DNA of 64,000 bases, taken from positions 149,872-213,871 of the forward strand of contig JAQTST010000001.1 of assembly GCA_028711165.1 (NCBI GenBank), given 5' to 3'. Of this stretch, positions 1 through 64,000 are shown in pieces (within the stretch, counting starts at the first letter, position 1; each line of letters opens with the position of its first letter). The notes under the pieces were generated by a model. That model was not told the DNA's origin. It did no database searches and saw nothing but the letters and a program-made list of their open reading frames with translations. The position numbers and the translations under genes are program-made. Source of the stretch: Candidatus Nanoarchaeia archaeon. Its GTDB lineage: Archaea > Nanobdellota > Nanobdellia > Pacearchaeales > GW2011-AR1.

Positions 1-137
1 TTGTGTGTTCGCCGTTTGATGCATATAAATGCATGATGGGAACAGGAATTGATTGTTTAGTTATGGGAAATTTTCTTATTAAGAGAGAAGACAATTTAAG
101 AGATGCGTGGGACAGTGAAAAAATAGCTAAAGATTAA
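1..137 (+). CDS. C-terminal fragment of a carbamoyltransferase (NodU/CmcH-like); 5' part outside window
   Basis: Frame 3 is open from the window edge to TAA at 135-137. The translation VCSPFDAYKCMMGTGIDCLVMGNFLIKREDNLRDAWDSEKIAKD resembles the conserved C-terminal block of NodU/CmcH carbamoyltransferases. A DUF5989-like small ORF, a usual companion, lies 1.1 kb downstream. Confidence 0.45.
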   Translation, partial: VCSPFDAYKCMMGTGIDCLVMGNFLIKREDNLRDAWDSEKIAKD

Positions 138-162
138 TAAATTTTATTTCTTAGTTAATATA

Positions 163-1254
163 ATGGAGACGGATAAAAAAAAGAAGAGAACAAACATCTT
201 ATTATTGCTTGGTGTTATAATTCTGTTCTTTGTAGTTTTTGAAATAGTATTAAGATTATTTAATTACCCCAATTACGGATTTCAGGAGGGAGTTTTTGTA
301 AGCGACGATGTCGTGGGGTATAAACTTTCTCCTAATTATGAAGGTGTTCAATCTGTTCCCGGGAAAATGTTTGGGCTGAAAACCAATAGCAAAGGTTTGA
401 GGGACGACAGAGAATATAATTATGAAAAAAGAGAGAACATTTCAAGAATATTAATTTTGGGAGATTCTTTTGCTTTTGGTAACGGGGTGGAATTGAAAGA
501 GACTTATGCAGAGTATCTAAGAGAATTATTCTCCAATCAAAGTGTTGAAGTTGTAAATCTCGGTGTTCCGGGGTATGGAATAAATAATGAATATCTCTCT
601 TTTATCGAGGAGGGATATAAATATAATCCTGACATTATAATATTAAATTATGTAACAAATGACTGGAACACCCACCAGATATCAGAAGACGAGTTTGGGA
701 ATGAAGTAGTCAACAAGAGCCATACACTTTCTGCCAACGACAAGGGAGTGCTGATTTCATCTTTTAAAATATCCAGTTTAGTATCTATTCACCACCATCT
801 GCTTTTCAATCTAAGAACTTATAGTTTTTTTTATTCCCAATCCCGTTTATTATTATCCAATGTGGTAGATAAATTTTTGAAAAATCAGGGAGTTCCAACT
901 TACTTCCTGGATAAGAACTCTCCTGAATACCAACAAGCTTACGATGGTTATTCTTCTTTAATAAAAAAATTAGACGAAAGCACGAATGCTAAAATAATCA
1001 TCCTTGTGGGCCCGAGCAGAGATGAATTATTAAATCAAGAGCAGATTCAAGAGGCATACAATCTTAATTATGAAATATCGCCTGACCAAACTCAAAAAAG
1101 TGTTGAGGAAATTGCAGACAAATTGAACATACAATTTTTACGGGTTTATTCGCAGGACCCGAATATCTTCATAAAAGTAGACGGGCATTGGACTCCTGAG
1201 GGACATAAGATGGTAGCTGAAGAAATATACAAGACTATTAATAAAAATTTATAA
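163..1254 (+). CDS. membrane-anchored SGNH/GDSL-family hydrolase
   Basis: N-terminal TM helix (ILLLLGVIILFFVVF). GDS block ILILGDSFAFGNG and C-terminal DGHWTPEGH (DxxH) block, both typical of SGNH hydrolases. Confidence 0.7.
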   Translation: METDKKKKRTNILLLLGVIILFFVVFEIVLRLFNYPNYGFQEGVFVSDDVVGYKLSPNYEGVQSVPGKMFGLKTNSKGLRDDREYNYEKRENISRILILGDSFAFGNGVELKETYAEYLRELFSNQSVEVVNLGVPGYGINNEYLSFIEEGYKYNPDIIILNYVTNDWNTHQISEDEFGNEVVNKSHTLSANDKGVLISSFKISSLVSIHHHLLFNLRTYSFFYSQSRLLLSNVVDKFLKNQGVPTYFLDKNSPEYQQAYDGYSSLIKKLDESTNAKIIILVGPSRDELLNQEQIQEAYNLNYEISPDQTQKSVEEIADKLNIQFLRVYSQDPNIFIKVDGHWTPEGHKMVAEEIYKTINKNL

Positions 1255-1276
1255 ATGTAAAAAGTTTAAACAAATT

Positions 1277-1453
1277 ATGGAAGAACAACCACAAATCAAA
1301 AATCGGGGGATGATAAAAGAAGTATGGGATTTTTTAAAAGTAAGAAAAAAATGGTGGTTGTTGCCAATAATTATTCTTCTCGTTTTGACAGGAGCTTTGG
1401 TATTCTTTAGCCAGGCAAGTTCAGTGTCTCCTTTTATTTATGCTTTGGGTTAA
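1277..1453 (+). CDS. DUF5989-like small membrane protein (58 aa, below ORF-track cutoff)
   Basis: ATG 1277, TAA 1451-1453. Translation MEEQPQIKNRGMIKEVWDFLKVRKKWWLLPIIILLVLTGALVFFSQASSVSPFIYALG. The RKKWWLLPII...PFIY pattern matches the small proteins usually encoded next to carbamoyltransferase genes. Confidence 0.55.
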   Translation: MEEQPQIKNRGMIKEVWDFLKVRKKWWLLPIIILLVLTGALVFFSQASSVSPFIYALG

Positions 1454-2253
1454 TGTTCCTTATATCTTCCTCTTTTTTCCACGGCTTTTAATCTCTCGAG
1501 AACTTTTTGTGATTCTTTATAATTTTTGTAACCTTCAATAACTTCTCTGAAAAGTATCTCCCAATTTTTGAAATGCTTTGCTTCCATCGCCTGTTTTAAC
1601 AAATGCAAATCAACTGCTTTGTCTTCAATTTTTCTCGAAATATAACCGAGGCCGAAGTCTATGAAGAAAATAATTGGCTCGCTATCGCTCGCGATTGATT
1701 GCTTCGCGCCAGACTTTGTCAAGGCGCTTCGCTGAGATTTTGTTAATCCGGATAAATCTTTGTCGCAGGGTTCAATTATTGGAATATTTTCCTTTTTAAC
1801 TTTAGATTTATCAACTAAAATCATATTGCTCGTCGTCAAATCTCCGTGAATTATATCTGCGTCGTGAAGCTTTGCAATTTCCTGTCCAATTATTTTACAG
1901 ATTTCTTTTTGTTTTTCTAATGGGAAAGAATCGAGATGCTCTGAGAGTTTTTCCCCTTCGATGAAAGGCATTATTATTCTTTCTTGCAACTTCGCTCGTT
2001 CATCCCGCCCTCCCTCCCGATGCGGAATTAATTTGTACTCGCGAAGTTGTTCTTCATTTAATGGTTTCGGAGCATTGATTATTTTTGAAGCTTTTTCAAG
2101 GAGTTTTTTTTCTGCTTTTGTTCTCTGTTTTCGGATTTTGTCGTCGAGTTCTTTTATTCTGTAAGACTTGGAAATTCTATCTTTAATAATCAAGTTATCT
2201 TTCAATTCAATAACTGCTTCTGCCCCTCTGGCAAGGATTAATTGATTTTTCAT
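1450..2253 (-). CDS. bud32: Bud32/RIO-type serine/threonine kinase (KEOPS subunit) carrying two extra segments
   Basis: Motifs LARGAEAVI, HGDLTTSNMIL and IDFGLG, with a C-terminal helical tail. Two segments are extra relative to the compact Bud32 fold: repeat A1 at 1988-2048 and a ~45-aa insert between HGDLTTSN and DFG. Confidence 0.8.
   Translation of the reverse strand: MKNQLILARGAEAVIELKDNLIIKDRISKSYRIKELDDKIRKQRTKAEKKLLEKASKIINAPKPLNEEQLREYKLIPHREGGRDERAKLQERIIMPFIEGEKLSEHLDSFPLEKQKEICKIIGQEIAKLHDADIIHGDLTTSNMILVDKSKVKKENIPIIEPCDKDLSGLTKSQRSALTKSGAKQSIASDSEPIIFFIDFGLGYISRKIEDKAVDLHLLKQAMEAKHFKNWEILFREVIEGYKNYKESQKVLERLKAVEKRGRYKEH
1988..2048 (+). repeat. family A hairpin/C-tract element, copy A1 (inside bud32 CDS)
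   Basis: AACTTCGC...GCGAAGTT 8-bp terminal inverted repeat. The core CCCGCCCTCCCTCCC (2004-2018) has four C3 runs with 1-nt spacers. Aligns with copies at 5394, 33273 and 47519. Confidence 0.8.
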
Positions 2254-2320
2254 AGTATAACTCCCTGTTTTTTGAATATAAACTTTTTGATAAATTTAAA
2301 TATGAAATTATGTTAGGACT

Positions 2321-2962
2321 ATGATGGATTTGGTTGGGATTGTAAATTTTTTTCTTAATCTTGATACTTCACTTGCAGGACTAATAAGCACTTATGGGGT
2401 TTTTGTTTATGTTCTGCTTTTCCTTGTTGTCTTCGTCGAAACTGGTTTGGTTATCATCCCTTTTCTTCCGGGGGATTCTTTCCTTTTCGCAGCAGGAACT
2501 TTTGCGGGGATTGGTTCATTAAATTTATTCCTGATTTTTGTCTTGCTTTCTTCTGCCGCAATTTTGGGAGACAGTCTGAATTATTTTATAGGAAAATATG
2601 TCGGGCCGAGGGTTTTCAAAAGTGATACCTCGAAATTTTTCAAGAAAGAACATTTAATCAGTGCAGAAAAATTCTACGAAAAACACGGAGCAAAAGCAAT
2701 TGTCTATGCAAGATTTATTCCTATCATAAGAACCTTTGCACCTTTTGTTGCGGGAATAGGAAAAATGAAATACAGAAAATTTTTATTGTTCAATATTTTT
2801 GGAGGAATTTTATGGGTTTCTCTTTTTGTTTTTGGAGGATATTTTTTCGGGAACATTCCTTTAATCAGAGAAAATTTTGAATTAGCTATTTTGACAATAA
2901 TTTTTATTTCATTAATTCCACCGTTAATTGGATGGATTAAACATAGGAAAAAATCATCTTGA
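2321..2962 (+). CDS. DedA/VTT-domain membrane protein
   Basis: FVETGLVIIPFLPGDSFLFAAG and RFIPIIRTFAPFVAGIGKMKYRKF motifs with multiple TM helices. Confidence 0.85.
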   Translation: MMDLVGIVNFFLNLDTSLAGLISTYGVFVYVLLFLVVFVETGLVIIPFLPGDSFLFAAGTFAGIGSLNLFLIFVLLSSAAILGDSLNYFIGKYVGPRVFKSDTSKFFKKEHLISAEKFYEKHGAKAIVYARFIPIIRTFAPFVAGIGKMKYRKFLLFNIFGGILWVSLFVFGGYFFGNIPLIRENFELAILTIIFISLIPPLIGWIKHRKKSS

Positions 2963-3445
2963 AAGTTCCTTTTTCATCTCGCAGATAATCTCATTTGCTT
3001 TCATGTTTAATTTTTTCATATTCTCTTTTAGCTGTCCGATTATCTTTTCTCTTTCACTCTCTTTTATTTTTTCAAGTTCAGAAAATATTTCTTTTTCTAT
3101 CCTTACAAAATTTACAATTTTTTCTGAGAGGCTTCTTGTGTCAAAATAGAGCGGACTTGATTTTATCAGGAAATTTTTCCTTGCCTGTTTTAACTCCGCG
3201 ATAATCTCATTTGTCTCTTTATTATTTTTTGAACATTCTATCCTGCCGATTATCTGGTGATACATTCTTCTGTTCTCCTCGATTGTCTCGGCTATTTTTT
3301 CGAAATATTCTAATTTTTTCTTGAAGATTAAATCTTTCCGATTATGCTCCATATTAATTCTCTGATTAATCTTCGGGCTTACTAATGTTCCGACAGCTAT
3401 ACCAATGACTGCCATGATTGCAGTTAAGTAAGGAGTGATGTCCAT
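2954..3445 (-). CDS. hypothetical membrane-anchored coiled-coil protein
   Basis: N-terminal TM helix followed by K/E-rich helical sequence. Good ORF in a coding-dense context; no recognisable domain. Confidence 0.5.
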   Translation of the reverse strand: MDITPYLTAIMAVIGIAVGTLVSPKINQRINMEHNRKDLIFKKKLEYFEKIAETIEENRRMYHQIIGRIECSKNNKETNEIIAELKQARKNFLIKSSPLYFDTRSLSEKIVNFVRIEKEIFSELEKIKESEREKIIGQLKENMKKLNMKANEIICEMKKELSR

Positions 3446-3464
3446 GGAGAAGGAATTAATGGGG

Positions 3465-3545
3465 AATTTTTAAAGATATTTGCACTCGCTGACACTCGTG
3501 AATTTATTTGAAAATTTTATCCGCCTTCGGACAGAATAAAATTTT
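3465..3545 (+). repeat. solo family-B-like GC-rich element (not next to a tRNA)
   Basis: GCACTCGCTGACACTCGTGAA shares the ACTCGTGAA core with the B copies. Hairpin ATTTTAT-CCG-CCTT-CGG-ACAGA-ATAAAAT. Flanked only by the short repeat ATGGGG (3459-3464 and 3546-3551). Confidence 0.35.
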
Positions 3546-3557
3546 ATGGGGGTGTAA

Positions 3558-4001
3558 TTATTGAATATTCTCTTTATGTTCTATATACCATGCTGAAATT
3601 AAAACTATTGAATAACTGACAAACCCTCCCATAAAAAAAGTTATGCTCATTGCACCAACTACCCTATTTAGCTCGGAATTAGAAATTAAATAATATATTC
3701 CTATTAATAGACTAATCATCATAAATATACAAGATATTAAAAATGGTTCTACGAGGATCTTAAATTTAGAACTTTTCTCTATTTGAAAAGCAATAAATCC
3801 TGAGCTTAACATTGATAATGCTAACACTATTATTATTTCTTTTAAAAATTCCTTTGAGATCTTTTGGGATAAATTAAAATATAAAGATATTCCAAGAATT
3901 AAAACTGAAATTACTAATAATGCCCAGTATATCTTTGGGATAATTTTATTTAGATTTGATTTCTTATTCATTGATTCAACTTTAACTCTTCTATAACCCA
4001 T
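3558..4001 (-). CDS. hypothetical polytopic membrane protein
   Basis: Four predicted hydrophobic helices. ORF abuts srp54 (4 nt gap). Confidence 0.5.
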   Translation of the reverse strand: MGYRRVKVESMNKKSNLNKIIPKIYWALLVISVLILGISLYFNLSQKISKEFLKEIIIVLALSMLSSGFIAFQIEKSSKFKILVEPFLISCIFMMISLLIGIYYLISNSELNRVVGAMSITFFMGGFVSYSIVLISAWYIEHKENIQ

Positions 4002-4004
4002 TCT

Positions 4005-5378
4005 TTAAAACCTCTTCATCTTTTTTCCGAACTTCTTTGCAAACTTCATCATCTGCTTTTGTGACATTCCTTCTGACATGTCTGCATTCCCAACACCAGA
4101 CTTAATCATGTCGTTGAGAAGTTTGTATTGCTTGATAAGAGAACGAACATCAGCCGTCGGAACTCCTGCACCTTTTGCTATTCTCGCGATTCTTGAAGTT
4201 TGCTTTTCCAAAAGTTCTGGGTTTTCTTTTTCCTCAGCCGTCATTGATTTTACAATATGCTCCCACTTCGCAACTTTGGCTTCCTGACTTTCTAACTTGC
4301 CCTCTGGAATTTTTGCCTTGACATCTGACAATCCCGGAATCATTGATTTGATTTTTTCAAACCCGCCCAGCGACGACATTGACTTGACTTGTTCGATAAC
4401 ATCGTCGAGAGTCAGTTTTCCTTCTTCAATATTTTTCTGAATTTTACTCTGCTGGCTTTCTTCTGTTACTGATTTTATTTTTTCAATCAGGGTTTCCAAA
4501 TCTCCCATCCCCAAAAGTCTGGCGAGGAACGAGCCCGGATTAAATTCTTCGATGTCATTTATTTTTTCCCCTGTTCCAATAAAATAAACTGGTGCCTGAG
4601 TTTCTGCACAAGCTGTCAGAGCTCCTCCTGCTTTTGCTGTCGAGTCCATTCTTGTAATAATAACTCCTGAAATATCAACAGCGTCCTTAAACTGAGAAGC
4701 CTGCTGTTTTGCTGCCTGCCCGATATCTGCGGGAATAACTAAAATTCTTTCTGTTGGTTTTATCTCCTTATTGAGAGATTTTATTTCATCAATTAATTCT
4801 TTATCTAAAGTGTGCCTTCCTGCTGTATCGACGAGAATTAAATTATAATCTTTCAGCTGCTTCGAATATTTTTTCCAGAGCTTGACTGGATTTTTTTCTT
4901 CAGCGTCGATAAAATAATTCAGTTTGTGTTTTTCTGCGAGCTGTTTCAATTGCTCTGCTGCTGCAGGACGATGAACATCCAATCCTACCAAAGCAACTCT
5001 GAATCCTCTCTTGGCGTAATAATTTCCTAACTTTGAAATTGTCGTAGTCTTTCCGCTTCCGTAAAGTCCGAGAAGAAGAACAATATTTTGTTTCCTATCT
5101 AATTTTAACTGCTTGTATTCTCCGAGAATTTTCAGAAGTTCGTCGTGAAGAAGTTTGATTAAATGCTCTTTTTTTTCTATGCCTTTAACTCTCTCGTCCA
5201 TTGCGGACTTTTTTATCTTGTCGCTGAGTTCTTTTACTAACGCCACATTGACATCTGCTTCAATGAGCGCTCTCTGCAATCCTTTTACAATTGAATCAAG
5301 CAAATCCTTGTCGAGAAATATAGCATTCGCTATTTTGTCAGTTGCTTTTTTTATTGCTTCTCCAAGTTTCTCTAGCAT
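4005..5378 (-). CDS. srp54: signal recognition particle protein SRP54
   Basis: GTPase motifs GLYGSGKTTT, DTAGR and TRMD, plus a Met-rich C-terminal M domain. Start placed at MLEKLGE (ATG at 5378) because the 10 upstream codons of the track ORF run into repeat A2. Confidence 0.95.
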   Translation of the reverse strand: MLEKLGEAIKKATDKIANAIFLDKDLLDSIVKGLQRALIEADVNVALVKELSDKIKKSAMDERVKGIEKKEHLIKLLHDELLKILGEYKQLKLDRKQNIVLLLGLYGSGKTTTISKLGNYYAKRGFRVALVGLDVHRPAAAEQLKQLAEKHKLNYFIDAEEKNPVKLWKKYSKQLKDYNLILVDTAGRHTLDKELIDEIKSLNKEIKPTERILVIPADIGQAAKQQASQFKDAVDISGVIITRMDSTAKAGGALTACAETQAPVYFIGTGEKINDIEEFNPGSFLARLLGMGDLETLIEKIKSVTEESQQSKIQKNIEEGKLTLDDVIEQVKSMSSLGGFEKIKSMIPGLSDVKAKIPEGKLESQEAKVAKWEHIVKSMTAEEKENPELLEKQTSRIARIAKGAGVPTADVRSLIKQYKLLNDMIKSGVGNADMSEGMSQKQMMKFAKKFGKKMKRF

Positions 5379-5393
5379 TGTATTATTGTTAAG

Positions 5394-5454
5394 AATTTCG
5401 CTCGTCAATCCCGCCCTCCCCGTCCAGAGGGAATTAATTAGTACTCGCGAAATT
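5394..5454 (+). repeat. family A hairpin/C-tract element, copy A2
   Basis: AATTTCGC...GCGAAATT terminal inverted repeat, inner TCCC/GGGA stem, core CCCGCCCTCCCC. 61 bp, the same length as A1. Confidence 0.8.
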
Positions 5455-5506
5455 GGAAATTTATAGAAAAATGAGCCAAATGAGAGTTAATAAATTTGTG
5501 GTTTGA

Positions 5507-5701
5507 TTACTTTTTCTTTCCAAGAATAAAAATAACAATTCCTGCAAATATCAGCAAAGGACATACAGCAAAGCCAATAATTCCACTTACTATTGTTGCC
5601 CAACTTGCAGTGAACATTGCCTGATTTCCAAAAGTTACAAAATTAATTGCAAAAAGCAAAAATGCTCCAATAATAAAAATCCATCCCACCTTTTTTTCCA
5701 T
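5507..5701 (-). CDS. hypothetical small membrane protein
   Basis: Two hydrophobic helices in 64 aa. No similarity recognised. Confidence 0.4.
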   Translation of the reverse strand: MEKKVGWIFIIGAFLLFAINFVTFGNQAMFTASWATIVSGIIGFAVCPLLIFAGIVIFILGKKK

Positions 5702-5812
5702 GAAAAGAATAAGAGAAGGGGATTTAATAATTTATTGTTTAATTTATAACCCCAACCTTTCGATAAACTTTTCCTCCGGTGTATTTTTGAAAAAAATCAT
5801 CGCAGCAAAAAT

Positions 5813-7033
5813 TCATAATCCTAGTCTTTCTATGAATTTTTCCTTGTCAAACGGTTCTATCTTGTTATATTCCTGTCCTGTTCCGAGATAAAGAATTGGT
5901 TTTTTTGTTACGTAGCCGACGCTGAGTGCGGTTCCGCCTTTTTCATCGATGTCTGCTTTTGTGAGGACAATTCCGTCAATTCCTATTGCCTCGTCGAAAC
6001 TTCTGACTTGCTCTATTGCATCATTTCCTGTTATACTTTCACCGACAAAAACTTTTTTATCCGGCTTGCAGACTTTCACAATTTTTTCCATTTCTCTGAT
6101 AAGATTTTTCTGAGTGTGCATTCTTCCTGCTGTATCAATAAGCACGCAATTAATTTTATTTTTTTTCGCATACTGAATCGCATCAAAACCAACACTTGCC
6201 GGGTCGCTTCCATAGTCGTGTGCGATAACTTTCACTCCGATTCTTTCCCCGTGAGTTTTTATCTGTTCAATTGAAGCAGCACGAAAAGTATCGCCTGCAG
6301 CAATCACGCAGGAAATTTCCCGATGTTTCAAATTCTCTGCAATCTTTGCAATCGTCGTCGTCTTTCCTGTCCCGTTAATCCCGCAGAATAAAATAACATA
6401 AGGCTCATTTGAACTCAGAAATTTATCTTTTATCTCGACAGCAAGATTCGGAGGCTCGATTAAAATATCTCTTATTATATCCTTGAATGATTCATTGATT
6501 TCACTCTCGATTTCTTTTTTCAAAAGTTCTTCATTGACTATTTTCTTTTTCAAATCTCTCACAATTTTTTCTGCAACTTCAAGCGCGACATTATTCTCAA
6601 GAAGAAGCATTTCAAGTTCTTCGCCGTAAACGTCAAACTCTTTCTCAGAAATTTTTACTTTGCTTATTTTTTCCCCGAACTTCTGGAAAATTCCTTTTTT
6701 CTTTTCTTCTTCTGTTTCTTCCTCTTTTAGAACTATTTTCTTCTCTTTCTCTTCTCTCTTCTCCTGTCTCTTTTTTTCCTTGGCGTCTTTTTTTTCCTTT
6801 TTCTTCTGCTCTTTCTCTTCTTTTTCTTCTCTTTTTAATTCCTTTTCCGATTTTTTTGTTTCCTCTAACTCTTCCCGAACTTTCTCCTTAATCTCTTCTT
6901 CTGCTTCTTCTTCAGCCTTCTGGCTAAGTTTTTGCGTCCAGTTTTTCAGTTTTTCTTTCAGTTTGTTAAACATATTTTTAGAAGTCTTTAATTGGTTATT
7001 AAGTTTTTGGATTATTGTCTTCAAAGTGAACAT
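5813..7033 (-). CDS. ftsY: SRP receptor FtsY
   Basis: NG domain motifs GINGTGKTTT, DTAGR and TKAD. K/E-rich N-terminal A domain. Alternative start at MFNKLKEK (6973). Confidence 0.95.
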   Translation of the reverse strand: MFTLKTIIQKLNNQLKTSKNMFNKLKEKLKNWTQKLSQKAEEEAEEEIKEKVREELEETKKSEKELKREEKEEKEQKKKEKKDAKEKKRQEKREEKEKKIVLKEEETEEEKKKGIFQKFGEKISKVKISEKEFDVYGEELEMLLLENNVALEVAEKIVRDLKKKIVNEELLKKEIESEINESFKDIIRDILIEPPNLAVEIKDKFLSSNEPYVILFCGINGTGKTTTIAKIAENLKHREISCVIAAGDTFRAASIEQIKTHGERIGVKVIAHDYGSDPASVGFDAIQYAKKNKINCVLIDTAGRMHTQKNLIREMEKIVKVCKPDKKVFVGESITGNDAIEQVRSFDEAIGIDGIVLTKADIDEKGGTALSVGYVTKKPILYLGTGQEYNKIEPFDKEKFIERLGL

Positions 7034-7117
7034 AAATTTTTATAAAGAAAAGAGACTTTGCTAAGACATGAAAGTAAACGAGGTGAAGTTTTCATTCATT
7101 CGTCACAGGAGTGCCAA

Positions 7118-8362
7118 ATGAAGGGAGTGGTGGTAATTGTTGACGGAATGGGAGATTTGCCCTGTGAACAGCTCGGGGGGAAGACGCCTCTTGAAGCTGC
7201 TGAAATGCCTAACGCTAATTTTCTTGCTTCGCGAGGGGAACTTGGATATATGTATCCTGTGAAACCGGGGTTTGTTCCTGAATCTGACGAGGCTGTTGTT
7301 TCTCTTTTTGGAAATGAATTAATTTCCTCGACGAGAGGACAATTAGAAGCGAGAGGAACAGACATAAAACTTGTCAGGGGAGATTTGGCTCTGAGAGCTA
7401 ACTTCGCGACGATTGATTCAATTGAATCAGGAAATATTCTCGACAGACGGGCAGGAAGAAACCTTTCAACAAACGAGGCAGAGATTCTTGCAAAAGCGCT
7501 GAATAAAGGAATCAAATTGGAATCCCCATTTATTTTCAAGGCAACAATCGGACACCGCGGAGTTTTAGTTTTCAAGGGCGGTTTTTCAGATAATGTTTCA
7601 GGAAATGATATGGTTTACATTCCTGGACAGGCAAAAATTTCAGACAAAATTTCCCCGATAAAACCTCTTGATGAAGAAGACAATTCGCAATACACTGCAA
7701 ACATAGTAAATTCATTTTTGGAAAAAGCATTTGAGATTCTTAATAATCATCCTGTCAATGAAAGGAGAAGAGAGAAAGGACTTTTGCCTGCGAACTTTCT
7801 TTTGGTTAGGGGGGCTGGGATTGAAGTTCCTAAATTAAAAAATTACAAGAAGTGGGCTTCGGCTTCTTACATGCCGTTGGAGAAAGGATTTTCCAGAATC
7901 TGCGGGATGAAAACTTATTCTTTTGATTATCCTAAACTGAGGGGAATAGATGTTTATGCAAATTTATGGGAAGGGCTGAAAAAAGCCTGCAAGTTTTCTA
8001 TTTCTGTCATCAAGAGAAGCAAGAGAAATTCTGATTATGTTTATGTTCATATCAAGGAAACTGATTTGCCAGGACACGACGGGAAACCGATTGTAAAAAA
8101 AGAAATGCTGGAATATATCGACAAGACTCTTTTTAATTTCCTCAGAAAATTCGCGCCTCCAAATAATATCAATGTTGTGATAACTGCAGACCACTCGACG
8201 CCGTGCAAAACAAGAATGCATTCTGCTGACCCTGTTCCTGTTCTTTTTTACAATCATGAAATTCCCAAAGAAAAAAAATTTAACGAGAACGAGGCGAGGA
8301 AGGGGAAACTCGGAAGAATTTTGGGGAAAGAACTTTTGGGGAAAGTGAAGTTTGGAAAATAG
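7118..8362 (+). CDS. apgM: 2,3-bisphosphoglycerate-independent phosphoglycerate mutase, archaeal ApgM type
   Basis: MKGVVVIVDGMGD N-terminus and ITADHSTP metal-site motif. Start moved to ATG 7118. Confidence 0.85.
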   Translation: MKGVVVIVDGMGDLPCEQLGGKTPLEAAEMPNANFLASRGELGYMYPVKPGFVPESDEAVVSLFGNELISSTRGQLEARGTDIKLVRGDLALRANFATIDSIESGNILDRRAGRNLSTNEAEILAKALNKGIKLESPFIFKATIGHRGVLVFKGGFSDNVSGNDMVYIPGQAKISDKISPIKPLDEEDNSQYTANIVNSFLEKAFEILNNHPVNERRREKGLLPANFLLVRGAGIEVPKLKNYKKWASASYMPLEKGFSRICGMKTYSFDYPKLRGIDVYANLWEGLKKACKFSISVIKRSKRNSDYVYVHIKETDLPGHDGKPIVKKEMLEYIDKTLFNFLRKFAPPNNINVVITADHSTPCKTRMHSADPVPVLFYNHEIPKEKKFNENEARKGKLGRILGKELLGKVKFGK

Positions 8363-8418
8363 TTTTTTACTAAATAATTAGAATAAATATTTATATACCC
8401 CATTATATATTTTGTAAT

Positions 8419-9813
8419 ATGGATATTAAAAAAAGAGGTTTTGCCGTCGGTGCAATAATTTTTGTATCAATTATTCTTTCAAGCAATTTTATTTTAGCGG
8501 AATGGACTGAAGATTTGAATGAAGATTTAGTTGCTTATTATAAAATGGATAGTATCACTTCAGGGATTATAATTGATTCTGTGAATGGTTTTAACGGAGT
8601 ATTGAACAATTCTCCTACATTAGATTCGGGGGGAAAAATTGGAAATGGAATAAAGTTTAATGGAATCAATCAGTTTGCTGAGATACCTCACAATCCTGGT
8701 TTTAATATTCAAAATATAACTATTTCGGTGTGGGTTCGGCTTAATTCAACGCCAACTTTAACTCCCTATGATGCTGCGACAGTTATATCTAAGGATAGAG
8801 ACGACGGAAGAAGTTGGGCGATAAATTCTGGATTGAATATTAGTTCTAATTGGTCTGCATACATAAATAATGGTGCTCCCACTTTAGTTGCGAAAGGAGG
8901 AGAACTTACACTTAATAACTGGACGCATATAATCATGACTAAAAATTCTACTGCCCTTTATATATACATTAATGGAATTTTGGTTGGACAAAGTAGTGCT
9001 AGTCCTGCAATAGCCGAGACTACTGTCCCAATTCAAATTGGAGCTACTGCTTTTAGTGTAATGCGAAGATTTCTTAACGGGACAATAGATGAGATTGGAA
9101 TTTGGGATAGGAGTTTAACCTCTTCGGAAATTTCTCAGTTATATAATAATGGAAATGGAATAACTTATACAACTGATTTTTCAATTCCCCCAAATCAATC
9201 TGAATTCTGGACATTAAATGGGACAAAGTTGTATCCTTCTAATTTAAATTATTTTGTCGGTATCGGAACTTCAAATCCGACGACGGCTTTAGAAGTTATC
9301 GGAAATATTCTTGCAAGTAATAGTATTTCTTTGGGTAATAATAGTTTGAGGTTGGGAACACAGGATGCTTACGGAAGATATCAGATATGGAATTTCCTGC
9401 CGAATAGTGTTTTAAGATTAGGTTCGCTAGGTTCTGATGGAGACCCGCAGACAGTATCTTCTGAAGGTATTGTTGTATACGGTAAAAATGCACAGGGAGA
9501 CACAATGTCTTCTCCGGATTTTGGTTATGCGAGAGTAAAACCAGACAGAATTGGACTTTATACTTCTAAAGATGACATAGCAGATTATTATTTCCGAGTT
9601 GACCCAACTAGCTTGTATCTGAAAAATAATTCGTTTACAAAGATGTTTGAAGTAATTAGAGAAACTGGTTTGGTAAATGCAAAGGCAGGTTATTCTGTTG
9701 ATAGCCAGGCAGGAATAACAGATAATACTGGTTTCTGGATGTGCAAGGATTCAAACTGTTCTACAACTTGCCAAGCGGATATCAAAGGCGGAATAATTGT
9801 CGGGTGTAATTAA
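8419..9813 (+). CDS. secreted LamG/concanavalin-A-like lectin-domain protein
   Basis: Signal/TM segment. LamG_3-like blocks LVAYYKMD, GKIGNGIKFNG, ITISVWV and DEIGIWDRSLTSSEISQLYNNG. The C-terminal half contains VGIGTSNPTTALEV, a motif common in fibre-like proteins. Confidence 0.65.
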   Translation: MDIKKRGFAVGAIIFVSIILSSNFILAEWTEDLNEDLVAYYKMDSITSGIIIDSVNGFNGVLNNSPTLDSGGKIGNGIKFNGINQFAEIPHNPGFNIQNITISVWVRLNSTPTLTPYDAATVISKDRDDGRSWAINSGLNISSNWSAYINNGAPTLVAKGGELTLNNWTHIIMTKNSTALYIYINGILVGQSSASPAIAETTVPIQIGATAFSVMRRFLNGTIDEIGIWDRSLTSSEISQLYNNGNGITYTTDFSIPPNQSEFWTLNGTKLYPSNLNYFVGIGTSNPTTALEVIGNILASNSISLGNNSLRLGTQDAYGRYQIWNFLPNSVLRLGSLGSDGDPQTVSSEGIVVYGKNAQGDTMSSPDFGYARVKPDRIGLYTSKDDIADYYFRVDPTSLYLKNNSFTKMFEVIRETGLVNAKAGYSVDSQAGITDNTGFWMCKDSNCSTTCQADIKGGIIVGCN

Positions 9814-9876
9814 TATTGGAAAAATTTAATCTCTTATTATAACAATTCTTAAATATCTCCTGAACCCATTTTTTTC

Positions 9877-9903
9877 ATGATAACTTATAACGACATTTAC
9901 GAG
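9877..9903 (+). pseudogene. orphan duplicate of the GINS 5' end (MITYNDIYE), followed by a 70-bp GC-rich insert
   Basis: ATGATAACTTATAACGACATTTACGAG versus ATGATAACCTATAACGATATCTATGAA at 9974-10000. There are 5 differences, all synonymous third positions. The frame from 9877 stops after 36 codons. Confidence 0.45.
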
Positions 9904-9973
9904 ACGCGAGGACACCAAGGTTTCCTTCGCTTAATCTTCCTATTATTTGCTGCTTCAAAAATCGGAGGACTAA

Positions 9974-10531
9974 ATGATAACCTATAACGATATCTATGAA
10001 GCAGAGAAAAAAGAAAGATATTCTGACCAGTTACAGCAATTGCCTAAGAATTTTGTCAGGGAAGTTTCTGATTATCTTAAGGAGAAGAAAGAGATTGCTT
10101 CTAAAGAGAATGATATTTTTTCCGACGTGATTGTGAAGACAAAGAAACAGCTTGAGAATGCTGTGCTTTTATTTAAACAACTTATTCTTCGGAGAAAGAA
10201 AAAAATTCTTCAGCTGGTTCTTATTGCGTCTGAGACAGGAATTTCAAAACAGGATTTTGACAACATGCTTTCATTCGAGAAAACTTTATTTGAGGAACTT
10301 ATGAAATCAATTGATTTTTCTGACAAGAAACTTAGCGACATGCTCAGCGGGGGAAATGAGGAACAACTGCAAAAAAATGATATGATTATTTTTAAGGAAC
10401 ACGTCGAGGAATTTATCGGACTTGACGGGGAAAAAATGGGCGCTTTTGAAAAAGGGGAAATTGCAAATATTCCGAAGGAGATTGCTAAGATTTTAATTGA
10501 TTCTGGGAAAGCTGAGTTGGTTGAAGAATAA
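9974..10531 (+). CDS. GINS complex subunit (Gins51/Gins15-like)
   Basis: N-terminal LQQLPKNFVREVSDYL helical domain and C-terminal B-domain-like VEEFIGLDGEKMGAFEKGEIANIPKEIAKILIDSGKAELV. Strong GGAGGA Shine-Dalgarno sequence 4 nt upstream. Confidence 0.65.
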   Translation: MITYNDIYEAEKKERYSDQLQQLPKNFVREVSDYLKEKKEIASKENDIFSDVIVKTKKQLENAVLLFKQLILRRKKKILQLVLIASETGISKQDFDNMLSFEKTLFEELMKSIDFSDKKLSDMLSGGNEEQLQKNDMIIFKEHVEEFIGLDGEKMGAFEKGEIANIPKEIAKILIDSGKAELVEE

Positions 10532-10581
10532 TCGCTTTGTAAAATATAAATTATTAAAAAGGGAAAACAATTAATTTTTTT

Positions 10582-10848
10582 ATGGCACATTATGGAAGAA
10601 AAGATTGCGAACATGAATGGCGATATAGAAAAGATGGCTGGGAAGAAGGGTGTGTTCCTGCAATCTGCATCGAATGCGGAGCTTTCGGCTGCATGTGTGA
10701 TATTCAAGGGAAAAAACCTTCCAAAGAAATTTTCTTTGATGGATACAACTCTGATGCAAATATCAACGGCAAATGGGAAAATCCTTATGTTAAACCAAAA
10801 CCTGGAGAAGTTCCTACCAAGAAGACTATTGAGGAGAAAGTAAAATAA
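10582..10848 (+). CDS. hypothetical Cys-rich small protein
   Basis: CEHEW...CVPAICIECGAFGCMC cysteine cluster. Preferred over the overlapping alternative frame 10592-10843. Confidence 0.4.
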   Translation: MAHYGRKDCEHEWRYRKDGWEEGCVPAICIECGAFGCMCDIQGKKPSKEIFFDGYNSDANINGKWENPYVKPKPGEVPTKKTIEEKVK

Positions 10849-10886
10849 TTCTATACATTTAAAAATTCAAGACAGATTATCTATTC

Positions 10887-11210
10887 ATGGAACAAAAAAT
10901 TATCGTTACAACTGGGAATGATATTCCCGGGAAAAAATTGAGGGTGATGGGAATCGTCCGAGGGAATACAGTGAGAAGCAGACATATCGGAAGAGATATT
11001 ATGGCAAGTTTGAAAATGATTATTGGAGGAGAGATAAAAACTTTTACAGATTTGATTTCAAAATCGAGAGATGAAGCTTACAACAGAATGTTAAATGAAG
11101 CAACAGAACTTGGAGCAGACGGAATTATTGCAATGAGGTTCGGAACTTCTTCAATCATGGCTGGTTCTTCAGAACTTTTAGCTTATGGAACTGCTGTGAA
11201 ATTTGTTTAA
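10887..11210 (+). CDS. YbjQ/UPF0145 family protein
   Basis: Full-length match to the family pattern (GIVRGNTVRSRHIGRDI...GGEI...AYNRMLNEATELGADGIIAMRF...AYGTAVKF). Confidence 0.85.
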   Translation: MEQKIIVTTGNDIPGKKLRVMGIVRGNTVRSRHIGRDIMASLKMIIGGEIKTFTDLISKSRDEAYNRMLNEATELGADGIIAMRFGTSSIMAGSSELLAYGTAVKFV

Positions 11211-11461
11211 TTTTTTCCATAGATAATCGACTGGACAAAAAGCGTGAACCATAAAGTTCCGCTGATAAATGATGTCAAGGCTGAAAAGTATAAATCTAAT
11301 GTTAGATAAATAAAACAAAATAAATAGACTCCAACAAAAAATATTAATCCTGTTGAAACTACTATTGTTTTCTTTTTTGTTTTAAAGCCTCTTATTATCT
11401 GAGGAACTAATGCAAAATTTAGAACTACTGAGATTATTGCTAAAGTTATATCCTGCCACAT
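11207..11461 (-). CDS. SemiSWEET/PQ-loop-like 3-TM membrane protein
   Basis: 84 aa, three TM helices, PQ motif in TM1 (ALVPQIIRGFKTKKK). Confidence 0.5.
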   Translation of the reverse strand: MWQDITLAIISVVLNFALVPQIIRGFKTKKKTIVVSTGLIFFVGVYLFCFIYLTLDLYFSALTSFISGTLWFTLFVQSIIYGKN

Positions 11462-11471
11462 GATTATGAAA

Positions 11472-11543
11472 AGCCTGTAAAGGGATTTGAACCCTTGACC
11501 CCCTGCTTACAGGGCAGGTGCTCTGCCACTGAGCTATACAGGC
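11472..11543 (-). tRNA. tRNA-Thr(UGU)
   Basis: Acceptor GCCTGTA/TACAGGC, D arm GCTC-AGTGGCA-GAGC, anticodon arm CCTGC-CCTGTAA-GCAGG, T arm AAGGG-TTCAAAT-CCCTT. Position 33 is C rather than U. No encoded CCA. Confidence 0.85.
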
Positions 11544-11581
11544 CTTAATAAGAGGAAAGATAAATGGTTTTAAAAGATTTC

Positions 11582-12091
11582 TTATAGAAGTAATTTATGA
11601 TATTTCTTATTTGGGCCTATAAATTTGGACATTATCTCATCATAGGCTGTTTCTTCTTTCCTTGCAGCTGCTGCATATCCCATTTTCTCATTTTTGTCTC
11701 GTGAAAAATAAATGTCTAAAATATACAACGCTGATTTTTCCAAACGCATAGATGCCCAGAAAATATTTGAATCCCAGTTGCTATAATGAAGAGAATCAAT
11801 ACCTTCAAAATCAATTGTTCCACTGAATTTGAGGGGTGTCCTATTTTTCATTTCTTCGATTACATAATTTAATCCTTCAATATAATTCTCGACGGTAATT
11901 CTGTCGGATTTACTTACAGGAGACAATTTTCTGACTTCCCAATTTTTTTCAGAATCAAAATTTTTATACCCTACAACCATTGGAAATTCAAAATTCTTAT
12001 CTATTATTTCTTCTATTTTGTTTTTGAAGTTGTTTAAATCATCAAATTCAATCATCTTGTCTCTCAATTCAAATAACCCTTTTGTTTCCAT
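11582..12091 (-). CDS. hypothetical protein
   Basis: 169-aa ORF in a dense context; no domain recognised. Confidence 0.45.
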   Translation of the reverse strand: METKGLFELRDKMIEFDDLNNFKNKIEEIIDKNFEFPMVVGYKNFDSEKNWEVRKLSPVSKSDRITVENYIEGLNYVIEEMKNRTPLKFSGTIDFEGIDSLHYSNWDSNIFWASMRLEKSALYILDIYFSRDKNEKMGYAAAARKEETAYDEIMSKFIGPNKKYHKLLL

Positions 12092-12140
12092 AATCTATTT
12101 AGATAAAAATCGTTTAAAAGAATTATTGCACTCTAGAAAA

Positions 12141-12674
12141 TTATTTTTCCTTGACTTCAAGAACTCTTATCTCGCAAAGTGATAAAGGATAAATCTTTTT
12201 CAACTTAGAACTTAAAGTTTTTTGCAACTGATTTCTTAATATCTCATCGAATAATGTTTCTGCAGTTCTTTCTTTTACATAATTTAACAATTCTTCTTTT
12301 GCTTTATTTCTCAAAGCTTTTCTTACTGCTCTTGAAACTTTTCTTCTTGTAACCAAAAATGGCTTGATTATTAATTTAGAATCTTTGCTCTGTGCAGAGA
12401 AAGAATCCTCGACATAATTTGTTCCTTTTCTAACCATTCTTCTGATGAAGTAAGGCATGACAATACTTTTTCTTGGAGTTGCAATTGCCTTTTCTCCGTC
12501 GACTTTAACCCTGAAAGTCATCATCACACTTTTCCCCTTAAGCATTCTTGTCAAATCGTATTTCAAATATCTGTTGTCTAATTCTGCAAGTTCGTAAGCC
12601 TGCATTTGCGTTTCTTTATTTATTATCGGCATATCGACGTCGAAGAATTTCTTTTTTCTTTTTGCTTGTGCCAT
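12141..12674 (-). CDS. rps3ae: 30S ribosomal protein S3Ae (eS1)
   Basis: N-terminal KRKKKFFDVDMPII and overall eS1 pattern. Confidence 0.85.
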   Translation of the reverse strand: MAQAKRKKKFFDVDMPIINKETQMQAYELAELDNRYLKYDLTRMLKGKSVMMTFRVKVDGEKAIATPRKSIVMPYFIRRMVRKGTNYVEDSFSAQSKDSKLIIKPFLVTRRKVSRAVRKALRNKAKEELLNYVKERTAETLFDEILRNQLQKTLSSKLKKIYPLSLCEIRVLEVKEK

Positions 12675-12725
12675 TATGAAAATTCTCCTGAATTTTTATT
12701 TGTGCTGAATGATAGTTCTGCCATT

Positions 12726-13037
12726 TTATTCCTGTATTAATTTACCTGTCCTTTGTCCTTTTCTCTGGTATTTAGATTTTCCGCATGTTATACATGTGTA
12801 CATAAGATTAGTTTTTTTAGTAGTTTTTGATTTTCTTTTGAACTTAGAAACTGCGGGTTTACTTCCCCATTTTCCTTTGTTGCCGATTCCTCTTCCTTTG
12901 CCTCTTAATTTTGCTCTGCTAATTGAACCTCTTGTAAGAGTTCCTCTTTTATTTCCTGTACCTACTATCTTTATTTTCTGTTCTGTTTTTGCCTTGCAAT
13001 AAGGACAAAATCTTTTAGTTGTCTTTGGAATCTTCAT
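12726..13037 (-). CDS. rpl44e: 50S ribosomal protein L44e (eL42)
   Basis: MKIPKTTKRFCPYCKAKTEQKI ... CITCGKS zinc-ribbon pairs. Start moved to ATG 13037; the track ORF begins at an upstream GTG. Confidence 0.85.
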   Translation of the reverse strand: MKIPKTTKRFCPYCKAKTEQKIKIVGTGNKRGTLTRGSISRAKLRGKGRGIGNKGKWGSKPAVSKFKRKSKTTKKTNLMYTCITCGKSKYQRKGQRTGKLIQE

Positions 13038-13106
13038 TAAAAAGAAAAGAGAATTTGGGTTTTTAAAGTTTAACCTCCCCACCCCTCTTGAGAAAAGAAA
13101 ATTGTA

Positions 13107-13670
13107 TCACCTCTTTTTCAGAAAAAAGAAAGTAGCAATTAATCCTCCGATGAACAAAATTGCTCCAATAATCTTTGATGTTGGAATCGCAATATTTCCA
13201 ATTGCATTTCCAGTTACATTGGAAGATAGAAAAAATAATCCTGCTAGGGAAATTCCTGCTCCAATAATCAAATATAATCTGGATGTTAAACCTTTTTCTT
13301 CTCCCTTTTGCATTTCTCGTGCCTTTTTTATTATCTTGTCTGCTTCTTTTTTATCCATTTTTCCTAAATCGGGAATAGTAGGTTCACCAAATCCAATACT
13401 ATAATCAAACTTGGGTTTTATAATTTCATTAATATATTTTGGATTAATCTTTAACTGAAAAGCTTTTCTATAAATTCCATCTAAAAAAACTGCCCTATCT
13501 ACAATTCTATTTATAATATAATCTTTTTCTTTCGGAGGTATCCACTCTTTGTTATGATTTATTACCTTATCTATCGCAGCCGATTCTTCTATACGTTCTT
13601 CTGGGAGACCTAAAGATGAAGCACGAGATTTCAACTCTTTTTTAATAGTTCTATAATAACTATCTTTCAT
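13107..13670 (-). CDS. hypothetical protein with two C-terminal TM helices
   Basis: ORF with a soluble N-terminal part and C-terminal GAGISLAGLFFL / IIGAILFIGGLIATFFFL helices. Confidence 0.45.
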   Translation of the reverse strand: MKDSYYRTIKKELKSRASSLGLPEERIEESAAIDKVINHNKEWIPPKEKDYIINRIVDRAVFLDGIYRKAFQLKINPKYINEIIKPKFDYSIGFGEPTIPDLGKMDKKEADKIIKKAREMQKGEEKGLTSRLYLIIGAGISLAGLFFLSSNVTGNAIGNIAIPTSKIIGAILFIGGLIATFFFLKKR

Positions 13671-13715
13671 ATTCTATCTTGGTTATCCTACTTTTTATAT
13701 TTTTAGAAATAAAAA

Positions 13716-13787
13716 TGGTCCCACACAGAATCGGACTGTGATCTTGTCCACGTCAAGGACACGTCTTAGCCATTGGACTATGGGACC
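13716..13787 (-). tRNA. tRNA-Val(GAC)
   Basis: Acceptor GGTCCCA/TGGGACC+A, anticodon arm TGTCC-TTGACGT-GGACA, T arm CACAG-TCCGATT-CTGTG (non-canonical T loop). 72 nt. Confidence 0.85.
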
Positions 13788-13855
13788 GCCAGATTGCCTG
13801 ATATAATTTCTTAGTAGAAAGAAATGTTTAAAAAGTTTGTTTATTCATTTTATTT

Positions 13856-14062
13856 ATGGCAATGAAAATTGGGGGGATTTTATTTTTTGTAAATTTAATT
13901 ATAGGATTATATTTTTTAAATCTTGGGTTCAATTTGATTGTTCTTCCTGCAGCAATCTCTTCAGTTCTAACTACGCCAATGTATGTTGTCGGCGGAATTT
14001 TGCTAATCATCGGCGGATATTTTTCTATGAGAGCAACAACTCCGATGATAAGAAGATTTTAA
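13856..14062 (+). CDS. hypothetical small membrane protein
   Basis: 68 aa with two hydrophobic helices. Preferred over the overlapping frame 13837-14094. Confidence 0.35.
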   Translation: MAMKIGGILFFVNLIIGLYFLNLGFNLIVLPAAISSVLTTPMYVVGGILLIIGGYFSMRATTPMIRRF

Positions 14063-14136
14063 TTATTAACCTCGATAATTACAAAATTAATTAATTTTCC
14101 AATAAGATTTATATACGTAAATTCCATTATTTGTCT

Positions 14137-15981
14137 ATGCTAAAAAGAGAGGGAAATCGCAGAGCTCAAGTTACAATTTTTATCATTATTGCAATAATTA
14201 TTGTTGCAGGAGTGGCAATTTTTTTGGCTGTCAGAGGAGGAATAAGCATTGTGCAGATTCCTGCAAACATCCAGCCGGTTTACAACACATTTTTGTCATG
14301 CCTGGAAGATAAAACAAAAACCGGAATTGATTTATTAGAAAGTCAGGCAGGCTACATTGAACTTCCTGAATTCGAACCTGGTTCTGTTTACATGCCTTTT
14401 TCATCGCAGTTAAATTTTTTGGGAAATCCAATTCCTTACTGGTATTATGTTTCTGCAAATAATCTGCAAAAAGAACAAATGCCTTCAGAACAGGATATGG
14501 AAAAATCTCTGGAGAGTTTTATCGACGACAGAATAAGAGAATGCGACTTTTCAAGTTATTATCAGGAAGGATTTGAAATTGTCCAGAAAACACCGACTGC
14601 AAATGTTGATATAAGAAGCAGCGACGTCAATGTCAGATTAAATATGAATATGGAAATTACAAAAGGGGAAGATACTGCTCTTGTAACCAGCCACGAGACA
14701 ACTGTCAAATCTAATCTTGGAGCTCTCTACAACTCGGCAAAAACTCTTTATCAGAAAGAACAGAAAGAATTATTTTTAGAAGATTACGCGATTGACAATG
14801 TAAGGTTATACGCTCCTGTCGACGGAGTTGAAATAAGCTGCAGTCCTAAAACCTGGAACACCAACGAAATTTTCAGCAATCTTCAGGATGCCATCGAGAC
14901 AAATACTCTTGCACTTACTACCACGACACCGACGACAAATGACGGAAGATATTTTTATGTCAGTGCAGGAATTGGCACAAATGCGAGATTTATCAATTCA
15001 AAAAGCTGGGCTTACAGCATTGAAGTTCTTCCGTCGCAGAACAGCTTGCTGATTGCAAATCCTGTCGGAAACCAGCAGGGACTTGGAATTTTAGGATTCT
15101 GTTATGTTCCTTATCATTTTGTTTACAATGTTAAATATCCTGTTTTAGTGCAGGTTTACAACGGAGATGAAATTTTCCAGTTTCCCGTCGCTGTTCTAGT
15201 TCAGGGAAACAAACCAAGAGAGCCATTAACAGCAAATGCAGAGACAATTACTCCTGAATTATGTCCATACAAAAACACCGAAGTGACTGTGAGAACTTAT
15301 GATACTGCACTTAATCCTATCAACTCTTTAGTTTCTTACGAATGCTTCAGTGAGAGCTGTGCTATCGGCAATACAGTTTCAGGAATCCTTACAGCAGATT
15401 TCCCGCAATGCAGCAACGGTTACATAACTGCAAGAGCTGACGGATATCAAGAAACAAGAACTTTATTCTCGACGATTCAGGAAGGAAGCGCTACAATCGT
15501 AATGAACAAACTTTATGATTTGAATGTCGCATTAAAATTAGGCGGGAATAATTATGACGGAAAAGCGTTCATTTATTTTGTCTCCGACGATAATTCAAAA
15601 ACAATTTCTTATCCTGAACAGAAAAAGGTTAAACTTTCCGAAGGAACTTATGATGTTTCAGTTTACATTTATCGTGATTCTTCATTACAGCTTCAGGAAA
15701 CAACTACTCAGGAATGCGTTGATGTTCCAAGTTCAGGAATCGGGGGAATCTTTGGAATCACAGAGAAAAATTGCTTTGATGTGAAGATTCCGTCGCAGTT
15801 AGTTACAAATGTTCTTGCGGGGGGAGGAAAGCAGGAATATAACGCAGTTGAAAGCCAGTTAAGCGGTTCGAATACTATCGAGATAAATGCACAGCAGTTC
15901 ACAACACCTACGACAATTGAACAGCTTCAGAATAATTACCTTTCATTTGACAATTCAGGATTGGACATTACATTAAGATGA
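14137..15981 (+). CDS. large secreted/membrane-anchored hypothetical protein (614 aa), partner of the giant ORF
   Basis: N-terminus KREGNRRAQVTIFIIIAIIIVAGVAIFLAV, which resembles a class III (pilin-like) signal/anchor. Stop overlaps the start of the 2340-aa ORF (ATGA at 15978-15981). TATA-like ATTTATATA about 25 nt upstream. Confidence 0.7.
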   Translation: MLKREGNRRAQVTIFIIIAIIIVAGVAIFLAVRGGISIVQIPANIQPVYNTFLSCLEDKTKTGIDLLESQAGYIELPEFEPGSVYMPFSSQLNFLGNPIPYWYYVSANNLQKEQMPSEQDMEKSLESFIDDRIRECDFSSYYQEGFEIVQKTPTANVDIRSSDVNVRLNMNMEITKGEDTALVTSHETTVKSNLGALYNSAKTLYQKEQKELFLEDYAIDNVRLYAPVDGVEISCSPKTWNTNEIFSNLQDAIETNTLALTTTTPTTNDGRYFYVSAGIGTNARFINSKSWAYSIEVLPSQNSLLIANPVGNQQGLGILGFCYVPYHFVYNVKYPVLVQVYNGDEIFQFPVAVLVQGNKPREPLTANAETITPELCPYKNTEVTVRTYDTALNPINSLVSYECFSESCAIGNTVSGILTADFPQCSNGYITARADGYQETRTLFSTIQEGSATIVMNKLYDLNVALKLGGNNYDGKAFIYFVSDDNSKTISYPEQKKVKLSEGTYDVSVYIYRDSSLQLQETTTQECVDVPSSGIGGIFGITEKNCFDVKIPSQLVTNVLAGGGKQEYNAVESQLSGSNTIEINAQQFTTPTTIEQLQNNYLSFDNSGLDITLR

Positions 15982-18900
15982 CAAGAAAAAAAATAATCTT
16001 CGGAATGTTTTTCGTATTTGTAATTTTATTTCTCCAGTTCATTTCTGCTGACATAATCTCGAATGTCCAGACTTCACAATTTAATCTCGACACAAAAAAA
16101 TCTCTCGACACTTCGCTTTGCCAGGAAGGAAAAGATTTCCTTGTGCAGATTTCTCCGTCGGGATGTGAACCTGCAGTTGTAAGAACTGATTTGCTTGAAG
16201 AAGAAGATGTTCAGGTGTACTGCAAGCTTGGAGCAACACAAATAAATCCTCTGATAGACGTCCAGACAATTGACAGCATTTCATTTTCAGGAACTTACCC
16301 GAAAGAAGTTTCTTCAATAGGATTTCATCCTGCAAAAGCAGCACTCGGTGTAAAGGGAGACTTGAATTCCCCTGTCCTGAATAATATCGGATATGTTGTA
16401 ATCAATTTAAAAAAACAGGCAAATGCTTCTGCAATTCCTGAATTCGTCGAGGGAAAACTGACAGCAAAAATAAAATACAATGTAAAAAGTGCTCTTGGAA
16501 TTGGGAATGCACAGATTTATGTTTCTGACTTGGACAATGCAGACTGGGAAGCAAGAAGATATCAATATAATTTCTGGAACGGAAAAGGAACTTTGAAATC
16601 CGACGGGATAGGAACTGACAATGCGCAGATTTCTGTCTATTCTAATGAAAAGAAAATTTCAAGTGTCAGCCTCAAGAAAGGAGAAACTTCGAGCATGATT
16701 TATCTTCCCGGACTTGAATGTCAGGCAGGAACAAAATTAAAATTGGACGGATTGGAGAGTCCCAACACGCGAGCAATAATAAGAGTAAACGCAGAAGTTG
16801 CTGAGATTGCCGAGGGAGAAAAATTCCTTGACAATAAATGTTCTGTGAAAAATCTTGAATACAGGGGGATTAATCAGCATGTTGATATAAGATGCATTGA
16901 AGACGGCAAGACAAGTGAATTTGGTTTGTCTATAAATCCTAAAATAACTTTAAAACTTGCAGGAAAAGATTTGGGTGTGATAACCAATATTCCCGGAGCT
17001 TATGAAGAAGCAACGAGAGATTACAGCGTCGGTGATTGGTTGTATGACACGACTTATCTTGGCAATCCCGGAAGTGTTTATCTCGCATACATCGGAACAG
17101 ACAGAGATTCAAAAAATGTTGATGATTTGTTTATCTATCTTACTTTCTCACTTTTGAAAAAAGAAAAGCTCAGCGAAGAGGAGATTAGCACTGCAAGTGC
17201 TCTTATTGGAGATTTAAAAGAAGCCGGACAAACTTCTACAGGATACATTGATATTACCAGCGATGCAATAAGCAGATTTGCAGGATTGCTAAACGGAATC
17301 GGGAGAGCAATTGAAAAAGGAGAATATTACTGGAGATTAAACTTTGGAGAAAATCATCAGGTTCCTGAAATTAGCGGGCCGACGATTTCAATAGTTAATT
17401 TAGCAGGAGCAACTGACGCTGAATTAACCGGAAATGCAAAGGAATATTATGACGGTGCAAAAGCAGATTATGAAACTATAAGGGAGAGCTACTCGTCGGA
17501 AACTTACACAAAAGACGAGACTTCAACTTTTGGCGAAGAGGCTTTTTACAACGAGATACTTTTAGCCTGGAATGCAAACCAGAAAAAATTTGCTTATGAT
17601 TTATGCCAGGAGTACATTCAGGCTTATCCTAATTCCAAGAAAGATTTGAGCTACTGCACTGATGCAATAAAACTTGCAAACCAGGATGCTCAGGAAGTTT
17701 ATGTAACAATCAACGGGGAAATAAAAACAATTTCCTTCGACGGAATCAACGAGCCGACTTTCGAGGATTTTGGTGCAACTGTGAGAATAAACGCTCCTGA
17801 CGGAACAGTAAGAAGTTTTGATTTGAAAAAAAATACAATTGTTTATCTCGACAAGAATCAGGAAATTTATGCTGTTCATCCTATAATCGGGGGCGTTGTT
17901 TATTTCAAATATTCCAACGGATGGAGCTGGTCTTATGACAAAGTAACCTGGGTGATTTCTCCTGATGCAAATTCTGCTACTCAGTTAATTAATCAGCTGA
18001 AAGGAAAAACTCTCGACGATGGGAAAACAACTCTGATAAATCAGGGGGCGGTAAAAGAGACTATGGTTATCAATGATTACCTTCAGCTGAATTCTCTCGA
18101 CGATAATTCTGCAACCATAAGGACCAATCTCAACGTTTATGGACTTTCAGAAACAATTGCAAAAGAATTTTCCGGGGGAATAATTACACTCCAGAAAGAT
18201 GTTCCTAAAGATTTGGGGACAGGATATGTCTTTACTTTGACTGATATAAATCTTAAGAAAGTTGCGAAAGTTTCTGTTTTGCCGAATATAAACAACGCAG
18301 GAACAACTGCTGATTTCAGTTTCAAAATTGGAATTGAAAAAAGGGCAATTAATCTTCCTCCTGAACAAGTCAGAAATTTAATCACGACGCTGAACAAGAC
18401 AATAAATGATTGGGAAGGAATTTCATCTACTCTCGGGGGTGTTACACAAGGACTGCAGACAGGATGCCTTGCAGCGGGAGCAGCACTTGTAGCAAAGAAT
18501 TTTTTATTCGGGGTTGGCGGAGAAGGAATTGCAAGACAAACAATAATGAGAGGAAGCAATGGCTGGACAGAAAGATGTGCACAACTTGTAGCGCAGGGAA
18601 CTTATAATTCGCAGGACCAGTGTTACCTTTCAAATGCTGACAAAATTGACAAGGATGTCGTCGCTGTTTCCGGAATTATTGAACAGCAGAATAGCAAGAT
18701 AAAACAAATTGAATCGGGGATAACTCAGGCACAATTTTTGACTGAGAGCATTGTAAACACAACTGCATTTATGGAAAAATACACTCCTCAGGTTAGAAGC
18801 TGTTTAGGAAATCAGAATTATGCAGACCCGAGCGGAAAGGGGACAGCAATCACTACTGACGACTTGAATGCAATCTCCTACGAGAACTGGAAAGTCAAGC

Positions 18901-21900
18901 AATATTTTAACAAGGAACAGCTGAGAGATATTGAATTATACTGCAATATTTTAAAATCACCGACGGCAAGTGCTGAATTAAAGCAAATTGCAAACCAGAG
19001 AATTTATTCTGAGCTGACTGATGTCAAAACAAATGTCGGGAATCTTGTTGAGATAGTAAATCTCGCCAGCCGTTTTGGAGTATCATCCAGCGATATAACT
19101 TTTATAGAAACCGGACAGAATGTCAGAAAGTTCAAATATGAAGGATTGACAAACGGGAACAGAATTCCTACTGAAAATTCAAATGCGCCAATTGCAATAA
19201 TTTCTGCTTCTGACGGCGGGAAATATATTTTACTGCTCGACGATTCTGCAGGAACACAGCAGCTTCCTGTTTTAGGCGCTTACAGCATTATCGACGGTTC
19301 GAAATATTCTGAAATTCCTTCGGAGCTGAAAAATATTTATTTCCAGAGATTCGACGCGACGACTTACCAGAACGAATACAAGAATGCCCAGCTGAGATAT
19401 TACGAGACTGAACCTTACAAAGGGCTTCCTGCAATTGTCCCTTTTGATTTAAAGAACGGCTGGTATGCAGCGACGAGACAGACACTTCCTACCGGGGGAA
19501 GCATTCAGCCTTACGACGCTTCTGCACGTCCAAATAGTTTTTACCTTTGCAACGTCGGAGAAAACGGGCTGGAAGAATTCCAGACTATCGGTGATGATAC
19601 CTGCGAGATGATTAATCTTGGAACAGGAATGTCTTACGACCAATTCCCTGGTTTAGATGAGAGAGATGCGAAGACTCAGATTGACAAGGCTGTGCAGGCA
19701 ATAACTCAGGCGTCTAAACTTTACAGAGCAGGACTCTCGGGGAAAGTTAATATTTTAGGAAACAGCGTCAGTGTTGGAAGTCCTGCTGCGGATATTCCGC
19801 AATTCCAGTGCCAGGATTTCATGTCTCCAAATGAATGTTTGGTATTGTTCAATTTATGCGACCCTGTGATTTGTCCGTCGAGCAGATGTGATTTGGGCGG
19901 CGCTTATCCTGTCAAAGATGTTGTGCAGACAGGAGTAATCGGAAGTTTGGTTTTGTGTCTGCCTAATGTTCAGGAAGGAATTATTTTCCCTGTATGCCTT
20001 ACAGGAGTAAAAGCAGGAATCGACGGATTTTTGTCAATAACAAAATCTTACAGAGATTGTCTTCAGGAAAGTCTGAGAACAGGAAAAGTTGTTGGAGTCT
20101 GCGACGAGATTTACAGTCTTTACATTTGCGATTTCTTCTGGAGACAGGCACTTCCTCTTACTGACATCGCAATTCCAAAAATCGTTGAGTTTTTATCAGG
20201 ACAAGGAACAAGAGGCGGAGGAGAATATGCAAGTGTTCAAAACTCATGGAACTCTGCAGAAAGTGCGATAAGTTTTTTCACTAATTATTACGGGGCAAAT
20301 GCCAAGGATGCATTTTTAGCGAGGACAACAGAAACTGTGAAGAGCGAAGTTTGCAAGTCATACACTTCGGCAGTTGTTCCTTCAGGAGCTGATTTCATAA
20401 ATCAGATAACAACTCCTGCTTCACCTGTTCAGTTTACTGCGAGATTTGACGAGATTCCTTTGACAACAGCGACGGTACCGCCAACATCACATTACAAAGT
20501 TTTCTATCACATTTTTGCAGGAAAAGATTCAGGAGCATATTATCAGGTTTATCTTAAAGGAACTGCCGGCAGTTCATATTATCAGGATGCTTCGCAGAAT
20601 TTAGCAATTGCTTCTGGCTACATCAGCGTCGGTGGTTATGCAACTGAAACAAAAGATTTGACAGCTGTTGCAGGATATAATCAGTTGTGCGTGAATGTCA
20701 ACGGGCAGGAAGAATGCGGATTCAAGGAAGTCTCGACGGACTTTGCGATTAATTATCTCAAGGATGAATATCTTGCAAGCCAGGCAACTGAGACAGACAT
20801 CACGACTGAGGCTGGGTGTATTTCGGGAAGCGCGAGTGTTTACAGCATTTTGACAAATCCTAATGTCCAGCAAGGTGCAGAGGAAACAATTAATCCTGAA
20901 ATTTACAACAGAGGAATTACAAGAATCTGCGCGACAGACAATCCTGGAATAGGAACAGATACTTCTCCTTATGTTGCGACGAAAATAACCGGCGGAATGA
21001 TAACTGGAAAAGTTACAGATACAGAAACTGACGGAAATATCCCTACAGACGACAGCACTCCAACACCTGAACCCACTCCAACCCCTACAGAAACAACAAA
21101 TGATGAAGAACCACCAACCACAATCGAGGAAGACAAAAAAATAATTGAGGAATTGACAAAAGAGCCAGGAGTAAAGAACGGGCCGAGGTGGGTTGCAGTT
21201 GGTTATTGTGATAATGAAAAAATAAAATGTTGGCTTGATACAGAAAGTGTCAAGGATGTAATTAAGACGACGACAATTGAAGGCGAGGCATTACAGGATG
21301 TCCAGAAAAATTATATGGATGTTCTGAGAAATGAGGGGAATTATCTCAGCGAGAAAGAGTTTTCATCTTCTGTCCAGGAAATAGAAAAGGAGAAAAATTC
21401 TGCTAAAAAAATAACTATCATTGACAACATTTTTGACAGAACATTCTGGAGCACTGAAAAAGTTCAGCTGATATTTTTGAGAGGAAATGCTTACATGGAA
21501 TTGCTTAAACTTTTAATCGGGACACAGCCAAAACCAGAAACAACGACGACAACTGCAAGCACAGAGCTTTCTAATATCACTGACGCAAGGCAGAGAGTTT
21601 TAGTTGCTGCTGAAAAATTAACCGGCGCGATTGTAACAATTCCGAGAAGCGGATTCCTTGTCTGCGGTGCTGCTGCTTTGAAAATTTATTCTTATGCACA
21701 GGTTTCATACAAATGCGTTTACGGAGATAAAGAAGCAAGTTATTTAGTATACCAACAATATTTCAACAAAGACAGTAAAGTAATAGTTAATGTCCCCGGC
21801 AAATTTTCTCCTTATGCCGGATGTCCTCTGAAACCAATATCCCAGAAATTTGACAACATCAAGCCAGGAGATTATCTTGTAAGAATCTGGGACAGCAAAT

Positions 21901-23000
21901 ATAATCACGGAGTTATTTTCCTTGGGTGGGAAGACAAGGGCAAAAGAATTGCAAGATTATTTGACTGGAATGGCGATTACTTGAAAGAAGGAGAGAAAGA
22001 TTCTCAAGGGAAGATATGCACAAGAGAAAACTTTTTCCGAGCTGATACCTGCACTGGCGGAGGAAATAATTACTGCACTTATAACGGAAATTATTTCTGC
22101 AAGACTTACTGGACTTACACAAGTGATTTAACCGACGCTGCCGGACAGCCAGTTTATATGGTTCATAGCCCTGACACTTCGGGGATAGACATTACAACTA
22201 CAGAAATTGGAAAAGATATTTCTCCTGCTCCTCCTACGGAATTTACAAGCGGATATTCTCCTGCACAACCCACAAAAACAACTGTCGGAGACAAAATTTA
22301 TTCTGAGGCTGCGAAACTTTTGGGAAGCAGTTATGTTTCTTCTGCTGAATTTGTAAGCCGTTCACTAATAAATGCAGGAGTCAGTTCTCTCGGCATTCGT
22401 TCATTTGAAGAATTGATTCATGGATTTGAAACTCCCGCAAATAATTTTATGGAAATTGATCCTGATTACATGAAGGCTGGAGATATAATTGTTCTTGGAA
22501 AAGAATGTCTGCCTGAAAATTCTATCGGCATTTTTGCTGACTGGGATTTGAGCACAAAACAAGCTGTATTTTACACTCAGGAAAAAGGACTTTTTGACGA
22601 CGGTAAAGTTGTTCAGAAAAGAGAATCTGTGTCAAACATTTTAACGCTTAATAATAATGTATATGTTTCGAGAGCTTACAGATATATTGGAAATTTAACT
22701 GCAGAAGAAAAATCTGCAATAATTCCTTCAAGGGCAACATGGATAATATTAAGTGCACTTAACAAAATTTCCCCTCCTTACTCCGGGGCAGGAAATCCCC
22801 TTACAGGAAATTACGACGAGAACAAGCAGTTTATTGATGAACTTATTATCGACGGGCTTTTGACAGAACAGGAATGCAAAGATGTCAGAGGCAATCAAAT
22901 CTTTGGAGCAAATATGGGACAGAAGGATATTAACTGGGTTAAGAATATCTTGGTAGGAAAACAATCAGGAATGCAGGCAGAAAGTATTGGTGCTGATTAA
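15978..23000 (+). CDS. giant secreted protein (2340 aa) with Cys-rich/hydrophobic core, Pro/Thr linker and two C-terminal papain-fold-like (NlpC/P60- or CHAP-like) modules
   Basis: Uninterrupted 7 kb ORF with a signal-like segment IIFGMFFVFVILFLQFISA. Cys-rich block FQCQDFMSPNECLVLFNLCDPVICPSSRCD... at about 19800-20200. PT linker at about 21040-21125. Module 1 (about 21575-21990) has FLVCGAAAL ... NHGVIFLGW. Module 2 (about 22283-22560) has SSAEFVSRSL ... GDIIVLG ... SIGIFAD. Confidence 0.85.
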   Translation: MTRKKIIFGMFFVFVILFLQFISADIISNVQTSQFNLDTKKSLDTSLCQEGKDFLVQISPSGCEPAVVRTDLLEEEDVQVYCKLGATQINPLIDVQTIDSISFSGTYPKEVSSIGFHPAKAALGVKGDLNSPVLNNIGYVVINLKKQANASAIPEFVEGKLTAKIKYNVKSALGIGNAQIYVSDLDNADWEARRYQYNFWNGKGTLKSDGIGTDNAQISVYSNEKKISSVSLKKGETSSMIYLPGLECQAGTKLKLDGLESPNTRAIIRVNAEVAEIAEGEKFLDNKCSVKNLEYRGINQHVDIRCIEDGKTSEFGLSINPKITLKLAGKDLGVITNIPGAYEEATRDYSVGDWLYDTTYLGNPGSVYLAYIGTDRDSKNVDDLFIYLTFSLLKKEKLSEEEISTASALIGDLKEAGQTSTGYIDITSDAISRFAGLLNGIGRAIEKGEYYWRLNFGENHQVPEISGPTISIVNLAGATDAELTGNAKEYYDGAKADYETIRESYSSETYTKDETSTFGEEAFYNEILLAWNANQKKFAYDLCQEYIQAYPNSKKDLSYCTDAIKLANQDAQEVYVTINGEIKTISFDGINEPTFEDFGATVRINAPDGTVRSFDLKKNTIVYLDKNQEIYAVHPIIGGVVYFKYSNGWSWSYDKVTWVISPDANSATQLINQLKGKTLDDGKTTLINQGAVKETMVINDYLQLNSLDDNSATIRTNLNVYGLSETIAKEFSGGIITLQKDVPKDLGTGYVFTLTDINLKKVAKVSVLPNINNAGTTADFSFKIGIEKRAINLPPEQVRNLITTLNKTINDWEGISSTLGGVTQGLQTGCLAAGAALVAKNFLFGVGGEGIARQTIMRGSNGWTERCAQLVAQGTYNSQDQCYLSNADKIDKDVVAVSGIIEQQNSKIKQIESGITQAQFLTESIVNTTAFMEKYTPQVRSCLGNQNYADPSGKGTAITTDDLNAISYENWKVKQYFNKEQLRDIELYCNILKSPTASAELKQIANQRIYSELTDVKTNVGNLVEIVNLASRFGVSSSDITFIETGQNVRKFKYEGLTNGNRIPTENSNAPIAIISASDGGKYILLLDDSAGTQQLPVLGAYSIIDGSKYSEIPSELKNIYFQRFDATTYQNEYKNAQLRYYETEPYKGLPAIVPFDLKNGWYAATRQTLPTGGSIQPYDASARPNSFYLCNVGENGLEEFQTIGDDTCEMINLGTGMSYDQFPGLDERDAKTQIDKAVQAITQASKLYRAGLSGKVNILGNSVSVGSPAADIPQFQCQDFMSPNECLVLFNLCDPVICPSSRCDLGGAYPVKDVVQTGVIGSLVLCLPNVQEGIIFPVCLTGVKAGIDGFLSITKSYRDCLQESLRTGKVVGVCDEIYSLYICDFFWRQALPLTDIAIPKIVEFLSGQGTRGGGEYASVQNSWNSAESAISFFTNYYGANAKDAFLARTTETVKSEVCKSYTSAVVPSGADFINQITTPASPVQFTARFDEIPLTTATVPPTSHYKVFYHIFAGKDSGAYYQVYLKGTAGSSYYQDASQNLAIASGYISVGGYATETKDLTAVAGYNQLCVNVNGQEECGFKEVSTDFAINYLKDEYLASQATETDITTEAGCISGSASVYSILTNPNVQQGAEETINPEIYNRGITRICATDNPGIGTDTSPYVATKITGGMITGKVTDTETDGNIPTDDSTPTPEPTPTPTETTNDEEPPTTIEEDKKIIEELTKEPGVKNGPRWVAVGYCDNEKIKCWLDTESVKDVIKTTTIEGEALQDVQKNYMDVLRNEGNYLSEKEFSSSVQEIEKEKNSAKKITIIDNIFDRTFWSTEKVQLIFLRGNAYMELLKLLIGTQPKPETTTTTASTELSNITDARQRVLVAAEKLTGAIVTIPRSGFLVCGAAALKIYSYAQVSYKCVYGDKEASYLVYQQYFNKDSKVIVNVPGKFSPYAGCPLKPISQKFDNIKPGDYLVRIWDSKYNHGVIFLGWEDKGKRIARLFDWNGDYLKEGEKDSQGKICTRENFFRADTCTGGGNNYCTYNGNYFCKTYWTYTSDLTDAAGQPVYMVHSPDTSGIDITTTEIGKDISPAPPTEFTSGYSPAQPTKTTVGDKIYSEAAKLLGSSYVSSAEFVSRSLINAGVSSLGIRSFEELIHGFETPANNFMEIDPDYMKAGDIIVLGKECLPENSIGIFADWDLSTKQAVFYTQEKGLFDDGKVVQKRESVSNILTLNNNVYVSRAYRYIGNLTAEEKSAIIPSRATWIILSALNKISPPYSGAGNPLTGNYDENKQFIDELIIDGLLTEQECKDVRGNQIFGANMGQKDINWVKNILVGKQSGMQAESIGAD

Positions 23001-23737
23001 TTTGCAGTAGAACTTCCTATCTCTTGAGTTTGCATTCTGTTTAGTTCATTAAAATCTTTAATTAATCTCGGACGGTAAATCTGATTCTCGTTGTAGATTG
23101 TTAAATTTCCGCAGGAGTTATCCATTCGGATTTTAGCCCCCCTCACAGGAGTCATGTAGAAAGGTAATTTTTCTTTTTCGTTTATTTTTTTATCTTCAAC
23201 CAATATGACGAAATATTCCTCATTCAAAATTTTCATTGTGGGAAGAGCAAAAATTGCATCTTCTTCTGTAGTTATTACTTTATAGCCCATATCATTTTCA
23301 CTTTCTCTCCTTCTTTTTAATTCTTCAAGGGAAGTCATATACGCCCTTGTTCCATAAATTCCACTATTCCTTAAAGTTATCCAATCTGCCCATTTATCTT
23401 TCTTGCCTGTCCCATCTATAACTAATTCAGGGAGATACATTTCTGTAGAATTTAATTTTATAGTTTTAGAATCTATATCAAGTTCTCTCTGAGTCTTGTC
23501 CCACGGATAAAACAGCATCGGGAGACTATTCGGTATTTGAGCTGTTTCCTGCAAATAATATATTTTGTCGTAAATAGAATGTTCTGCTAAATCAAAAGGA
23601 ACTTTAGTTTCATCTACCTTTGAATATTCCGTGTTATAAATGTGTCCTTCTGGGAAATTTCTTTCCGGGACAGTGGTGCATCCTAAACTAGAAATGGTTA
23701 ATGCTGCAGCGAGTATTTTTTTTGTTAAACTCATCAC
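22997..23737 (-). CDS. hypothetical lipoprotein
   Basis: Lipobox-like LTISSLGC after an N-terminal hydrophobic segment. Convergent 4-nt overlap with the giant ORF. Confidence 0.55.
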   Translation of the reverse strand: MMSLTKKILAAALTISSLGCTTVPERNFPEGHIYNTEYSKVDETKVPFDLAEHSIYDKIYYLQETAQIPNSLPMLFYPWDKTQRELDIDSKTIKLNSTEMYLPELVIDGTGKKDKWADWITLRNSGIYGTRAYMTSLEELKRRRESENDMGYKVITTEEDAIFALPTMKILNEEYFVILVEDKKINEKEKLPFYMTPVRGAKIRMDNSCGNLTIYNENQIYRPRLIKDFNELNRMQTQEIGSSTAN

Positions 23738-23786
23738 TTTCCATTAAGATAAGAATTTATAAATGTTTTTAGAAATGCGGAGTATA

Positions 23787-23865
23787 ACTCGCGACCTCGC
23801 TCATTTATCACTGATCCTCCCTTCGCGAAATCGCTCGGGATTTGCACCTCGGTTCAAATTAAGTT
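23787..23865 (-). mobile_element. family B miniature insert 3' of tRNA-Leu, flanked by a 14-bp duplication of the tRNA 3' end
   Basis: AAATGCGGAGTATA at 23773-23786 and 23866-23879 (exact). The insert, read in tRNA sense, is AACTTAATTTGAACCGAGGTGCAAATCCCGAGCGATTTCGCGAAGGGAGG...AATGAGCGAGGTCGCGAGT. It aligns with the inserts at 27928, 29199, 33443 and 50857. Confidence 0.6.
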
Positions 23866-23868
23866 AAA

Positions 23869-23952
23869 TGCGGAGTATAGGATTTGAACCTATGTAGGCA
23901 CTAAGCCATCAGCTCCTAAGGCTGACCCATTTGACCGCTCTGGCAACTCCGC
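23869..23952 (-). tRNA. tRNA-Leu(UAG)
   Basis: Acceptor GCGGAGT/ACTCCGC+A, anticodon arm TCAGC-CTTAGGA-GCTGA, long variable arm TGGCTTAGTGCCTAC, T arm ATAGG-TTCAAAT-CCTAT. Confidence 0.9.
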
Positions 23953-23953
23953 T

Positions 23954-24016
23954 TGTAAGACACCTTATCGGTTTCTTGACACTCAATTTCCCTTTGCAAT
24001 ACTGCTCAGGGCTGAT
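23954..24016 (-). repeat. family C leader module, copy C1 (between promoter and tRNA-Leu)
   Basis: TGTAAGACACCTTATCGGTTTCTTGACACTCAATTTCCCTTTGCAATACTGCTCAGGGCTGAT is nearly identical to 26582-26643. Similarity continues into the TATA region. Confidence 0.75.
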
Positions 24017-24031
24017 TCTTTCAAATAACCT

Positions 24032-24047
24032 GAATATAAAAAGTTTT
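24032..24047 (-). promoter_or_regulatory. BRE/TATA-like promoter for the C1 leader and tRNA-Leu
   Basis: Minus-strand AAAACTTTTTATATTC lies about 85 nt upstream of the tRNA 5' end and immediately after the stop of the upstream gene. Confidence 0.4.
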
Positions 24048-24054
24048 AGAATTA

Positions 24055-24615
24055 TTAAATTCCGAAATCAACCTGCTGATACAATTCAAAATAACCTTTC
24101 GAAAACAAAACGAAATCACTGGCTACTCTTTTAACTGTTGTTTTTCCAAACACCATCGACTCTTTAATATATTCTTCATCCTGTTTCATTTTGATGATTT
24201 CTTCAGAAGTAGTTCTAATCTCGATATCTTTCTCAAATGTCTCTCCTTTCTTTATTATAATTTCCCCTTTTTTTATCTCGACAAAATACGGATTCTCGTC
24301 GATAAATACCTGTATCTTTGGTGTTGTTCGGGTGTAAGGAATTTCGTGCAGGTTATATAATTTTAAAAGAATCGCCATCTGTCTTACAATCTCTTCCTGC
24401 GAGTCTGAAAGGTTTGCCTCATTGACAATTTCAAATTCTGTTTCATTTCCCACTAAAGCAGATTCTTTTATCTCTGCTGTTTCTGCCTGATATTCTTCTG
24501 TATAATCCAGCCCGTTAAGTGAAAGATAAATGAAAGATGCAACCAAACCAAATGCAACCAGACTAAACATAAATAACATTATTGCAGGAACGTTCAATTC
24601 TCTTTTTTCTCTCAT
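24055..24615 (-). CDS. hypothetical membrane-anchored protein, tandem paralog 1
   Basis: N-terminal TM helix. Shares blocks with 24654-25151 (HE(I/V)P(Y/F)...TPKIQ, IIIKKGE/VIIHDGE, DI(E/I)IRTT..EI(I/M)KM, DFVLFSKGY). Confidence 0.55.
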   Translation of the reverse strand: MREKRELNVPAIMLFMFSLVAFGLVASFIYLSLNGLDYTEEYQAETAEIKESALVGNETEFEIVNEANLSDSQEEIVRQMAILLKLYNLHEIPYTRTTPKIQVFIDENPYFVEIKKGEIIIKKGETFEKDIEIRTTSEEIIKMKQDEEYIKESMVFGKTTVKRVASDFVLFSKGYFELYQQVDFGI

Positions 24616-24653
24616 CCTTAATTTAGTAAAAATTCATATAAAAAGTTTTAGAA

Positions 24654-25151
24654 TCATCCCGATGCGAGCATTTTTTCAAAATCAGGATAGCCTTTCGAGA
24701 ACAAAACGAAATCTTCTCCAACTTCTTCAATTTCAGTTCTTCCAGATAAAAAAGATTCTTCTGCATAATCATTGTTCTCAACCATTTTCATAATTTCATC
24801 CCGCGTTGTTCTGATTATTATGTCTTCTTTATCGCTTTCTCCGTCGTGGATTATCACATCTCCTTTCACAATTTCTATGTAATATGCATTTACAAAATAA
24901 ATATCCTCTGTGATGTATAACTGTATCTTCGGTGTTTTGTCAGCAAAAGGAACTTCATGAATATCCTGCAACTGCAGTCCGTTAATCAGTGCTTTTATTG
25001 TTTCCATCTGTGCATGTTCGCTGTAAATCCCTGTCTGTTCAGTTCCTTTGAAAGTTGAGTAAACATAGAATAATGCCAATACAAATACAATCCCTTCAAA
25101 AACATAAAGCAATATCTTTGGAATATCCAGCTCTTTTTTCTCTTTTTCCAT
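24654..25151 (-). CDS. hypothetical membrane-anchored protein, tandem paralog 2
   Basis: Same architecture and shared blocks as 24055-24615. Confidence 0.55.
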   Translation of the reverse strand: MEKEKKELDIPKILLYVFEGIVFVLALFYVYSTFKGTEQTGIYSEHAQMETIKALINGLQLQDIHEVPFADKTPKIQLYITEDIYFVNAYYIEIVKGDVIIHDGESDKEDIIIRTTRDEIMKMVENNDYAEESFLSGRTEIEEVGEDFVLFSKGYPDFEKMLASG

Positions 25152-25158
25152 CGCAGAA

Positions 25159-26073
25159 TTAATTTCTTTGCTCTTTCTCTTTTATCTTATCTTCAAGTTT
25201 CAATTTTTCGATTAATTCTTTATAACGATTTCTTATTGTGACTTCTGTAATTCCTGCAATGTCTGCAACTTCTCTCTGGGTTTTTTTCTCGTCGTTCATC
25301 AGCGCAGCGACGTAAAGTGCAGCGGCTGCAATTCCTGCAGGGCCTCTTCCCGAAGTTAGTTCAACTTTTTCTGCATTTTTCAAAACACTAAGTGCATCAT
25401 TCTGCGTCTTTGGAGAGAGCTTCAAAACAGAGGAGAATCTTGATATGTAATCTTTTGGAGAACTTTGCTTTACTTTAATTCCTAATTTTCTTATTATGAA
25501 TCTGTAAGTTCTTCCGATTTCTTTTCTTTCCACATCGGACGCGGTTGTCATTTCGTCGAGGGTTCTTGGAATATTGTAGCTTCTGCATGCGGCGTACAAA
25601 CATGCTGCGATTACTGACTCCATACTTCTTCCCCTGACTAATCCTCTCTGCAAAACATAATTGTAAATTCTTGCTGCTTCATCTCTTACGACATTCGGCA
25701 AATTAAGGTAAGAAGCTATAACTCTGAGTTCTGCCATTGCAAGTCTTAAATTTCTTTCAATAGAAGTTGAGACTCTCTCCTGCCATTTTTTTAATCTCAG
25801 GAATTTTCTTGTCTGTCCGGGTTCAAGCTTGTAAATATCAGAAATTTCTCCGACATTTGTTGTAAGCCCTTTGTCGAATTTCTGCATGCTGATGGGAGCT
25901 CCGCCCCTTCCTTTCTTTTCATCCTTGTCGAATTTTCCCTGCAAATCAATTCCGGTATCAGCCATCTTTTCTTCGACGACAAGTCCGCAATCATTGCAGA
26001 TAATTTCACCAAGATGAGAATCATAAGTAAGATTTATACTTCCGCACTCAGGACATTTTTTTACAAAACTCAT
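25159..26073 (-). CDS. tfb: transcription initiation factor IIB (TFB)
   Basis: N-terminal zinc ribbon CPECGS...CNDCG, two cyclin-fold repeats, and a C-terminal HTH (REVADIAGITEVTIRNRYKEL). Confidence 0.95.
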   Translation of the reverse strand: MSFVKKCPECGSINLTYDSHLGEIICNDCGLVVEEKMADTGIDLQGKFDKDEKKGRGGAPISMQKFDKGLTTNVGEISDIYKLEPGQTRKFLRLKKWQERVSTSIERNLRLAMAELRVIASYLNLPNVVRDEAARIYNYVLQRGLVRGRSMESVIAACLYAACRSYNIPRTLDEMTTASDVERKEIGRTYRFIIRKLGIKVKQSSPKDYISRFSSVLKLSPKTQNDALSVLKNAEKVELTSGRGPAGIAAAALYVAALMNDEKKTQREVADIAGITEVTIRNRYKELIEKLKLEDKIKEKEQRN

Positions 26074-26180
26074 TTTAACAGATTTTTCGGTAGCATTTAT
26101 AAATCTTTTCTATATTTAAACTTTTACTCTTTGTTAGTTATTCAAAAATGGTAAAAGTTTGTAAGAAATCAGCTTGATAT

Positions 26181-26543
26181 TTATTTTTCAATGAGAATTC
26201 CGTTAATCACTCCTTCCTGAGAAGGGCGATTTGTAACCTTGACTTTTCCTAATTCAGTCAAAATTATTGTTCCTTTTGTAATAATATTCTGTCTTGCAAG
26301 GAATCTGTTTGACGGAGTTTCAACGACATTTTTTATCTCTAATTTTTTGCTTTTCCCGTCGCCATAAATGTTTACTGATTTTGTTTTTAACAAGAATGTT
26401 TTTCTGTTTCCGCCTCTTGTTCTCTTATTTCTTATTTTTCCTTCTCCTACTTTTACTGTTCTTCTTTGCCCTGCTATTTCACGGGATTTTTTCTTTCTTG
26501 ACTGAATATACTTTCCGCCAGATATTTTTCTTCCAAGTTTCAT
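26181..26543 (-). CDS. rps8e: 30S ribosomal protein S8e
   Basis: MKLGRKISGGKY... and KRTRGGNRK pattern. Start moved to ATG 26543; the track ORF starts at an upstream GTG inside repeat C2. Confidence 0.85.
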   Translation of the reverse strand: MKLGRKISGGKYIQSRKKKSREIAGQRRTVKVGEGKIRNKRTRGGNRKTFLLKTKSVNIYGDGKSKKLEIKNVVETPSNRFLARQNIITKGTIILTELGKVKVTNRPSQEGVINGILIEK

Positions 26544-26581
26544 ATTACAATCTTTGATTTTTTGTTTAAATATCTTTCCCC

Positions 26582-26643
26582 TGTAAGACACCTATCGGTT
26601 TCTTGACACTCAACTTCCCTTTACAATACTGCTCAGGGCTGAT
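26582..26643 (-). repeat. family C leader module, copy C2 (5' of rps8e)
   Basis: TGTAAGACACCTATCGGTTTCTTGACACTCAACTTCCCTTTACAATACTGCTCAGGGCTGAT. Differs from C1 by a few substitutions and a 1-nt indel in a hairpin loop. Confidence 0.75.
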
Positions 26644-26654
26644 ACTCAATAATA

Positions 26655-26667
26655 CCTATATACTTCA
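26655..26667 (-). promoter_or_regulatory. TATA-like element upstream of the C2 leader and rps8e
   Basis: Minus-strand GAAGTATATAGGT in the position equivalent to the tRNA-Leu promoter. Confidence 0.3.
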
Positions 26668-26707
26668 CTGGCGAAACTTTTATAAATGATTTTTGGTGAT
26701 GTTAATT

Positions 26708-26956
26708 ATGGTTGGCGGAATTGAAAGACCTTTGGATTTGCTGAATAACGCAAAAGGAAAAGAAGTTTTGGTTTACCTGAAAGGCGACAAGCAATTTGTC
26801 GGAACTCTTTTAGCTTTTGATATTCACATAAATCTTGTATTGGACAACATAAAGGAAATGCAAAACGGCGAAGTAAAAAGAAATCTTGGACTTACATTCC
26901 TGAGAGGAGACACAATAATCTGTATTTCTCCTGCATCTACCAGTCTAAAAAAATAA
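26708..26956 (+). CDS. Sm-like archaeal protein (SmAP/LSm)
   Basis: Sm1/Sm2 pattern: KEVLVYLKGDKQFVGTLLAFDIHINLVLDN ... LTFLRGDTIICI. Start at ATG 26708, about 25 nt after the TATA-like CTTTTATAAAT. Confidence 0.9.
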   Translation: MVGGIERPLDLLNNAKGKEVLVYLKGDKQFVGTLLAFDIHINLVLDNIKEMQNGEVKRNLGLTFLRGDTIICISPASTSLKK

Positions 26957-27022
26957 AGACAGTTCTGCCTGATAATTTTTTGCTCTAATAAGTTATATAA
27001 ATGTTTTTTGCGTAATCTAACT

Positions 27023-27916
27023 ATGATTAAAATAACTTTTCTGGGGACTTCTGATGCTATTCCGAGCGCGGAAAGAAATCATACTTCTATTTTATTGAAT
27101 TACAAAGATGAGAATATCCTCGTCGATTGCGGGGAAGGGACGCAGAGACAATTCAGAAAGGCGAAATTAAATCCGAACAAAATTACGAGAATATTAATCA
27201 CACACTGGCACGGGGACCATGTCCTCGGGATTCCTGGGATTTTGCAGACATTAAGTTTCAGCGAATACAAAAAAACGCTTTACATTTACGGGCCAAAAGG
27301 AACAAAAGAATTCATGAGAAATCTTCTTAACACTTTCGTGTTCCATAAAAATTTTAAAATTGACGTTGAAGAAGTAGACGGCAAATTTTTTGAGACAAAT
27401 GATTTTTATCTTGAGTCTGAAAATATGAGCCATGGAATTCCATGCAATGCTTACACTTTTGTTAAAAAAGGAAATCTGCGAATTGACAAAAAGAAACTTG
27501 CGAAGATAAAAATTCACGGACCGATTTTGAAAAAACTGAAAGAAGGAAAAGACATTGTTTACGACGGGAAAAAATATTTGGCTAAGAATTTAACGTACAA
27601 AGAAATTGGGAAAAAAGTTTCTTTTGTATTCGATACCTCGTTTAATGACCGGATTGTTCCATTTGTGAAAGATTCTGATTTGCTTGTCTGCGAGTCGACT
27701 TTTGGCGTGGAACTTGAAGACAAGGCAGATGAGTTTAAGCATTTGACTTCGAAACAAACTGCAGAAATTGCGAAGAAGTCTAAATCCAAAAAACTTGTTC
27801 TTACTCACATCAGCCAGAGATACAACAAAAACCCCAAGAAAATTTTAGACGCTGCGAAGAAGGTTTTCAAGAATTCTGTTTTGGTTAAGGATTTGGACGA
27901 GATTGAAATTAAGTAA
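27023..27916 (+). CDS. rnz: ribonuclease Z (tRNA 3' endonuclease)
   Basis: Metallo-beta-lactamase motif ITHWHGDH; KITFLGTS N-terminus. Its stop codon lies inside the 22-bp direct repeat at 27906-27927. Confidence 0.9.
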   Translation: MIKITFLGTSDAIPSAERNHTSILLNYKDENILVDCGEGTQRQFRKAKLNPNKITRILITHWHGDHVLGIPGILQTLSFSEYKKTLYIYGPKGTKEFMRNLLNTFVFHKNFKIDVEEVDGKFFETNDFYLESENMSHGIPCNAYTFVKKGNLRIDKKKLAKIKIHGPILKKLKEGKDIVYDGKKYLAKNLTYKEIGKKVSFVFDTSFNDRIVPFVKDSDLLVCESTFGVELEDKADEFKHLTSKQTAEIAKKSKSKKLVLTHISQRYNKNPKKILDAAKKVFKNSVLVKDLDEIEIK

Positions 27917-27927
27917 CGCCCCGGACA

Positions 27928-28005
27928 ACTCGAGCCCTCACTCGTTGCTTTAAATTTTTTCTCGCACTCGTGAAAACTCTCTGGATTTGCACCTCGGTTC
28001 AAATC
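27928..28005 (-). mobile_element. family B miniature insert between rnz and tRNA-Arg(UCU), flanked by a 22-bp duplication
   Basis: AAATTAAGTAACGCCCCGGACA at 27906-27927 and 28006-28027 (exact, 100 bp apart). The insert in tRNA sense is GATTTGAACCGAGGTGCAAATCCAGAGAGTTTTCACGAGTGCGAG...AACGAGTGAGGGCTCGAGT. Confidence 0.6.
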
Positions 28006-28016
28006 AAATTAAGTAA

Positions 28017-28091
28017 CGCCCCGGACAGGATTTGAACCTGCGACCCTTAGCTTAGAAGGCTAATGCTCTATCCAGGCTGAGCTACCAGGGC
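28017..28091 (-). tRNA. tRNA-Arg(UCU)
   Basis: Acceptor GCCCTGG/CCGGGGC+G, D arm GCTC-AGCCTGGATA-GAGC, anticodon arm TTAGC-CTTCTAA-GCTAA, T arm GCAGG-TTCAAAT-CCTGT. Confidence 0.9.
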
Positions 28092-28144
28092 ATACTATTA
28101 ATTTGTTTGAGAACCTTTAAAAGTTTTGCATTCTATAAACTCGC

Positions 28145-28984
28145 ATGAAAAAAGGAGCTGAAAATCTGAATTTTCCGTTGAAAGAAAAATATGTAGCGAT
28201 GCTTGCTCCGAGTTTTGTCGTCGACTTTCCTTATCCTAAAATAATTTCTCAATTAAAAAATCTTGGATTTGATAAAATTGTTGAGCTTACTTTTGGAGCG
28301 AAATTAGTGAATAGGGAATACCATAAAATTCTGGAAAAATCAAAAGGACTTGTTATCTCGAGTGTCTGTCCGGGAGTTGTCGAGACTATAAAATCAAAGT
28401 ATCCGAATTATGTAAAAAATCTTATTCCTGTTGACAGCCCGATGATAGCGATGGCAAAAATCTGCCGCAAGATTTATCCAGAACATAAAGTTGTTTTTAT
28501 TTCGCCCTGCAATTTCAAAAAAATAGAATCTGAAAATTCTGATTATGTTGATTATACTATTGACTACAAAGAACTCAAAAATATCTTGGGGAAATGTAAA
28601 AAATTAGACGGAAAAAATTCAGAGGTTACCTTTGACAAATTTTACAATGATTACACAAAAATTTATCCTATTGCCGGAGGACTTTACAAGACTGCTCATC
28701 TGAAAAATATTCTGGAAAATGACGAAGCAATAATTATCGACGGGATGGACAGGGTTATGAAATTCCTTGACAATCCTGACTCTAAAATAAAGTTTCTCGA
28801 CGTTAATTTTTGCAGGGGCGGGTGCATTGGCGGGCCGTGTATAAACTCAAAACTTCCGTTAATACTAAGAAGAAAAAAAGTTCTTGATTATCTGAAAATT
28901 GCTGAAAAAGAAGAAATTCCCGAGGGGAGCAAGGGAGTTGTGAAAGAAGCTAAAGGGATTTCTCTTAGACGGGAATACAAATAA
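28145..28984 (+). CDS. minimal [FeFe]-hydrogenase large-subunit-like (Fe_hyd_lg_C-like) protein
   Basis: VAMLAPSFVV, LGFDKIVELTFGA, ISSVCPGVVE, FISPCNFKKIE and FCRGGCIGGPC parallel the H-cluster motifs (TSCCP, MPCxxKxxE, CxxGCxxGG). It lacks N-terminal ferredoxin domains and has one Cys in place of the CC pair. Confidence 0.5.
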   Translation: MKKGAENLNFPLKEKYVAMLAPSFVVDFPYPKIISQLKNLGFDKIVELTFGAKLVNREYHKILEKSKGLVISSVCPGVVETIKSKYPNYVKNLIPVDSPMIAMAKICRKIYPEHKVVFISPCNFKKIESENSDYVDYTIDYKELKNILGKCKKLDGKNSEVTFDKFYNDYTKIYPIAGGLYKTAHLKNILENDEAIIIDGMDRVMKFLDNPDSKIKFLDVNFCRGGCIGGPCINSKLPLILRRKKVLDYLKIAEKEEIPEGSKGVVKEAKGISLRREYK

Positions 28985-29102
28985 TTTTATATATCGTGCC
29001 TCTGTGCAATTATGATTAACTTTAAAAGTTTTGAATTTCTTTCTTTTCTATGCGGACTCAGAAAATCTCTGCGAGATTCTGGTCACGCACTCACATGTTC
29101 GC

Positions 29103-29197
29103 GCGCGGGTGGCACAGCGGCTACTGCGTCTCCCTGCAGATTATAAATTAAATAATCGGAAAGGAGATTTTCACGGGTTCGAGTCCCGTCCCGCGCT
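29103..29197 (+). tRNA. tRNA-Cys(GCA) with a 22-nt intron at 37/38
   Basis: Acceptor GCGCGGG/CCCGCGC+T. Anticodon stem TCTCC...GGAGA with loop CTGCAG|A. Intron about 29140-29161 (ATTATAAATTAAATAATCGGAA). T arm ACGGG-TTCGAGT-CCCGT. Confidence 0.85.
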
Positions 29198-29198
29198 T

Positions 29199-29288
29199 AT
29201 TTTATAAAAGGACGAGAACCCTGGGTTCGACGAGCGATTTCACAAGTGCCGGAAAAATTTTGAATGCAACGAGTGGGGTCGGGAGCTT
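29199..29288 (+). mobile_element. family B miniature insert 3' of tRNA-Cys, flanked by a 15-bp duplication
   Basis: TCCCGTCCCGCGCTT at 29184-29198 and 29289-29303 (exact). The insert contains GAACCCTGGGTTCGACGAGCGATTTCACAAGTGCCGG...AACGAGTGGGGTCGGGAGCTT and is colinear with the other B copies in tRNA sense. Confidence 0.6.
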
Positions 29289-29347
29289 TCCCGTCCCGCG
29301 CTTTACTCTGTAAAAATATTTATAAATTGTAGTGCCTAAGTTATGTA

Positions 29348-31015
29348 ATGGCTTTTGTCGTCAAGAAAACAATAAACGGAAAAGAGTATTACTATCTCAA
29401 TGAAAACAAGAGAATCGACGGAAAAGTTAAAACAAAAAGTCTTGCTTACCTCGGAAAAACAAAAAAGGAAGCAGAGAAAAAAGCAAAAGAAATCATGACA
29501 AATATGGAGAAAGAAAAAACAAAACCTGAAAAAAAAGAAATAAAAGAAATCAGAACTGAAAGCAAAAAAATTTCAATCGACGAACTGACAAATTTCTGCA
29601 AGAGCAAGGGATTTATTTTCAGAAGTTCAGATATTTACGGGGGGTTTGCAGGATTCTGGGACTTTGGTCCTTTGGGAGTTGAATTATTGAACAACATAAA
29701 AAGAGAATGGTGGAAATTTTTTGTCCACGAAAAAGAAAATGTCGTCGGAATGGAAGCAAGTGTAATAAGCCATCCGCGAGCATGGGCTGCGAGCGGGCAT
29801 ATTGCAAACTTTAGTGATGTTGCTGTTTACTGTCCAAGATGCAAATTGTCGACGAAGATTGACAAGAGCGAAGTTGGAAAAATCAGATGCGAAAAGTGCG
29901 GTGGGGAATATGAAATTAAAGGAGAATTCAGTTTAATGTTCAAGACAAAAGTGGGAGCTCTCGACGCTGTTGATGCTTATCTCCGGGGAGAAACTGCACA
30001 GGGAATGTTTATGGATTTTAAATTAATCCAGCAAACGTCGAGGATGCAACTGCCTTTTGGTATTGCACAGCTTGGAAGATGCTTCAGAAATGAAATTGCA
30101 CCAAGAGATTTTTTGTTCAGAAGCAGAGAATTTCATATAGGAGAATTTGAATTTTTTATAAGTCCTGAAGAAAAAAAATGCGAACTTCTTGATGAAGAAC
30201 ATTTGAACACCGAATTTAATTTTCTCGACGAGGAAACACAAAAAACAGGAAAAGATGAACTGAAAAAAACCAAAATAAGGGAATTGCTAAAAAAAGGAAA
30301 ACTTGACGAGTGGCATGCTTACTGGCTTGCAGAACAAATTATCTGGTTTCAAAAACTTGGACTTAATGAAATAAAAATAAGAGAACATACCAAAGATGAA
30401 CTCAGCCATTACAGCTCTGCAACTTTCGACATTGATTATGAATATCCTTTTGGTTCAAAAGAAGTTGCAGGAATTGCAAACAGGGGACAATATGATTTGA
30501 CTCAGCATCAAAAAGAAAGCAAACAAAATATGGAAATCTTCGACGAGAAATACAAGAAAAAAGTTCTTCCGAGAGTTATTGAGCCAACCTTTGGAATTGA
30601 AAGAATTTTTCTTGCAGTGCTGACAAAAGCTTATACTTATGATTCTGAAAGACAAAATATTGTTTTGAAAATTCCTCCATCTCTTGCACCAATAAAAGCT
30701 GCAATTTTTCCAATTGTAAAAAGAAATGATTTCGAAAAAATTTCTTTGGAAATTATTAATGAGTTAAAGGAAGACCTGCATGTTGTTTCTGATTTGTCGG
30801 GGAGCATCGGAAGAAGATATGCCAGAAATGATGAAATCGGAACACCTTACTGCATAACTGTCGACGAGGAATCGCTAAAAAATAAAGATGTTACAATCCG
30901 TGACAGAGACACCAAGAAACAAATTAGAGTTAAAATTTCTGAATTAAAAAATGTTTTAAAAAAATTAATCAACGGACAAATTTCTTTTGAAAAAGCAGGG
31001 AAATTGCTGAAATAA
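29348..31015 (+). CDS. glyS: glycyl-tRNA synthetase (archaeal/eukaryotic alpha2 type) with a ~75-aa N-terminal extension
   Basis: DIYGGFAGFWDFGPLG, class II motifs, and a C-terminal anticodon-binding domain. The extra N-terminus is KKTINGKEYYYLNENKRIDGKVKTKSLAYLG followed by a K/E-rich linker. Confidence 0.9.
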   Translation: MAFVVKKTINGKEYYYLNENKRIDGKVKTKSLAYLGKTKKEAEKKAKEIMTNMEKEKTKPEKKEIKEIRTESKKISIDELTNFCKSKGFIFRSSDIYGGFAGFWDFGPLGVELLNNIKREWWKFFVHEKENVVGMEASVISHPRAWAASGHIANFSDVAVYCPRCKLSTKIDKSEVGKIRCEKCGGEYEIKGEFSLMFKTKVGALDAVDAYLRGETAQGMFMDFKLIQQTSRMQLPFGIAQLGRCFRNEIAPRDFLFRSREFHIGEFEFFISPEEKKCELLDEEHLNTEFNFLDEETQKTGKDELKKTKIRELLKKGKLDEWHAYWLAEQIIWFQKLGLNEIKIREHTKDELSHYSSATFDIDYEYPFGSKEVAGIANRGQYDLTQHQKESKQNMEIFDEKYKKKVLPRVIEPTFGIERIFLAVLTKAYTYDSERQNIVLKIPPSLAPIKAAIFPIVKRNDFEKISLEIINELKEDLHVVSDLSGSIGRRYARNDEIGTPYCITVDEESLKNKDVTIRDRDTKKQIRVKISELKNVLKKLINGQISFEKAGKLLK

Positions 31016-31114
31016 GCTTTTTCCGACGGCAAATCTCAAAACTTTTGTGGTATTTTTGGCAAAAATTTATAAACAAGAAATTCTTAATACAAATAATTAA
31101 AATAGAGGTGACAA

Positions 31115-31294
31115 ATGGTAAGACGAAAAGCAACAACTGCTAAGCAAAAGACTGCAGCTAGACAAAATCTGGTTAAAGCCAGAAAAAAATGGAAAGGAAT
31201 GACTTCCAAGGCTAGAAAAGCAGCAATGCCTAACAAGAAAAGAAGAACCGCTAAGAAGACAACCAAGAAGACAACCAAAAAAAGAAGAAGATAA
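31115..31294 (+). CDS. small highly basic protein (59 aa, below ORF-track cutoff)
   Basis: GAGGTG Shine-Dalgarno sequence 5 nt upstream of ATG 31115. Translation MVRRKATTAKQKTAARQNLVKARKKWKGMTSKARKAAMPNKKRRTAKKTTKKTTKKRRR. The track ORF 31084-31278 (-) looks like its hydrophobic antisense shadow. Confidence 0.45.
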   Translation: MVRRKATTAKQKTAARQNLVKARKKWKGMTSKARKAAMPNKKRRTAKKTTKKTTKKRRR

Positions 31295-31348
31295 TTTTCT
31301 TCTGAGTCGTCATCTTCTATTTTTATTTTTTATTTTACTTTCTGTTTC

Positions 31349-31954
31349 TTATTTAATTAAACTTTTTATTATATTCAGATTATATTCTCTGATTGAATCA
31401 TTTTTTATCAGATTATAATCGCTCTTTATAATTCTCGTTTTGTTTGAATTTACTTCTGTCAATTCAATATTCTCTTTGGTTTTTGCAGAAACATATATCA
31501 GAAAAAATGAATTGATAATTTTATTATTTTTTTCTATATGTTCAAGAGAAATGGAATTTATTTTTTTCAAGTCTGCATTTACCCCGTGTTTTTCTTTCAT
31601 AATCCTTTTTACAGAATCGTTTATATCCTCTCCAAGAAGAATTCTTCCTCCTGGAAGTCCTAATAAATTTTTGTAGGGTCTCTTAACTCTCTCGTATAAG
31701 AAACAATTTTTTTCATCGCCAATCAGAATAAGAACAACCGGAAGAGTCGCATTTTTATCCGAGATATAAGGTATTAAAGATTCAGAAGATTCAGTTAGCA
31801 TGTAAAATTCATCTTCTTTTTTTAATATATTTTTCTCGATTAATTTTTTTAAATGATAATCTAGCTTGTTTGACCTTACCTTTAGTGCCTTTTCTATTTC
31901 ATGAAATTTCAGATTATTCCTCGTCAGAAACAGTTCTGTTATTTTTTTCTCCAT
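31349..31954 (-). CDS. winged-helix (ArsR-like) and NUDIX-domain fusion protein
   Basis: N-terminal wHTH-like FHEIEKALKVRSNKLDYHLKKLIEKNIL, then a degenerate Nudix box GLPGGRILLGEDINDSVKRIMKEKHGV. Confidence 0.6.
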   Translation of the reverse strand: MEKKITELFLTRNNLKFHEIEKALKVRSNKLDYHLKKLIEKNILKKEDEFYMLTESSESLIPYISDKNATLPVVLILIGDEKNCFLYERVKRPYKNLLGLPGGRILLGEDINDSVKRIMKEKHGVNADLKKINSISLEHIEKNNKIINSFFLIYVSAKTKENIELTEVNSNKTRIIKSDYNLIKNDSIREYNLNIIKSLIK

Positions 31955-32006
31955 TAGTCAAATTTTTTGAGGAATTATTTAAATATTGTTGTGATAAATC
32001 TTTTTC

Positions 32007-32501
32007 ATGCCTGACAAAAATCTCATCCATTATGCAGTTGTTACAGGAATTTTAATGAATAAAGATGGAAAATTTTTGGTTGTAAAACGTGCTGATTGGG
32101 AAAAAGCATTTCCGGGAAGATGGACTGTTCCTGGCGGAAAATTAGAAGTTTTGGATTATGCTCTCAGAGACAAAGACACTCCACACCATTGGTACAACAT
32201 TTTTGAGAATCTGCTTAAGAGAGAAGTTTCGGAAGAAGTCGGAATTGAAATTGAAAATATTGATTACGTTACAAGCATGGTGTATATTCGGCCCGATAAA
32301 ATTCCGTGCCTGATTGTGAGTTTATTTGCCGACGCTATTACTGAAAAAATAAAACTTTGCAATGCATTAACAGAATATAAATGGGTGGACTTGGACGAGG
32401 CTAAAGATTTTGATTTAATCGAAGGGATTTATGATGAACTGATTATTCTTGACAAAAAACTGAAAGGTGAAAAAATTCTCTGGGAAGGGAAAAATCTCTG
32501 A
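32007..32501 (+). CDS. NUDIX hydrolase
   Basis: Nudix box GGKLEVLD...LKREVSEEVGIE. Confidence 0.8.
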   Translation: MPDKNLIHYAVVTGILMNKDGKFLVVKRADWEKAFPGRWTVPGGKLEVLDYALRDKDTPHHWYNIFENLLKREVSEEVGIEIENIDYVTSMVYIRPDKIPCLIVSLFADAITEKIKLCNALTEYKWVDLDEAKDFDLIEGIYDELIILDKKLKGEKILWEGKNL

Positions 32502-32529
32502 TAAATATTTTAAACTCTATTTTTCTTAA

Positions 32530-32883
32530 ATGATGATGGAAGACTGCATATTCTGCAAAATGAGTTCTGGGGAAATTCCTGTCAAGAAAATTTATGAGAA
32601 CTCTAATTTCTTTTCTATTCCAGATATTAATCAGGAAATTAAAGGACATGCTTTGGTTATCTGCAAGAAACATTTTGAAAATACTTTAAATCTGCCGAAC
32701 ATCCTCGGCGCTGAACTTTTAGACTGTACGAAAAATACTGCACTGAAATTAATGAAAGAATATCATGCCGAAGGATTTAATATTTTGAATAATAATTTTA
32801 AAATTGCGGGACAAATTGTCAATCATTTTCATCTGCATATTTTACCAAGAAAAAAAGATGACGGAGTAAATTTACTTTCCTAA
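32530..32883 (+). CDS. HIT-family (histidine triad) protein
   Basis: CIFCKM N-terminus and HFHLHILP triad. Confidence 0.9.
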   Translation: MMMEDCIFCKMSSGEIPVKKIYENSNFFSIPDINQEIKGHALVICKKHFENTLNLPNILGAELLDCTKNTALKLMKEYHAEGFNILNNNFKIAGQIVNHFHLHILPRKKDDGVNLLS

Positions 32884-33258
32884 CTTCTTAATCAGAAAAT
32901 AGATAATCATCGACGATGAAATTCCTGCCAAATCAACAAGCACATCTCCTATTCCAGAAGTTCTCAACGGAACAAATGACTGGTGAATCTCGTCGGATAT
33001 AGCAATCATTAATGAAACGAGAATTGTTATTATAATATATTTTAATTTTAGCTTTTTAGTTGAAATTACCATAAGGAATAAAGCAGCAAATCCTGCGAAA
33101 ACTGTGAAATGATAGAATATTGACGGCCAGACAGAACCAAAAGAAATTGCTCCTCCCGGCGTGCTTGAAAAATAAATTATGACTCCGAGATTAATCAATA
33201 GCAAAACTGCTGAAACTATTTTATTCTTTTCAAACCATTCTAAAATTTTTTTTAACAT
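32872..33258 (-). CDS. VanZ-like membrane protein
   Basis: Four TM helices and the DEIHQSFVPLRTSGIGDVLVDLAG motif. Confidence 0.75.
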   Translation of the reverse strand: MLKKILEWFEKNKIVSAVLLLINLGVIIYFSSTPGGAISFGSVWPSIFYHFTVFAGFAALFLMVISTKKLKLKYIIITILVSLMIAISDEIHQSFVPLRTSGIGDVLVDLAGISSSMIIYFLIKKLGK

Positions 33259-33272
33259 TTTTCTAGTTTTTT

Positions 33273-33329
33273 ATTTTGCTCAGTATCCCGCCCCCCACCC
33301 CAATGGAAGTTAATTAGTCTTCACAAAAT
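33273..33329 (+). repeat. family A hairpin/C-tract element, copy A3 (degenerate)
   Basis: ATTTTGCTCAGTATCCCGCCCCCCACCCCAATGGAAGTTAATTAGTCTTCACAAAAT. Aligns along its full length with A4. C runs of 3, 6 and 4. Confidence 0.7.
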
Positions 33330-33341
33330 AAAAATTAATTC

Positions 33342-33442
33342 ATGGCTCTGGTCCTCGCTTCGCTGCGGGCGAGCCATCTCAATCCTTCAATGGCTCTGGG
33401 CTAAAATTTAGGAAAAATTTTGCCACATAGCCTATGGCTCTG
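33342..33442 (-). repeat. three extra copies of the tRNA-Met 3' terminal nonamer, each preceded (tRNA sense) by a 5-bp hairpin
   Basis: ATGGCTCTG at 33342-33350, 33390-33398 and 33434-33442, plus 33543-33551 in the tRNA itself. Hairpins in tRNA sense are CTCGC-(10 nt)-GCGAG, GGCTA-(24 nt)-TAGCC and GGGAG-GTCAGCA-CTCCC. Confidence 0.7.
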
Positions 33443-33542
33443 GGGAGTGCTGACCTCCCTAACTCGCGACCTCCCTCATTCAACACTGACCCTACTTTCG
33501 TGAAATCGCTCGCCTCTGCCTACATCAAAGCTTGTTTAATTT
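33443..33542 (-). mobile_element. family B miniature insert 3' of tRNA-Met/Ile(CAU)
   Basis: Between nonamer copies at 33434-33442 and 33543-33551. Contains CGAGCGATTTCACGAAAGTAGGGTCAGTG...AATGAGGGAGGTCGCGAGTT (tRNA sense), colinear with the Leu copy. Confidence 0.6.
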
Positions 33543-33543
33543 A

Positions 33544-33615
33544 TGGCTCTGAAGAGAATTTAACTCTCGACCTCTGCCTTATGAGAGCAGCGCTCTAACA
33601 CTGAGCTACAGAGCC
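33544..33615 (-). tRNA. tRNA with CAU anticodon (elongator Met or Ile2)
   Basis: Acceptor GGCTCTG/CAGAGCC+A (G1-C72, so not an initiator). Anticodon arm CTGCT-CTCATAA-GGCAG. T arm GAGAG-TTAAATT-CTCTT. Confidence 0.85.
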
Positions 33616-33618
33616 TTT

Positions 33619-33691
33619 CTGTTTTATGATTCTGTAGCGAACTAATGCCTTTTAGCAAGGGGTTAGTGTAAGGGGATGTGCCCCTCATGAA
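33619..33691 (-). repeat. 73-bp insert 5' of tRNA-Met, flanked by a 13-bp duplication of the tRNA 5' end
   Basis: CTACAGAGCCTTT at 33606-33618 and 33692-33704 (exact). The insert contains the hairpin GGGG-CACAT-CCCC. Confidence 0.6.
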
Positions 33692-33760
33692 CTACAGAGC
33701 CTTTATAATTAGCAAAAGAAAAAGATAATTTAAAAGTCTTCTTATAGAATAAAAACCAGA

Positions 33761-33940
33761 TTAAACCTTTATTTTTTCGATTCTCGCAAGCAAACCTGCC
33801 ATCTGGTTTCTAAGTTTTTTGCTTGGCATAATTCCTTTTAGAATTTGTTTATTCTTTCCAAAATCTTTGTCGAATTTTATTCCTTCACTCATTACTTTTT
33901 TTGCAGATCTTCTTATTAATCTTGATTTTATCTTACCCAT
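33761..33940 (-). CDS. rps17e: 30S ribosomal protein S17e (59 aa, below ORF-track cutoff)
   Basis: MGKIKSRLIRRSAKKVMSEGIKFDKDFGKNKQILKGIMPSKKLRNQMAGLLARIEKIKV matches the eS17 pattern (MG.I....I.R.A..., SK.LRN..AG). Confidence 0.8.
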   Translation of the reverse strand: MGKIKSRLIRRSAKKVMSEGIKFDKDFGKNKQILKGIMPSKKLRNQMAGLLARIEKIKV

Positions 33941-33980
33941 ATTATTTTTCCTTTTTTTTCCTATTTAAAGGTTTCTCTAC

Positions 33981-34994
33981 TTATTCGATTGTGCCCATAT
34001 CAGAAAGATTCTTTATTGCTTCAATTAAATCATTCAGTTTTTTTGAAGGTTCCCCGAGGGAAAGTATGCTGTAAGGAATCCCTTCTTCTGATGCCTTTTT
34101 ATGAGCCTTCAAAATTTCTTTTTCAGTTATTCTTTTCCTGTTGAACACGAAAAGCAGTTCTTCTTTTTTCTCTTTTTTAATTTTTAAAATCGCCTCTTCA
34201 TTTTGGAAGTCTCTTATGTCCAAGATTTCTATTTTCTTCTTTTCCAAACATTCTTTTATCTTGTTAAAGAAGTGCTCATCTTTTTTCTTATTCTTATTTT
34301 GCTTTTTTGATTTACTCTGTTTCGGTTTTTCCTTTTTTATTGGTTCTTCTTTATCTTCGCAAATTTCGTCTTCTTCTTCATCTTCAAACTCTTCCTGTTC
34401 TTCTTCTGAAACTTCATCCTCTTCTATTTCTTCTTGGTGGTTATCAAAAATATTTTCTATTTTTCTCTCTTCTACTTTCTCTATTTCTGATTCTATTTTT
34501 TCGGGTTCGGATTTAATTTCAACAATTTCAATCTCTTCGACTTTATCTTCTGGTTTTTGTATTTCAATTTCCTGTTTAAATTCATTTTCCGGAACTGTGA
34601 AATATCTCCAGTAAATTTCTTCATCCTTTCTGAAAGGTATTGCAAAATCTTTTATCTCTCTTAATGCAACTCTTATCGCTGGCTGCAATTCAGAATCTCT
34701 CAGAAATTTTTTTTGTTTCAAGAGAAGGAAAGCTTCTTTTTCTCTGCTTTTCAAATAGTGAGAAAATCTCTCTAACTGAGGTTCTTGTCCGGAAATAAAA
34801 TAAAGCGGGGAACTTCCGACTCTTAAATTGCTTAAACTAATTTCTTTTTCCCCATATAATTCAGAGAGGAAAGCAGAAGCGAACAGAATACTCAAGCCTG
34901 TCTCTTTGGCGATTTGAACAGGAAGGCTCGGGCCTCTTAATCTGATAAATGTTATTATCTTCTCTTTTACTTTAGCTGCATCTTGAACGGGCAT
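33981..34994 (-). CDS. hypothetical winged-helix-like protein with a long acidic/lysine-rich low-complexity centre
   Basis: N-terminal IITFIRLRGPSLPVQIAKETGLS... and a second helical module. E/K-rich region in the middle of the protein, about 34220-34540. Confidence 0.5.
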   Translation of the reverse strand: MPVQDAAKVKEKIITFIRLRGPSLPVQIAKETGLSILFASAFLSELYGEKEISLSNLRVGSSPLYFISGQEPQLERFSHYLKSREKEAFLLLKQKKFLRDSELQPAIRVALREIKDFAIPFRKDEEIYWRYFTVPENEFKQEIEIQKPEDKVEEIEIVEIKSEPEKIESEIEKVEERKIENIFDNHQEEIEEDEVSEEEQEEFEDEEEDEICEDKEEPIKKEKPKQSKSKKQNKNKKKDEHFFNKIKECLEKKKIEILDIRDFQNEEAILKIKKEKKEELLFVFNRKRITEKEILKAHKKASEEGIPYSILSLGEPSKKLNDLIEAIKNLSDMGTIE

Positions 34995-35054
34995 ACTTAG
35001 AAAAGAAATAAAAGAGTTATAAAGATTTTTATAGTCTTCTTAGGTTATTTACTC

Positions 35055-35210
35055 ATGGATTCCCTTTTAGATATTCTTTTGGACTTTGTTTTGCGTATGT
35101 CTATAATAAGGGGGAGCAAAAAATGGGAATTTTTTTGGGGTTCACTGTTATTAATTATTATATTGGCAATTGTATTCTTTATCATTCTTAAAATCTTTAA
35201 AATTGTCTAA
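35055..35210 (+). CDS. possible small membrane protein (51 aa)
   Basis: MDSLLDILLDFVLRMSIIRGSKKWEFFWGSLLLIIILAIVFFIILKIFKIV. Support is weak. Confidence 0.25.
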   Translation: MDSLLDILLDFVLRMSIIRGSKKWEFFWGSLLLIIILAIVFFIILKIFKIV

Positions 35211-35725
35211 GGCTTAATCCATCTTACTTCATAATAACTTATGTCGCCTTCTTCATCGACGATTGCGAGAAGCAGATTCTTTTTTGTTGAATGGGCTACT
35301 CTGTTTTTTGCTGAAAATTCATGCCATGTAAATCTTTTTGATTCATGTTCAGCGAAGACAATCCACTTTGCATGCGATACACCCGGCTTACTTCCTTTGG
35401 CGTAAACTCTAAAATCCGCGCCGAATTTCAGTGCAGTTTTAACTACATAACCTCTTTCTCTCAAATCCTTGAACACCAAATATTTTATCTGAATCTTTTT
35501 GTCAACTCTTCTGCATTTTTCTATAAATTCTTTTTTTGAAAGTTTCTTGTCTCTGGAAAATATATCAATTTTTCCTTTTTCCAAAAGAAATAATGCTTCT
35601 GTCAGGGAATATTGTATCTTGTCATCTTTGGGTTCCCCGAAATGACTTTTCTCGTAAAGAGAGAACGCGTCTGCGTCGATGCTTGAAATTATTTCTCCCA
35701 TAATATATGCTTTTATTTTTTCCAT
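35207..35725 (-). CDS. endA: tRNA-splicing endonuclease EndA
   Basis: Catalytic domain pattern RGYVVKTALKFGADFRVYAKG...HAKWIV. Confidence 0.9.
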   Translation of the reverse strand: MEKIKAYIMGEIISSIDADAFSLYEKSHFGEPKDDKIQYSLTEALFLLEKGKIDIFSRDKKLSKKEFIEKCRRVDKKIQIKYLVFKDLRERGYVVKTALKFGADFRVYAKGSKPGVSHAKWIVFAEHESKRFTWHEFSAKNRVAHSTKKNLLLAIVDEEGDISYYEVRWIKP

Positions 35726-35777
35726 GATTACTTAAGCTGATAATAATATTTAAAAATATGCTTTGCACTTTTACGGC

Positions 35778-36011
35778 ATGAAAAAAATAAAAATTAGATA
35801 CAACTATAATTGTGGAAAGTATGAAGTTTTGAAACCTAAAAATGGAAACGGATGGTATGACGTCGGAGAAAAGAAAACCATTCATGGGTTGGATGAATTT
35901 TTGAGACGAGAAAAGTCTAATTTTGATTTTGAAATGTCTGAAGAAATTAAGGAACAAATTGAGAAATATCAAAAAGATAGACTGGATAGGAAGAACTTAC
36001 ATACAAAATAA
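35778..36011 (+). CDS. hypothetical small protein
   Basis: ATG 35778; no recognisable domain. Confidence 0.35.
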   Translation: MKKIKIRYNYNCGKYEVLKPKNGNGWYDVGEKKTIHGLDEFLRREKSNFDFEMSEEIKEQIEKYQKDRLDRKNLHTK

Positions 36012-36040
36012 TTTAAATATTAATCTTGACTTGCATAAAT

Positions 36041-38539
36041 ATGGAAATGGATTTTTCTAAGATAGACCGTGGCAAACAGGAAGTTAGCCACTTGAACAGC
36101 GAAGCTATTCAAAAGAAATGGCAGAAGAAATGGGAAGAATCGAAGATATTTGAAGTCGGGGAGAGTTCCAAAAAAAAGAAATTTTATGTTCTTGATATGT
36201 TTCCTTACCCGTCGGGAGCTGGACTTCATATCGGACACGCGTTTGTTTTTAGCCTCGGAGATATCTTTGCGAGATTCAAAAGAATGCAGGGGTTTAATGT
36301 TCTCTATCCCATCGGATATGATAGTCTTGGGCTGCCTGCGGAAAATGCAGCGATTAAAGTCGGGACGCACCCTGCAGAGTATACAAAAAAGTCAATTGCA
36401 AATTTTATGAAACAGCAGAAAGCAATGGGCTGGAGTTATGACTGGAGCAGAATGGTTTCAACAAGCGACCCTAAATATTACAAATGGGACCAATGGATTT
36501 TTTTGAAAATGCTGGAGAAAGGAATTGCTTACCGAAAGAAATCTGCAGTTAACTGGTGTCCGAAATGCCAGAGTGTCTTGGCGAATGAACAGGTTATCGG
36601 GGGAAAATGCTGGAGACATGAAGATTGTGACGTCGAGATTAAACATCTGGAGCAATGGTTTTTCAAAATTACAAATTACGCTGAACGATTGTTAAATGGA
36701 CTTGAAAATGTTGACTGGCCGGAAAGAGCTAAACTTATGCAGAAAAATTGGATTGGGAAATCTCACGGGACTGAAATTCTTTTTGAGATTAACGGAAACA
36801 AATGGCCGATTTTCACGACGAGACCTGATACAATTTTTGGAGTTACTTTCATGGTTGTAAGCGCACAGCATCCGAGATTAATGGAATTAGTAACTGATAA
36901 ACAGAAAAAAGATGTCGAGAAATTTTTGAAGAAATTAAAATCTGTCTCTGAGAAAGAATTGGCAGACATGGAAAAGGAAGGGGTTTTCACCGGGAGCTAT
37001 GCAATTAATCCGATGACAAAAGAAAAAGTTCCTGTCTGGGCAGGTAATTTTGTCGTCGCTGATTATGGAAGCGGAATGGTTATGGCTGTTCCTGCACATG
37101 ACCAGAGAGATTTTGAGTTTGCTGAGAAATATGAAATTCCTGTAAAAATTGTAATACAACCAGATGAGCATTTAGCGCCAGAAAGAATGACTGAAGCTTA
37201 TACTGGCGACGGGAAATTAGTCAATTCAGAAAATTTCGACGGATTGCATAATGAAGAAGCGAAAGAACACATCAGCATTTATCTGAAAGAAAAAAAATTG
37301 GGGAAGAAAGTTGTCAATTATAAACTTAGAGACTGGCTTATTTCCCGTCAGAGATATTGGGGAACTCCTATTCCGATAATTTATTGTGATAAATGCGGGA
37401 TTGTTCCTGTTCCTGAAAAAGATTTGCCAGTAGAATTGCCGAAAGAAGTTGAATTTGGGAAAGGAAATCCTCTTGCTACAAATAAAAAATGGATGAATGC
37501 TAAATGTCCAAAATGCGGCGGGAATGGGAGAAGAGAAACAGATACTATGGATACGTTTGTTAATTCTTCATGGTATTATCTTAGATATTCTGATCCGAAA
37601 AATGACAGGAAAATTTTTGATACAAAAAAAGCAAATTACTGGGCGCCGATTGACCAGTACATTGGCGGGCCAGAACATATTACTATGCATCTAATTTATC
37701 TGAGATTTTATACAAAGTTTTTGAAAGACTTGGGGTTATTGAAATTTGAAGAGCCTGCATTAAGATATTTTACACAGGGAATTGTTCACGCCAGCGACGG
37801 AGAAAAGATGTCCAAATCCAAGGGAAATGTTATCGAACCTCTGGACATGATAAATAAATACGGAGCAGATTCTCTGAGATTATTTTTAGTTTCAATTGCT
37901 TCTCCTGACAAGGATTTTAACTGGGATGACAAAGGCATTCAGGGAACTTTTAATTTTATCAGCAAAATCTATAATTATTTTGAAAATTTTGAATCTGCAA
38001 AAGTCAGCCCGAAAATTGAAAGCAAATTAAACAAGGCAATAAAAGAAATTACAGACTATGTTCAGGATTTCAAACATAATCTTGCAGTAATAAAAATAAG
38101 AAGTTTATTTGAAAGCTTTGCCGACGGAGATGTTGATAAAAAAAGTGCTGAAGCTTTCCTAAAACTTTTGCATATTTATTGCCCTTTTGCAACAGAAGAA
38201 CTTTGGGAAAAATTTGGCAATAAAACTTTCATCAGTTTAGAAAAATGGCCTGTTGCCGACGAGAAAAAAATAAACGAGAAACTCGAAGAGCAGGAAAAAG
38301 CAATTGATAGTCTTGTTAATGATATAAATAACGTCTTGAGAATTGTCGGTGAAAAAAATAAAGTTTCCATTTATGTGATTCCCAAAGAGAAAGAAATTTA
38401 TGAAGATGCAATTGAAATGATTGGCAAGAGAACGAATCTGGAAGTTTCCATTTATTCTGTCAACGACAAAGATAAATATGACCCTGAAGGAAAATCAAAA
38501 AAAGCTAAACTTGGAAAACCCGCAATTTATCTGGAATAA
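36041..38539 (+). CDS. leuS: leucyl-tRNA synthetase, bacterial-type
   Basis: HIGHAF (HIGH), GYDSLGLPAENAAIK and KMSKSKGN. Length and motifs match the bacterial/organellar type rather than the long archaeal type. Start at ATG 36041. Confidence 0.95.
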   Translation: MEMDFSKIDRGKQEVSHLNSEAIQKKWQKKWEESKIFEVGESSKKKKFYVLDMFPYPSGAGLHIGHAFVFSLGDIFARFKRMQGFNVLYPIGYDSLGLPAENAAIKVGTHPAEYTKKSIANFMKQQKAMGWSYDWSRMVSTSDPKYYKWDQWIFLKMLEKGIAYRKKSAVNWCPKCQSVLANEQVIGGKCWRHEDCDVEIKHLEQWFFKITNYAERLLNGLENVDWPERAKLMQKNWIGKSHGTEILFEINGNKWPIFTTRPDTIFGVTFMVVSAQHPRLMELVTDKQKKDVEKFLKKLKSVSEKELADMEKEGVFTGSYAINPMTKEKVPVWAGNFVVADYGSGMVMAVPAHDQRDFEFAEKYEIPVKIVIQPDEHLAPERMTEAYTGDGKLVNSENFDGLHNEEAKEHISIYLKEKKLGKKVVNYKLRDWLISRQRYWGTPIPIIYCDKCGIVPVPEKDLPVELPKEVEFGKGNPLATNKKWMNAKCPKCGGNGRRETDTMDTFVNSSWYYLRYSDPKNDRKIFDTKKANYWAPIDQYIGGPEHITMHLIYLRFYTKFLKDLGLLKFEEPALRYFTQGIVHASDGEKMSKSKGNVIEPLDMINKYGADSLRLFLVSIASPDKDFNWDDKGIQGTFNFISKIYNYFENFESAKVSPKIESKLNKAIKEITDYVQDFKHNLAVIKIRSLFESFADGDVDKKSAEAFLKLLHIYCPFATEELWEKFGNKTFISLEKWPVADEKKINEKLEEQEKAIDSLVNDINNVLRIVGEKNKVSIYVIPKEKEIYEDAIEMIGKRTNLEVSIYSVNDKDKYDPEGKSKKAKLGKPAIYLE

Positions 38540-38540
38540 T

Positions 38541-39575
38541 ATGGAAATTAAGAGGTGGAAATTTTATTTTGGAGTAATTATTCTTATCGGATTTTTTACA
38601 ATTATCTCCTGTCTCATTCTTTCCAGCCTGAAAATTCCTGCCTGCAACGACGAAACACCATTCAATAATTGTTCTGAGATAAAACCCTATTTTTGCTCTA
38701 ACGGAACTTTAATCGAAAAGGCTTCTGTCTGCGGATGCAGAAATTCAGCAAAGATTGACGGAGATAAATGCATTTCAGAATACCAGACTCAACCAAAAAA
38801 TATTGCTCTTAATTATACTCTTAACGGAAAAAAAGGAGAAATTAATTTTGTTGCCTACAAAAATCTCAGTGATTATCTTTCTGACATTCCGAGATATATA
38901 ACTCCTGTCGACGGAGAAGAAGCAACTCTTCGTGATTTTAGAATGAAAAGTCTTGATGAAAAAAAACAGAGGGAACTGCTGCTGCCACTTGTTGTTGCTA
39001 TTGAAAATTCTGCAAAAAACAGAGACGACCAGGCGAGAATTGCAGTGAGTATTGTACAAAATATTCCTTTTGGAAGTTCAAATAAAACAATTAAACTTCT
39101 TGATTTGGATCTTGAATATTACAGATATCCTTATGAAGTTCTCTACGACGTCGAGGGAGTGTGCGGGGAAAAGTCCGAACTGCTCTCATTTTTACTTCGG
39201 GAACTTGGATATGAAACTGCTTTTCTTTATTTCCCTAATGAGAACCACGAAGCGATAGGAATAAAATGTCCTGCCAGAAAAAGTTTCAACAGCGTCGGAT
39301 ATTGCTTTATAGAAACAACAGGGCCGTCGATAATAACTGATTATAAAACTGAATATGTCTCTGTCGGGCAGCTTGATTCATTCTACGAGATTATTCCCAT
39401 CGAAGGGAATTTATCTTTTGGAGAAAGCAATTTCTATGAATACAGCGACGCTAAAACTTTAAACAAAATAAGACAAACCTCGAGAGAATACGGAGCGATA
39501 AATTATATAGAACATCTGCAGTTCAGACATCTCGTTGAAAAATATGGGCTGGTAACTTTTGAATATAAATTTTAA
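38541..39575 (+). CDS. membrane-anchored transglutaminase-like (Cys-His) domain protein
   Basis: TM helix, then a Cys-rich segment, then GVCGEKSELLSFLLRELGYETAFLYFPNENHEAIGIK...CFIETT, a papain/transglutaminase-like Cys...His arrangement. Start moved to ATG 38541, just after the leuS stop. Confidence 0.45.
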   Translation: MEIKRWKFYFGVIILIGFFTIISCLILSSLKIPACNDETPFNNCSEIKPYFCSNGTLIEKASVCGCRNSAKIDGDKCISEYQTQPKNIALNYTLNGKKGEINFVAYKNLSDYLSDIPRYITPVDGEEATLRDFRMKSLDEKKQRELLLPLVVAIENSAKNRDDQARIAVSIVQNIPFGSSNKTIKLLDLDLEYYRYPYEVLYDVEGVCGEKSELLSFLLRELGYETAFLYFPNENHEAIGIKCPARKSFNSVGYCFIETTGPSIITDYKTEYVSVGQLDSFYEIIPIEGNLSFGESNFYEYSDAKTLNKIRQTSREYGAINYIEHLQFRHLVEKYGLVTFEYKF

Positions 39576-41260
39576 TCAATAACTGCTTTGATTCTACGAA
39601 CTCCTGCTGATGAACCTTCTTCTTTTGTAATGTTGAAATGCCCGATTTCACAAGTGTTTCTCACATGGGGGCCTGCACAAATTTCTTTTGAAAAATCCTC
39701 GACGGTATAAACAGAAACTTTCTCTCCGTATTTCTTATCAAACACTCCGATTGCTCCTTTTTTCTTTGCTTCTCCCGGCGACATTTCTTCTCTTCTGACT
39801 TCACAGGATTTCTGAATTTGTGCATTCACTAAATCTTCAACTTTTTTTATTTCTTCACTGGTAAGTTTCCTTGGAAAATTAAAATCCAGTCTCAATCTTT
39901 CTGCAGTTATGTTGCTACCTTTCTGCATTATATTTTCATCGTCGAGAACAATTCTCAGAGCTGACAATAATAAATGAGTTGCAGTGTGAAGTTTGGTTGT
40001 TTTTTCTGACTGGTCTGCAAGTCCGGATTTGAATCTTCCTTGTGCAGAGGTTCTTGAAAGTTCCTGATGTTTTTTCAATTCCTCTTCAAAACCTTTTTCA
40101 TCGAATTTTATTTTTCTTTGTCTGCATTCTTCTTCAATCAATTCGCTTGGAAATCCGTAACTTTGGTATAATAAGAAACATTCTTTTCCTGATATTTTTT
40201 TATCTGCAATAAACTTCTGGAACTGAGCTATTCCTTTTTCCAATGTCAGCTGAAATCTCTTTTCTTCTTTTTCTAATTCTTCAAGAATTGCCTTTTTGTT
40301 TTTTTTCATCTCAGGATAATCGTCATAAATATCAAAAACTGCTTCTGCAATTTTTGAGGTAAAATCTTTCATTTTTAATTCATTCCCATATTTTATTGCC
40401 CTTCGGATTAATCTTCTGAGAACATAACCCTGTTCTGTATTTGACGGGACAATTCCGTCGGCAATTATGAAGACGGCTGCTTTGAGATGGTCTGCAATTA
40501 TTCTCATTGCTTTTTTGTGCTTGTCATATTTTTTTCCGGAGAAATCTTCTATACTTTCTATTATCGGCAGGAAGCAATCTGTCAGATAATTGTCGTCGAG
40601 ATTATTTAAAACGGCAATTGTTCTTTCAACACCCATTCCTGTATCGACATTCTTCTGTTTTAGCGGAACGTATTTTCCTTCTTTTGTTTTATTATATCCC
40701 ATAAAAACATTGTTCCAGATTTCAACATTGTTCATGAATATTTCTGTGTCAGGACCGCAGGGGCCAGTATTTCCGGCAGGACCCCACCAGTTATCTTCTC
40801 TTCCTAAAAATTTTACATTTTTAATTCCAAGGGATTTCCAAATTTTTGCAGCCTCTTCATCTTTTGGAACATTTTTATCTCCTGCGAAACAGGTTACAGA
40901 TAATTTCTCCTTCGGAATTTTAAGAATTTTTGTCAAGAGTTCAAAACTAAACTCAATAGATTCTTTTTTGAAATAATCACCCAGACTCCAATTTCCCAGC
41001 ATTTCAAAAAATGTGTGGTGCGTTGCATCGCCGACTTCGTCGATATCTCCTGTTCTTATGCACTTTTGAACATCGCAAAGTCTTTTTCCTAACGGATGTT
41101 TTTGTCCCAAAAGGTAAGGAACAAGAGGATGCATTCCTGCTGTTGTAAAAAGAACTGTCGGGTCGTTTTCGGGAATCAGGCTTGCGCTTGGAATTTCTTT
41201 GTGCCCTTTAGATTTGAAAAATTCAAGATATTTTTTTATAAGTTCTTTCCTATTTATCAT
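39572..41260 (-). CDS. alaS: alanyl-tRNA synthetase, short form lacking the C-Ala domain
   Basis: FKSKGHKEIPSASLIPENDPTVLFTTAGM and HHTFFEMLGNWSLGDYFK, with editing-domain HxxxH (HTATHLL) and CxxxH (CAGPHV). It ends at the editing domain, at 562 aa. Confidence 0.9.
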   Translation of the reverse strand: MINRKELIKKYLEFFKSKGHKEIPSASLIPENDPTVLFTTAGMHPLVPYLLGQKHPLGKRLCDVQKCIRTGDIDEVGDATHHTFFEMLGNWSLGDYFKKESIEFSFELLTKILKIPKEKLSVTCFAGDKNVPKDEEAAKIWKSLGIKNVKFLGREDNWWGPAGNTGPCGPDTEIFMNNVEIWNNVFMGYNKTKEGKYVPLKQKNVDTGMGVERTIAVLNNLDDNYLTDCFLPIIESIEDFSGKKYDKHKKAMRIIADHLKAAVFIIADGIVPSNTEQGYVLRRLIRRAIKYGNELKMKDFTSKIAEAVFDIYDDYPEMKKNKKAILEELEKEEKRFQLTLEKGIAQFQKFIADKKISGKECFLLYQSYGFPSELIEEECRQRKIKFDEKGFEEELKKHQELSRTSAQGRFKSGLADQSEKTTKLHTATHLLLSALRIVLDDENIMQKGSNITAERLRLDFNFPRKLTSEEIKKVEDLVNAQIQKSCEVRREEMSPGEAKKKGAIGVFDKKYGEKVSVYTVEDFSKEICAGPHVRNTCEIGHFNITKEEGSSAGVRRIKAVID

Positions 41261-41318
41261 ATAGAAATATAAGGGATATGATTTTAAAAATATTAGTTAT
41301 AATTAAGAATAGATTAAT

Positions 41319-41771
41319 TTATTCTAAAATCTTTCCTGTTAAATAACCAAGTCCATATCCAATTAATGTTTGAACTCCTCCCTTAACTACCCCGATAGTT
41401 CCGCCTGCTAATCTCCCCATTTTTTTACAATCATACTCAACTCCCATAATCATCTTTTCTTCAGCATTTTTCCCAATAATTTCTCTCAATTGAGATTCAT
41501 AATGCCCTATAGATTGATTATCTTTGGTAACAGAAATATTAACTTCACTATCAAGACTTTTTTTTACAATTGCCCTCGCGAACTTTGCTCCACCAAATCC
41601 CCCCATTACTGTTCCAACAGTTCCCCGAACAATAGCTGGACCAAAAACTAATACAAGTTCTAAATCTTCTGGTAAAACTGGAATTTTCTTTGCATCACAA
41701 AAACCATGATAAGCACCAACCCCTATAGATGTTACTCCCAAACATAAATTCAAGATTGTTTTTTTCTTCAT
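41319..41771 (-). CDS. hypothetical Gly-rich membrane protein
   Basis: N-terminal hydrophobic segment and Gly-rich helices (GTVGTVMGGFGGAKF, GGTIGVVKGG). Confidence 0.45.
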   Translation of the reverse strand: MKKKTILNLCLGVTSIGVGAYHGFCDAKKIPVLPEDLELVLVFGPAIVRGTVGTVMGGFGGAKFARAIVKKSLDSEVNISVTKDNQSIGHYESQLREIIGKNAEEKMIMGVEYDCKKMGRLAGGTIGVVKGGVQTLIGYGLGYLTGKILE

Positions 41772-41811
41772 AACCCTGAATTAAAAATATCTTTTATAAA
41801 TCTTTGTATTT

Positions 41812-42198
41812 TCAAGCTCCTTCAATTGCTTTCAATTTATCCTGAATGCTCATTAATTCATTTTCGAGTTTTTCATCAAAATCCTTTTTTATTGCCGGCG
41901 GAGATATCTTTTTTATTTCTCCGACTGCTGTCCTTTCAGGAATCTTAAAAAATGGAAAATAATTTTTTGTTTTTTTCAGGGCAGCGTTGAGTTCTCTTAT
42001 TGTCTGATATATTTTGCTTCTTATCTCGAACTCTTCTGCCCGAAGAGAATTATATTTCCTTGCTATTTTTATTATGTTAAGAAAAGACATTTCAGAAGAA
42101 AGCAAATCTTTTTTTGCATCAACAGATTCGTAATAACCCAACCTGAAATAAACCGGATTATTATTTTCTACCTTCGGAAGACTTTTTTTAGTTTTCAT
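41812..42198 (-). CDS. hypothetical protein, translationally coupled to 42195-42878
   Basis: 4-nt overlap with the upstream ORF; helical protein. Confidence 0.5.
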   Translation of the reverse strand: MKTKKSLPKVENNNPVYFRLGYYESVDAKKDLLSSEMSFLNIIKIARKYNSLRAEEFEIRSKIYQTIRELNAALKKTKNYFPFFKIPERTAVGEIKKISPPAIKKDFDEKLENELMSIQDKLKAIEGA

Positions 42199-42878
42199 TC
42201 TACCTGCGAGAAAATGTTGCTATCTATTTTTTCAATTTTTTCTTTAATCTGTTTAATCTCACTTTCCCATAACGCTAATTCTTGCTCTTCTTTTTCTCTG
42301 ACTTTTTTTACATCTTCAACCATATTTTCTATTTCTGAAATTTTTCTTCTTACTTCTTCAAAAGTTCTTGAACCCTCTTCAAATTTATCTATTCGGATAA
42401 AAATTGGCTCCTGACCTCTACTCGAGCTCCCACTCATTGCATTAAATTTTTCCGGCATTCGTGAAAACTCTCGCTCATTGCTATCAAATCTTTTTCTGGC
42501 ATTCGCGAAATCACTCGGTTCTGCTTCTCTTGTTCTTGTCCTCTGCAATGGAGCGGAAAAATCTCTTTTTGTTCCTTCTATTCTAAGAGGTCTCTGCATC
42601 ATCGGCAGTTCTTCTGAAAATACCTCTGCTTCAACCCCGACCCCTTTCTTCCCAGCAATTGCTTCTTTGATTGTATCCTGTGAGAATTTATTTCCTAAAC
42701 TTCCATTCGGAAAGCTTGGTAATTGCGGAAGCTGTTCAGGCATCTCTGGCATTTCTTTTACAAAATCTTTTTCTCCTATTCCGGGAAATTCCGGCAATTG
42801 CGGAAGCTGTGGAATTTCAGGAAGTTTTGGAATGTCTGAATTCTCCCCTTTTTTTTCTTTTTTCTTAAATAAAGCCAT
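42195..42878 (-). CDS. hypothetical protein with LP-rich N-terminus and C-terminal coiled coil
   Basis: IPKLPEIPQLPQLPEFPG repeats; C-terminal EPIFIRIDKFEEG...coiled coil. Contains two copies of the family-B core motif (42454-42480 and 42498-42523). Confidence 0.55.
   Translation of the reverse strand: MALFKKKEKKGENSDIPKLPEIPQLPQLPEFPGIGEKDFVKEMPEMPEQLPQLPSFPNGSLGNKFSQDTIKEAIAGKKGVGVEAEVFSEELPMMQRPLRIEGTKRDFSAPLQRTRTREAEPSDFANARKRFDSNEREFSRMPEKFNAMSGSSSRGQEPIFIRIDKFEEGSRTFEEVRRKISEIENMVEDVKKVREKEEQELALWESEIKQIKEKIEKIDSNIFSQVE
42454..42523 (+). repeat. two copies of the family-B core motif inside a CDS
   Basis: GGCATTCGTGAAAACTCTCGCTC and GGCATTCGCGAAATCACTCGGTT, 44 bp apart, so the host ORF reads them in different frames. 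Confidence 0.55.
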
Positions 42879-42993
42879 CTCTTTTATAATATATTTTGGT
42901 AAATATAAAATGCAGAATAAGTTTAAAAATGTTTATACAAAAAATATTTTTACGAACCGAAAAGTATATATTTGACTTCTTTTTCGTAATCAA

Positions 42994-43686
42994 ATGCTGA
43001 AAAAATTCTTAAAAGAAATTGTCGTGTCCATCGCAGGCAAACCTGCTGAAGGCATTATTGATTTATTCGACGGTAAAAAATATGTAAACGAGTTTATAAT
43101 TGCAAAAAAATTAAACCTTACAATAAACCAAACAAGAAATATTTTATATAAAATTTCAGATTACGGGCTTGTTTCTTTTATCAGAAAAAAAGACAAGAAA
43201 AAAGGATGGTATACTTATTTCTGGAAAATAGAAATCGTGAAGAATCTTGAATTTTTGCGTGAAAATCTGCTGAAAAAAATGGAACAGCTTCAGCACCAGA
43301 TTACAAGCCGAAAGACAAAAGAATTTTATGTCTGCGGAAGATGCAACATTGAGTTTAACGAGGAAAACGCGCTTGTTCACAGTTTTATGTGCAATGAATG
43401 CGGGGAAATAATGCAGCTTAAAGATAATACTCCTGTTCTAAAAGAATACAACAAAGAACTCGATAAAATGCGGAAAGAACTTGAACTTGTCGACGATGAA
43501 TTGAAAATTGAAAGAGAGAAAATTGAAAAGAGCAAGGCAAGAGAAATGAAAAAAGAAGCTAAACTCAAGGCAGAAGAAAAAAAGAAGAAGAAAGCCGCGT
43601 CTGCAAAAAAACCTGCCAAGAAAACTCCGAAAAAAGTTTCAGTCAAGAAAGAAACGAAAAAAGCTAAATCTAAAAAAAGAAAATAA
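42994..43686 (+). CDS. tfe: transcription factor E (TFE alpha) with a Lys-rich tail
   Basis: Winged helix (EFIIAKKLNLTINQTRNILYKISDYGLVSF...WYTYFW) and zinc ribbon CGRC...CNEC. Confidence 0.8.
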   Translation: MLKKFLKEIVVSIAGKPAEGIIDLFDGKKYVNEFIIAKKLNLTINQTRNILYKISDYGLVSFIRKKDKKKGWYTYFWKIEIVKNLEFLRENLLKKMEQLQHQITSRKTKEFYVCGRCNIEFNEENALVHSFMCNECGEIMQLKDNTPVLKEYNKELDKMRKELELVDDELKIEREKIEKSKAREMKKEAKLKAEEKKKKKAASAKKPAKKTPKKVSVKKETKKAKSKKRK

Positions 43687-43694
43687 TCAAAAAA

Positions 43695-44543
43695 GTGGCG
43701 GAGATATATAAAATTCAAAATAGGAAAAATAGCCTGTTAAATTTTAATCTGGTTTTCATTTTGATTATCGTCAATGTAATTGCTTTTTTCGCGACGATGA
43801 TTCTTGCAACTATCTTCGGGGAATCTGCAATTCTCGATTTGCTCGCACTTAAACCAAGTTATATTGTCCAAGGAAAAAATCTGTGGACTTTAGCAACGAG
43901 CATGTTCATGCATCTGGATTTCTCGCATCTATTTTTCAATATGATTTCTTTATTTTTTGTAGGAACTTTACTTGAAAAAATAATCGGGAAAAGAAGATTC
44001 TTTTTATTTTACATGGCTTCAGGATTATTTGCAGGATTATTTTTTGCACTGCTGTCGGGATTTTTCGGAACAGGAATTGGAGAAAAAATATTTGGAAACC
44101 CGGAGATTTTTGGAATCGGAGCTTCGGGGGCAATATTCGGCATCGTCGGTATTCTTGCTGTTTTGATTCCGAGAAAAAAAATTTATCTTATTGGCGGACC
44201 GCTGATTGCGATAATAATACAGGCAATTTTTGAATCTGTTTCCCCTGAAAATCCAATCCTGAATATTCTCGGCATTGCGACAACGATTTACATTTTCTTT
44301 TCAATGTTCGCGATTTTTTCTTTTAACCCGCGCCTTAAAAAATTTGCAATTCCTATAGAACTGCCTTTCTGGCTGATTCCTGTAATTTCTATTACGCCTC
44401 TGATAATAATCGGTTTCTTCGTTTCCCTTCCAATAGGGAATACTGCCCATGCAGGAGGATTAATTGCAGGATTAATTTATGGATTTTACCTGAAGAAAAA
44501 ATACAAGAGAAAAACAGAATATATAAAACAGGTTTTTACTTAG
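43695..44543 (+). CDS. rhomboid-family intramembrane serine protease
   Basis: GASGAIFGIVG (GxSG) and HAGGLIAG motifs with multiple TM helices. GTG start as in the ORF track. Confidence 0.85.
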   Translation: MAEIYKIQNRKNSLLNFNLVFILIIVNVIAFFATMILATIFGESAILDLLALKPSYIVQGKNLWTLATSMFMHLDFSHLFFNMISLFFVGTLLEKIIGKRRFFLFYMASGLFAGLFFALLSGFFGTGIGEKIFGNPEIFGIGASGAIFGIVGILAVLIPRKKIYLIGGPLIAIIIQAIFESVSPENPILNILGIATTIYIFFSMFAIFSFNPRLKKFAIPIELPFWLIPVISITPLIIIGFFVSLPIGNTAHAGGLIAGLIYGFYLKKKYKRKTEYIKQVFT

Positions 44544-44557
44544 ATAAAATATTGAAA

Positions 44558-45166
44558 ATGAAAAAGAGAAAAAGAGTGAACAAGAAAAAATTCAATCTTC
44601 TGGAGGAATATAAAAAAAGTTTAAACTACCTTCGGGAATCAAAAAAATTTATTTATGCGATTATTGGTATTTTTTTCTTTTTTGTCTTGTTTGGGTATTT
44701 CATTCCTCCCCCCGAATTTATCTATACAAAATTAATCGATTTCATAAGAGAGCTTTTTGAAACGACAAAAGATTTGTCTATGTCTGAGTTAATCAAATTT
44801 ATCATTGCAAATAATACTCAGAGCACTTTTTTTGGAATAATCCTCGGAATGTTCCTTGGAGTTTTCCCAATTATCAATGCAATTATGAACGGATATATGC
44901 TCGGTTTTGTTTCTATGCTGAGTGTTGAAAATGGGGGATTATTATCTCTCTGGAGACTTTTGCCTCACGGGATTTTTGAACTGCCTGCGATTTTCATCTC
45001 GCTTGGTTTGGGGTTAAAATTTGGGACATTTATATTTCAGAAAGAGAAATTAAAATCCTTCGCAGATTATTTTCTAAATTCAATGAGAATTTTTTTACTG
45101 ATTGTTATACCTCTCCTGATTATTGCTGGAATTATAGAAGGTGCTTTGATGGTGTTTTTTCCTTAA
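44558..45166 (+). CDS. SpoIIM/DUF95-family membrane protein
   Basis: LLPHGIFELPAIFISLGLGLKFG motif. ATG at 44558. Confidence 0.75.
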   Translation: MKKRKRVNKKKFNLLEEYKKSLNYLRESKKFIYAIIGIFFFFVLFGYFIPPPEFIYTKLIDFIRELFETTKDLSMSELIKFIIANNTQSTFFGIILGMFLGVFPIINAIMNGYMLGFVSMLSVENGGLLSLWRLLPHGIFELPAIFISLGLGLKFGTFIFQKEKLKSFADYFLNSMRIFLLIVIPLLIIAGIIEGALMVFFP

Positions 45167-45172
45167 AGAATT

Positions 45173-45358
45173 CTAATCTTTCAAGTCGCTGATTCCAAGC
45201 ATAATGAAAACTGCGCCAATAAGAATTACGAGCCACATTAATCCTCCCTTAAAGAAGGCCAGGGCTGCATCTCCAAAGCTCCAGAAATTCATCCACCATA
45301 CAAAGATTGCTCCGTTAAGGAAAATCAATCCAAGTAATATTTCTGCCCATTTATTCAT
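45173..45358 (-). CDS. hypothetical small membrane protein
   Basis: Two TM helices in 61 aa. Confidence 0.4.
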   Translation of the reverse strand: MNKWAEILLGLIFLNGAIFVWWMNFWSFGDAALAFFKGGLMWLVILIGAVFIMLGISDLKD

Positions 45359-45440
45359 TTTAATTCTATAAATTCCCTGTTTAAAAAGATTTTTGTGCCC
45401 AAAAGCATATGTTTTTAAAATATTTTTTTAGTGTATTTCT

Positions 45441-46442
45441 ATGATTGATAAAGAAAAAATCGCGAAAGAGAACATACTTAGAGAAGGCTCTGAACCTGAA
45501 GGAAAATCTGTAAGAGGTTATGATTTCAACAAAGGGGTGAATTACCCGAAAATAATCGAGAGTTTTTCTACTACAGGTTATCAGGCGTCAGGATTTTACA
45601 GAGCAAAGGAAATAATTCAGAAAATGATTGACGAGAAAGCGACAATATTTTTGGGATACACTTCGAGCATGGTAAGTTCTGGACTCAGGGAAGTTTTTAG
45701 ATATCTGGCTGAACACAAGAAAGTCAATTCTATGATAACAACTGGCGGAGGAGTTGAAGAAGATATTATCAAATGCCTTGGAGATTTTATTTTAGGTGAC
45801 TTCCGAGCTTCAGGAAAAGAATTAAGGGAAAAAGCAATTAACAGAATAGGAAATATTTTTGTTCCGAATTCGAGATATATAAAATTCGAGGAATTTGTTT
45901 TGCCTGTTTTGAAAGAGCTTCATGAGGAACATAAAAAATCAGGGAAACCTGTTTTGCCGTCGGAGTTAGTCTGGAAACTTGGAGAAAAAATAAACAACAA
46001 GGACAGCATTTATTACTGGGCCTGGAAAAACAAGATAAAAGTTTTCTGTCCGACGATAATGGACGGAAGTTTGGGAGACATGATTTATTTTTTCAAATAC
46101 CAGAAGGGAAATGAAAATTTTGTAATTGATGTCGCAGAGGACACTAAAAATCTGAATGATTCAACAATCGGCTTGGAAAAATCAGGAGTTATAATTCTTG
46201 GAAGCGGAGTTGTGAAGCACAGCATTCTGAACGCGCATCTTTATCGAGACGGAGCAGATTACGCGGTTTACATAAATAATAATCAGGAATTCGACGGCAG
46301 CGACGCAGGAGCAACTCCTGACGAAGCAGTCTCGTGGGGAAAAATAAGAACTGACGGAATCTCTGAAAAAGTTTTTGGCGACGCGACAATTTTATTTCCG
46401 TTGCTTGTGGCGGAGACATTTGCTAAAGCACCAGAAAATTAA
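45441..46442 (+). CDS. dys: deoxyhypusine synthase
   Basis: ITTGGGVEEDIIKC, GSGVVKHSILNA and DEAVSWGKI blocks. Confidence 0.9.
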   Translation: MIDKEKIAKENILREGSEPEGKSVRGYDFNKGVNYPKIIESFSTTGYQASGFYRAKEIIQKMIDEKATIFLGYTSSMVSSGLREVFRYLAEHKKVNSMITTGGGVEEDIIKCLGDFILGDFRASGKELREKAINRIGNIFVPNSRYIKFEEFVLPVLKELHEEHKKSGKPVLPSELVWKLGEKINNKDSIYYWAWKNKIKVFCPTIMDGSLGDMIYFFKYQKGNENFVIDVAEDTKNLNDSTIGLEKSGVIILGSGVVKHSILNAHLYRDGADYAVYINNNQEFDGSDAGATPDEAVSWGKIRTDGISEKVFGDATILFPLLVAETFAKAPEN

Positions 46443-46482
46443 ATATAAGAACTCAAAAATTCTTTATTAAACTATTAACAAC

Positions 46483-47520
46483 ATGTTAACAAAAAAACAA
46501 ATCTCGGAGATTAGAGAGCATCTTGAAAAAGCGCAAAATCCTATCTTCTTCTTCGACAACGATAATGACGGCTTGTGCTCTTTTTTGATTTTGCGACGAT
46601 ATCTCGGAAGAGGAAAAGGGATTGCAGTGAAATCTTTCCCTGACATGAATGCTGAATATTTCAGACGGGTAAATGAATTAAACGCGGATTACATTTTTAT
46701 CCTCGACAAACCTGTAGTCAACGAAGAATTTTTCGAAGAGGCGAAGAAATTCAATATTCCTGTTGTCTGGATTGACCACCACGAAGTACAGGTAAAAATC
46801 CCCAATTTTATTTATTATTATAATTCTGCATTTCACGGAAAGAAAAATGAGCCAGTTACTTATTTGTGTTATAAAATTGCAGATAAAAAAGAAGACTTAT
46901 GGCTGGGAGTTGTAGGATGTATTTCTGACAGATTTTTCCCTGATTTTTACAAGGATTTTGTGAAACTTTATCCTGACTTGTCGGTGAAGAGCAAAGATGC
47001 TTTTACTGTTTTTTACAAATCGCAAATAGGAAACATCGCGAAAATTTTTTCCTTTGCACTTAAGGATACGACGAGCAATGTGATGAAATTAATTTATTTT
47101 CTCGTCGGTGTGAAAACTCCTTACGAGGTTCTTGAAGAGACTAACAAAAATAAAGGAATGCATTACAGATTCAAGCAGGTATACAGAAAATATGAAAAGC
47201 TCGTCGAGAAAGCAAAATCTATTGCTGATGACGATAAAATTTTGTTTTTTCAATACGGCGGGGAAATGAGCATAAGTGCTGACTTGTCGAATGAACTTAC
47301 TTATCTTTATCCTAAGAAAATAATTATTGTAATCAAGGTAGCGGGGATGAAAGCAAATCTTTCTCTGAGAGGAATAAAAATTCGAGAGCCTTTTCTGAAA
47401 GCGATAAAAAATATTGAGGGGGCGACTGGGGGCGGGCATGAAAATGCTGTCGGCGGACAAATGAGAATTGAAGACATTGAAAAGTTCAGAGAAAATTTCG
47501 AAAGGGAAATTAATTCATGA
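46483..47520 (+). CDS. DHH/DHHA1-family phosphoesterase (RecJ/Cdc45-like)
   Basis: DNDNDGLCS, WIDHHE and GGGHENAVGG motifs. Confidence 0.8.
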   Translation: MLTKKQISEIREHLEKAQNPIFFFDNDNDGLCSFLILRRYLGRGKGIAVKSFPDMNAEYFRRVNELNADYIFILDKPVVNEEFFEEAKKFNIPVVWIDHHEVQVKIPNFIYYYNSAFHGKKNEPVTYLCYKIADKKEDLWLGVVGCISDRFFPDFYKDFVKLYPDLSVKSKDAFTVFYKSQIGNIAKIFSFALKDTTSNVMKLIYFLVGVKTPYEVLEETNKNKGMHYRFKQVYRKYEKLVEKAKSIADDDKILFFQYGGEMSISADLSNELTYLYPKKIIIVIKVAGMKANLSLRGIKIREPFLKAIKNIEGATGGGHENAVGGQMRIEDIEKFRENFEREINS

Positions 47521-47582
47521 ATTTTTGCTCATTATCCCGCCCACCCGCTCGAATGGGAAATAATTAGTATTCGCAAAAATTC
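47519..47582 (+). repeat. family A hairpin/C-tract element, copy A4
   Basis: GAATTTTTGC...GCAAAAATTC 10-bp terminal inverted repeat starting inside the stop codon of the DHH gene. Inner TCCC/GGGA stem, core CCCGCCCACCC, followed by a T-rich tract. Confidence 0.8.
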
Positions 47583-47764
47583 TTCTTTTGAAAGTATAGA
47601 AATTTATTTAAACTTCAACTACCTCTGTTTTTCATGCAAATGGCTAAAATGTTTAGAACATGTAATTGTTCCATTATTTTAGCTGTGGCTTCAATCCTTT
47701 AAATCATCAAGAATTCTTTTGGTTCTTGAACAGATTTGAGGGCTTAGAGAATTCTAAAAAATAT

Positions 47765-47956
47765 ATGAACAAAGAATACGAAAATCCTGACGAAAGTGAA
47801 GAAATATCTTCCCATTACCTTGCAGAAAGATTTATCTGTGATAACCGGGAGGAGAATTATTCTATTGAAGCAACTGAGATAAACAGAGAGAAACATGACA
47901 GAGATTTGGAAAAAATTGCTATGGAGATTATGATGGAGGAGTATAATGATTTTTAA
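47765..47956 (+). CDS. hypothetical acidic small protein
   Basis: MNKEYENPDESEE...; lies in a gene-poor 0.8-kb stretch. Weak support. Confidence 0.3.
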   Translation: MNKEYENPDESEEISSHYLAERFICDNREENYSIEATEINREKHDRDLEKIAMEIMMEEYNDF

Positions 47957-48312
47957 TACGAAAAATATAAAAAGGAGATTTTATTACCAAGACTATGAAG
48001 AGAGGACTGAATCATATGAATAGGGATTTTAGATATGCTTTAGTTTATACTTCAATTAAATTCCCCTCAATTTAATTCAGTGAGCTCCTTTGTCCTGGAT
48101 TAGTTGAGTTTTTTATTAATTTGGGAAAGGGGTTCTGAATGAGATTAACAAAGAGAATAATGGAAACGAAATATAAAAAAAATGAGAAAGAAAGTTTAGA
48201 GAAAGAGTTAAGCCGATTAATGGAAATAACTCTTAGACTAGAGAACGAACTTTACTTTATGAATTATAAGAATTGAATAGCAAGAAGATTTTTTTAAAGA
48301 CTACTATGCAAA

Positions 48313-49764
48313 TTAATATGAACGGGCAATGTAAACTATGTAATTTGCTTTTCTTCCGCAGACAGCACATTTGCCTTTTGGCTTCTGGGTTTCATCAAGT
48401 CTTGTTCCTCTGACTTCTGCGCTGATTTCTTTTTCAATAACTTCTGCGCATTTTTCCCCGTCTTTATCTACTGAACAAAATTCAACTCTCGCGATTCCGT
48501 TATTTTTGATAACTTCTTTTATTTCTTTCACACTTTTTGCATCTTTAATTCTGTCCTGAAAAATCTTATCTGCTTTTTTTATCAAGTTCTTAGTGAACTC
48601 TTCTGAAATTTCTTTTATCCTTTTGACAGCATCTTTTTCATTTACAATTTCTTTTTTGTCCAAATCCCGTCGGAAGAGAGTTATTTTTTTATTTTCCAAA
48701 TCTTTCATTCCCAAGTCTATTCTAATGGGGATTCCTTTCATTTCCCAATGATTGAATTTTTCTCCGGGGCGTTTTTCAGAATAATCTATTTCGACATCTG
48801 TAAATTTTTCTATCTCTTTTTTCAATGATTCTGCCTTGTCTTTTATTCTTTTGTCGTCGCTGATTGGAACTATCATGACATTTATCGGAGCAATTTCCCA
48901 GGGGAATTTTAATCCTTTATCGTCGCCGTGAACAATTATCACGCTTGCGAAAATTCTTGAGACAGCAGGGCCATAACAGGTTGTGAAAACTGGTTTTTCT
49001 TTTCCGTCTTTGTCTTTGTAAGTTATGTTAAATGCTTTTGCAAAACTTGGCGCGATTATGTGCGTCGACGGCTGCTGTATAACTTTTCCGTCGGGATTTA
49101 AAACATCTGCAGCAAAAGTTTTGTAAGCTCCTGCAAATTTGTCCCACGAAGGACGTTCAAAGAAAATGAACGGAAGCCCGTAAATATCGTGAAGAACTTC
49201 TTTTGTTGTCTGCATATCTTCTTTAACCTGATTCATCGCATCGCTTTCTGTTTCATGAACACAATGAGTTTCTATCCAGTAAAATTCTCTGCTTCTCAAA
49301 AAAGGACGTGTTGCTTTTGTCTCGTATCTGAAAACATTTGCCCGCTGGTAAGTTTTGAAGGGCAAGTCTTTGTAGCTCCTTATCCACAAATTAAACATCT
49401 GGTAAAAAGCTGTCTCACTCGTCGGGCGAAGTGCAAGAGGCTCTTCTAATTTTTTAGTTCCGCCGTGGGTGACCCAGAAAACTTCGGGGGTGAACCCTTT
49501 TACATGAGCGCTCTCTTTTTCAAAATTACTTTTTGGAATTACTGCAGGGAACCAGTAAGGCTTGTGCCCTTTTTGTCTTAATCTTTTTTCAAGATAATCA
49601 TACATTTTTTCCATCGACAAAACAGACCATGGTTGGAAAACTAAAAATCCTTTTATGTTATATCTCAAATCTGCGAGTTCTGCTTTCTGAATTATCTGGC
49701 TAAACCATTCGCTGAAATCATCATTCTTTTTTACTGTAATTCCTTCCTGAAATTCTTTTTTCAT
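48313..49764 (-). CDS. proS: prolyl-tRNA synthetase, archaeal/eukaryotic type
   Basis: Class II motifs (LRPTSET, FRYE..TRPFLR) and a C-terminal Zn-binding domain ending in ...YIARSY. Confidence 0.95.
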   Translation of the reverse strand: MKKEFQEGITVKKNDDFSEWFSQIIQKAELADLRYNIKGFLVFQPWSVLSMEKMYDYLEKRLRQKGHKPYWFPAVIPKSNFEKESAHVKGFTPEVFWVTHGGTKKLEEPLALRPTSETAFYQMFNLWIRSYKDLPFKTYQRANVFRYETKATRPFLRSREFYWIETHCVHETESDAMNQVKEDMQTTKEVLHDIYGLPFIFFERPSWDKFAGAYKTFAADVLNPDGKVIQQPSTHIIAPSFAKAFNITYKDKDGKEKPVFTTCYGPAVSRIFASVIIVHGDDKGLKFPWEIAPINVMIVPISDDKRIKDKAESLKKEIEKFTDVEIDYSEKRPGEKFNHWEMKGIPIRIDLGMKDLENKKITLFRRDLDKKEIVNEKDAVKRIKEISEEFTKNLIKKADKIFQDRIKDAKSVKEIKEVIKNNGIARVEFCSVDKDGEKCAEVIEKEISAEVRGTRLDETQKPKGKCAVCGRKANYIVYIARSY

Positions 49765-50639
49765 ATTAAAGTTCCTGTATGGGACTGCTGGTAAATACTA
49801 TTGACGGTTTGTTTTATATAATTTGATTCGAGGGCAAATCCAAGACTTTCTCCTCCGCCAACTTTGAAATTATTTATTCCTATAACTTTGCCGCTGCTGT
49901 CGATTAAAGGGCCTCCTGAATTTCCGGGGTTCAGTGCTGCATCGGTCTGGATATAAGCTTCTAATCCATTTTCCCCTTGTCTGTGAATTGCTGAAACAAT
50001 TCCTTCTGAAACTGAGAACTGTAAACCAAGAGGATTTCCAATTGCAATTACTTTTTCTCCGACTTGTACATCATTAGAATCACCAAGCTGTAATGGGGAG
50101 TAACTCTCGTCGATGATTCTTAAAAGTGTTATATCCATTGCAGTGTCTTCCCCGATTTTTGTAACTGCGTGCAGCTTTTCATCATAGGTTATAACTCCTG
50201 CTGCGGCTGCTCCTGTCATCACGTGAGCATTTGTAACTATGTAACCACCGTCGGCAATTATGAATCCTGAACCCTGCGAGATGTCTGTTCTTACTGTTAC
50301 AACTGATTTTATCGCACCCTCAATTATCCCCGAAAAATCTGCACTTGTCGTCGCTTTTATCTGTGCTATCTCGGTGTCAATCGAACCCAGCTGCAATCCT
50401 AAATCTTTCAAATCACTTTTTGTGTCAAGAAGTCCTTCTGATAACTCGCTGAATTTCTGCTGAGTGTCTGCTTCCAAATCTGCCAGCTTATTATTCAACT
50501 CATTATACTCTGCAGTTTGCTTCGTAAAAATCAAGTACATGAATATGCTGCTGGCAATCATAAACGCGACGAGAAGTGAACTTACGCTGATAATTATTCT
50601 TTTGTGATTAGGATTGCTATTTTTATTTTCTAAAACCAT
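49761..50639 (-). CDS. membrane-anchored trypsin-like serine protease (S1C/HtrA-like, no PDZ)
   Basis: Triad contexts VTNAHV, MDITLL and GNSGGPLIDSSGKVIGIN. N-terminal TM helix. 4-nt overlap with proS. Confidence 0.85.
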   Translation of the reverse strand: MVLENKNSNPNHKRIIISVSSLLVAFMIASSIFMYLIFTKQTAEYNELNNKLADLEADTQQKFSELSEGLLDTKSDLKDLGLQLGSIDTEIAQIKATTSADFSGIIEGAIKSVVTVRTDISQGSGFIIADGGYIVTNAHVMTGAAAAGVITYDEKLHAVTKIGEDTAMDITLLRIIDESYSPLQLGDSNDVQVGEKVIAIGNPLGLQFSVSEGIVSAIHRQGENGLEAYIQTDAALNPGNSGGPLIDSSGKVIGINNFKVGGGESLGFALESNYIKQTVNSIYQQSHTGTLI

Positions 50640-50696
50640 GAAAGGTAAAAAGAAATAATATATAAAAACTTAACCTTACTGAATTTCTTATAAAAT

Positions 50697-50714
50697 AACT
50701 CGCGACCTTGCTCT
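50697..50714 (+). repeat. family B terminal fragment abutting the 5' end of tRNA-Arg(UCG)
   Basis: AACTCGCGACCTTGCTCT matches the distal ends of the Leu and Met B copies (AACTCGCGACCTCGCTCA and AACTCGCGACCTCCCTCA). Confidence 0.5.
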
Positions 50715-50855
50715 GGGCTTATAGTTTAACGGATAGAACAACCGGCTTCGGACTGGGTTTCTTTCTTTAGAAAAGAAAGAAACTACACTGGTAGAAAGAA
50801 ACTACAATTCCGAGGAAGAAACCGGTTAATCGGGGTTCAATTCCTCGTAAGCCCA
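50715..50855 (+). tRNA. tRNA-Arg(UCG) with a ~69-nt intron at 37/38
   Basis: Acceptor GGGCTTA/TAAGCCC+A. Anticodon stem ACCGG (50741-50745) / CCGGT (50822-50826), loop CTTCGG|A. Intron about 50752-50820. T arm CGGGG-TTCAATT-CCTCG. Confidence 0.8.
50755..50811 (+). repeat. family D hairpin element, copy D1 (fills the tRNA-Arg intron)
   Basis: GGGTTTCTTTCTTTAGAAAAGAAAGAAACTACACTGGTAGAAAGAAACTACAATTCC. 11-bp stem GTTTCTTTCTT/AAGAAAGAAAC, then CTAC-ACTG-GTAG. Confidence 0.75.
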
Positions 50856-50856
50856 T

Positions 50857-50924
50857 ATTATTTTGAATTGAACCCTTGGGTTTCATTTGTTTGTAAAACG
50901 AATGAGGCTGAACGAAGTGACGCC
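50857..50924 (+). mobile_element. family B-like miniature insert 3' of tRNA-Arg(UCG), flanked by a 19-bp duplication
   Basis: CAATTCCTCGTAAGCCCAT at 50838-50856 and 50925-50943 (exact). The insert ATTATTTTGAATTGAACCCTTGGGTTTCA...AATGAGGCTGAACGAAGTGACGCC shares the proximal TTGAACC..GGGTT and AATGAGG blocks with other copies. It is the most diverged copy. Confidence 0.5.
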
Positions 50925-50989
50925 CAATTCCTCGTAAGCCCATGCGCGTTTTACATAAATCTTTAAAAAATATTTTTCTATCTTATTAT

Positions 50990-51247
50990 ATGGCATTTAA
51001 CTTTTTATACAACTTATTCAAGAAGAAAATTTATTGTCAATATTGCGGGGTAAAAATCGATGGTGGGTTTGTCGCCAATAACGGCAGGGTTTACTGCAGA
51101 AATAACGATGCTTCCTGTCTTATTGAAGTATCAAGAAATTCCAGTCTTAAATTTGATTATCAAACTTCTGAAGAAATACAAAAAGGAATAGGAAAAAAAA
51201 CAATAACTCATTTTGGGAAACTTGAAAAATCTCTTAAGAAAGAATGA
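50990..51247 (+). CDS. hypothetical small zinc-ribbon protein
   Basis: CQYCG...CRNNDASC. Start moved to ATG 50990, because the track start at 50942 lies inside the duplicated tRNA end. Confidence 0.4.
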   Translation: MAFNFLYNLFKKKIYCQYCGVKIDGGFVANNGRVYCRNNDASCLIEVSRNSSLKFDYQTSEEIQKGIGKKTITHFGKLEKSLKKE

Positions 51248-51286
51248 GTCAGATAGTTTTTTATATTTCTAATCGGTTCTCTTGAG

Positions 51287-52573
51287 ATGGAAAAAACGAC
51301 TGCCAAGCCCGGCGATTATGTTGAAATTCATCTTACAAAATTAATTTACGAAGGAGTGCTTTTGGAGAGCCCTGAGACTGAAAAAAGTTTTGTTCTTTTG
51401 AAACTTGATTCCGGATACAATATGGGTTTTAACAGAAAAGATATTTTGAAAATTGTCCTTCTGAAAAAAGCGATTGAAGGTGAGAAAGAAAAAGTTGAAA
51501 TCAAAAAGAATAATGAGAAAAAAAATATTGCGATGATAATTACGGGGGGAACAATTGCTTCTGTGCTTGACCCTAAAACCGGCGGAGTTCATTCCCTGCA
51601 AAAACCTGAAGACTTATTCCAATTTTATCCTGAACTTTTTGAGAAAGTAAATATTGTGAAAGTTGAAATCCCTTTCATGAAAATGTCGGAAGATATGGAT
51701 TTCAAGGACTGGCAGAAAATTGCGAAAGTTGCTGTTGACTTGCTTAACGATAATAATATTCAGGGAATAATAATTACTCACGGAACAGATACTCTGCATT
51801 ACACGTCGGCAGCCCTGAGTTTTTTTATCCGAAATCTGAATAAGCCTGTTGTTTTGACTTACAGCCAGAGAAGTATTGACAGGGCTTCCAGCGACGCTGA
51901 TTTGAATCTGCAGTGCTCTGCTCTCGCTGCGATTTCTGACATCGCTGAAGTAATGCTCGTCGGACACGCGTCGTCAAATGATGATTTTTGCAATGCAATG
52001 CCAGGAACAAAAGTCAGGAAACTTCACACTTCACGACGGGATGCTTTCAAAGTTGTAAATGACAAACCTTTTGCAAAAATTTATCCCAATAAAATTGATA
52101 GAATTTCTGAATGGAAAATCCGAAATAAAAACAAGGCAAAAACTGACAGCAAATTTGAAGAGAAAATTGCCTTGGTGAAAATTTATCCGGGGCAAAATCC
52201 AGACATTCTTGATTATTATGCAAAGAAAGGCTACAAGGGAATTGTTCTGGAATTAACAGGACTTGGACACGCACCGACGAAAAGAGCGCGAAACTCCTGG
52301 ACTTTGAAACTGAAAGAAATTCAGAAAAAAGGAATTGTAGTCTGTGCAGCGAGCCAATGCATTTTTGGAAGAGTTGATCCTTTGGTTTATTCTAACGGCA
52401 GAGAAATTTTAGCGACAGGAGTTATTTATCTTGAAGACATGCTCGCTGAAACTGCTTTGGTAAAACTTGGGTGGGTTTTGGGGCACGAAGATTGGAAGAA
52501 AAATAAAAAGATTGTCGTCGAGAAAATGCTCGAAAATATTGCGGGGGAAATTAATAAGAGATTAGAGGAATGA
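51287..52573 (+). CDS. gatD: Glu-tRNA(Gln) amidotransferase subunit D
   Basis: N-terminal GatD-specific domain, then asparaginase-like ITGGTIAS and THGTDT motifs. Confidence 0.95.
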   Translation: MEKTTAKPGDYVEIHLTKLIYEGVLLESPETEKSFVLLKLDSGYNMGFNRKDILKIVLLKKAIEGEKEKVEIKKNNEKKNIAMIITGGTIASVLDPKTGGVHSLQKPEDLFQFYPELFEKVNIVKVEIPFMKMSEDMDFKDWQKIAKVAVDLLNDNNIQGIIITHGTDTLHYTSAALSFFIRNLNKPVVLTYSQRSIDRASSDADLNLQCSALAAISDIAEVMLVGHASSNDDFCNAMPGTKVRKLHTSRRDAFKVVNDKPFAKIYPNKIDRISEWKIRNKNKAKTDSKFEEKIALVKIYPGQNPDILDYYAKKGYKGIVLELTGLGHAPTKRARNSWTLKLKEIQKKGIVVCAASQCIFGRVDPLVYSNGREILATGVIYLEDMLAETALVKLGWVLGHEDWKKNKKIVVEKMLENIAGEINKRLEE

Positions 52574-52710
52574 AAATAAAAAAGTTGCTGATAATTTTAA
52601 TATTGATTTTATTAGTCTGGGGTTTTGTCAGATTTGTCCTCGGGGGAGATGAAGACACCTGGATTAGAGATGCCCAAGGATTTTTAATCAAACACGGAAA
52701 TCCAGATTAA
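52570..52710 (+). CDS. possible small secreted/membrane protein (46 aa)
   Basis: ATGA overlap with the gatD stop. MKIKKLLIILILILLVWGFVRFVLGGDEDTWIRDAQGFLIKHGNPD. Confidence 0.35.
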   Translation: MKIKKLLIILILILLVWGFVRFVLGGDEDTWIRDAQGFLIKHGNPD

Positions 52711-52713
52711 TAA

Positions 52714-53103
52714 TTATTTTCTTCTAAGAAGCAATTTTTTTATCTCGCGAATTTCTCTCTCTGATTTTTTATTTATCTGATAATCGTATTCCATCTTCAG
52801 TCTGTCTTTTTGTGATTGCACATTTTGTGACATTAAAATTATCGGGGTGTAAATAACACCGAGACATCCGACGACGAGGTTTAATAAAATAAATGGGGCC
52901 GGGTCAAATGGTTCCCCCAATTCATATTCTATGAATATATATCCATTAATAATAATCCAGGTTAATAAAATAGAAATTAAAGAAAGTATAAATCCCCAGC
53001 TACCAATAATCTTCGTTACAACATCTGATGCTTTTTGTCCAAATGTTCTCCGATGATGCCTAAATATTGGATGTTCCAAGTGATGGAATTCCTCTTTTTT
53101 CAT
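52714..53103 (-). CDS. DUF1003-family membrane protein
   Basis: FGQKASDVVTKIIGSWGFI, DPAPFILLNL and MSQNVQSQKDR pattern. Confidence 0.75.
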   Translation of the reverse strand: MKKEEFHHLEHPIFRHHRRTFGQKASDVVTKIIGSWGFILSLISILLTWIIINGYIFIEYELGEPFDPAPFILLNLVVGCLGVIYTPIILMSQNVQSQKDRLKMEYDYQINKKSEREIREIKKLLLRRK

Positions 53104-53253
53104 ATTATTAATTGGAAAATCCTGTTTATAACTTTTCTTCTAATTTATTTATAACTACCTAGGGGTTACAAAAGGAAGATTTAAATAGGATAAAAAATTG
53201 AGAATTTTATGAAAAAGTAAATATAAAATTTACAATTTCACTCTATAAATAAA

Positions 53254-53778
53254 ATGAAAAAGAAAGCATTACTCGTTTATGGAAATCCTAATCAAAAGGA
53301 TAATCCACAAGAGTTTTACAAAAATTGCGAAAGAGATATAAAAATCATGTCAGAAATAGCTGAAGCCGACGGATATGATATCTGCAAGATTCAAGATTTT
53401 GATTTGGAGAAAAAACTTCAAGAATATACAAACAAAGATATGAATTCTTTTTTATTTTATTTTACCGGGCATGCCTGTCAGGCTTTATTGGGAAATCTTA
53501 CTGCAAGTTTTGATTTAGATCCTTTTTTTGAATTAATTGATAAAATTAAGGGCGAAAAAATTGTCATCTTAGACTCCTGCACACAAAAATATATTCCTTC
53601 GAGAAAATTCTCTAAAAACACAAAAGTTTTCGGAGGAGATGAAATTGATAAGGAATCTGGTTTATCCAAATTATTTTTTGACGCAGTAATGTGCTATAAT
53701 AAAAAACTGGAAGAAATAGACAAGAAAACTTTTGATGAAATGAAACACAACTGGGTTTATGTCGGAGAAGTTGCATAA
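53254..53778 (+). CDS. minimal caspase-like (C14/CHAT-like) domain protein
   Basis: KALLVYGNP beta1, FLFYFTGHA (His) and IVILDSCTQ (Cys) in caspase-fold order. Only 174 aa. Confidence 0.45.
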   Translation: MKKKALLVYGNPNQKDNPQEFYKNCERDIKIMSEIAEADGYDICKIQDFDLEKKLQEYTNKDMNSFLFYFTGHACQALLGNLTASFDLDPFFELIDKIKGEKIVILDSCTQKYIPSRKFSKNTKVFGGDEIDKESGLSKLFFDAVMCYNKKLEEIDKKTFDEMKHNWVYVGEVA

Positions 53779-53838
53779 TTAGAAACTATCTTAATCATCT
53801 TTCTAAAATTTAATAAAGTCTTTCCTCTCTATTTTTCT

Positions 53839-55287
53839 ATGGAATCCGGAGAGAAAATTGATTATGAAAAAATAGGTTTTAAATCTGGATTGGAAATTCA
53901 CCAGCAACTTGACACCAAAAAATTATTTTGCAACTGCCCGTCGGTGCTGAGACAGGATGAGCCTGATTTTACTGTCAAGAGAAAACTTCACGCGGTTGCA
54001 GGGGAGAGCGGGGAAATTGACGTCGCTGCTAAACACGAGGCTGAAAAAGAAAAAACTTTTACTTACGAAGGTTATGATACGACTTGTCTTGTTGAACTTG
54101 ACGAGATGCCCCCTTATGAAATAAATCAGGAAGCGCTGAAAATTGTTCTGCAGGTTGCTATTCTGCTTAACGCGAGAATTTTTCCAATTACGCAAATAAT
54201 GAGAAAGACAGTTATCGACGGGAGCAACACTTCCGGATTTCAGAGGACAGTTTTGATTGCACACGACGGCTGGGTTATCACCAAAGCTGGAAGGGTTGGA
54301 ATTCAGAGCATTTGCCTTGAAGAAGATGCAGCGAGAATAATTGAACGAAAAGAAAATTCTGCAACTTACAGACTTGACAGACTTGGAATTCCTCTGATTG
54401 AAATTGCGACTGCTCCTGACATGAAAGACGCTGAACAAGTTAAGGAAGTTGCCCTCCATATAGGGAAAATTTTGAGAAGCTGTAAAATAAAAAGGGGAAT
54501 CGGAACAATAAGACAGGATATTAATGTTTCAATACGGGAAGGAGACAGAGTTGAGATTAAAGGTTTTCAAGAGCCGTCGATGATGACTAAAACGATTGAT
54601 AATGAAATTGAAAGACAGCAGTTTCTTATCAAGTCCGGGAAAAGAGTTCACGGGGAAGTCAGAAATGCTTTACCCGACGGAAAAACCGAATTTTTGCGTC
54701 CAATTCCCGGAGCTGCGAGAATGTATCCAGAGACAGATTTGCCGTTGCTGAAAATCTCCAGAGATTTGCTAAACGAAGTCAAGAAAAATCTTCCCAAATT
54801 AAGAGAAGAGATTGAAGAAGATTTGAATAAGATTGGCTTGAACGAAGAGATGATTCGACTTTTATTCAAGCAGAATAAAATTGAGGAGTTCAAGGAATTA
54901 CTTAATATTCTTAATGAACCGAAGCTGATTGCCAAAATTTTGCTGGTTTTCCCGAAGGAAATTGCTTCTCACAAGAAAAAATCTATTGAGGAAATTTTAG
55001 ATGTTCTGAATAAAGATATCATGATTTTTGCTGTTGAATCTTTGAAGAAAAAGAAAATTTCAAAGGAGCAGATTAAATCTGTTCTGGAAAAAATCAGCGA
55101 CGGAGAATCTCCTGAAAATGCTATTGAGTTCAAGAAACACGAAGGAAATATTGAAGAGGAAGTTTTGAAAATAATCAAATCAAAACCAGGACTTTCTGAA
55201 AATGCTTACATGGGTTTGGTTATGAAAAACATAAAAGGTATAAATGGCGGAGAAGCTATGGAGATGATTAGGAAGCTGATGAAATAA
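53839..55287 (+). CDS. gatE: Glu-tRNA(Gln) amidotransferase subunit E (short form)
   Basis: GFKSGLEIHQQLDTKKLFCNCPS, CLVELDEMPP and VIDGSNTSGFQRT. 482 aa, shorter than typical GatE. Confidence 0.85.
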   Translation: MESGEKIDYEKIGFKSGLEIHQQLDTKKLFCNCPSVLRQDEPDFTVKRKLHAVAGESGEIDVAAKHEAEKEKTFTYEGYDTTCLVELDEMPPYEINQEALKIVLQVAILLNARIFPITQIMRKTVIDGSNTSGFQRTVLIAHDGWVITKAGRVGIQSICLEEDAARIIERKENSATYRLDRLGIPLIEIATAPDMKDAEQVKEVALHIGKILRSCKIKRGIGTIRQDINVSIREGDRVEIKGFQEPSMMTKTIDNEIERQQFLIKSGKRVHGEVRNALPDGKTEFLRPIPGAARMYPETDLPLLKISRDLLNEVKKNLPKLREEIEEDLNKIGLNEEMIRLLFKQNKIEEFKELLNILNEPKLIAKILLVFPKEIASHKKKSIEEILDVLNKDIMIFAVESLKKKKISKEQIKSVLEKISDGESPENAIEFKKHEGNIEEEVLKIIKSKPGLSENAYMGLVMKNIKGINGGEAMEMIRKLMK

Positions 55288-55341
55288 GTGTATTCTCTCT
55301 TTAATGGTAACATTTAAATATATTTAATCTCTTGGAAAATT

Positions 55342-56013
55342 ATGGAAGCAATTAATGTTCGGTTTCCAAATAATAGAACGTATTCACTATTCCCCGAGAG
55401 AAATACTATTCAAAAGTATGGACTATCTTTTCCTTCTGAAATCGATAACAGAACTTTGTTTATCACAGGACTTTCAGGAACAGGAAAATCTACTTTTGTC
55501 AGAAAAATTTGTGATGAGGAAAAAATTCCTTACTTTGGACAGACATTTGTATTCCTAAAAGAATCTCCTGAAATCTATCGTGCTCCCCATGTTCGTAATA
55601 TTCCTTTAAGAAATTTATCTAATAACAAAATAATAGACGGACATTTTTTATTCAATTTTCCTTCCTGGGATAAACCGATACATGCACATGGCGATGAAGT
55701 CTGCAATTCAGATTATGACTTTTTAGATACAGAAAAAGATTTTAGCATTGACAGTGAAATTAATAACAAAATAATTTTTGAATTCAGACAACTAGAACCT
55801 TCTTTAATTCAGGAAGCGAGAAAGAAAAGACATGAAGAAGCAATTTTAGGAAATCCGTTATTTAAAAATCATACTTACAGAGCTCATAGCATAGAGCAAA
55901 TAGAAAAGGGAGAATATTTACTTTATCTAACTGCACATAAATTTTTTGAACAAGGTGCAGATGTTTTTATTAGAACAAGTTTCTACGGGGAACCTTTGAG
56001 ATTTGTTAAATAA
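55342..56013 (+). CDS. hypothetical P-loop protein
   Basis: Walker A GLSGTGKST; otherwise unrecognised. Confidence 0.45.
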   Translation: MEAINVRFPNNRTYSLFPERNTIQKYGLSFPSEIDNRTLFITGLSGTGKSTFVRKICDEEKIPYFGQTFVFLKESPEIYRAPHVRNIPLRNLSNNKIIDGHFLFNFPSWDKPIHAHGDEVCNSDYDFLDTEKDFSIDSEINNKIIFEFRQLEPSLIQEARKKRHEEAILGNPLFKNHTYRAHSIEQIEKGEYLLYLTAHKFFEQGADVFIRTSFYGEPLRFVK

Positions 56014-56027
56014 TTAATTTAATAAAC

Positions 56028-56083
56028 GGGGTTTCTTTTTTAGAAAAAAAGAAACTACACTGGTAGAAAAAACTATAAATCCC
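56028..56083 (+). repeat. family D hairpin element, copy D2 (intergenic, upstream of aspS)
   Basis: GGGGTTTCTTTTTTAGAAAAAAAGAAACTACACTGGTAGAAAAAACTATAAATCCC. The stem GTTTCTTTTT/AAAAAGAAAC carries a compensatory C-to-T / G-to-A change relative to D1. Confidence 0.75.
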
Positions 56084-56102
56084 TAAGAATTATGAAATAA
56101 AT

Positions 56103-57374
56103 ATGGAAAGGAAATATATTTCAGATATTAAATCAGGGGAAAATGTTCTGCTGAAAGGCTGGGTTTATGAACTTAGAGATTTGGCAAAATTAAAATTCTT
56201 TTTACTTCGGGATTCTTCTGGAATTATTCAGTGCATTGTAAAAGACAAGAAACTCATGGAGCGTTTTCCTGAACTGACTTTGGAATCTGTTGTTGAAGTT
56301 AAAGGACAAGTTAAGAAAGCAGATATCAAGGCAGAGTTTGCTAGGAAAGATGCAGAGATTGAAGTTTCTGATTTTGAAATTATCAGCGTCGCTGAAAAAC
56401 TTCCGATTCACATAAATGAGAAGACAACTACGACGGAATTTTCGACGAGACTTGATTACAGATTTCTTGATATCAGGAAACCAAAAGTTTATGCTATCTT
56501 TAAAATCGAAGCGACGATTATGCAGGCTTACAGAGAATTCATGATAAAAGAAGGAGCAATGGAGGCGGTTTTCCCGTCGGTAATCAGCGCGAGTTCTGAA
56601 GGCGGAACTGAATTGTTTAAATTAAAATATTTCGAGCATAACGCTTTTTTGAGCCAGAGCTGTCAGTTATACAAACAAATGCTCGCCTGTTCGATTGAAA
56701 AAGTTTTTACCATTTTCACTGTTTGGCGAGCAGAGAAACATAACACTCTGAGACATCTGAATGAATCGAGACAACTGGATTTTGAAATGGCTTTTGCCGA
56801 CGAGTTTGATGTGATGGAAATTATGGGAAAGTGCGTTCAATATATTATTAAGAAAGTTTTGGAAGTGAATAAAGAGGAACTTAAGGTTTTGGAAGTTGAT
56901 TTGAAAGTTCCGAAAATGAAATCCATGACGTTTGAAGAAGTTTCTGAACTCATGAAAAAAAATAAAATTCACGTCGAGAAAGATGACTTGACTCCTGAAG
57001 CAGAAAAGAAAATTGGGGAATTATATCCTGACACAATTGTTTTTGTCCACGACTGGCCTTTGAAAGGAAAGCCATTTTACATTATGCCAAAAGGAAATGA
57101 TTTGTCCCGCGGTTTTGACGCGATTTACAAAGGCATGGAACTTACTTCCGGCGGGCAGAGAGTTCATATTCCTAATATATTAATAGAAAGATTGACAGCG
57201 AAAGGCTTAAATCCTAAAAATTTCACGGCTTATATTGACAGCTTTAGATACGGCGCACCTCCTCACGCTGGCTGGGGAATGGGGCTTGAAAGATTGACAA
57301 TGTTAATGCTGGGCTTGGAAAATATCAGGGAAGTTGTTTTATTCCCACGAGACCGAACGCGATTAACGCCTTAG
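56103..57374 (+). CDS. aspS: aspartyl-tRNA synthetase, archaeal type
   Basis: OB-fold N-terminus GWVYELRDLAKLKFFLLRD, FRAEKHNTLRHLNE, GAPPHAGWGMGLERL, C-terminal FPRDRTRLTP. Confidence 0.9.
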   Translation: MERKYISDIKSGENVLLKGWVYELRDLAKLKFFLLRDSSGIIQCIVKDKKLMERFPELTLESVVEVKGQVKKADIKAEFARKDAEIEVSDFEIISVAEKLPIHINEKTTTTEFSTRLDYRFLDIRKPKVYAIFKIEATIMQAYREFMIKEGAMEAVFPSVISASSEGGTELFKLKYFEHNAFLSQSCQLYKQMLACSIEKVFTIFTVWRAEKHNTLRHLNESRQLDFEMAFADEFDVMEIMGKCVQYIIKKVLEVNKEELKVLEVDLKVPKMKSMTFEEVSELMKKNKIHVEKDDLTPEAEKKIGELYPDTIVFVHDWPLKGKPFYIMPKGNDLSRGFDAIYKGMELTSGGQRVHIPNILIERLTAKGLNPKNFTAYIDSFRYGAPPHAGWGMGLERLTMLMLGLENIREVVLFPRDRTRLTP

Positions 57375-57403
57375 GTCTACTCCAAATTATAAATAATTTG
57401 TCG

Positions 57404-57430
57404 GGAGACAGAACAAGACTAACACCATGA
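57404..57430 (+). pseudogene. orphan AspRS-like C-terminal remnant (GDRTRLTP-stop) overlapping the asnS start
   Basis: GGAGACAGAACAAGACTAACACCATGA encodes GDRTRLTP*. This is the same peptide as the aspS end 56 nt upstream, but six of its seven amino-acid codons (all but GAC) and the stop codon differ synonymously. Its TGA overlaps the asnS ATG. Confidence 0.5.
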
Positions 57431-58728
57431 AATTTATATCAATTCAAAATGCAATGGAAAAGGGTTCTGGAAAAGTAGCTGTGCGTGGGTGGGTTTACCG
57501 AGAGAGAGGAAGCAACAAAATGAAATTTATTGTTCTGCGTGATTCGACAAATATTATCCAGTGTGTTTTGTCGAGGGAAAAATTTGAAAAACAATGGAAA
57601 GATATTGACAGTCTGATGGTTGAGAGCTCTGTTGAAATCGGGGGAGAAATTAAAAAAGACAGCCGAGCTCCAACAGGTTTTGAAATCAGCGTCGATAAAA
57701 TCAACATTGTTCACAAATCAGAAGATTTTCCAATCAACAAAGATTTGAATGAAGAGCTTTTGGGAGACAGAAGACACCTTTGGCTGAGAAGCAGAAAAAT
57801 GATTGCTATTATGAAAATTCGTTCTACTATTTTGCAGGCAATCAGAGAACACTGGATTAAGAAAGGTTTTTACGAATATCACAGTCCTGAAATTCTCGGA
57901 ATGTCATGCGAAGGCGGTTCAACTTTATTCAAAATGGATTATTTTGGAAAACCAGCTTATCTTAGTCAGACCTGGCAACTGCACGCTGAACCTGCAATTT
58001 TTGCTTTGGAAAAAATATTTACAATTCAACCGGCATTCAGAGCAGAGAAATCAAAAACATCGAGACATCTTGCTGAACTTTGGATGGCAGAAATGGAAGC
58101 AGCCTGGTGGGAATTTAAGGATTTACAAGACGATGCTGAAGAAATAATTAAAGACGTTGTGAAAAAAGTTTTAGAAAATAATAAACCTGAACTTGAAGTT
58201 TTGGAACGTGATGTGAATAAATTAAAACCAGTTATAAACAAGAAATTTCCGAGGATGACTTATACTGAAGCTTTGAAATTGCTGAAGGAAAAGAAAAAAA
58301 TCAGCATTCTGTGGGGGAAGGATTTGAGAACAATTGAAGAGGATAAACTCTCTGAATTATTCGACACTCCTATTATTGTAACAGAATATCCGAAGGCAAT
58401 TAAAGCTTTTTACATGAAAGAATCTCCAAAAAGTCCGAAGGAAGGAAAAGTTGTTTTGGGTTTTGACATGATTGGGCCTGAAGGTTACGGGGAATTAATC
58501 GGTGCTTCACAGAGAGAGGAAAATATTGAAAAAATTAAAGAGAATCTTAAGAAACAAGGCGAGGATTGCAGCAAGTATGAATTCTATTTGGACACAAGAA
58601 AATACGGCAGTGTTCCTCACGGAGGATATGGGATGGGTGTTGAAAGAATCATCTCCTGGATTTGCGGTTTATCGACGATAAAGGATGCAATTGCCTTTCC
58701 AAGAACTGCAACACGATTAACTCCTTAA
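57427..58728 (+). CDS. asnS: asparaginyl-tRNA synthetase
   Basis: GWVYRERGSNKMKFIVLRD, FRAEKSKTSRHLAELWMAEME, GSVPHGGYGMGVERI, C-terminal FPRTATRLTP. Confidence 0.9.
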   Translation: MKFISIQNAMEKGSGKVAVRGWVYRERGSNKMKFIVLRDSTNIIQCVLSREKFEKQWKDIDSLMVESSVEIGGEIKKDSRAPTGFEISVDKINIVHKSEDFPINKDLNEELLGDRRHLWLRSRKMIAIMKIRSTILQAIREHWIKKGFYEYHSPEILGMSCEGGSTLFKMDYFGKPAYLSQTWQLHAEPAIFALEKIFTIQPAFRAEKSKTSRHLAELWMAEMEAAWWEFKDLQDDAEEIIKDVVKKVLENNKPELEVLERDVNKLKPVINKKFPRMTYTEALKLLKEKKKISILWGKDLRTIEEDKLSELFDTPIIVTEYPKAIKAFYMKESPKSPKEGKVVLGFDMIGPEGYGELIGASQREENIEKIKENLKKQGEDCSKYEFYLDTRKYGSVPHGGYGMGVERIISWICGLSTIKDAIAFPRTATRLTP

Positions 58729-58775
58729 TTCTATATAATAAGGTTTAAATATTTGAGGAATTCTAAGTTTCAAGC

Positions 58776-59216
58776 ATGGAAAACAATAAACAAGAAAATC
58801 ATTTTCATCATCAGAAATTAAGTTCATTTGAGAAAAAATTAATCCACGACAGGACAGATTATCCTGTTATCTCTTTAATCGACGCTTTAACTCCCGAACA
58901 GATTCAGAAGATAAATGATTCTATTCTCTATAAATCAGAATACTTAAAACATTCCTGTCTTATGCAAATGGACTGGATAAATAATTTCATGTACTTCTGG
59001 GGGGAAAAAAATAAAGAAGACCCGAAAGATAACCCTCACTGCCTTGAAGATTTCCGTGAAAGCATCCATCCTCTGAGATACCGACTTTGGTTTGCTGTTC
59101 ACTATCCTGAGGAAGTTGAAATATTGGAAAATAAAGGCGATTATAAATTAACTAAAGATTTTTTGGAAGAGGCAAGAAAAGAATACAAACTTGCCTGTCT
59201 GCGAAATAAAAAATAA
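58776..59216 (+). CDS. hypothetical protein
   Basis: 146-aa ORF; no domain recognised. Confidence 0.45.
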   Translation: MENNKQENHFHHQKLSSFEKKLIHDRTDYPVISLIDALTPEQIQKINDSILYKSEYLKHSCLMQMDWINNFMYFWGEKNKEDPKDNPHCLEDFRESIHPLRYRLWFAVHYPEEVEILENKGDYKLTKDFLEEARKEYKLACLRNKK

Positions 59217-59217
59217 A

Positions 59218-59637
59218 ATGAAAAAAATAATTGCATCAGGACCAGTTATCGTTTGCGACAACAGATTGTTAGTCACCCTCGATAAAAAAGATAATTTTTA
59301 CAAACTTCCCGGAGGAACTGTGAAAGGAAAAGACAGTCTTGAAGAAACTTGCCGACGGGAACTCAAGGAAGAAACAGGATTCGAATGCAGAATTTTAAAA
59401 AAATTGCATACGATGAAATTGAATAAAAATCCGTCGACAAAAGAAAAAATGAAAATTGAACTGCATCATTATAAATGTGAATTAATCAATTCTCCGACGG
59501 ATTACAAATCTTTTGAACATAACGGACATAAGGTTGCCTGGATTTATTTATACAAAATAATTGAAGGATTGTATTCTGTTGCGCCAAATATTCCTTTTTT
59601 AATTTTGGAAAATGATATTAATGCCGACATAAAATAA
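59218..59637 (+). CDS. NUDIX hydrolase
   Basis: Nudix box GGTVKGKDSLEETCRRELKEETGFE. Start at ATG 59218. Confidence 0.8.
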   Translation: MKKIIASGPVIVCDNRLLVTLDKKDNFYKLPGGTVKGKDSLEETCRRELKEETGFECRILKKLHTMKLNKNPSTKEKMKIELHHYKCELINSPTDYKSFEHNGHKVAWIYLYKIIEGLYSVAPNIPFLILENDINADIK

Positions 59638-59732
59638 TAATTCTCCGTCGGTAAATCATAAAAATAAAAATAAAAAATAAATTTTGCAAAAATCGATAGA
59701 TTTTTAAATGTCGGGTATTTTATATTTCCAGA

Positions 59733-60917
59733 ATGAAGGGGAAGACAAAAAAAGAGGATACGAAGAGAAGATTTGCACAGGAATTTGCTATACTATTAAT
59801 CTTAGTTGTTTCTGTAGGAATTTTATTTTTCTATTCAAGTGTTAATTTTACAGGTTATGCTACTTTTAGTGAATATGCAAATCAATCATCATGTCAAACA
59901 GCAGGATATACTTGGGAAGATTTAACAGTACAAAACTGCACTACGGTAGCTACATGCGTAAATCAAACAAATAATTGTGAACCCTGTATTAATTCTCAGA
60001 ATGTAAATGGAACTCAAGTTTGCCTTAATTGGACTCAATGTACTAATCAAACATGCACTAACAATGAAGTATGTGTTCCTGTTGTAACTGGCGGACAATG
60101 TACTGGAAATTGTGATTCTTCTCATCTAAACTTATGCTCTAATGAAACAGCTTGTAACAGCGCAATGGGTGCAGGTAATTATTGGTATGCTAATGCTTGT
60201 CACTCTACACAATGTACTCCTAAGACTTGTGGTTCTTTAGGTTATAATTGTGAAATTTGGAGTGATGGATGCGGGGGAACAGTAGACTGTGGAACTTGTG
60301 CTGATGGGGCTGTGTGTAGTTCAGGAGTATGCCCAACTACTACTGGAGGAACAACTGAAGAAACTTCTGAAGAATCATCTGAAGAAGAAAGTAGCGAAAG
60401 TAGTGAAGAAGGATCAAGTGGCAGTCAAATTACTGTTGCAGCAATTAGAAAAAAGACATGTGTACCTGACTGGGAATGCGGAGAATGGCAAGAATGTATA
60501 AATAATCAACAGATAAGAGTTTGTACTGATGTGAATAAATGTGGATTTGAAGATGGAATTCCAACAACATCTCAAGCTTGTACCTCTGAAACTTGTTCAG
60601 ATAAAATAAAGAACCAAGATGAAACAGGAGTTGATTGTGGGGGAAGTACATGTAAGAAATGCGGTGGATTCTTCACAATTGTAGGTAGTTCAATCTCAGG
60701 AGCAATTAATGCCAGTACTGATTTTGTTTTGAAAGGAATGTTTGGAAGTTTACCTAAAGCAATTATCTCAATCTTTGTATTAGCTTTCATTATAGGCGGA
60801 ATTATTGTAGCAAGATTATTCGTCCTAAAGAAGAAAGTTAAGATAGACTTTAGATTAATGTTATCTAAATTTGGAAACTTGAAAAATATCTTCAACAAAT
60901 TTAAGTCTTCTAACTGA
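59733..60917 (+). CDS. Cys-rich surface protein with N- and C-terminal TM segments and an acidic Ser/Glu linker
   Basis: N-terminal anchor, repeated Cys modules (CTPKTCGSLGYNCEIWSDGCGGTVDCGTCADGAVCSSGVC; CGGSTCKKCG), TSEESSEEESSESSEEGSSGS linker, C-terminal TM. Confidence 0.6.
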   Translation: MKGKTKKEDTKRRFAQEFAILLILVVSVGILFFYSSVNFTGYATFSEYANQSSCQTAGYTWEDLTVQNCTTVATCVNQTNNCEPCINSQNVNGTQVCLNWTQCTNQTCTNNEVCVPVVTGGQCTGNCDSSHLNLCSNETACNSAMGAGNYWYANACHSTQCTPKTCGSLGYNCEIWSDGCGGTVDCGTCADGAVCSSGVCPTTTGGTTEETSEESSEEESSESSEEGSSGSQITVAAIRKKTCVPDWECGEWQECINNQQIRVCTDVNKCGFEDGIPTTSQACTSETCSDKIKNQDETGVDCGGSTCKKCGGFFTIVGSSISGAINASTDFVLKGMFGSLPKAIISIFVLAFIIGGIIVARLFVLKKKVKIDFRLMLSKFGNLKNIFNKFKSSN

Positions 60918-61017
60918 TAAGATTCTCTTGATTAATACCACAATTTAACTTTACTATTGTTTGATTTAAATCTTTTAGAACACAAAAGTTTTAAAGTAAT
61001 TTTTTCTTTTCTTTAAT

Positions 61018-61683
61018 ATGAAGTTTGGAGATATCGAAATCAAATGGCTCGGACATTCTGGTTTTTTGATTAAGAATCATAAAATTATTTACATTGATCC
61101 TTATAACATAAAATCAGATTCTGAAAAAGCAGATATAATTCTTATCACACACAGTCATTATGACCATTGCAGTATCGCTGATATAAAGAATATTATCAAG
61201 AATGGGACAAAGATTCTTCTTACTGCTGATTGCCAAAGTAAAATGACAAGATTCGAAATCCCGATAGATATGCAGATTGTCGAGCCAGACCAAGAATTTT
61301 CCCTTGGAGAGATTAAAATTTCGACTATTCCTTCTTACAACCCAGAAAAGCCCTTCCATCAAAAATCTGAGGGATGGATTGGTTATTTAATCAAAATTAA
61401 CGGAGTAATTGTATATCACGCAGGAGATACTGACTTTATCCCTGAAATGCAGAAACTTACAGGATATAAACAGCCAGGCAAGGAATTTATTGCTCTGTTG
61501 CCTATTGGAGGAAGATTTACTATGAATGCTGAGGAAGCTGTAGAGGTGGCTAAATTAATCAAACCGACACTTGCAATACCAATTCACTGGGGAAGTTTAT
61601 TCGGGACTAAGGAAGATGCTGAAGAATTTGTAAGGCTTTGTGAAAAGGACGGCATTCATGCTATTATCCTGGAGAAATCATAA
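61018..61683 (+). CDS. metallo-beta-lactamase-fold hydrolase (UPF0173-like)
   Basis: ILITHSHYDH motif and the overall ~220-aa MBL pattern. Confidence 0.8.
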   Translation: MKFGDIEIKWLGHSGFLIKNHKIIYIDPYNIKSDSEKADIILITHSHYDHCSIADIKNIIKNGTKILLTADCQSKMTRFEIPIDMQIVEPDQEFSLGEIKISTIPSYNPEKPFHQKSEGWIGYLIKINGVIVYHAGDTDFIPEMQKLTGYKQPGKEFIALLPIGGRFTMNAEEAVEVAKLIKPTLAIPIHWGSLFGTKEDAEEFVRLCEKDGIHAIILEKS

Positions 61684-61728
61684 AATGATTTTAGAAAACA
61701 ATAAAACTTTTGTTTTGGAGAAGGAGTA

Positions 61729-62292
61729 ATGGATTCATTTCAAAAACGAAAACAAGATGTCCTTTCTAAACTGGATAAATCCCATATTGGGAAATGGGAC
61801 GAGAAAATTGCTGAATTATGTGATAAGATAAATTCTCTTGAAAATTATTACACAACTTCATCTTGCTCTGGAAGAATTATTTTAATGATTGATGCAGAAA
61901 AGAAGGGAAAAGATTTGTTTGTCTTTGTAAGTCACGATAAAGTTAGTTTTGAGGAATTGAAAAATGAATTAAGTTTAGCGTTAGATAAAAATTTGAAAGT
62001 TAAATTCAAACTTGAACCTTGCATTATTCATATTAACTGCAAAACTTTGGAAGATGCTGAAAAAATTTGTGACAAAGGAAAACTTGCTGGCTGGAAAAAA
62101 TCAGGAATTATCGGAATGAAAAACGGAATTACCGTCGAGCTGAACAGCACAGAGAAATTAGAGTTTCCTATAATTAGAAATAAAAAAATTTTGGTTGATG
62201 ATGATTTTCTTAAAATTGCCGTCGATGAAGCGAATAAGAAGCTGGAGAAAGTTTGGGTGAAGATTGAGAAATTGGAAGGAATGATAAAATAA
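61729..62292 (+). CDS. taw3: tRNA wyosine-derivative methyltransferase Taw3/TYW3
   Basis: DEKIAELCDKINSLENYYTTSSCSGRIILM signature and matching length. Confidence 0.8.
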   Translation: MDSFQKRKQDVLSKLDKSHIGKWDEKIAELCDKINSLENYYTTSSCSGRIILMIDAEKKGKDLFVFVSHDKVSFEELKNELSLALDKNLKVKFKLEPCIIHINCKTLEDAEKICDKGKLAGWKKSGIIGMKNGITVELNSTEKLEFPIIRNKKILVDDDFLKIAVDEANKKLEKVWVKIEKLEGMIK

Positions 62293-62514
62293 CTACTCCT
62301 CCGAGAACATAATTATTTAAAAATAAGAAGCGCCTCGCTTTCTTAATATTAATTTAAACGTCAAGTAGATTAAATTAACATTCGTCGGTGAGGCACTCTT
62401 TCTTTACAAATAAATGGAAATGTGTGAAATATTTAAACATTTCGTTAAAATAAAATACATTTCCGACTTTGCTTAGCAAATGAAAAAATATAATGATAAA
62501 GGAGGAATAGAAAG

Positions 62515-63603
62515 ATGGTATTAGATTTTGCAAAAGAAGCGATTGATAACGCAAGCACGCACAGCATTAACTTCGACGAATTGAGAGCTGGAAAAGCAAA
62601 CATCAAAGTTGTCGGGGTTGGGGGCTGCGGGTGTAACATGGTTACTTGGCTTTTCAACAAAGGAATCAGCGGTGCTACTGTTTATGCTACTAACACAGAC
62701 GCTCTTCACCTTAGTGTTTCCAAATCCGACGAGAAAATTCTTATAGGGAAAGAATTGACAAGAGGACTTGGATGCGGTGGTATGCCTCAGAGAGGAAGAG
62801 AAGCTGCTAAAGAAGCTTTAGCTGAATTGAAAAAAGCTGTAGGAAGTGCAGATATGGTCTTTGTCCTTGCTGGAATGGGCGGGGGAACAGGAACAGGAGC
62901 AGCACCAGTTATTTCTCAAATTGCTAAAGAATCCGGAGCTGTAGTTATAGGGGTTGTCACAATGCCTTTCGAATCAGAGAGAGCAAGAATTGACAAAGCA
63001 GAATTCGGGTTGCAGGAATTGAGAGAAGTTACAGACACAACAATTGTTCTTGACAATAACAGACTTGTAGACATTGCAGGACAGCTGCCAATTGAACAGG
63101 CATTTGCTGTTGCTAATGAACTTGTCAGTACAATGGTTAAAGGTATTGTTGAAACAATTACATTGCCAAGCTTGATTAATCTCGACTATGCAGACGTTTC
63201 AGCTATCATGAAAGATGGCGGTGTTGCTGTTATCGGAATTGGAGAGGCAGACACACAGAATAAAGTTATGGAATCTGTTCAGCAGGCTCTTACACATCCT
63301 CTACTTGACGTGGATTACAAGGGAGCTACTGGAGCTTTGATACACGTAACCTGCGGGCCTGACTTGAAATTAGAAGAATTTGACTTGATTGGCAGAGTTG
63401 TTTCTGAAAACTTGAATCCAGAAGCTAACGTAATTATTGGAGCAAGAATCAGCAAAGAATTCACAGGAAAAGTCAGAGTGATAACAATAATGACTGGAGT
63501 CAAATCTCCATATGTTCTTGGAAGAGACATTGAAGAAAGTTCTTCATCATCAAGAGCACCTTCAAAAGAAATGTCTGATTTAGGAATAGAAGTCTGGAGA
63601 TAA
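62515..63603 (+). CDS. ftsZ: cell division GTPase FtsZ
   Basis: GVGGCGCNMV, GMGGGTGTGAAPV tubulin signature, NTDALHL. AAAGGAGGAAT ribosome-binding site upstream. Confidence 0.95.
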   Translation: MVLDFAKEAIDNASTHSINFDELRAGKANIKVVGVGGCGCNMVTWLFNKGISGATVYATNTDALHLSVSKSDEKILIGKELTRGLGCGGMPQRGREAAKEALAELKKAVGSADMVFVLAGMGGGTGTGAAPVISQIAKESGAVVIGVVTMPFESERARIDKAEFGLQELREVTDTTIVLDNNRLVDIAGQLPIEQAFAVANELVSTMVKGIVETITLPSLINLDYADVSAIMKDGGVAVIGIGEADTQNKVMESVQQALTHPLLDVDYKGATGALIHVTCGPDLKLEEFDLIGRVVSENLNPEANVIIGARISKEFTGKVRVITIMTGVKSPYVLGRDIEESSSSSRAPSKEMSDLGIEVWR

Positions 63604-63661
63604 GAACTAATTAAGAAAAAGGAATTTTTTATTTTATTTTTTCCTTTTTATTTTTTAAGAA

Positions 63662-64000
63662 TTATTTTGGTCTGAAATTTGAATCTAGTTCTACAGTTAA
63701 TTCCTTTTTAATACCTGCTTCAAGACATAAATCAACTAACCTTTTTCGTTTTTTATAATTAATAGGATTTACTGATACTAATTTTAAATAAAAATTTTCA
63801 TCTCCCTCTGGACTATAATATTTTGAACCCTTAAAAAAAACATAATCTCCATCCGGCATTATAAAATGATTAAACCAGCTTACAACAATTGAATCTCTGT
63901 CTCCTTTATCTTCTAATCCCCTATCTAAATAAAACCCCTTGTCTTTGGCTAATTCATCAACTTTTTTTGGTATCTCATAATATCCATCTTTATTTAAGTC
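63662..64000 (-). CDS. hypothetical protein, 5' end outside window
   Basis: The minus-strand frame of track ORF 63662-63859 stays open (47 further codons, no stop) up to the window edge. Confidence 0.5.
   Translation of the reverse strand, partial: DLNKDGYYEIPKKVDELAKDKGFYLDRGLEDKGDRDSIVVSWFNHFIMPDGDYVFFKGSKYYSPEGDENFYLKLVSVNPINYKKRKRLVDLCLEAGIKKELTVELDSNFRPK

Follow-up and report, generated by a model that had tools for sequence, protein, structure and literature searches.

A strand-specific hairpin repeat of a Pacearchaeota-like (DPANN) archaeon, probably a small non-autonomous palindromic insertion element

Several kinds of small palindromic repeats have been described in prokaryotic genomes. 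Prokaryotic MITEs, including those of Sulfolobus and haloarchaea, are small, non-autonomous, multi-copy elements with terminal inverted repeats (TIRs), which lie in AT context and show insertion polymorphism. Repeats of the ERIC/IRU, Correia/NEMIS and BOX/RUP types are co-transcribed with adjoining genes, fold in RNA and can alter mRNA stability or processing; Correia elements carry a TA duplication and sites for IHF and RNase III. REP/REPIN elements (RAYT, Y1/HUH) and the palindrome-associated elements derived from IS200/IS605 are short, imperfect and non-autonomous palindromes, and the head of a REP is defined by a conserved GTAG/CGTC (PMC3733652). Rickettsia palindromic elements (RPEs) are palindromic non-coding repeats with no known transposase that lie both between genes and in frame within them; they are found in frame within unrelated housekeeping genes unusually often, are read through, and add a peptide at a tolerant surface region of the protein (PMC10969869).

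The repeat described here, family A, was found in a 64-kb window (the whole stretch of DNA that was analysed) from a Pacearchaeota-like archaeon of a landfill metagenome, and by comparison appears to be closest in behaviour to the RPEs and REPs. It shares with the RPEs its palindromic, non-coding and multi-copy nature, the lack of a known transposase, and an occurrence both between genes and, in frame and stop-free, inside genes whose homologues lack it. The likeness is one of behaviour: family A is 61-66 bp long across the read copies and archaeal (DPANN), whereas RPEs are ~100-150 bp long and bacterial; its coding copies share no single conserved peptide, and the element has a G-tract core and a tandem G.A in the stem. 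The resemblance to REP/REPIN and IS200/IS605-type elements lies in compensatory stem variation with a fixed short word, mismatches that tell the two strands apart, no target duplication and a locally uniform orientation. However, family A lacks the conserved GTAG/CGTC head (CGTC is present only in copy A2, GCTCGTCAAT, and GTAG in none), it is also intragenic, the copy number seen is low (at least 8, against tens to hundreds), and its family-B relatives would not fold as DNA. Unlike the IS200/IS605-type ends (PATE), with their distinct left and right sub-terminal hairpins, it forms one whole-length hairpin, and the fixed 4-5-nt target that makes up the IS200/IS605-type left flank has no consistent counterpart beside its copies. 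Neither a RAYT nor a TnpA gene was found among the scanned ORFs of the window. The features of MITEs listed above recur in family A, but classical MITEs differ from it in their target-site duplication and in conserved TIR sequences, whereas the 'TIRs' of family A covary and its best-conserved parts are internal; we know of no parent IS with ends matching it. Transcribed bacterial hairpin repeats, such as ERIC/IRU, would fit the sense bias of family A and the leader positions of copies A2 and A3, but the ERIC/IRU, Correia/NEMIS and BOX/RUP repeats are at least 100-150 bp long and bacterial.

The sequence-only reading had proposed a hairpin-forming repeat family with four copies of ~60 bp in a single orientation, and the family, with copies of ~61 nt, proved to be real by alignment, by the count of its core and by a covariance model. 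The copies, A1 (1988-2048), A2 (5394-5454), A3 (33272-33330) and A4 (47519-47584), all run along the plus strand as written, with the hairpin on the minus strand, and scored 84.1, 81.7, 78.8 and 84.9 bits, respectively, with the model built from family A copies (79-85 bits, E ~1e-19 to 1e-20), while the best match elsewhere in the 64-kb window reached about 16 bits (maximum 16.5). The core ATCCCGCCC has four exact occurrences in the window, each within a family A copy and on the plus strand only, and is separated from TAATT by 18 nt in every copy. Three independent Logan assemblies, as well as an NCBI MAG, contain the sequence at even depth, and thus family A is not an assembly artefact. Pairwise identity among the copies is just 62-82%, A3 and A4 representing diverged subtypes (AT-richer in A3, with a 10-bp outer stem in A4), and the copy number seen is low, therefore no recent burst has occurred. 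The uniform orientation of four copies is weak evidence alone and becomes informative only with family B added. The GC skew of the window is confounded by gene orientation and does not allow the leading and lagging strands to be assigned.

On the minus strand, which is the G-rich one, every copy folds into a hairpin with an outer stem of 8-10 bp that shows compensatory changes, followed by an invariant tandem G.A/A.G and two covarying base pairs. In A2, all on the minus strand, the 5' arm of the outer stem (AAUUUCGC, 5447-5454) pairs with the 3' arm (GCGAAAUU, 5394-5401); the invariant GA at 5445-5446 lies opposite the invariant GA at 5402-5403, which gives the tandem G.A/A.G, and the GU at 5443-5444 pairs with the AC at 5404-5405, a position occupied by GU/AC, AU/AU or AG/CU in different copies. 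The near-invariant segment AC(U/A)AAUUA (5435-5442) contains the stop codon UAA in intergenic copies, the first UAA being AAA in the coding copy A1. The G-tract block GGGGAGGGCGGGAU (5408-5421) pairs in more than one register with a pyrimidine run (5426-5433), and its final nine bases (GGGCGGGAU) do not vary among the five sequenced copies. Compensatory double changes were found at 8 of the 12 outer-helix pairs (the two inner pairs counted in), and 93% of the alignment cells are paired, a value reached by none of 500 shuffles and compared with 34-51% in slid controls. RNAalifold returned an outer helix identical to the one based on covariation. The predicted RNA folding energy ranges from -17.8 to -25.3 kcal/mol for the G-rich strand and from -6.5 to -19.2 kcal/mol for the C-rich strand, and wobble pairs are G.U on the minus strand only; in the outer stem of A3, for example, a minus-strand G.U pair corresponds to a C.A mismatch on the plus strand. 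Selection has maintained the folding of the G-rich strand into a single hairpin, together with the internal words AC.AAUUA and GGGCGGGAU.

Three of the copies lie at gene boundaries, as had been noted from the sequence. A2 is located in the 5' leader of srp54, between a promoter-like block and the ATG (5378), from which it is separated by 15 nt. The block (AAACCACAAATTTATTAACTCTCATTTGGCTCAT, 5471-5504, minus strand) is conserved in the syntenic relative L037 and may be read as the BRE/TATA promoter of srp54 (TTTATTAA at 5487-5494), which would place a putative transcript start ~10 nt before A2. Both this block and the start of srp54 are present in L037, where unrelated sequence separates them, and many related contigs in landfill runs have no element at the srp54 site. 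An exact search for the SRP54 product that begins at the ATG (5378) returned no record. A3 comes directly after a tRNA-Met / CAGAGCCAT repeat array and ends 14-15 nt before the ATG (33258) of a VanZ-like gene. A4 overlaps the stop codon TGA (47518-47520) of a DHH/DHHA1 gene on the plus strand (46483-47520), taking its G and A into the stem, and is the only copy outside the sense direction of any adjoining transcription unit. It is positioned at the stop codon and not within the gene, and truncation of the DHH C-terminus was rejected, the homologues being 344-346 aa long and the product here 345 aa. The syntenic relative L039 runs from the DHH stop directly into the conserved downstream block.

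The fourth copy, A1, is not at a gene boundary, which the earlier reading had overlooked: it is in frame within ORF 1450-2253 (minus strand), encoding a Bud32/Kae1-associated kinase. With an extra C-G pair (1987-2049), it constitutes a stop-free insertion of 63 nt, encoding QLREYKLIPHREGGRDERAKL, in the loop that joins helix 34-58 to strand 92-96. All 18 aligned Bud32 homologues (59-82% identity) lack the insert, and the contig of a relative from the same metagenome is 60 nt shorter exactly at this site, where it reads PFPLEEFNK. In the Bud32 frame, the intergenic copies have UAA and UGA at the positions where A1 has AAA and GAA. AlphaFold predicted the insert as helix-loop-helix (pLDDT ~74-79), the rest of the kinase fold being confident, and in this model A1 extends a surface loop of Bud32 by a helical hairpin of 21 residues. 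An exhaustive HMMER search with the 38-residue insert region gave no match at E <= 0.001, a query too short for this result to carry weight, and the concatenated element-encoded peptides had no scoring match among 5.8 billion proteins. Another coding copy was found in the Nanoarchaeota MAG DAHXOU01 (L002, 2286-2346), in frame within a 366-aa methyltransferase, whose orthologue in the window genome (63% identical) carries another, shorter sequence at the insertion point. Thus, in-frame positions within proteins account for two of the six read copies; being a multiple of three in length and stop-free, these two are read through, and since their reading frames differ along part of the element, no single peptide is conserved. 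The protein alignments also contain many other G/R/S-rich insertions of 15-45 residues, which differ between close Pacearchaeota.

Four further contigs were found to carry family A copies with different flanks, at a depth equal to that of the window genome in all three runs, so the copy number in this genome is at least 8, as counted by a method that picks up near-identical copies only. The strict element pattern gave one true extra copy, that of DAHXOU01, and one chance match among 185,579 species genomes, and no match in JGI metagenomes. The 32 matches of a looser pattern in IMG/VR were all unrelated when inspected, and the 25 matches of a family B 18-mer in JGI metagenomes were all chance ones in GC-rich bacteria. 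In a scan of the window against Rfam 15, only tRNAs reached the threshold, and the elements had no match, not even when short stretches were scanned with E up to 10.

Family A is probably a small palindromic insertion element, non-coding and non-autonomous, that belongs to a single narrow lineage of Pacearchaeota-like (DPANN) archaea. Of the three roles suggested in the sequence-only reading, that of a REP/MITE-like selfish element fits best, given the insertion polymorphism at four sites (A1, the methyltransferase copy, A2 and A4), where the closest relatives have no element; these comparisons rest on relatives of 63-87% protein identity, and therefore do not fix the exact boundaries of the insertions. 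The sites themselves are unrelated: 5' leaders, a gene end, and in-frame positions in two housekeeping proteins. The suggested transcript-end signal found no support, as there is no U-tract after the element on the G-rich strand, one copy is coding and two are in 5' leaders. A Pfam scan of ~46 ORFs of the window revealed no transposase or integrase, which is consistent with a non-autonomous element. No convincing target-site duplication or conserved flanking target was seen by eye in the five fully read copies: the flanks of A1 share only a weak AAGAA, and a purine-rich AAATGAAG-like flank is present beside only 3 of ~9 copies. With neither a target duplication nor a nearby transposase, we can only infer how the element moves. 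An enzyme with its gene elsewhere in the genome might recognise the single-stranded form of family A and copy it from one strand, with the mismatch-bearing foot of the hairpin and the invariant words as the recognition features. REPs and the ends of IS200/IS605 are handled in this way by HUH/Y1 transposases, without target duplication. The G tracts would then be part of a conserved recognition or pairing segment and not a conserved quadruplex, and copies in leaders may secondarily influence their mRNAs.

The relation between family A and a second hairpin family, B, which had been suspected earlier, was supported by a common hairpin foot and common words (UUUCGCGA, GAGCGA and GGG-N-GGGCG). Family-B hairpins, all on the minus strand, lie in the 3' trailers of tRNA-Leu (23790-23835), tRNA-Arg (27934-27977) and tRNA-Met (33468-33507), and two tandem foot hairpins of this type (42426-42512) are in frame within ORF 42195-42878 (minus strand). 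The tRNA-Arg hairpin has the same foot with a different loop, namely an 8-bp stem with three G.U pairs, then GA/GA, then GU/AC. The tRNA 3' ends adjoined by family B are duplicated. Over both families, the foot hairpins are oriented in sense with local transcription in 11 of 12 cases (two-sided binomial p ~0.006), a bias that leaves room for an RNA-level role. In some family-B stems G.U pairs are so numerous that folding is possible as RNA and not as DNA, and these stems suit such a role better than that of a DNA hairpin substrate.

A rather unlikely explanation, which draws on these properties, is that family A is a structured RNA module used by the host, the hairpin of the G-rich strand (its foot plus the invariant AC.AAUUA and GGGCGGGAU) being a site at which transcripts are bound or processed, for example one that stabilises mRNAs or binds a protein in leaders and tRNA trailers. 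Such a module would have spread through duplication or insertion and been retained by selection, the coding copies being accidents. The persistence of compensatory changes at such low identity, the G.U pairs confined to one strand, the strong strand asymmetry of RNA folding energy, the RNA-only folding of family-B feet, the sense bias and the distance of 14-15 nt between the end of both A2 and A3 and the start codon all agree with this, and the pairing and internal words kept in old copies could equally reflect host selection for an RNA function. However, the four testable positions all lack conservation in relatives, the two of six read copies that lie within proteins are unlikely to have a regulatory role, Rfam gave no match, lax thresholds included, and direct reading revealed no K-turn bulge, C/D boxes or bulge-helix-bulge.

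It is also conceivable, but improbable, that families A and B form a superfamily of strand-specific Pacearchaeota hairpin elements whose spread is linked to the transcript or the non-template strand and does not involve a classical transposase. An RNA-mediated or transcription-coupled spread may be proposed because the landing is almost exclusively sense, because the sites are mRNA leaders, in-frame positions in proteins and places after duplicated tRNA 3' ends, and because the G.U-rich stems exist as RNA only. If true, this would mean a new mode of mobility for small elements in archaea with very small genomes, and a steady supply of new protein loops.

A G-quadruplex or i-motif core had been put forward as the defining feature of family A, and the C/G tracts of A1-A4 were described correctly. 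Every G3-N(1-3)-G3-N(1-3)-G3 cluster on either strand of the 35%-GC window falls in the four copies, and the sole canonical four-tract motif of the window is that of A1 (GGGAGGGAGGGCGGG). G4Hunter maxima were 1.1-2.0, GGGCGGG is invariant, and under the ViennaRNA G4 model both A1 and the L002 copy change over to a quadruplex of three layers with the outer stem as its cap. Nevertheless, it is very unlikely that family A is a quadruplex (RNA or minus-strand DNA) or i-motif regulator in which the tracts are the functional core and the arms merely present them. The canonical definition, (G3+N1-7)x4, applies only to A1 and the L002 copy (GGGGCGGGAGGGCGGG), two of the five sequenced copies; A2, A3 and A4 have three G3 runs, so a four-tract quadruplex is not a property of the family, and the conserved G-tract core, GGG-N-GGGCGGGAU, likewise consists of three tracts. 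An intramolecular quadruplex was predicted for neither A2 nor A4, and only a two-layer one for A3. Both of the competent copies are inside coding regions, where a stable RNA quadruplex would be a burden and not a signal, the hairpin itself provides the G tracts with a conserved pyrimidine partner (UUCCC), and the positions of the elements are not conserved among relatives.

That a sequence-specific protein uses family A as a DNA site, such as an ORB-like Orc1/Cdc6 site or a recombinase attachment site, is hardly credible: the minus strand (TTCC..(N).GG, then a G-string) loosely resembles the dyad and G-string of archaeal ORB elements, and family B lies beside duplicated tRNA 3' ends, as integrase attachment sites do, but the variable part of the element is the very one that would form the dyad, the copies are dispersed at distances of 3-28 kb, some within coding sequence, and not clustered at an AT-rich unwinding region or at orc1/cdc6 (no such gene was found among the scanned ORFs of the window), and the covariation of the stem indicates a folded single strand and not a duplex site. 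An archaeal origin recognition box was rejected on the same variable dyad, dispersed copies and lack of orc1/cdc6 among these ORFs. Box C/D sRNAs have a C box (RUGAUGA), a D box (CUGA) and a 3-nt bulge adjoining the tandem G.A; in family A the symmetric 2x2 loop that holds the tandem G.A has no bulge, A3 is the only copy with box-like words, and Rfam sR16 scored 9.8 bits against a gathering threshold of 70, so a box C/D sRNA or K-turn was rejected. A bulge-helix-bulge intron, with two 3-nt bulges on opposite strands and a 4-bp helix between them, was rejected given the continuous border stem of 8-10 bp and the reading frame kept in all coding copies; a Shine-Dalgarno mimic, given that GGAGG occurs in only 3 of 5 copies and ~35 nt from start codons; and an intrinsic terminator, given the missing U-tract after the element on the G-rich strand. 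A split-tRNA leader was also considered and rejected.

No description of small selfish palindromic elements of this sort in DPANN archaea was found in the open-access literature. The recognition of family A is of use in annotation, as it guards against reading the G-tracts as regulatory quadruplexes and accounts for unusual insertions in conserved proteins. The genomes of DPANN archaea are tiny and streamlined, and selfish repeats of small size that persist in them and are tolerated in essential genes (Bud32/KEOPS, the methyltransferase and the srp54 leader) would supply lineage-specific insertions to proteins, as well as leader and trailer hairpins. Given the many varying insertions of 15-45 residues in Pacearchaeota, a few families of such elements might be behind much of the 'extra' sequence of their proteins.

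Family A, a hairpin repeat of about 61 nt, is present in four copies in the window, located and with tract counts as the sequence-only reading had described. There are exactly four occurrences of the nine-base core ATCCCGCCC, all on the plus strand and within family-A copies, each followed by TAATT at a constant distance of 18 nt. A covariance model derived from the copies gives these four 79-85 bits, and the top other match in the 64 kb, both strands included, 16.5 bits. All clusters of three closely spaced G3 runs in the window fall within family-A copies, and the single canonical four-tract quadruplex motif is A1. Contrary to its earlier description, A1 (1988-2048, minus strand) lies inside the ORF of a Bud32/Kae1-associated kinase (1450-2253, minus strand). 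A2 (5394-5454, minus) has ftsY and a small ORF on one side and srp54 on the other, these genes all being minus-strand, and ends 15 nt 5' of the srp54 ATG. A3 (33272-33330, minus) directly follows tRNA-Met, 14-15 nt 5' of the start of a VanZ-like gene, and A4 (47519-47584, minus) overlaps the TGA of a plus-strand DHH/DHHA1 gene. The family is real and of modest interest, a new example of a type of element already known.

The five fully sequenced copies, four from the window and one from the MAG DAHXOU01, align readily when read on the G-rich minus strand. From the outside inward, the hairpin begins with an outer stem (8-10 bp); next, two invariant GA dinucleotides face each other and make a tandem G.A/A.G within a symmetric 2x2 loop, and two more base pairs follow (GU/AC, AU/AU or AG/CU, depending on the copy). 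The inner part comprises, in order, a near-invariant AC(U/A)AAUUA, a pyrimidine run (UUCCC...), a variable apex and GGG-N-GGGCGGGAU, of which GGGCGGGAU is invariant across the five copies. In the outer helix 93% of the cells are paired and both-sided changes occur at 8 of 12 pairs; none of 500 shuffles equalled this, sliding the partner strand by 1-3 columns reduced pairing to 34-51%, and RNAalifold recovered the same helix. The hairpin is strand-asymmetric: the sole wobble pair in family A is G.U on the minus strand and C.A if read on the plus strand, and the RNA folding energy is -17.8 to -25.3 kcal/mol for the G-rich strand versus -6.5 to -19.2 kcal/mol for the C-rich one. With DNA parameters, both strands fold nearly equally. 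The copies demonstrate selection for a one-strand hairpin and two internal words.

At all four independent sites that could be compared, the element is absent from the relative. Eighteen Bud32 homologues (59-82% identity) read ...NAP.PFPLKEFNKIEMPF... at the A1 site, where the window reads ...NAPKPLNEE-QLREYKLIPHREGGRDERAKL-QERIIMPF..., and a related contig of the same metagenome is 60 nt shorter exactly at this point and encodes PFPLEEFNK. The 63 nt of A1 contain no stop in the Bud32 frame, carrying AAA and GAA where intergenic copies have UAA and UGA. In the AlphaFold model, with the kinase confidently modelled, the insert forms a helix-loop-helix (residues 67-90, pLDDT about 74-79) between a long helix (34-58) and a strand (92-96). 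The copy on contig DAHXOU010000024 of DAHXOU01 (2286-2346) lies in frame within a 366-aa methyltransferase, whose orthologue in the window's genome, on contig L036 (12324-13430, 63% identical), carries a shorter and dissimilar linker at that site. At A2, the syntenic contig L037 has the upstream block AAACCACAAATTTATTAACTC..TTTGGCTCAT and the srp54 start, with unrelated sequence between them, and many related contigs of the landfill runs skip A2; the block may be the BRE/TATA promoter of srp54, which would put the transcript start about 10 nt before A2. At A4, the DHH stop of the syntenic contig L039 leads directly into the conserved downstream region, and DHH homologues are equally long (344-346 aa), so A4 lies at the end of the gene, not inside it. 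Family A shows repeated, lineage-specific insertion of a structured palindrome, and the copies within genes are read through.

Other short inserts were seen in the same proteins. A second insert in Bud32, disordered and about 40 residues long (window ~1680-1806, residues ~150-192), is common to only some homologues, and other homologues carry inserts rich in G/R/S as well as N-terminal extensions in which certain words recur (SRAGGRELA.EVAS). The methyltransferase orthologues (L036 12324-13430 and L002, the DAHXOU01 contig, 1611-2711) differ by three indels of 15-20 residues each. Short inserts specific to a lineage seem to be frequent in these proteins. Downstream of A4, a non-coding block (47662-47760) is about 92% identical to L039 2688-2785, with 1-nt and 3-nt indels, and is more conserved than the adjacent DHH gene (83% at the protein level). 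It holds a long hairpin (CCUUUAAAUC..GAUUUGAGGG) and may be a small RNA or a leader, although Rfam has no match to it.

The window (35% GC) is archaeal DNA and encodes intron-bearing tRNAs, TFB, TFE, the tRNA-splicing endonuclease EndA, ribosomal proteins S3Ae/S8e/L44e and many aminoacyl-tRNA synthetases; the nearest group to its proteins is Candidatus Pacearchaeota. Two tRNA genes (29103-29197 and 50715-50855, plus), one of them 141 nt long, were seen by Rfam and missed by ARAGORN, presumably because of introns; the tRNA-splicing endonuclease gene is at 35207-35725 (minus). An ORF of 2340 residues (15978-23000, plus) and the 616-residue ORF before it have no Pfam match. Sequence matching the window was found in the NCBI MAG GCA_028714745.1 (contig JAQTLT010000001.1) and in three landfill-metagenome runs.

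Among 185,579 species-representative genomes, the strict family-A pattern found a copy only in DAHXOU01; it had no matches in JGI metagenomes, and a looser pattern gave chance matches only in IMG/VR. Comparison of landfill contigs with A1 and A2 revealed four more contigs that carry copies with different flanks, and since their depth equals that of the window's genome in all three runs, this genome has at least eight copies. Near-identical relatives of A3 and A4 were absent from the landfill contigs. The copies read are 62-82% identical, and the DAHXOU01 copy resembles A1 and A2 as closely as they resemble each other. Three copies including A1 (landfill contigs aligned to window 1980-2056) have a similar purine-rich stretch (AAATGAAG..) immediately before the 5' side of the G-rich hairpin, and A1 and one unlinked copy have a few bases in common past both stem ends (GAAC.. 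/ ..GCAA); these shared flanks could mean that certain targets are preferred or that the element is slightly longer.

The suspected kinship with family B was borne out: family-B hairpins are the next-best matches of the family-A model and have the words UUUCGCGA and GAGCGA and, in some copies, GGG-N-GGGCG in common with family A. A scan for the shared foot (a stem closing in YRC, then GA, 2 bp, loop, 2 bp, GA and G) returned members of the two families only, with zero noise: six in the window, one further hit within the 9.6 kb that lie past it, the DAHXOU01 copy, and one hit in the relative L037; A3 and two tRNA-linked family-B copies fall narrowly outside the pattern. Family-B elements of about 85 nt lie directly 3' of tRNA-Leu (23770-23868), tRNA-Arg (27900-28015) and tRNA-Met (33340-33545), all on the minus strand, and behind each the 3' end of the tRNA recurs as a direct repeat (ATACTCCGCATTT, TGTCCGGGGCGTTACTTAATTT and CAGAGCCAT, respectively). 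After tRNA-Met, CAGAGCCAT is present in four copies along with short palindromic fillers, and the arrangement has the look of insertions made repeatedly at the ends of tRNAs or of miniature att-site remnants. Two tandem hairpins of family-B type (42426-42512, minus) are in frame within the ORF 42195-42878, and another (ENA contig L065, 500-585, plus) is in frame in Bud32 of another Pacearchaeote, in the same loop as A1; this loop is thus a repeatedly used, tolerant site. Family-B stems contain up to four G.U pairs and therefore fold as RNA, not DNA. At 11 of 12 independent sites, the foot hairpin is oriented in sense with the local transcription unit, the exception being A4. Families A and B would thus make up a superfamily of one-strand hairpins that are nearly always in sense orientation. 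A separate cassette of about 55 nt (..GCAAAGGGAARTTGAGTGTCAAGAAACCGATAAGGTGTCTTACA; window 23953-24019 and 26593-26646, L037 7370-7415, L036 15700-15760 on the minus strand) lies immediately 5' of tRNA-Leu and the S8e gene and, in a relative, 5' of the srp54 ATG. The cassette, in which no TATA box is obvious, could be a portable module, either promoter or leader.

Among the readings proposed from sequence alone, that of a selfish element is the best supported, and family A is probably a non-autonomous insertion element resembling RPEs (Rickettsia palindromic elements) or REPs. RPEs, which insert in frame into housekeeping genes (PMC10969869), are the nearest known system in behaviour; family A, also in frame in housekeeping genes, is half the size, archaeal and devoid of a single conserved peptide. 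Rfam holds no family that it fits. It shows no target duplication, as a classical MITE would, and is neither extragenic nor provided with the GTAG/CGTC head of REPs (PMC3733652); the defining features of box C/D or K-turn RNAs, bulge-helix-bulge introns and origin boxes are likewise lacking. In the open-access literature, MITEs are described for Sulfolobus, haloarchaea and a few other archaea, and no such elements were found for DPANN lineages.

Movement might be performed by a HUH/Y1 single-strand transposase, given the likeness to REP/RAYT and IS200/IS605 substrates in the mismatch-bearing hairpin, lack of target duplication, non-autonomy and locally uniform orientation. None of the copies has an evident direct repeat at its flanks, and among the approximately 46 window ORFs scanned no transposase, integrase or reverse transcriptase, and no HUH/Y1 enzyme, was seen. 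This route in particular merits only about a quarter of the confidence placed in the insertion element. A transcript-level role or transcription-coupled insertion fits the sense-strand bias and the G.U-rich relatives at least as well. The main rival, an RNA hairpin used by the host, is unlikely. A G-quadruplex, emphasised earlier, is a quite improbable reading of the family: four G3 tracts exist only in A1 and the DAHXOU01 copy, the only two whose fold was changed by the ViennaRNA quadruplex model, under which A3 gets a two-layer quadruplex and A2 and A4 remain hairpins. Because what the copies keep is three tracts, closing with GGGCGGGAU and matched by a pyrimidine partner within the hairpin, a quadruplex is possible for single copies and does not describe family A. 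A protein site in duplex DNA is scarcely credible.

Follow-up and report, generated by a model that had tools for sequence, protein, structure and literature searches.

Within the window, i.e. the whole stretch of 64,000 nucleotides that was analysed, an intact tRNA-Leu(UAG) gene on the minus strand is accompanied by a second copy of its own 3' end. As first reported, the 14-mer AAATGCGGAGTATA was found exactly twice, at 23773-23786 and 23866-23879, with 0 occurrences expected in shuffles. The features of this locus are the following:

23869-23952, minus strand: tRNA-Leu(UAG), intact and intron-less (ARAGORN; Rfam tRNA, 58.8 bits)
23866-23879, minus strand: repeat copy 1, TATACTCCGCATTT in tRNA sense (exact repeat)
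23787-23865, minus strand: 79-nt insert, cassette E1a (insert similarity; absence in sister loci)
23838-23858, minus strand: T-loop-like leader, or hairpin 1, TTTGAACCGAGGTGCAAATCC (identical copy at 27983-28003)
23788-23837, minus strand: hairpin hp2 of the insert (covariance model R1, 53.9 bits, E 1e-12)
23773-23786, minus strand: repeat copy 2, the target duplication (exact repeat; sister-locus comparison)

The tRNA is 100% identical to that of the sister-species loci L085 and L088. Repeat copy 1 begins 3 nt before the end of the T stem and runs through the acceptor 3' strand and the discriminator to TTT; the initial annotation had recognised it as the tail of this tRNA, and both ARAGORN and Rfam agreed. 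Read in tRNA sense, the insert consists of the spacer AACTTAA (23859-23865), the T-loop-like leader, hp2 and a single T, and its G+C content is 48% vs 35% in the window, in line with the GC-rich character described before. The leader forms hairpin 1 by pairing of GAACC with GGTGC and ends at its 3' side with the T-loop motif CAAATCC. The layout of hp2 is CGAG-CGATTTCGC-GA...GA-GCGAGGTCG-CGAG, with two tandem G.A motifs and a U.G run. Repeat copy 2 is followed by the promoter and the start of ORF 22997-23737.

Of the window's seven tRNA genes, five are followed, 68-99 nt downstream and on the same strand, by 10-22 nt that repeat their 3' end exactly, and no tail copy was found downstream of the other two, tRNA-Thr and tRNA-Val. 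Besides tRNA-Leu, the loci concerned are:

27906-28092, minus strand: tRNA-Arg(UCU) locus (exact repeats; covariance model), with the tRNA at 28017-28092, 22-nt repeats at 28006-28027 and 27906-27927, a 78-nt insert at 27928-28005 and hp2 at 27929-27982
29103-29303, plus strand: tRNA-Cys locus (exact repeats; covariance model), with the tRNA at 29103-29197 including a 22-nt intron, 15-nt repeats at 29184-29198 and 29289-29303, the insert at 29199-29288 and hp2 at 29231-29285
33343-33615, minus strand: tRNA-Met/Ile(CAU) locus (exact repeats; covariance model), with the tRNA at 33544-33615 and hp2 at 33463-33512
50715-50943, plus strand: tRNA-Arg(UCG) locus (exact repeats; Rfam tRNA), with the tRNA at 50715-50855 including an intron of ~70 nt, 19-nt repeats at 50838-50856 and 50925-50943 and a 68-nt insert of family E2 at 50857-50924

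At the Met locus the motif CAGAGCCA occurs four times (33544-51, 33435-42, 33391-98 and 33343-50), and these copies set apart the hp2 cassette, a cassette Y (33399-33434) and a cassette X (33351-33390). The repeat lengths of 14, 15, 19 and 22 nt given in the initial annotation stood, but the 9 nt assigned to Met had to be changed to 10 nt, to which two more 8-nt copies are added in a small array of four copies in total. Over all loci, in the window and in relatives, the repeats range from 8 to 26 nt (10, 14, 15, 19 and 22 nt in the window); they start at tRNA positions ~49-67 and end 1-11 nt past the discriminator.

The ~54-nt hairpin hp2 is common to four of the inserts (Leu, Arg-UCU, Cys and Met), and a T-loop-like motif lies upstream of it in three of them. 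The initial annotation had named similarity no better than that of shuffles as the outcome that would speak against a family; four pairs of inserts exceeded dinucleotide shuffles with z-scores from 5.5 to 19 (Leu-ArgUCU 15, Leu-Met 19, ArgUCU-Cys 13.5 and Met-Cys 5.5). However, the family of five that it proposed holds for Leu, Arg-UCU, Cys and Met but not for Arg-UCG, whose insert showed no significant similarity with the other four (z <= 1.5) and represents a second family, E2, homologous to the insert behind tRNA-Ile in L071 (z 18). This cassette lies behind different tRNAs in different genomes, with a local repeat each time. Likewise, the block TTTGAACCGAGGTGCAAATCC, described as shared among the inserts, is present in Leu and Arg-UCU and in no other insert. 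Since the leader is identical at these two loci despite their different T stems, it travels with the cassette. The Leu cassette starts with AACTTAATTTGA, which at the Arg-UCU locus consists of native flank plus cassette start. When the 10 nt located 5' of hp2 were compared with tRNA T loops, they fitted the one of the host tRNA better than those of other tRNAs (permutation P about 0.002). The description of the element as tRNA-derived remained unproven, the likeness being limited to the T-loop-like leader.

Alignment of 33 copies of hp2 revealed 15 base pairs with 92% of the cells paired, whereas slid controls gave 28-48%, and compensatory changes affected 5 pairs. Doubly changed cells numbered 53 vs 20.7 in shuffles, and the covariation score was 0.304 vs 0.146, values reached in 0 of 500 shuffles in both cases, as expected for a conserved secondary structure. 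One U.G pair is invariant (32/32) and a second is present in 30 of the 32. The orientation is also constant, as hp2 lies in the sense of the host transcript in all the tRNA-linked copies examined but one and in about 6 of 6 copies in large ORFs. hp2 is a strand-specific, selected hairpin that spreads to non-tRNA sites too.

The MFE z-scores of the inserts were ordinary (0.15 to -1.5). Rfam searches of the window, the inserts and 16 related loci, at the gathering threshold and at E <= 1, returned tRNAs only, by which a known RNA family was rejected; in addition, no C/D or H/ACA boxes were present in the hp2 alignment, which discards these sRNA classes. A classical K-turn was rejected by inspection, the G.A motifs of hp2 being symmetric CGAG/CGAG loops without the 3-nt bulge. 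A tRNA-like minihelix formed by insert and repeat was discarded as well, given that a 5'-acceptor-like strand, and a weak one, exists at Met only and that the MFE z-scores are ordinary.

hp2 is a dispersed repeat restricted to Pace-, Woese- and Nanoarchaeota MAGs. A pattern scan of genome contigs gave 28 true matches, all of them in DPANN MAGs and with up to 12 per genome, and covariance model R1 identified none in the syntenic loci of L092 and L094. The hp2 cassettes constitute a previously undescribed repeat family. The specificity for tRNA 3' ends initially attributed to it could not be maintained, since the hp2 core lies also in frame inside ORFs and adjacent to start or stop codons and, in one case, forms an intron in a tRNA anticodon loop. 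The last case, in L055, is an anticodon-loop insertion with a BHB-like fold (3-nt bulge and CUCU/GGAG helix) and the only copy with the features of an archaeal BHB intron. In the window, an ORF contains hp2 as follows:

42408-42518, minus strand: two nested hp2 copies in ORF 42195-42878, in frame (covariance model R1)

The second of these copies (42421-42473) sits in the 3' arm of the first. The orthologues have no copy in L097 and L098 and one copy of 57 nt in L096; one site of this ORF is therefore found with 0, 1 or 2 copies. The length of the copies in ORFs is a multiple of 3 and they are read in different frames; therefore, they are simply tolerated there. A peptide-coding module was rejected, as the reading frame changes from one ORF copy to the other and is different again in other contexts. 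The idea of a '3' transduction' of Met-locus flank into the ORF copy was withdrawn, the common tail being the 3' arm of the interrupted first hp2. Insertions of hp2 only show a repeat of just 2-7 nt, which in the ORF is at most 2-5 nt and ambiguous, and as a consequence the long duplication is not a property of hp2 itself. No target motif common to the left flanks (5' of hp2) was found.

Comparison of syntenic loci in sister species revealed the polymorphic and empty sites that the initial annotation had proposed to look for. At the Leu site, L094 is syntenic and lacks the insert and one repeat copy; L092 also lacks the insert, but its downstream flank has diverged. L085/L088 were rejected as an empty site because the tRNA is inverted there, and the clean comparison is that with L094. 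In L088/L090, L092 and L100 the Arg-UCU site is empty, and the end of the tRNase Z gene there adjoins the tRNA directly. Both L094 and L099 lack the insert and the second repeat at this tRNA and carry instead ~20 nt and a longer unrelated spacer, respectively; in L094 the tRNase Z end sequence found in the Arg-UCU repeat is single-copy native flank. No intermediate state was seen in sister species at Leu or Arg-UCU. These comparisons demonstrate an insertion/deletion polymorphism with exact repeat borders, in which the repeat is target sequence. Since sister species lack the cassette at exact borders, it is dispensable as far as the tRNA is concerned and is probably an insertion, any function for the host being putative. 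Nevertheless, the empty sites are equally explained by precise repeat-mediated deletions and, therefore, gain and loss are not polarised.

Four states were observed at tRNA-Cys across species: empty (L092 and L094), with the hp2 cassette (the window and, as an orthologous insert, L088/L090) and with two other cassettes (L099 and L100). Between the window and L090, the stems, leader and repeat of the Cys cassette are kept, the loop and spacer have diverged, and the repeat co-varies with two acceptor-stem changes, which suggests selection or gene conversion rather than neutral junk. An extra 4.6-kb segment beside this cassette in L088/L090 was considered and set aside; it contains two large ORFs and no recombinase domain. 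The Met locus of L090 has cassettes Y and X without the hp2 cassette, and the second copy at the Met locus of the window keeps a different T arm, which is that of the functional L090 tRNA; this copy is a fossil of an earlier target. Decay of the second copy at several loci affects its T-stem part, the acceptor part being exact. The newest cassette is the nearest to the tRNA (window vs L090), and the outermost copy in L029 is decayed. In relatives, the same tRNA flanks are taken up by other short cassettes, unrelated to these, and each of them comes with a 3'-end copy of its own. In this clade, small arrays build up at tRNA 3' flanks by accretion of several cassette families and, as unrelated cassettes show the same duplication, this belongs to the site or the process and not to the hp2 element.

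The proposal that the repeats are target duplications was borne out, the repeat always being local tRNA sequence. That of Arg-UCU extends over 11 nt at the end of the tRNase Z ORF, which is convergent (stop codon 27914-27916); as no incoming element could have brought this sequence along, the repeat is a target duplication and not an element-borne att core. Of the 57 window ORFs with 110 aa or more, 50 were searched with Pfam; as had been anticipated, this detected no integrase, transposase or Cas1, nor any reverse transcriptase (RT). No Y1 transposase (RAYT/TnpA) was seen within the 64-kb window, which is part of a 447-kb contig, and no integrase beside the cassettes examined. By inspection, the cassettes have no terminal inverted repeats (TIRs), as their ends (5' TTGAWTTGAACC... 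and 3' ...CGAGT) are not reverse complements, and their only inverted repeats are the internal hairpins. This and the repeat lengths, between 8 and 26 nt, are at odds with classical transposases, and the fixed-length target-site duplication of a classical MITE was not observed. A virus or plasmid origin was rejected: the scan of IMG/VR gave one hp2 match, due to chance, in a GC-rich phage contig, and no transposase, integrase, Cas1 or RT was found with hp2 there.

The explanation that we favour, with a probability of roughly 0.55, is that the Leu 79-bp insert is a copy of a short, non-autonomous mobile cassette family that lands at tRNA 3' ends and duplicates its target. The cassette would be made up of the T-loop-like leader (5'-TTGAWTTGAACC...) and the ~54-nt structured hairpin hp2, and would be copied into the DNA just beyond the tRNA-Leu 3' end. 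The target segment, from the T-loop/T-stem border to 1-11 nt past the discriminator, would be copied again, and the outcome would be an intact tRNA, then the cassette and then a second copy of the tRNA tail. Folding of hp2 may bring the leader beside the cassette 3' end, and the leader could guide the event to the T loop of the tRNA gene, either through homology- or microhomology-guided copy-choice (template switching) or with some enzyme supplied in trans. Such leader-guided copying would explain the start of the repeat right after the T loop, its variable length and the co-copied donor flank. A bolder extension, which we put forward only tentatively and consider unlikely, is that the tRNA 3' end in this DPANN clade is a dedicated landing pad where a duplication-making process stacks structured cassettes into arrays, the newest by the tRNA, and that hp2 also lands in the anticodon loop and is spliced out. 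Candidate stacking processes would be RNA-guided or primed via the tail copy, Cas1-like, or based on hairpin-bridged template switching.

Functional trailer RNAs, integrase relics and T-arm introns are less likely than mobile cassettes. A functional RNA module, in which the cassette would be transcribed together with the tRNA or right behind it as a small-RNA gene or structured 3' trailer, seems to us a rather doubtful alternative, and the same doubt applies to its component proposals that hp2 binds a protein, e.g. an L7Ae-type G.A-motif binder, and that the acceptor copy is a processing signal or a partner of the tRNA 5' acceptor strand. Such a module would account for the RNA-type conservation of hp2 (invariant U.G, compensatory changes and two CGAG/CGAG tandem G.A motifs), for its nearly constant sense orientation, for the Cys stems, leader and repeat kept in two species with a repeat that tracks the acceptor stem, and for the second copies with decayed T-stem and exact acceptor. 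A precedent exists in Nanoarchaeum equitans, where tRNA and sRNA were reported to form dicistronic genes and C/D box sRNA genes were proposed to be mobile (PMC3491384). However, the cassette is absent at the same tRNAs in close relatives with identical tRNAs, and T-runs or terminator-like hairpins lie between tRNA and cassette. In addition, no complementary 5' acceptor-like strand is found within the cassettes, the weak one at Met excepted, the Met second copy did not track the T arm of its tRNA, and the unremarkable MFE z-scores, the Rfam result and the ORF copies merely tolerated in various frames also argue against a module. Quite improbable, in our opinion, is the explanation by scars of tyrosine-integrase viruses or plasmids in tRNA genes, with the repeats as attL/attR and the 80 bp as a remnant or a trans-mobilised mini-element. 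Integrases that target tRNAs, and tandem accretion, are classically recognised by a block of identity that reaches from the T loop or T stem slightly beyond the 3' end and by tandem arrays split by this block, both of which are found here; the surroundings of tRNA-Leu are, moreover, rearranged or inverted between species. This explanation would also agree with the model in which tRNA fragments and introns come from tRNA-targeted integration (PMC3293823). Nevertheless, the supposed element measures just 33-170 bp in all ~15 cases, with the same borders at different tRNAs and genomes, one cassette has different, locus-specific repeats, and host tRNase Z ORF sequence lies inside the Arg-UCU repeat, so that the decayed integrating elements suggested by the initial annotation fit poorly. 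Neither an integrase, in the window or beside the cassettes examined, nor a repeat partner at kb distance was seen, and no viral contig of IMG/VR contains hp2.

We give similarly low odds to a local duplication with secondary insertion of hp2, or to hp2 being a non-canonical T-arm intron with the second copy as the true 3' exon. It is true that, minus hp2, the downstream piece at Leu, Arg-UCU and Cys reads as T-loop motif, T-stem 3' and acceptor 3' strands, and that at Met as anticodon-stem 3' strand, V loop, T arm and acceptor; that hp2 of L055 is a genuine anticodon-loop intron with a BHB-like fold; and that repeats without hp2 exist. However, the leader is identical at Leu and Arg-UCU despite their different T stems, and sister species show no intermediate at these two loci. 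A T-arm intron or a split-tRNA 3' half was rejected because no bulge-helix-bulge could be drawn, on inspection, at the hp2 borders of the window copies, the upstream tRNA is complete and followed by T-runs, and the EndA of this genome is a single-unit enzyme of 172 aa, the size of the alpha4 type. In the account of EndA types given in PMC5829648, alpha4 enzymes are limited to canonical sites. A casposase, a Cas1-like or another staggered-cut enzyme encoded elsewhere in the genome, with a duplication as in that of CRISPR repeats, we hold to be highly improbable. Casposons are known to target tRNA 3' ends with duplications of 14-15 bp, the repeats of Leu (14 nt) and Cys (15 nt) are within this range, and the repeat-cassette arrays grow at their tRNA-proximal end. 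Only two of the five window repeats are of 14-15 nt, though, in a general range of 8-26 nt, no terminal inverted repeats exist, Cas1 was not found in the window and hp2-only insertions occur without such duplications; the casposase-like origin raised in the initial annotation thus has no positive evidence.

If the cassettes are mobile, as we favour, several known systems offer a comparison. RPE and REP are short, hairpin-forming, dispersed, lineage-restricted and non-coding repeats. The cassettes share these traits with RPE, REP/BIME and MITE-like repeats (50-150 nt), as well as the in-frame insertion in ORFs, the location within or beside RNA genes, the co-transcription with the host and a copy number that varies among relatives. 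Unlike them, they lack terminal inverted repeats; their hairpin hp2 is strand-specific and conserves U.G pairs and tandem G.A motifs, tRNA 3' flanks are strongly preferred with a long and variable tRNA-tail duplication, the hosts are DPANN archaea, and the window revealed no partner of the RAYT or transposase kind. REP/RAYT and IS200/IS605-derived palindromic elements are strand-specific imperfect hairpins with a conserved flanking tetranucleotide and no target duplication. Measured against these, the picture is mixed: hp2 is strand-specific, CGAG-bounded and almost free of duplication when alone, but it has no left-flank motif and its tRNA-linked copies have long duplications. With tRNA-targeting integrative elements and islands, the cassettes have in common a repeat that runs from the T loop/T stem over the tRNA 3' end and slightly beyond, the intact upstream tRNA, the units piled up between the same repeat and the empty sites in sister genomes. 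They differ from these in units of 33-170 bp vs kilobases, in one cassette family with many repeats, in the lack of an element-borne attP core, with neighbouring host ORF sequence in one repeat, and in neighbouring ORFs without integrase or recombinase domains. Casposons and CRISPR repeat duplication resemble the cassettes in the insertion by tRNA 3' ends, the 14-15 bp duplication and the growth polarised to the 'leader' side, but repeats of 8-26 nt, the lack of TIRs, Cas1/PolB not being seen and conserved cassette families instead of captured spacers set them apart. Dictyostelium TRE3/TRE5 and yeast Ty3 are autonomous, RT-encoding eukaryotic retroelements targeted to tRNA genes. By analogy only, they show position-specific insertion by tRNA genes, variable-length target duplications and an occasional co-copied flank; unlike them, the DPANN cassettes have no known RT. 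Mobile introns and sRNA genes, together with the tRNA disruption model (PMC3293823), also bear comparison: the 'transposition' of archaeal BHB introns (Thermoproteales introns) likewise places one structured sequence in different tRNA genes and positions, including the anticodon loop in L055, and the C/D box sRNAs of Nanoarchaeum equitans (PMC3491384) are small structured units directly 3' of tRNAs in Nanoarchaeota-related lineages. However, most hp2 copies are outside the mature tRNA and flanked by target duplications, the window copies have no C/D or H/ACA boxes and no BHB, and the ORF copies are translated.

DPANN archaea have tiny, streamlined genomes in which few mobile elements have been recognised. 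The cassettes of ~50-100 nt described here form a family with gains and losses between sister species; they tag tRNA genes with duplicates of the tails of these genes, enter proteins in frame and, in one genome, occupy as hp2 a tRNA intron position. For the origin of archaeal tRNA introns, 'intron transposition' is one of the proposals in the literature. Another ascribes them and the tRNA gene fragments to the integration of mobile elements (PMC3293823). Solving the copying mechanism would make this origin testable, and with it the growth of arrays beside a fixed 'leader' without a known integrase and the role of tRNA genes as template-switching hot spots. If hp2 did land in the anticodon loop and is spliced out there, L055 would be a present-day case in which a mobile element gives rise to an archaeal tRNA intron. 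On the practical side, the partial tRNA copies and ORF inserts that come from the cassettes can mislead the annotation of MAGs. Another ORF of the window, 1450-2253, contains a weak, divergent hp2-like hairpin on its sense strand (1983-2053, minus strand; R1 20.7 bits, E 0.004).

The 14-mer AAATGCGGAGTATA was found in two exact copies in the window, at 23773-23786 and 23866-23879, while none was expected by chance. An intact tRNA-Leu(UAG) gene (23869-23952, minus strand) shares its 3' end with the second copy, and the exact duplication around a 79-nt insert described in the initial annotation was thus confirmed at its coordinates. In tRNA sense the repeat is TATACTCCGCATTT, running from the last three T-stem bases through the acceptor 3' strand and discriminator to TTT, and the insert has a G+C content of 48%, compared to 35% in the window. 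The same tail-copy layout is present behind five of the seven tRNA genes of the window; for tRNA-Thr and tRNA-Val no copy of the 3' tail was detected downstream. That the window is archaeal follows from its genes for TFB, tRNase Z and a tRNA splicing endonuclease.

Tail repeats behind the other four tRNA genes
tRNA-Arg-UCU: 22 nt
tRNA-Cys: 15 nt
tRNA-Met/Ile-CAU: 10 nt, plus two more copies of 8 nt
tRNA-Arg-UCG: 19 nt

Elements of the Leu insert, in order and in tRNA sense
AACTTAA
23838-23858: T-loop-like leader TTTGAACCGAGGTGCAAATCC, with an identical copy behind Arg-UCU
23788-23837: hp2, the conserved hairpin
one T, followed by the repeat

The five inserts had been proposed to form a single family, which holds for those of Leu, Arg-UCU, Cys and Met. 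These are clearly related when compared with dinucleotide shuffles (z = 5.5-19), so that a similarity no better than that of shuffled sequences, the outcome that would have spoken against a family, was not what was found. The Arg-UCG insert is not clearly related to the other four (z ≤ 1.5); it has a homologue following tRNA-Ile in another MAG (z = 18), with which it defines a second family, E2. Several cassette families use the same tRNA sites. Short cassettes of about 48 nt with the motif AAAATTTTCC (M/Y/Z family) are also tandemly amplified between tRNA-tail copies (L032:6460-6620; L061:3130-3440): in L032 three identical ones follow tRNA-Met, and in L061 an hp2 cassette is flanked by two copies of a 70-nt block.

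The hp2 hairpin consists of CGAG, a 9-10-bp stem, GA, a 3-4-bp stem, an A/T-rich loop and the complementary arms ending in CGAG, and each internal loop is a symmetric tandem G.A motif of the form CGAG/CGAG. In an alignment of 33 copies, five from the window and 28 from other genomes, 92% of cells were paired, against 28-48% in slid controls. Compensatory changes were identified at five pairs (e.g., GCGA/TCGC vs GAGT/GCTC, CAC/GTG vs CGC/GCG), and doubly changed cells numbered 53 vs 20.7 in shuffles, with none of 500 shuffles reaching 53; the search pattern fixed some columns, and the covarying positions were unconstrained (N) or outside it. A U.G pair is invariant at one position, and at another it occurs in 30 of 32 copies. 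The pairing, the compensatory changes and the slid controls demonstrate a strand-specific hairpin under selection on the tRNA-sense strand, either as RNA or as single-stranded DNA. Rfam gave no family match for hp2 or the inserts, even at E ≤ 1.

The distribution of hp2 was studied by scanning a degenerate pattern over one genome per species. This yielded 82 stretches, of which about 55 were scattered single bacterial matches, in line with what chance would give. True matches numbered 28, none of them outside MAGs of Pacearchaeota, Woesearchaeota or 'Nanoarchaeota', with at most 12 per genome, and a scan of IMG/VR gave only one chance match. At many loci hp2 lies between a tRNA and a downstream copy of the tail of this tRNA. 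In one Pacearchaeota tRNA (L055:6099-6240; VGKQ01000007.1) it lies in the anticodon loop, where it accounts for most of an intron of 67-70 nt; the anticodon stem is adjoined by a 3-nt bulge and by a BHB-like CUCU/GGAG helix, which the intron tail supplies. That tail is a partial repeat of the anticodon loop, and the tRNA is Glu-CUC according to ARAGORN or Gln-CUG if the splice site is 37/38. Copies within ORFs or at ORF ends are on the sense strand. In a further context, hp2 is bounded by short direct repeats such as GGGTGGG. ORF 42195-42878 (-) of the window contains two nested in-frame copies, the second (54 nt) sitting in the 3' arm of the first, while its orthologues in L096, L097 and L098 have either no hp2 (GCAGAA|CCAATT) or one copy of 57 nt. 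In these hp2-only insertions the ambiguous repeat is at most 2-5 nt. Since ORF copies are read in different frames, they are tolerated rather than selected as peptides. The product is a conserved 175-205-aa protein with the motif EPIFIRIDKFEEG and no Pfam match, to which the hp2 insertions add 19 or 37 residues. In addition, AAGGTCGCGAGTT at 50697-50709 (-), situated downstream of a TATA-like box and upstream of the first tRNA-Arg(UCG) nucleotide, matches the hp2 3' arm on the opposite strand.

The tRNA-Leu 3' end, searched as an exact 22-mer, and homology to the GlyRS next to it led to syntenic loci in about six related species (80-88% identity).

Occupancy of tRNA 3' sites in the window and in syntenic loci (L-numbers) of related MAGs
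Leu(UAG), hp2 cassette: window; L089 (same 14-nt repeat and junctions, different hp2 subtype)
Leu(UAG), other cassette: none
Leu(UAG), no cassette: L094 (clean, gene order TFB / tRNA-Leu / ORF245 as in the window); L092 (diverged flank); L088/L090 and L087/L099 (tRNA inverted)
Arg(UCU), hp2 cassette: window only; other cassette: none
Arg(UCU), no cassette: L088/L090, L092, L094, L099, L100
Cys, hp2 cassette: window and L088/L090 (orthologous)
Cys, other cassette: L099 (48 nt), L100 (45 nt), each with its own 8-11-nt tail copy
Cys, no cassette: L092, L094
Met, hp2 cassette: window, together with the short cassettes Y and X
Met, other cassette: L090 (Y and X only), L099 (one Y-like cassette)
Met, no cassette: L092, L100

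Where flanks could be aligned (Leu and Cys in L094; Arg-UCU in L088/L090 and L092), the insert and one repeat copy are missing, and R1, the hp2 covariance model, had no match anywhere in the L092 and L094 syntenic loci. This shows that the cassettes are dispensable and that their presence varies from species to species, and the empty sites for which the initial annotation had asked do exist. The Arg(UCU) tRNA directly abuts the tRNase Z gene end in L088/L090, L092 and L100; the site has about 20 nt in L094 and a longer unrelated spacer in L099, both lacking the cassette and the second repeat copy. The tRNA-Leu neighbourhood (22997-24615) is rearranged between species (L088, L087/L099, L089, L094), ORF 24055-24615 being missing there in relatives and ORFs 24654-25151 and 22997-23737 in some. 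A 4.6-kb segment between GlyRS and the tRNA-Cys cassette (L088:1717-6358; also L090, L091), not present in the window, contains two large ORFs (891 and 599 aa) without significant Pfam domains. The 2340-aa ORF at 15978-23000 (+), without Pfam domain, keeps its position in all syntenic relatives, with lengths of 2170-2860 aa.

The Arg-UCU repeat comprises 11 nt of tRNA and 11 nt of the last codons and stop (27914-27916) of the convergent tRNase Z ORF, and this ORF-end flank is single-copy in L094. As an incoming element could not carry the end of that ORF, the repeat is a duplicated target, as had been suggested, and insertion or deletion at tRNA 3' ends involves target duplication. At the Met locus, the second copy has a T arm (GGGAGGTCAGCACTCCC) unlike that of the functional tRNA of the window and equal to that of the functional tRNA-Met in L090, and it precedes the same Y and X cassettes as there; it is the fossil of an earlier target. 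Arrays seem to grow at the tRNA side, because the hp2 cassette of this locus is closer to the tRNA than Y and X and the outermost tail copy of the L029 array has a mismatch. The common leader and different hp2 subtypes of the Leu cassettes of the window and L089 suggest that hp2 is exchanged between copies. Two acceptor-stem pairs of tRNA-Cys differ between the window and L090, each downstream copy matching its own tRNA, and in these cassettes the leader and hp2 stems are conserved and the loop and spacer diverged. This pattern counts against a purely neutral view and needs gene conversion, re-insertion or selection.

The cassettes are real and polymorphic, and their copying mechanism is possibly unusual. 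A mobile, non-autonomous cassette with target duplication is the reading we favour, with a probability of about 0.55, any specific copying chemistry being much less probable. Repeats always end 1-11 nt past the discriminator and have a variable start just after the T loop; the 10 nt 5' of hp2 are closer to the T loop of the host tRNA than to those of others (P about 0.002, with some non-independence); and the Leu cassette begins with AACTTAATTTGA, which is native flank plus cassette start at the Arg-UCU locus, so that donor flank can be co-copied. Of the 57 ORFs in the window that reach 110 aa, 50 were analysed and gave no recombinase domain, in agreement with the initial annotation, which had recognised no integrase or transposase. 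Taken together, a copy process guided by homology or microhomology would fit better than a classical transposase. As one possibility, a nascent strand ending in the leader, the folded hp2 and T would re-anneal on the T loop of the tRNA gene, after which the tRNA tail would be re-copied; alternatively, an enzyme might be supplied in trans.

That the cassettes are functional trailers or small RNAs is unlikely: RNA-like conservation, sense orientation and tRNA-Cys co-variation would agree with it, but the cassettes are missing in sister species with identical tRNAs, terminator-like sequences lie between tRNA and cassette, and insert folding energies are ordinary. Scars of integrases are still less probable, since the repeats are locus-specific, one of them includes host ORF sequence, the size is tiny with constant borders and no integrase was found in the window, although the identity-block position and array layout are as such scars would leave them. 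We consider equally doubtful a local duplication with secondary hp2 insertion, or a T-arm intron. Downstream pieces are tRNA-like after hp2 removal and L055 has a true intron; however, different tRNAs have the leader in common, a BHB motif cannot be drawn, and the EndA, with 172 aa, has the size of the alpha4 type, which is restricted to canonical introns. Casposase-like insertion is very improbable given the variable repeat length and the lack of TIRs, and of Cas1 in the window.

In function the cassettes resemble RPE, REP and MITE-like hairpin repeats, and in siting they are similar to casposons or tRNA-targeting integrative elements. In concept there are links to the mobile small-RNA genes reported in Nanoarchaeum (PMC3491384) and to mobile elements as a reported source of tRNA fragments and introns (PMC3293823). 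By the tests that define each of these families they seem to belong to none, and a full-text literature search gave no description of such elements in DPANN.

Other features were observed near tRNA genes. An element of about 65 nt, ATCAGCCCTGAGCAGTATTGCAAAGGGAAATTGAGTGTCAAGAAACCGATAAGGTGTCTTACA, is present twice in the window, at 23953-24019 (-) and about 26590-26660 (-), and also in L050 and L068. One copy has its own TATA box and the other is fused directly 5' of tRNA-Leu; the element ends in ACA, its 3' part also comes after hp2 in two other genomes, and it possibly encodes a small RNA. Species differ in the tRNA-Cys intron (22 nt in the window, 29103-29197; absent in L088/L090; 39-41 nt in L094 and L099), and the acceptor stem varies (GCGCGGG vs GCGGAGG). 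The tRNA-Arg(UCG) gene (50715-50855, +), misread by ARAGORN as SeC(tca), has an intron of about 70 nt with internal repeats GAAAGAAACTACA, and its orthologue in L067 lacks both intron and 3' cassette. For tRNA-Met/Ile(CAU) (33544-33615 in the window; L090, L029, L092, L032) there are two alleles with T loops TTAAATT and GTCAGCA, both unusual and neither the canonical TTCRA, and in some species an 88-nt intron. Finally, many tRNAs of related MAGs (3' flanks in L003, L040, L071, L024) are followed, before the cassette, by a small anticodon-arm-like hairpin (7-nt loop TTGNAAA) and a T-run.

Follow-up and report, generated by a model that had tools for sequence, protein, structure and literature searches.

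The att sites of archaeal integrases are described as the 3′ ends of tRNA genes, with 5′ limits that range from 13 bp to more than 100 bp; the sites sometimes reach past the gene, and pTN3-like integrases use the tRNA 5′ half (PMC8371274). Casposons also act at tRNA genes. In Aciduliprofundum boonei the casposon target consists of a leader-like segment of the TψC loop and an adjacent duplicated segment that reaches into the tRNA 3′ end; the element enters in one direction, and tandem copies are predicted to arise on the tRNA-proximal side (PMC5137440).

MITEs, REP/REPIN sequences and Rickettsia palindromic elements are short, abundant, non-coding hairpins with conserved stems, located intergenically or in frame, and in these respects are like the inserts described here. 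MITEs have target site duplications (TSDs) of fixed length at every site and REPs have none; we know of neither with a T-arm mimic or a duplicated tRNA terminus. In compact genomes, yeast Ty3 and Dictyostelium TRE5/TRE3 likewise insert at set positions by tRNA genes, either the transcription start or the downstream end, and the tRNA stays functional. They are autonomous retrotransposons directed to the Pol III machinery, and their TSDs are short and fixed; neither a reverse transcriptase nor a poly-A-like tail is seen with the inserts described here. For one Pacearchaeales genome, a preprint reports a RAYT gene (10.64898/2026.05.13.725050).

The locus analysed here lies in a 64-kb stretch of DNA (the window) from a DPANN archaeon and contains a 78-bp non-coding insert (27928–28005) at the 3′ end of a tRNA-Arg gene, flanked by two copies of a 22-bp repeat (Table 1). 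The 22-mer AAATTAAGTAACGCCCCGGACA (+ strand) is present in two exact copies (22/22 identity) whose starts are 100 bp apart. The 64-kb window contains no third copy with three mismatches allowed, and the 22-mer has matches in 0/100 dinucleotide shuffles, so chance is excluded for the exact repeat. The window is identical to contig JAQTLT010000001.1 of GCA_028714745.1, and the insert recurs with its two repeat copies in independent Logan assemblies of two other runs (SRR22315508 and SRR22315506), which eliminates an assembly artefact; the exact repeat structure at tRNA-Arg is found in three assemblies.

Table 1. Features of the rnz/tRNA-Arg(UCU) locus and of other tRNA genes in the window.
Feature	Coordinates	Strand	Description
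RNase Z gene (rnz)	27023–27916	+	ORF and NCBIfam TIGR02651; last three codons and TAA within the distal repeat copy
Distal repeat copy (copy 1)	27906–27927	-	tRNA sense TGTCCGGGGCG+TTACTTAATTT: pseudo tRNA-Arg 3′ end and rnz stop region
Family-B core hairpin	27928–27982	-	tRNA sense AGAGAGTTTTCACGAG...AACGAGTGAGGGCTCGAGT; diverged copy; from alignment of window copies and 65-sequence alignment
T-loop mimic X′′	27983–27993	-	tRNA sense GGTGCAAATCC; in register into the distal repeat
Inverted T-loop copy X′	27996–28005	-	tRNA sense GATTTGAACC; pairs with X′′ to form hairpin H1
Proximal repeat copy (copy 2)	28006–28027	-	last 11–12 nt of tRNA-Arg and 10–11 nt of trailer
tRNA-Arg(UCU)	28017–28091 (Rfam, 67 bits) or 28016–28092 (ARAGORN)	-	intact, no encoded CCA
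tRNA-Leu(UAG) repeats	23773–23879	-	14-nt copies 23773–23786 and 23866–23879 around a family-B insert
tRNA-Cys(GCA) repeats	29184–29303	+	intron-containing tRNA (29103–29197); 15-nt copies 29184–29198 and 29289–29303
tRNA-Met(CAU) array	33342–33704	-	tRNA 33544–33615; extra 3′-end copies downstream at 33433–33442, 33390–33398 and 33342–33350
Intron-containing tRNA repeats	50838–50943	+	tRNA 50715–50855; 19-nt copies 50838–50856 and 50925–50943 around a different insert

The two genes at the junction are convergent, and their linkage is an old synteny across the clade. The rnz ORF (27008 or 27023 to 27916) ends ...EIK*, with its TAA (27914–27916) inside copy 1; the TIGR02651 score is 332 bits against a cutoff of 293, and in an exact-protein look-up the RNase Z match starts at the ATG at 27023, with no match from the TTG start. 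An earlier note on this sequence had described an exact repeat of which copy 1 supplies the last codons and stop of rnz and copy 2 the 3′ end of the convergent tRNA-Arg(UCU). The search, shuffles and additional assemblies confirm the repeat and its spacing, the ORF end and the TIGR02651 match confirm the content of copy 1, and the Rfam and ARAGORN predictions place the last 11–12 nt of the tRNA in copy 2.

The insert is built of a hairpin that mimics the tRNA T arm (H1) and a conserved core hairpin (family B). X′′ is identical to the T-loop region of tRNA-Arg at 11/12 positions, and X′ is complementary both to X′′ and to the T-loop of tRNA-Arg itself. The true duplication at tRNA-Arg is ~33 nt in length, comprising GGTKCAAATCC and the 22-mer, and its distal copy encloses the core hairpin. 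The 78-bp insert has no terminal inverted repeats (its ends are GATTTGAACC... and ...GGGCTCGAGT), the inverted X′/X′′ pair being internal. The tRNA-Arg unit folds with an ordinary energy (z = −1.3), which dismisses an exceptionally stable RNA, and Rfam has no match to the insert at gathering or relaxed thresholds, which dismisses a known RNA family. Inspection of the insert reveals no C (RUGAUGA) or D (CUGA) boxes and no bulge-helix-bulge (BHB) motif at its boundaries, and together with the Rfam result this rejects a C/D-box sRNA or an archaeal BHB intron in the tRNA trailer; a BHB intron at tRNA-Arg would need a self-complementary central helix, which is absent, because the intron and the 3′ exon would both start with the repeat.

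This organization is not confined to tRNA-Arg, and five of the seven tRNAs in the window are followed by a 70–100-nt insert and then by a repeat of their own 3′ end. The H1 module at tRNA-Leu is identical to that at tRNA-Arg, including a T-to-G mismatch, and the cores differ, such that the inserts are mosaics. Nine bases of the ostensible rnz part of the repeat, ACTTAATTT (tRNA sense), start the tRNA-Leu insert at its proximal end, where there is no rnz; at tRNA-Arg these same bases are the trailer directly after the RNase Z cleavage site. At tRNA-Met a family-B core and the T arm of a foreign allele precede the first extra 3′-end copy; this distal fragment exactly matches the T arm of the allele in two relatives (L052 and L067) and not the adjacent gene. 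The 5′ end of tRNA-Met is also duplicated, with 13-nt copies at 33606–33618 and 33692–33704. The insert at the second intron-containing tRNA opens with an inverted copy of that tRNA's own T-loop variant. With the same architecture at tRNA-Leu, tRNA-Cys, tRNA-Met and another tRNA of the window, and old synteny at the junction, the involvement of RNase Z is coincidental for the element, as the earlier note had allowed.

The same pattern is seen across the clade. Among 205 non-redundant tRNAs of related Pacearchaeota and Woesearchaeota, 32 (16%) have a repeat of their 3′ end of at least 12 nt and 15 have a mirror-image repeat of the 5′ end. The outer edge of the 3′ repeats is at 0 to +4 in 27 of the 32 and the inner edge is spread from −8 to −20, at or just after the T loop as a casposon-type target would have it; the outer edge of the 5′ repeats lies at −6 to 0 in 13/15. 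These outer edges fall where the terminator T-run and the transcription start, respectively, are expected, with the upstream 5′ copies ~25 nt below TATA boxes. At rnz loci, 27/168 tRNAs have 11 nt or more of their 3′ end copied within 330 nt downstream, compared with 4/168 in the upstream control. The repeats are 10–23 nt and more in length, and the inserts are 24–140 bp with one of 1.25 kb. Several insert families share this behaviour, and the inserts contain inverted copies of the neighbouring T-loop (3′ side) or acceptor/D-stem segment (5′ side) that follow the variant of the local tRNA. Point mutation has eroded the distal copies in older cases (L026, L037, L098 and L142). The tRNA-Arg insert is one case of clade-wide small hairpin elements that land at tRNA gene ends and duplicate them, and no description of such a habit was found in the papers searched.

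The family-B core has more than 120 metagenome matches and its sequence is conserved across genera. An alignment of 65 sequences has a 10-bp basal stem with two invariant U.G pairs, possible on the tRNA-sense strand alone, and a single covarying pair (G-C in 43 and A-U in 20). Cores downstream of tRNAs are in the tRNA orientation in 28 cases and opposite in two (p = 9e-7). The 12 nt preceding the core are identical to the local T loop at eight or more positions in 27/29 copies spanning 13 isotypes, and at nine or more in 16/29, compared to 0.8% of shuffles. The distal repeat resumes 0–5 nt later in 26/29 copies, and the position at which it starts follows the type of mimic (p = 9e-4). There is no flanking repeat of 7 nt or more at 43/65 cores, mostly at non-tRNA sites. 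Like REP sequences, the cores are abundant imperfect palindromes with a conserved stem and are mainly intergenic; long open frames span only 4/46 of them, and a reading of the cores as in-frame gene inserts is rejected. One in-frame case was seen for a different family (family A), with 75 nt inside a kinase ORF. The family-B pattern has 0 matches in IMG/VR viral contigs, leading us to reject a viral origin.

In the closest relative (L001), whose RNase Z is 86% identical, the tRNA-Leu and tRNA-Cys sites are empty, each with a single repeat copy between collinear flanks, and the window therefore contains true insertions at these positions; the proposal of the earlier note that the repeat flanks a real insertion, leaving both genes intact, is upheld. 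At tRNA-Arg, rnz of this relative ends identically (GAAATTAAGTAA) and a 21–22-nt spacer precedes the tRNA. The 21-nt spacer is not an element remnant, its best ungapped match (11/20) not being significant. The distance from the rnz stop to the convergent tRNA-Arg is 1–2 nt in three more distant relatives (L004, L047 and L042) and 5–8 nt in three others (L005, L066 and L007), such that one-copy empty sites for tRNA-Arg are represented only by near-abutting versions in more distant relatives. The earlier note had proposed an ancestral junction in which the rnz stop abuts the tRNA, and named a different, non-abutting junction in related genomes that lack the insert as refuting it; the near-abutting junctions favour the proposal, and the spacer in the closest relative is of the kind that would refute it. 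Comparison of these junctions suggests that the window lineage probably had a zero-length junction, expected to read ...AAATTAAGTAACGCCCCGGACAGG... prior to insertion. Because practically nothing would have separated rnz from the convergent tRNA, the duplication takes in the ends of both genes, and both survive. This survival is a by-product and not a rescue device.

These observations are best explained by integration of a non-autonomous mini-element by a tRNA-end-specific enzyme acting in trans, to which we assign a probability of about 0.68 as a general statement that sums the two sub-mechanisms considered below. Insertion, duplication, tRNA-end specificity, locked orientation and in-register T-arm mimicry are all observed; the enzyme itself probably acts in trans and would recognise the T arm of its target. 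The 22-bp repeat would be an integration-site duplication, formed as the 78-bp two-module element (the T-arm-mimicking H1 and the family-B core) entered at the tRNA-Arg(UCU) 3′ end. The element families are likely widespread in Pacearchaeota and Woesearchaeota, with tRNA-end-specific landing in one orientation, and would duplicate the terminal 10–25 nt of the tRNA with 0–4 nt of flank (10–11 nt at tRNA-Arg). Some findings count against integration: no integrase, transposase, Cas1, reverse transcriptase or recombinase gene was found among the ~40 ORFs of the window, or in the largest insert, at tRNA-Leu of L049; the family-B pattern is without match in viral contigs; the predicted abutting empty site at tRNA-Arg is not seen in the closest relative; and neither a free or circular form nor an empty allele within a population was seen. 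To our knowledge, inserts of 24–140 bp are also far below the size of any integrative element.

On the best reading these sites resemble integrase att sites or T-loop-guided integration by a casposase more than an ordinary MITE. The att-type event is the most likely form, at somewhat less than an even chance. The element would carry its own copy of a tRNA 3′ end and recombine with the chromosomal copy, and the tRNA-proximal copy would then be element-borne and the distal copy with the rnz stop original. As at att sites, the repeat is one end of the tRNA, 3′ or 5′, whose inner limit varies, with the intact tRNA proximal and the partial copy distal, and the element-side tRNA homology extends beyond the identity block, the mimic being split from the repeat by the core hairpin. 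The att sites of tyrosine-recombinase elements (SSV, pTN3, pT26-2 and SNJ2) are likewise tRNA 3′-end repeats with a variable 5′ limit, down to 13–14 bp; the repeat may run past the gene, with the intact tRNA proximal and a partial copy distal (PMC8371274), and 5′-half use by pTN3-like integrases is the counterpart of the 5′ repeats. Tandem arrays form at hot tRNAs (PMC8371274, PMC9897764), as at tRNA-Met. An att-type event is favoured over a generic TSD by the scarcity of repeats at non-tRNA cores, the identical H1 with its T-to-G mismatch at tRNA-Arg and tRNA-Leu, the exact match of the tRNA-Met distal fragment to another allele, the 1.25-kb gene-carrying insert with the same kind of repeat at tRNA-Leu of L049, and the various 5′ limits of archaeal att sites (PMC8371274). 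However, known tyrosine-recombinase elements are 9–23 kb or larger and encode an integrase, whereas the inserts are 24–140 bp (one 1.25 kb) without a recombinase, and no integrase is present in the 78-bp insert, the ~40 window ORFs or the L049 cassette. Unlike those elements, the inserts are hairpin modules common to 13 isotypes, and 16% of tRNAs are affected. Each element copy must bear a specific tRNA end, yet related modules occur at all these isotypes, and at tRNA-Arg the element would have carried 11 nt of rnz. A search for kb-scale autonomous relatives gave only two candidates: the L049 insert has no recombinase, no Pfam matches and no integrase, transposase, Cas1 or reverse transcriptase, and L022 is a 1.1-kb tandem duplication, not an insertion.

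The next most likely form, although itself less likely than not, is a staggered-cut integration guided by the T loop, of the casposase/Cas1 type, and both repeat copies would then derive from the target. A T-loop segment lies upstream of the duplicated tRNA 3′-end segment, and as with casposons the duplication starts at the T loop or directly after it; tRNA-Met has an array. However, the casposon TSD is fixed at 14–15 bp with a 5 bp tRNA overlap, whereas the repeats here are 10–23 nt or more, and casposons are large with terminal inverted repeats, Cas1 and PolB. The repeats at the tRNAs are of variable length, the 78-bp insert has no such termini, and no Cas1 or PolB was found among the window ORFs.

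A new integration system is a tentative proposal and rather improbable. T-arm-mimic mini-hairpins would enter tRNA 3′ ends at the border nearest the T loop, the newest lying beside the gene, and 5′ ends would have a counterpart; each insertion would duplicate the tRNA terminus and could build small arrays as at tRNA-Met. Such a system might follow a leader-plus-repeat logic like that of casposases and CRISPR adaptation, or might mobilise tRNA trailers released by RNase Z.

MITE-type transposition, in which the repeat would be a simple target duplication as in the earlier note, is unlikely. It would involve a staggered cut by a transposase anywhere and a filled-in TSD, with tRNA ends as the only tolerated sites in a compact genome. 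Exact repeats flank the inserts with one copy at the empty tRNA-Leu and tRNA-Cys sites of L001, the filled and empty sites are clean, several insert families behave alike, and repeated insertions at one tRNA could yield the tRNA-Met array. However, repeat length is not constant across sites, insertion points lie 0–4 nt from the tRNA end and are not spread over the flank, the whole insert lacks terminal inverted repeats, and both the orientation lock and the T-loop mimic in register with the distal repeat argue against it. A simple target duplication stands only in that a real insertion accompanies the repeat. The ~33-nt duplication with a nested core, the family-B cores off tRNAs that mostly lack repeats, the tRNA-Met fragment from another allele, and ACTTAATTT at the tRNA-Leu insert, where there is no rnz, all speak against it.

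More doubtful still are template switching, fold-back repair or RNA-mediated events at tRNA genes. Breaks or stalled forks at highly transcribed tRNA ends could be repaired by copying from their own hairpin arms and other loci, or tRNA 3′ trailers released by RNase Z could be reverse-transcribed and re-inserted; duplications bounded by transcript ends and inverted copies of the adjacent arm are predicted. The outer repeat edges described above, the inverted copies fitting the local variant, the sharing of one H1 by different cores, and the start of the tRNA-Leu insert with the tRNA-Arg trailer ACTTAATTT are consistent with this. However, many genomes carry the H1-plus-core unit in one and the same geometry across 13 isotypes, a regularity not to be expected of repair accidents; the window shows no reverse transcriptase; and the core is conserved across genera like a protein-recognised element. 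Retention of the second copy as useful, with trailer hairpins and a decoy acceptor strand regulating tRNA 3′ processing or termination or acting as rnz terminator or 3′ UTR, is very unlikely, since although the U.G and covarying pairs suggest a transcribed RNA hairpin, the orientation lock fits co-transcription and X′ could pair with the tRNA's own T-loop, orthologous tRNAs of close relatives lack the insert, older distal copies decay, the fold energy is unexceptional and no Rfam family matches.

For annotation, tRNA 3′ fragments beside intact tRNAs need not signal kb-scale proviruses. If the pattern is genome-wide, about one-sixth of the tRNA genes in these ultra-small archaeal genomes would carry a scar or active site of tRNA-end-specific integration by elements of less than 150 bp. 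If true, this would explain many partial tRNA matches and contig breaks in DPANN assemblies, would provide a tractable natural system for integrases (tyrosine, Cas1-like or new) that read the T arm of tRNA genes, and would bear on the origin at tRNA genes of the leader-repeat directional integration seen in CRISPR adaptation and casposons.

The window contains the 22-mer AAATTAAGTAACGCCCCGGACA at two places only, on either side of a 78-bp insert (Table), with no additional copy at up to three mismatches and no match in 100 shuffled controls. The first (distal) copy contains the stop codon of an ORF ending ...EIK* that encodes a genuine RNase Z (its TIGR02651 score of 332 bits exceeds the cutoff of 293), and the second (proximal) copy comprises the last 11–12 nt of the convergent tRNA-Arg(UCU) plus trailer, confirming the earlier note's description of the repeat. 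The window is part of GCA_028714745.1, and two assemblies made independently from different sequencing runs carry the same insert with both 22-mer copies.

Rfam identifies seven tRNAs in the window, including two with introns that ARAGORN (default) misses. Downstream of five of these seven tRNAs lies a 70–100-nt insert, beyond which the tRNA's own 3′ end is repeated exactly. The Leu, Arg, Cys and Met inserts have a common core (family B; left box CGAGCGATTTCRCGAA and right box AAYGAGYGAGGTCGCGAGT, tRNA sense), always oriented as the tRNA. The tRNA-splicing endonuclease gene endA is also present. The tRNA-Cys has an apparent 5′ leader of ~55 nt, from a TATA-like box (CTTTAAAAG, at ~29022) to the mature 5′ end, a departure from the norm if tRNAs of this lineage are usually transcribed without a leader. 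One copy of a 54-nt repeat, 94% identical to a second copy elsewhere in the window, precedes the tRNA-Leu 5′ end, and a tRNA-Leu leader of ~85 nt would be expected from it.

Features of the window, with positions and the lengths of tRNA 3′-end repeats
Feature	Position	Strand	3′-end repeat	Remark
Kinase ORF (RIO/Bud32-like)	1450–2253	minus		
Family A copy	1975–2049			
Family A copy	5381–5455			
54-nt repeat	23966–24019			between putative promoter and tRNA-Leu 5′ end
tRNA-Leu			14 nt	
54-nt repeat	26593–26646			upstream of ribosomal protein S8e gene
22-mer, distal copy	27906–27927			
rnz stop codon (TAA)	27914–27916			
22-mer, proximal copy	28006–28027			
tRNA-Arg(UCU)	28017–28091	minus	22 nt	
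tRNA-Cys upstream region	29022–29102			
tRNA-Cys, intron-containing	29103–29197		15 nt	intron ~22 nt
tRNA-Met locus	33342–33704		10 nt, then two more copies	small array
endA	35207–35725			
227-aa ORF	42195–42878	minus		no Pfam match
Tandem family-B cores	42395–42530			no tRNA nearby
Intron-containing tRNA	50715–50855		19 nt	intron ~69 nt

An RNase Z protein query recovered 80 loci (L001–L080) from Pacearchaeota, Woesearchaeota and Nanoarchaeota MAGs. The closest relative, L001, has a clean empty site for both tRNA-Leu and tRNA-Cys, in which a single repeat copy runs directly into the promoter sequence that follows the second copy in the window; these two inserts are therefore true insertions with duplication of the tRNA end. 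Most of the 80 loci link rnz to tRNA-Arg(UCU) in variable orientation, and convergent tRNAs lie 1–2 nt (L004, L047, L042) or 5–8 nt (L005, L066, L007) from the rnz stop, making the abutting ancestral junction proposed in the earlier note plausible. However, in L001 (86% identity) rnz ends identically but is separated from the tRNA by a 21–22-nt spacer. Although the linkage is clade-wide, orientation switches between close relatives (convergent in L001 and the six loci just named, co-directional in most others), suggesting that the tRNA gene has been locally inverted more than once.

For 27 of the 168 tRNAs of the rnz loci, 11 nt or more of the 3′ end recurs in the next 330 nt downstream, compared with four for the upstream control; insert sizes are 24–143 nt and there are several families. 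In a pooled set of all low-GC loci (205 non-redundant tRNAs), a 3′ repeat of 12 nt or more crosses the tRNA end in 32, with the outer edge 0 to +4 nt beyond the tRNA in 27 of these and the inner edge spanning −8 to −20; 5′ repeats are found at 15 tRNAs, 13 with an outer edge at −6 to 0. The tRNA-Arg repeat in the window is an outlier (+10/+11) because it runs into rnz.

The family-B core contains a 10-bp basal stem (GCGAUUUCRY paired with RYGAGGUCGC) with one covarying pair (G-C in 43 sequences, A-U in 20) and two invariant U·G pairs that form only on the tRNA-sense strand. There is no matching Rfam family. The core pattern has more than 120 matches in the metagenome scan and none in viral contigs. 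Only ~15% of copies come after a tRNA, almost always with a repeat and predominantly in tRNA orientation (28 against 2 opposite, p = 9e-7); most of the others are intergenic or near gene starts. Head-to-tail arrays are present in L084 (2932–3079; three copies, 48-nt period) and, as two copies, in several other loci (arrays noted for L088, L089, L119 and L152). The two tandem cores in the window overlap each other within the 227-aa ORF and are followed by AGAGGTCAGGAGCCA, resembling an orphan tRNA 3′ end.

In tRNA-adjacent copies the core is preceded by an extra hairpin (H1) consisting of an inverted T-loop copy (X′) and then a T-loop mimic (X″). Across 29 copies of this kind (13 isotypes), the 12-nt stretch that precedes the core agrees with the T-loop region of the local tRNA at ≥8 positions in 27 and at ≥9 in 16 (shuffles: mean 6.1, ≥9 in 0.8% of trials). 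In 26 of the 29, 0–5 nt separate the end of this match from the point where the distal repeat takes up again, and the repeat's start tracks the mimic type (median −14 for GGTTCGA versus −11 for CAAATCC, p = 9e-4). At tRNA-Arg the duplication is accordingly ~33 nt long in reality: it consists of GGT(T/G)CAAATCC and the 22-mer, and the core interrupts its distal copy after AATCC. tRNA-Arg and tRNA-Leu share an identical H1, T-to-G mismatch included, and the ACTTAATTTGA before it, whereas their cores belong to different subfamilies, so H1 is element-borne rather than locally generated. Nine nucleotides of the 'rnz part' of the 22-mer also occur in the tRNA-Leu insert, where rnz is absent.

At tRNA-Met, three successive additional copies of CAGAGCCAT follow the gene at spacings of 109, 44 and 48 nt. 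The first distal fragment, GGGAGGTCAGCACTCCCCAGAGCCA, has an unusual T arm (loop GUCAGCA) that differs from that of the adjacent working gene, and is identical to the tRNA-Met allele of L052 and L067 over T arm and acceptor; it cannot therefore be a simple copy of its neighbour. At the 5′ end, a 13-nt duplication (copies 86 nt apart) accompanies a 73-nt insert that separates promoter from gene, and the upstream copy lies at the normal distance from the TATA box.

The repeat is probably an integration-site duplication (probability about 0.7), with integration by an enzyme acting in trans and specific for tRNA ends. A non-autonomous mini-element with this specificity would have entered at tRNA-Arg, and the duplicated block would span both gene ends, the convergent rnz and tRNA having been separated by a very short spacer or none. 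Within this reading, att-type recombination, where the tRNA end is also borne by the incoming element, is the favoured form, though somewhat short of even odds by itself; it accounts for the T-arm mimic, the foreign tRNA-Met allele and the repeat-free non-tRNA cores, and for repeat boundary statistics matching those of published archaeal att sites (PMC8371274). The other form within it, integration by a T-loop-guided staggered cut, is somewhat less likely, and is what the A. boonei casposase does, its target comprising a TΨC-loop segment and a 15-bp segment that is duplicated (PMC5137440). The target duplication proposed earlier holds as a true insertion with tRNA-end duplication, but a generic MITE target-site duplication is improbable given the variable repeat length, the lack of terminal inverted repeats and the 43 of 65 core copies, mostly away from tRNAs, without a flanking repeat of at least 7 nt. 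Fold-back, template-switch or RNA-mediated events bounded by transcript ends would fit the outer edges of the repeats, which coincide with transcription start and terminator, and the resemblance of the start of the tRNA-Leu insert to the tRNA-Arg trailer, but are a slightly poorer prospect, the recurring geometry being more regular than accidental repair would produce. That the second copy has been selected for a function is very improbable.

A second repeat family, family A (~75 nt, terminal inverted repeats CAACTTCGC/GCGAAGTTG), has one window copy between the TATA box and start codon of SRP54 and the other in-frame (25 codons) within the kinase ORF, recalling Rickettsia palindromic elements. 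Family C (CTCACC...GGTTTCCC..GGGATGAC...AGGCC) is found at tRNA ends in L006, L031, L052, L059 and L067; its terminus copies the local T-stem 5′ strand, with the first two T-loop T residues replaced by CC(G) in at least four independent cases. Locus L049 (314–1673) has 1.25 kb inserted at tRNA-Leu, between 22-nt repeats of the tRNA's 3′ end; the insert encodes proteins of 293 aa (nucleotidyltransferase-like G[S]...DxD motif) and 113 aa, neither with a Pfam match. A second candidate long insert, in L022, was rejected as a tandem duplication. The ~40 window ORFs and L049 include no integrase, transposase, Cas1 or reverse transcriptase.

Transfer RNA 3′ fragments are well-known att scars of kb-scale elements (PMC9897764; PMC8371274); the literature searched contained no account of hairpin elements of 24–140 bp that bear T-arm mimics and duplicate tRNA ends this often in DPANN archaea. 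The connection to RNase Z, which the earlier note allowed might be coincidence, is coincidental, since the element targets the tRNA and the adjacency of rnz and tRNA-Arg is conserved synteny.
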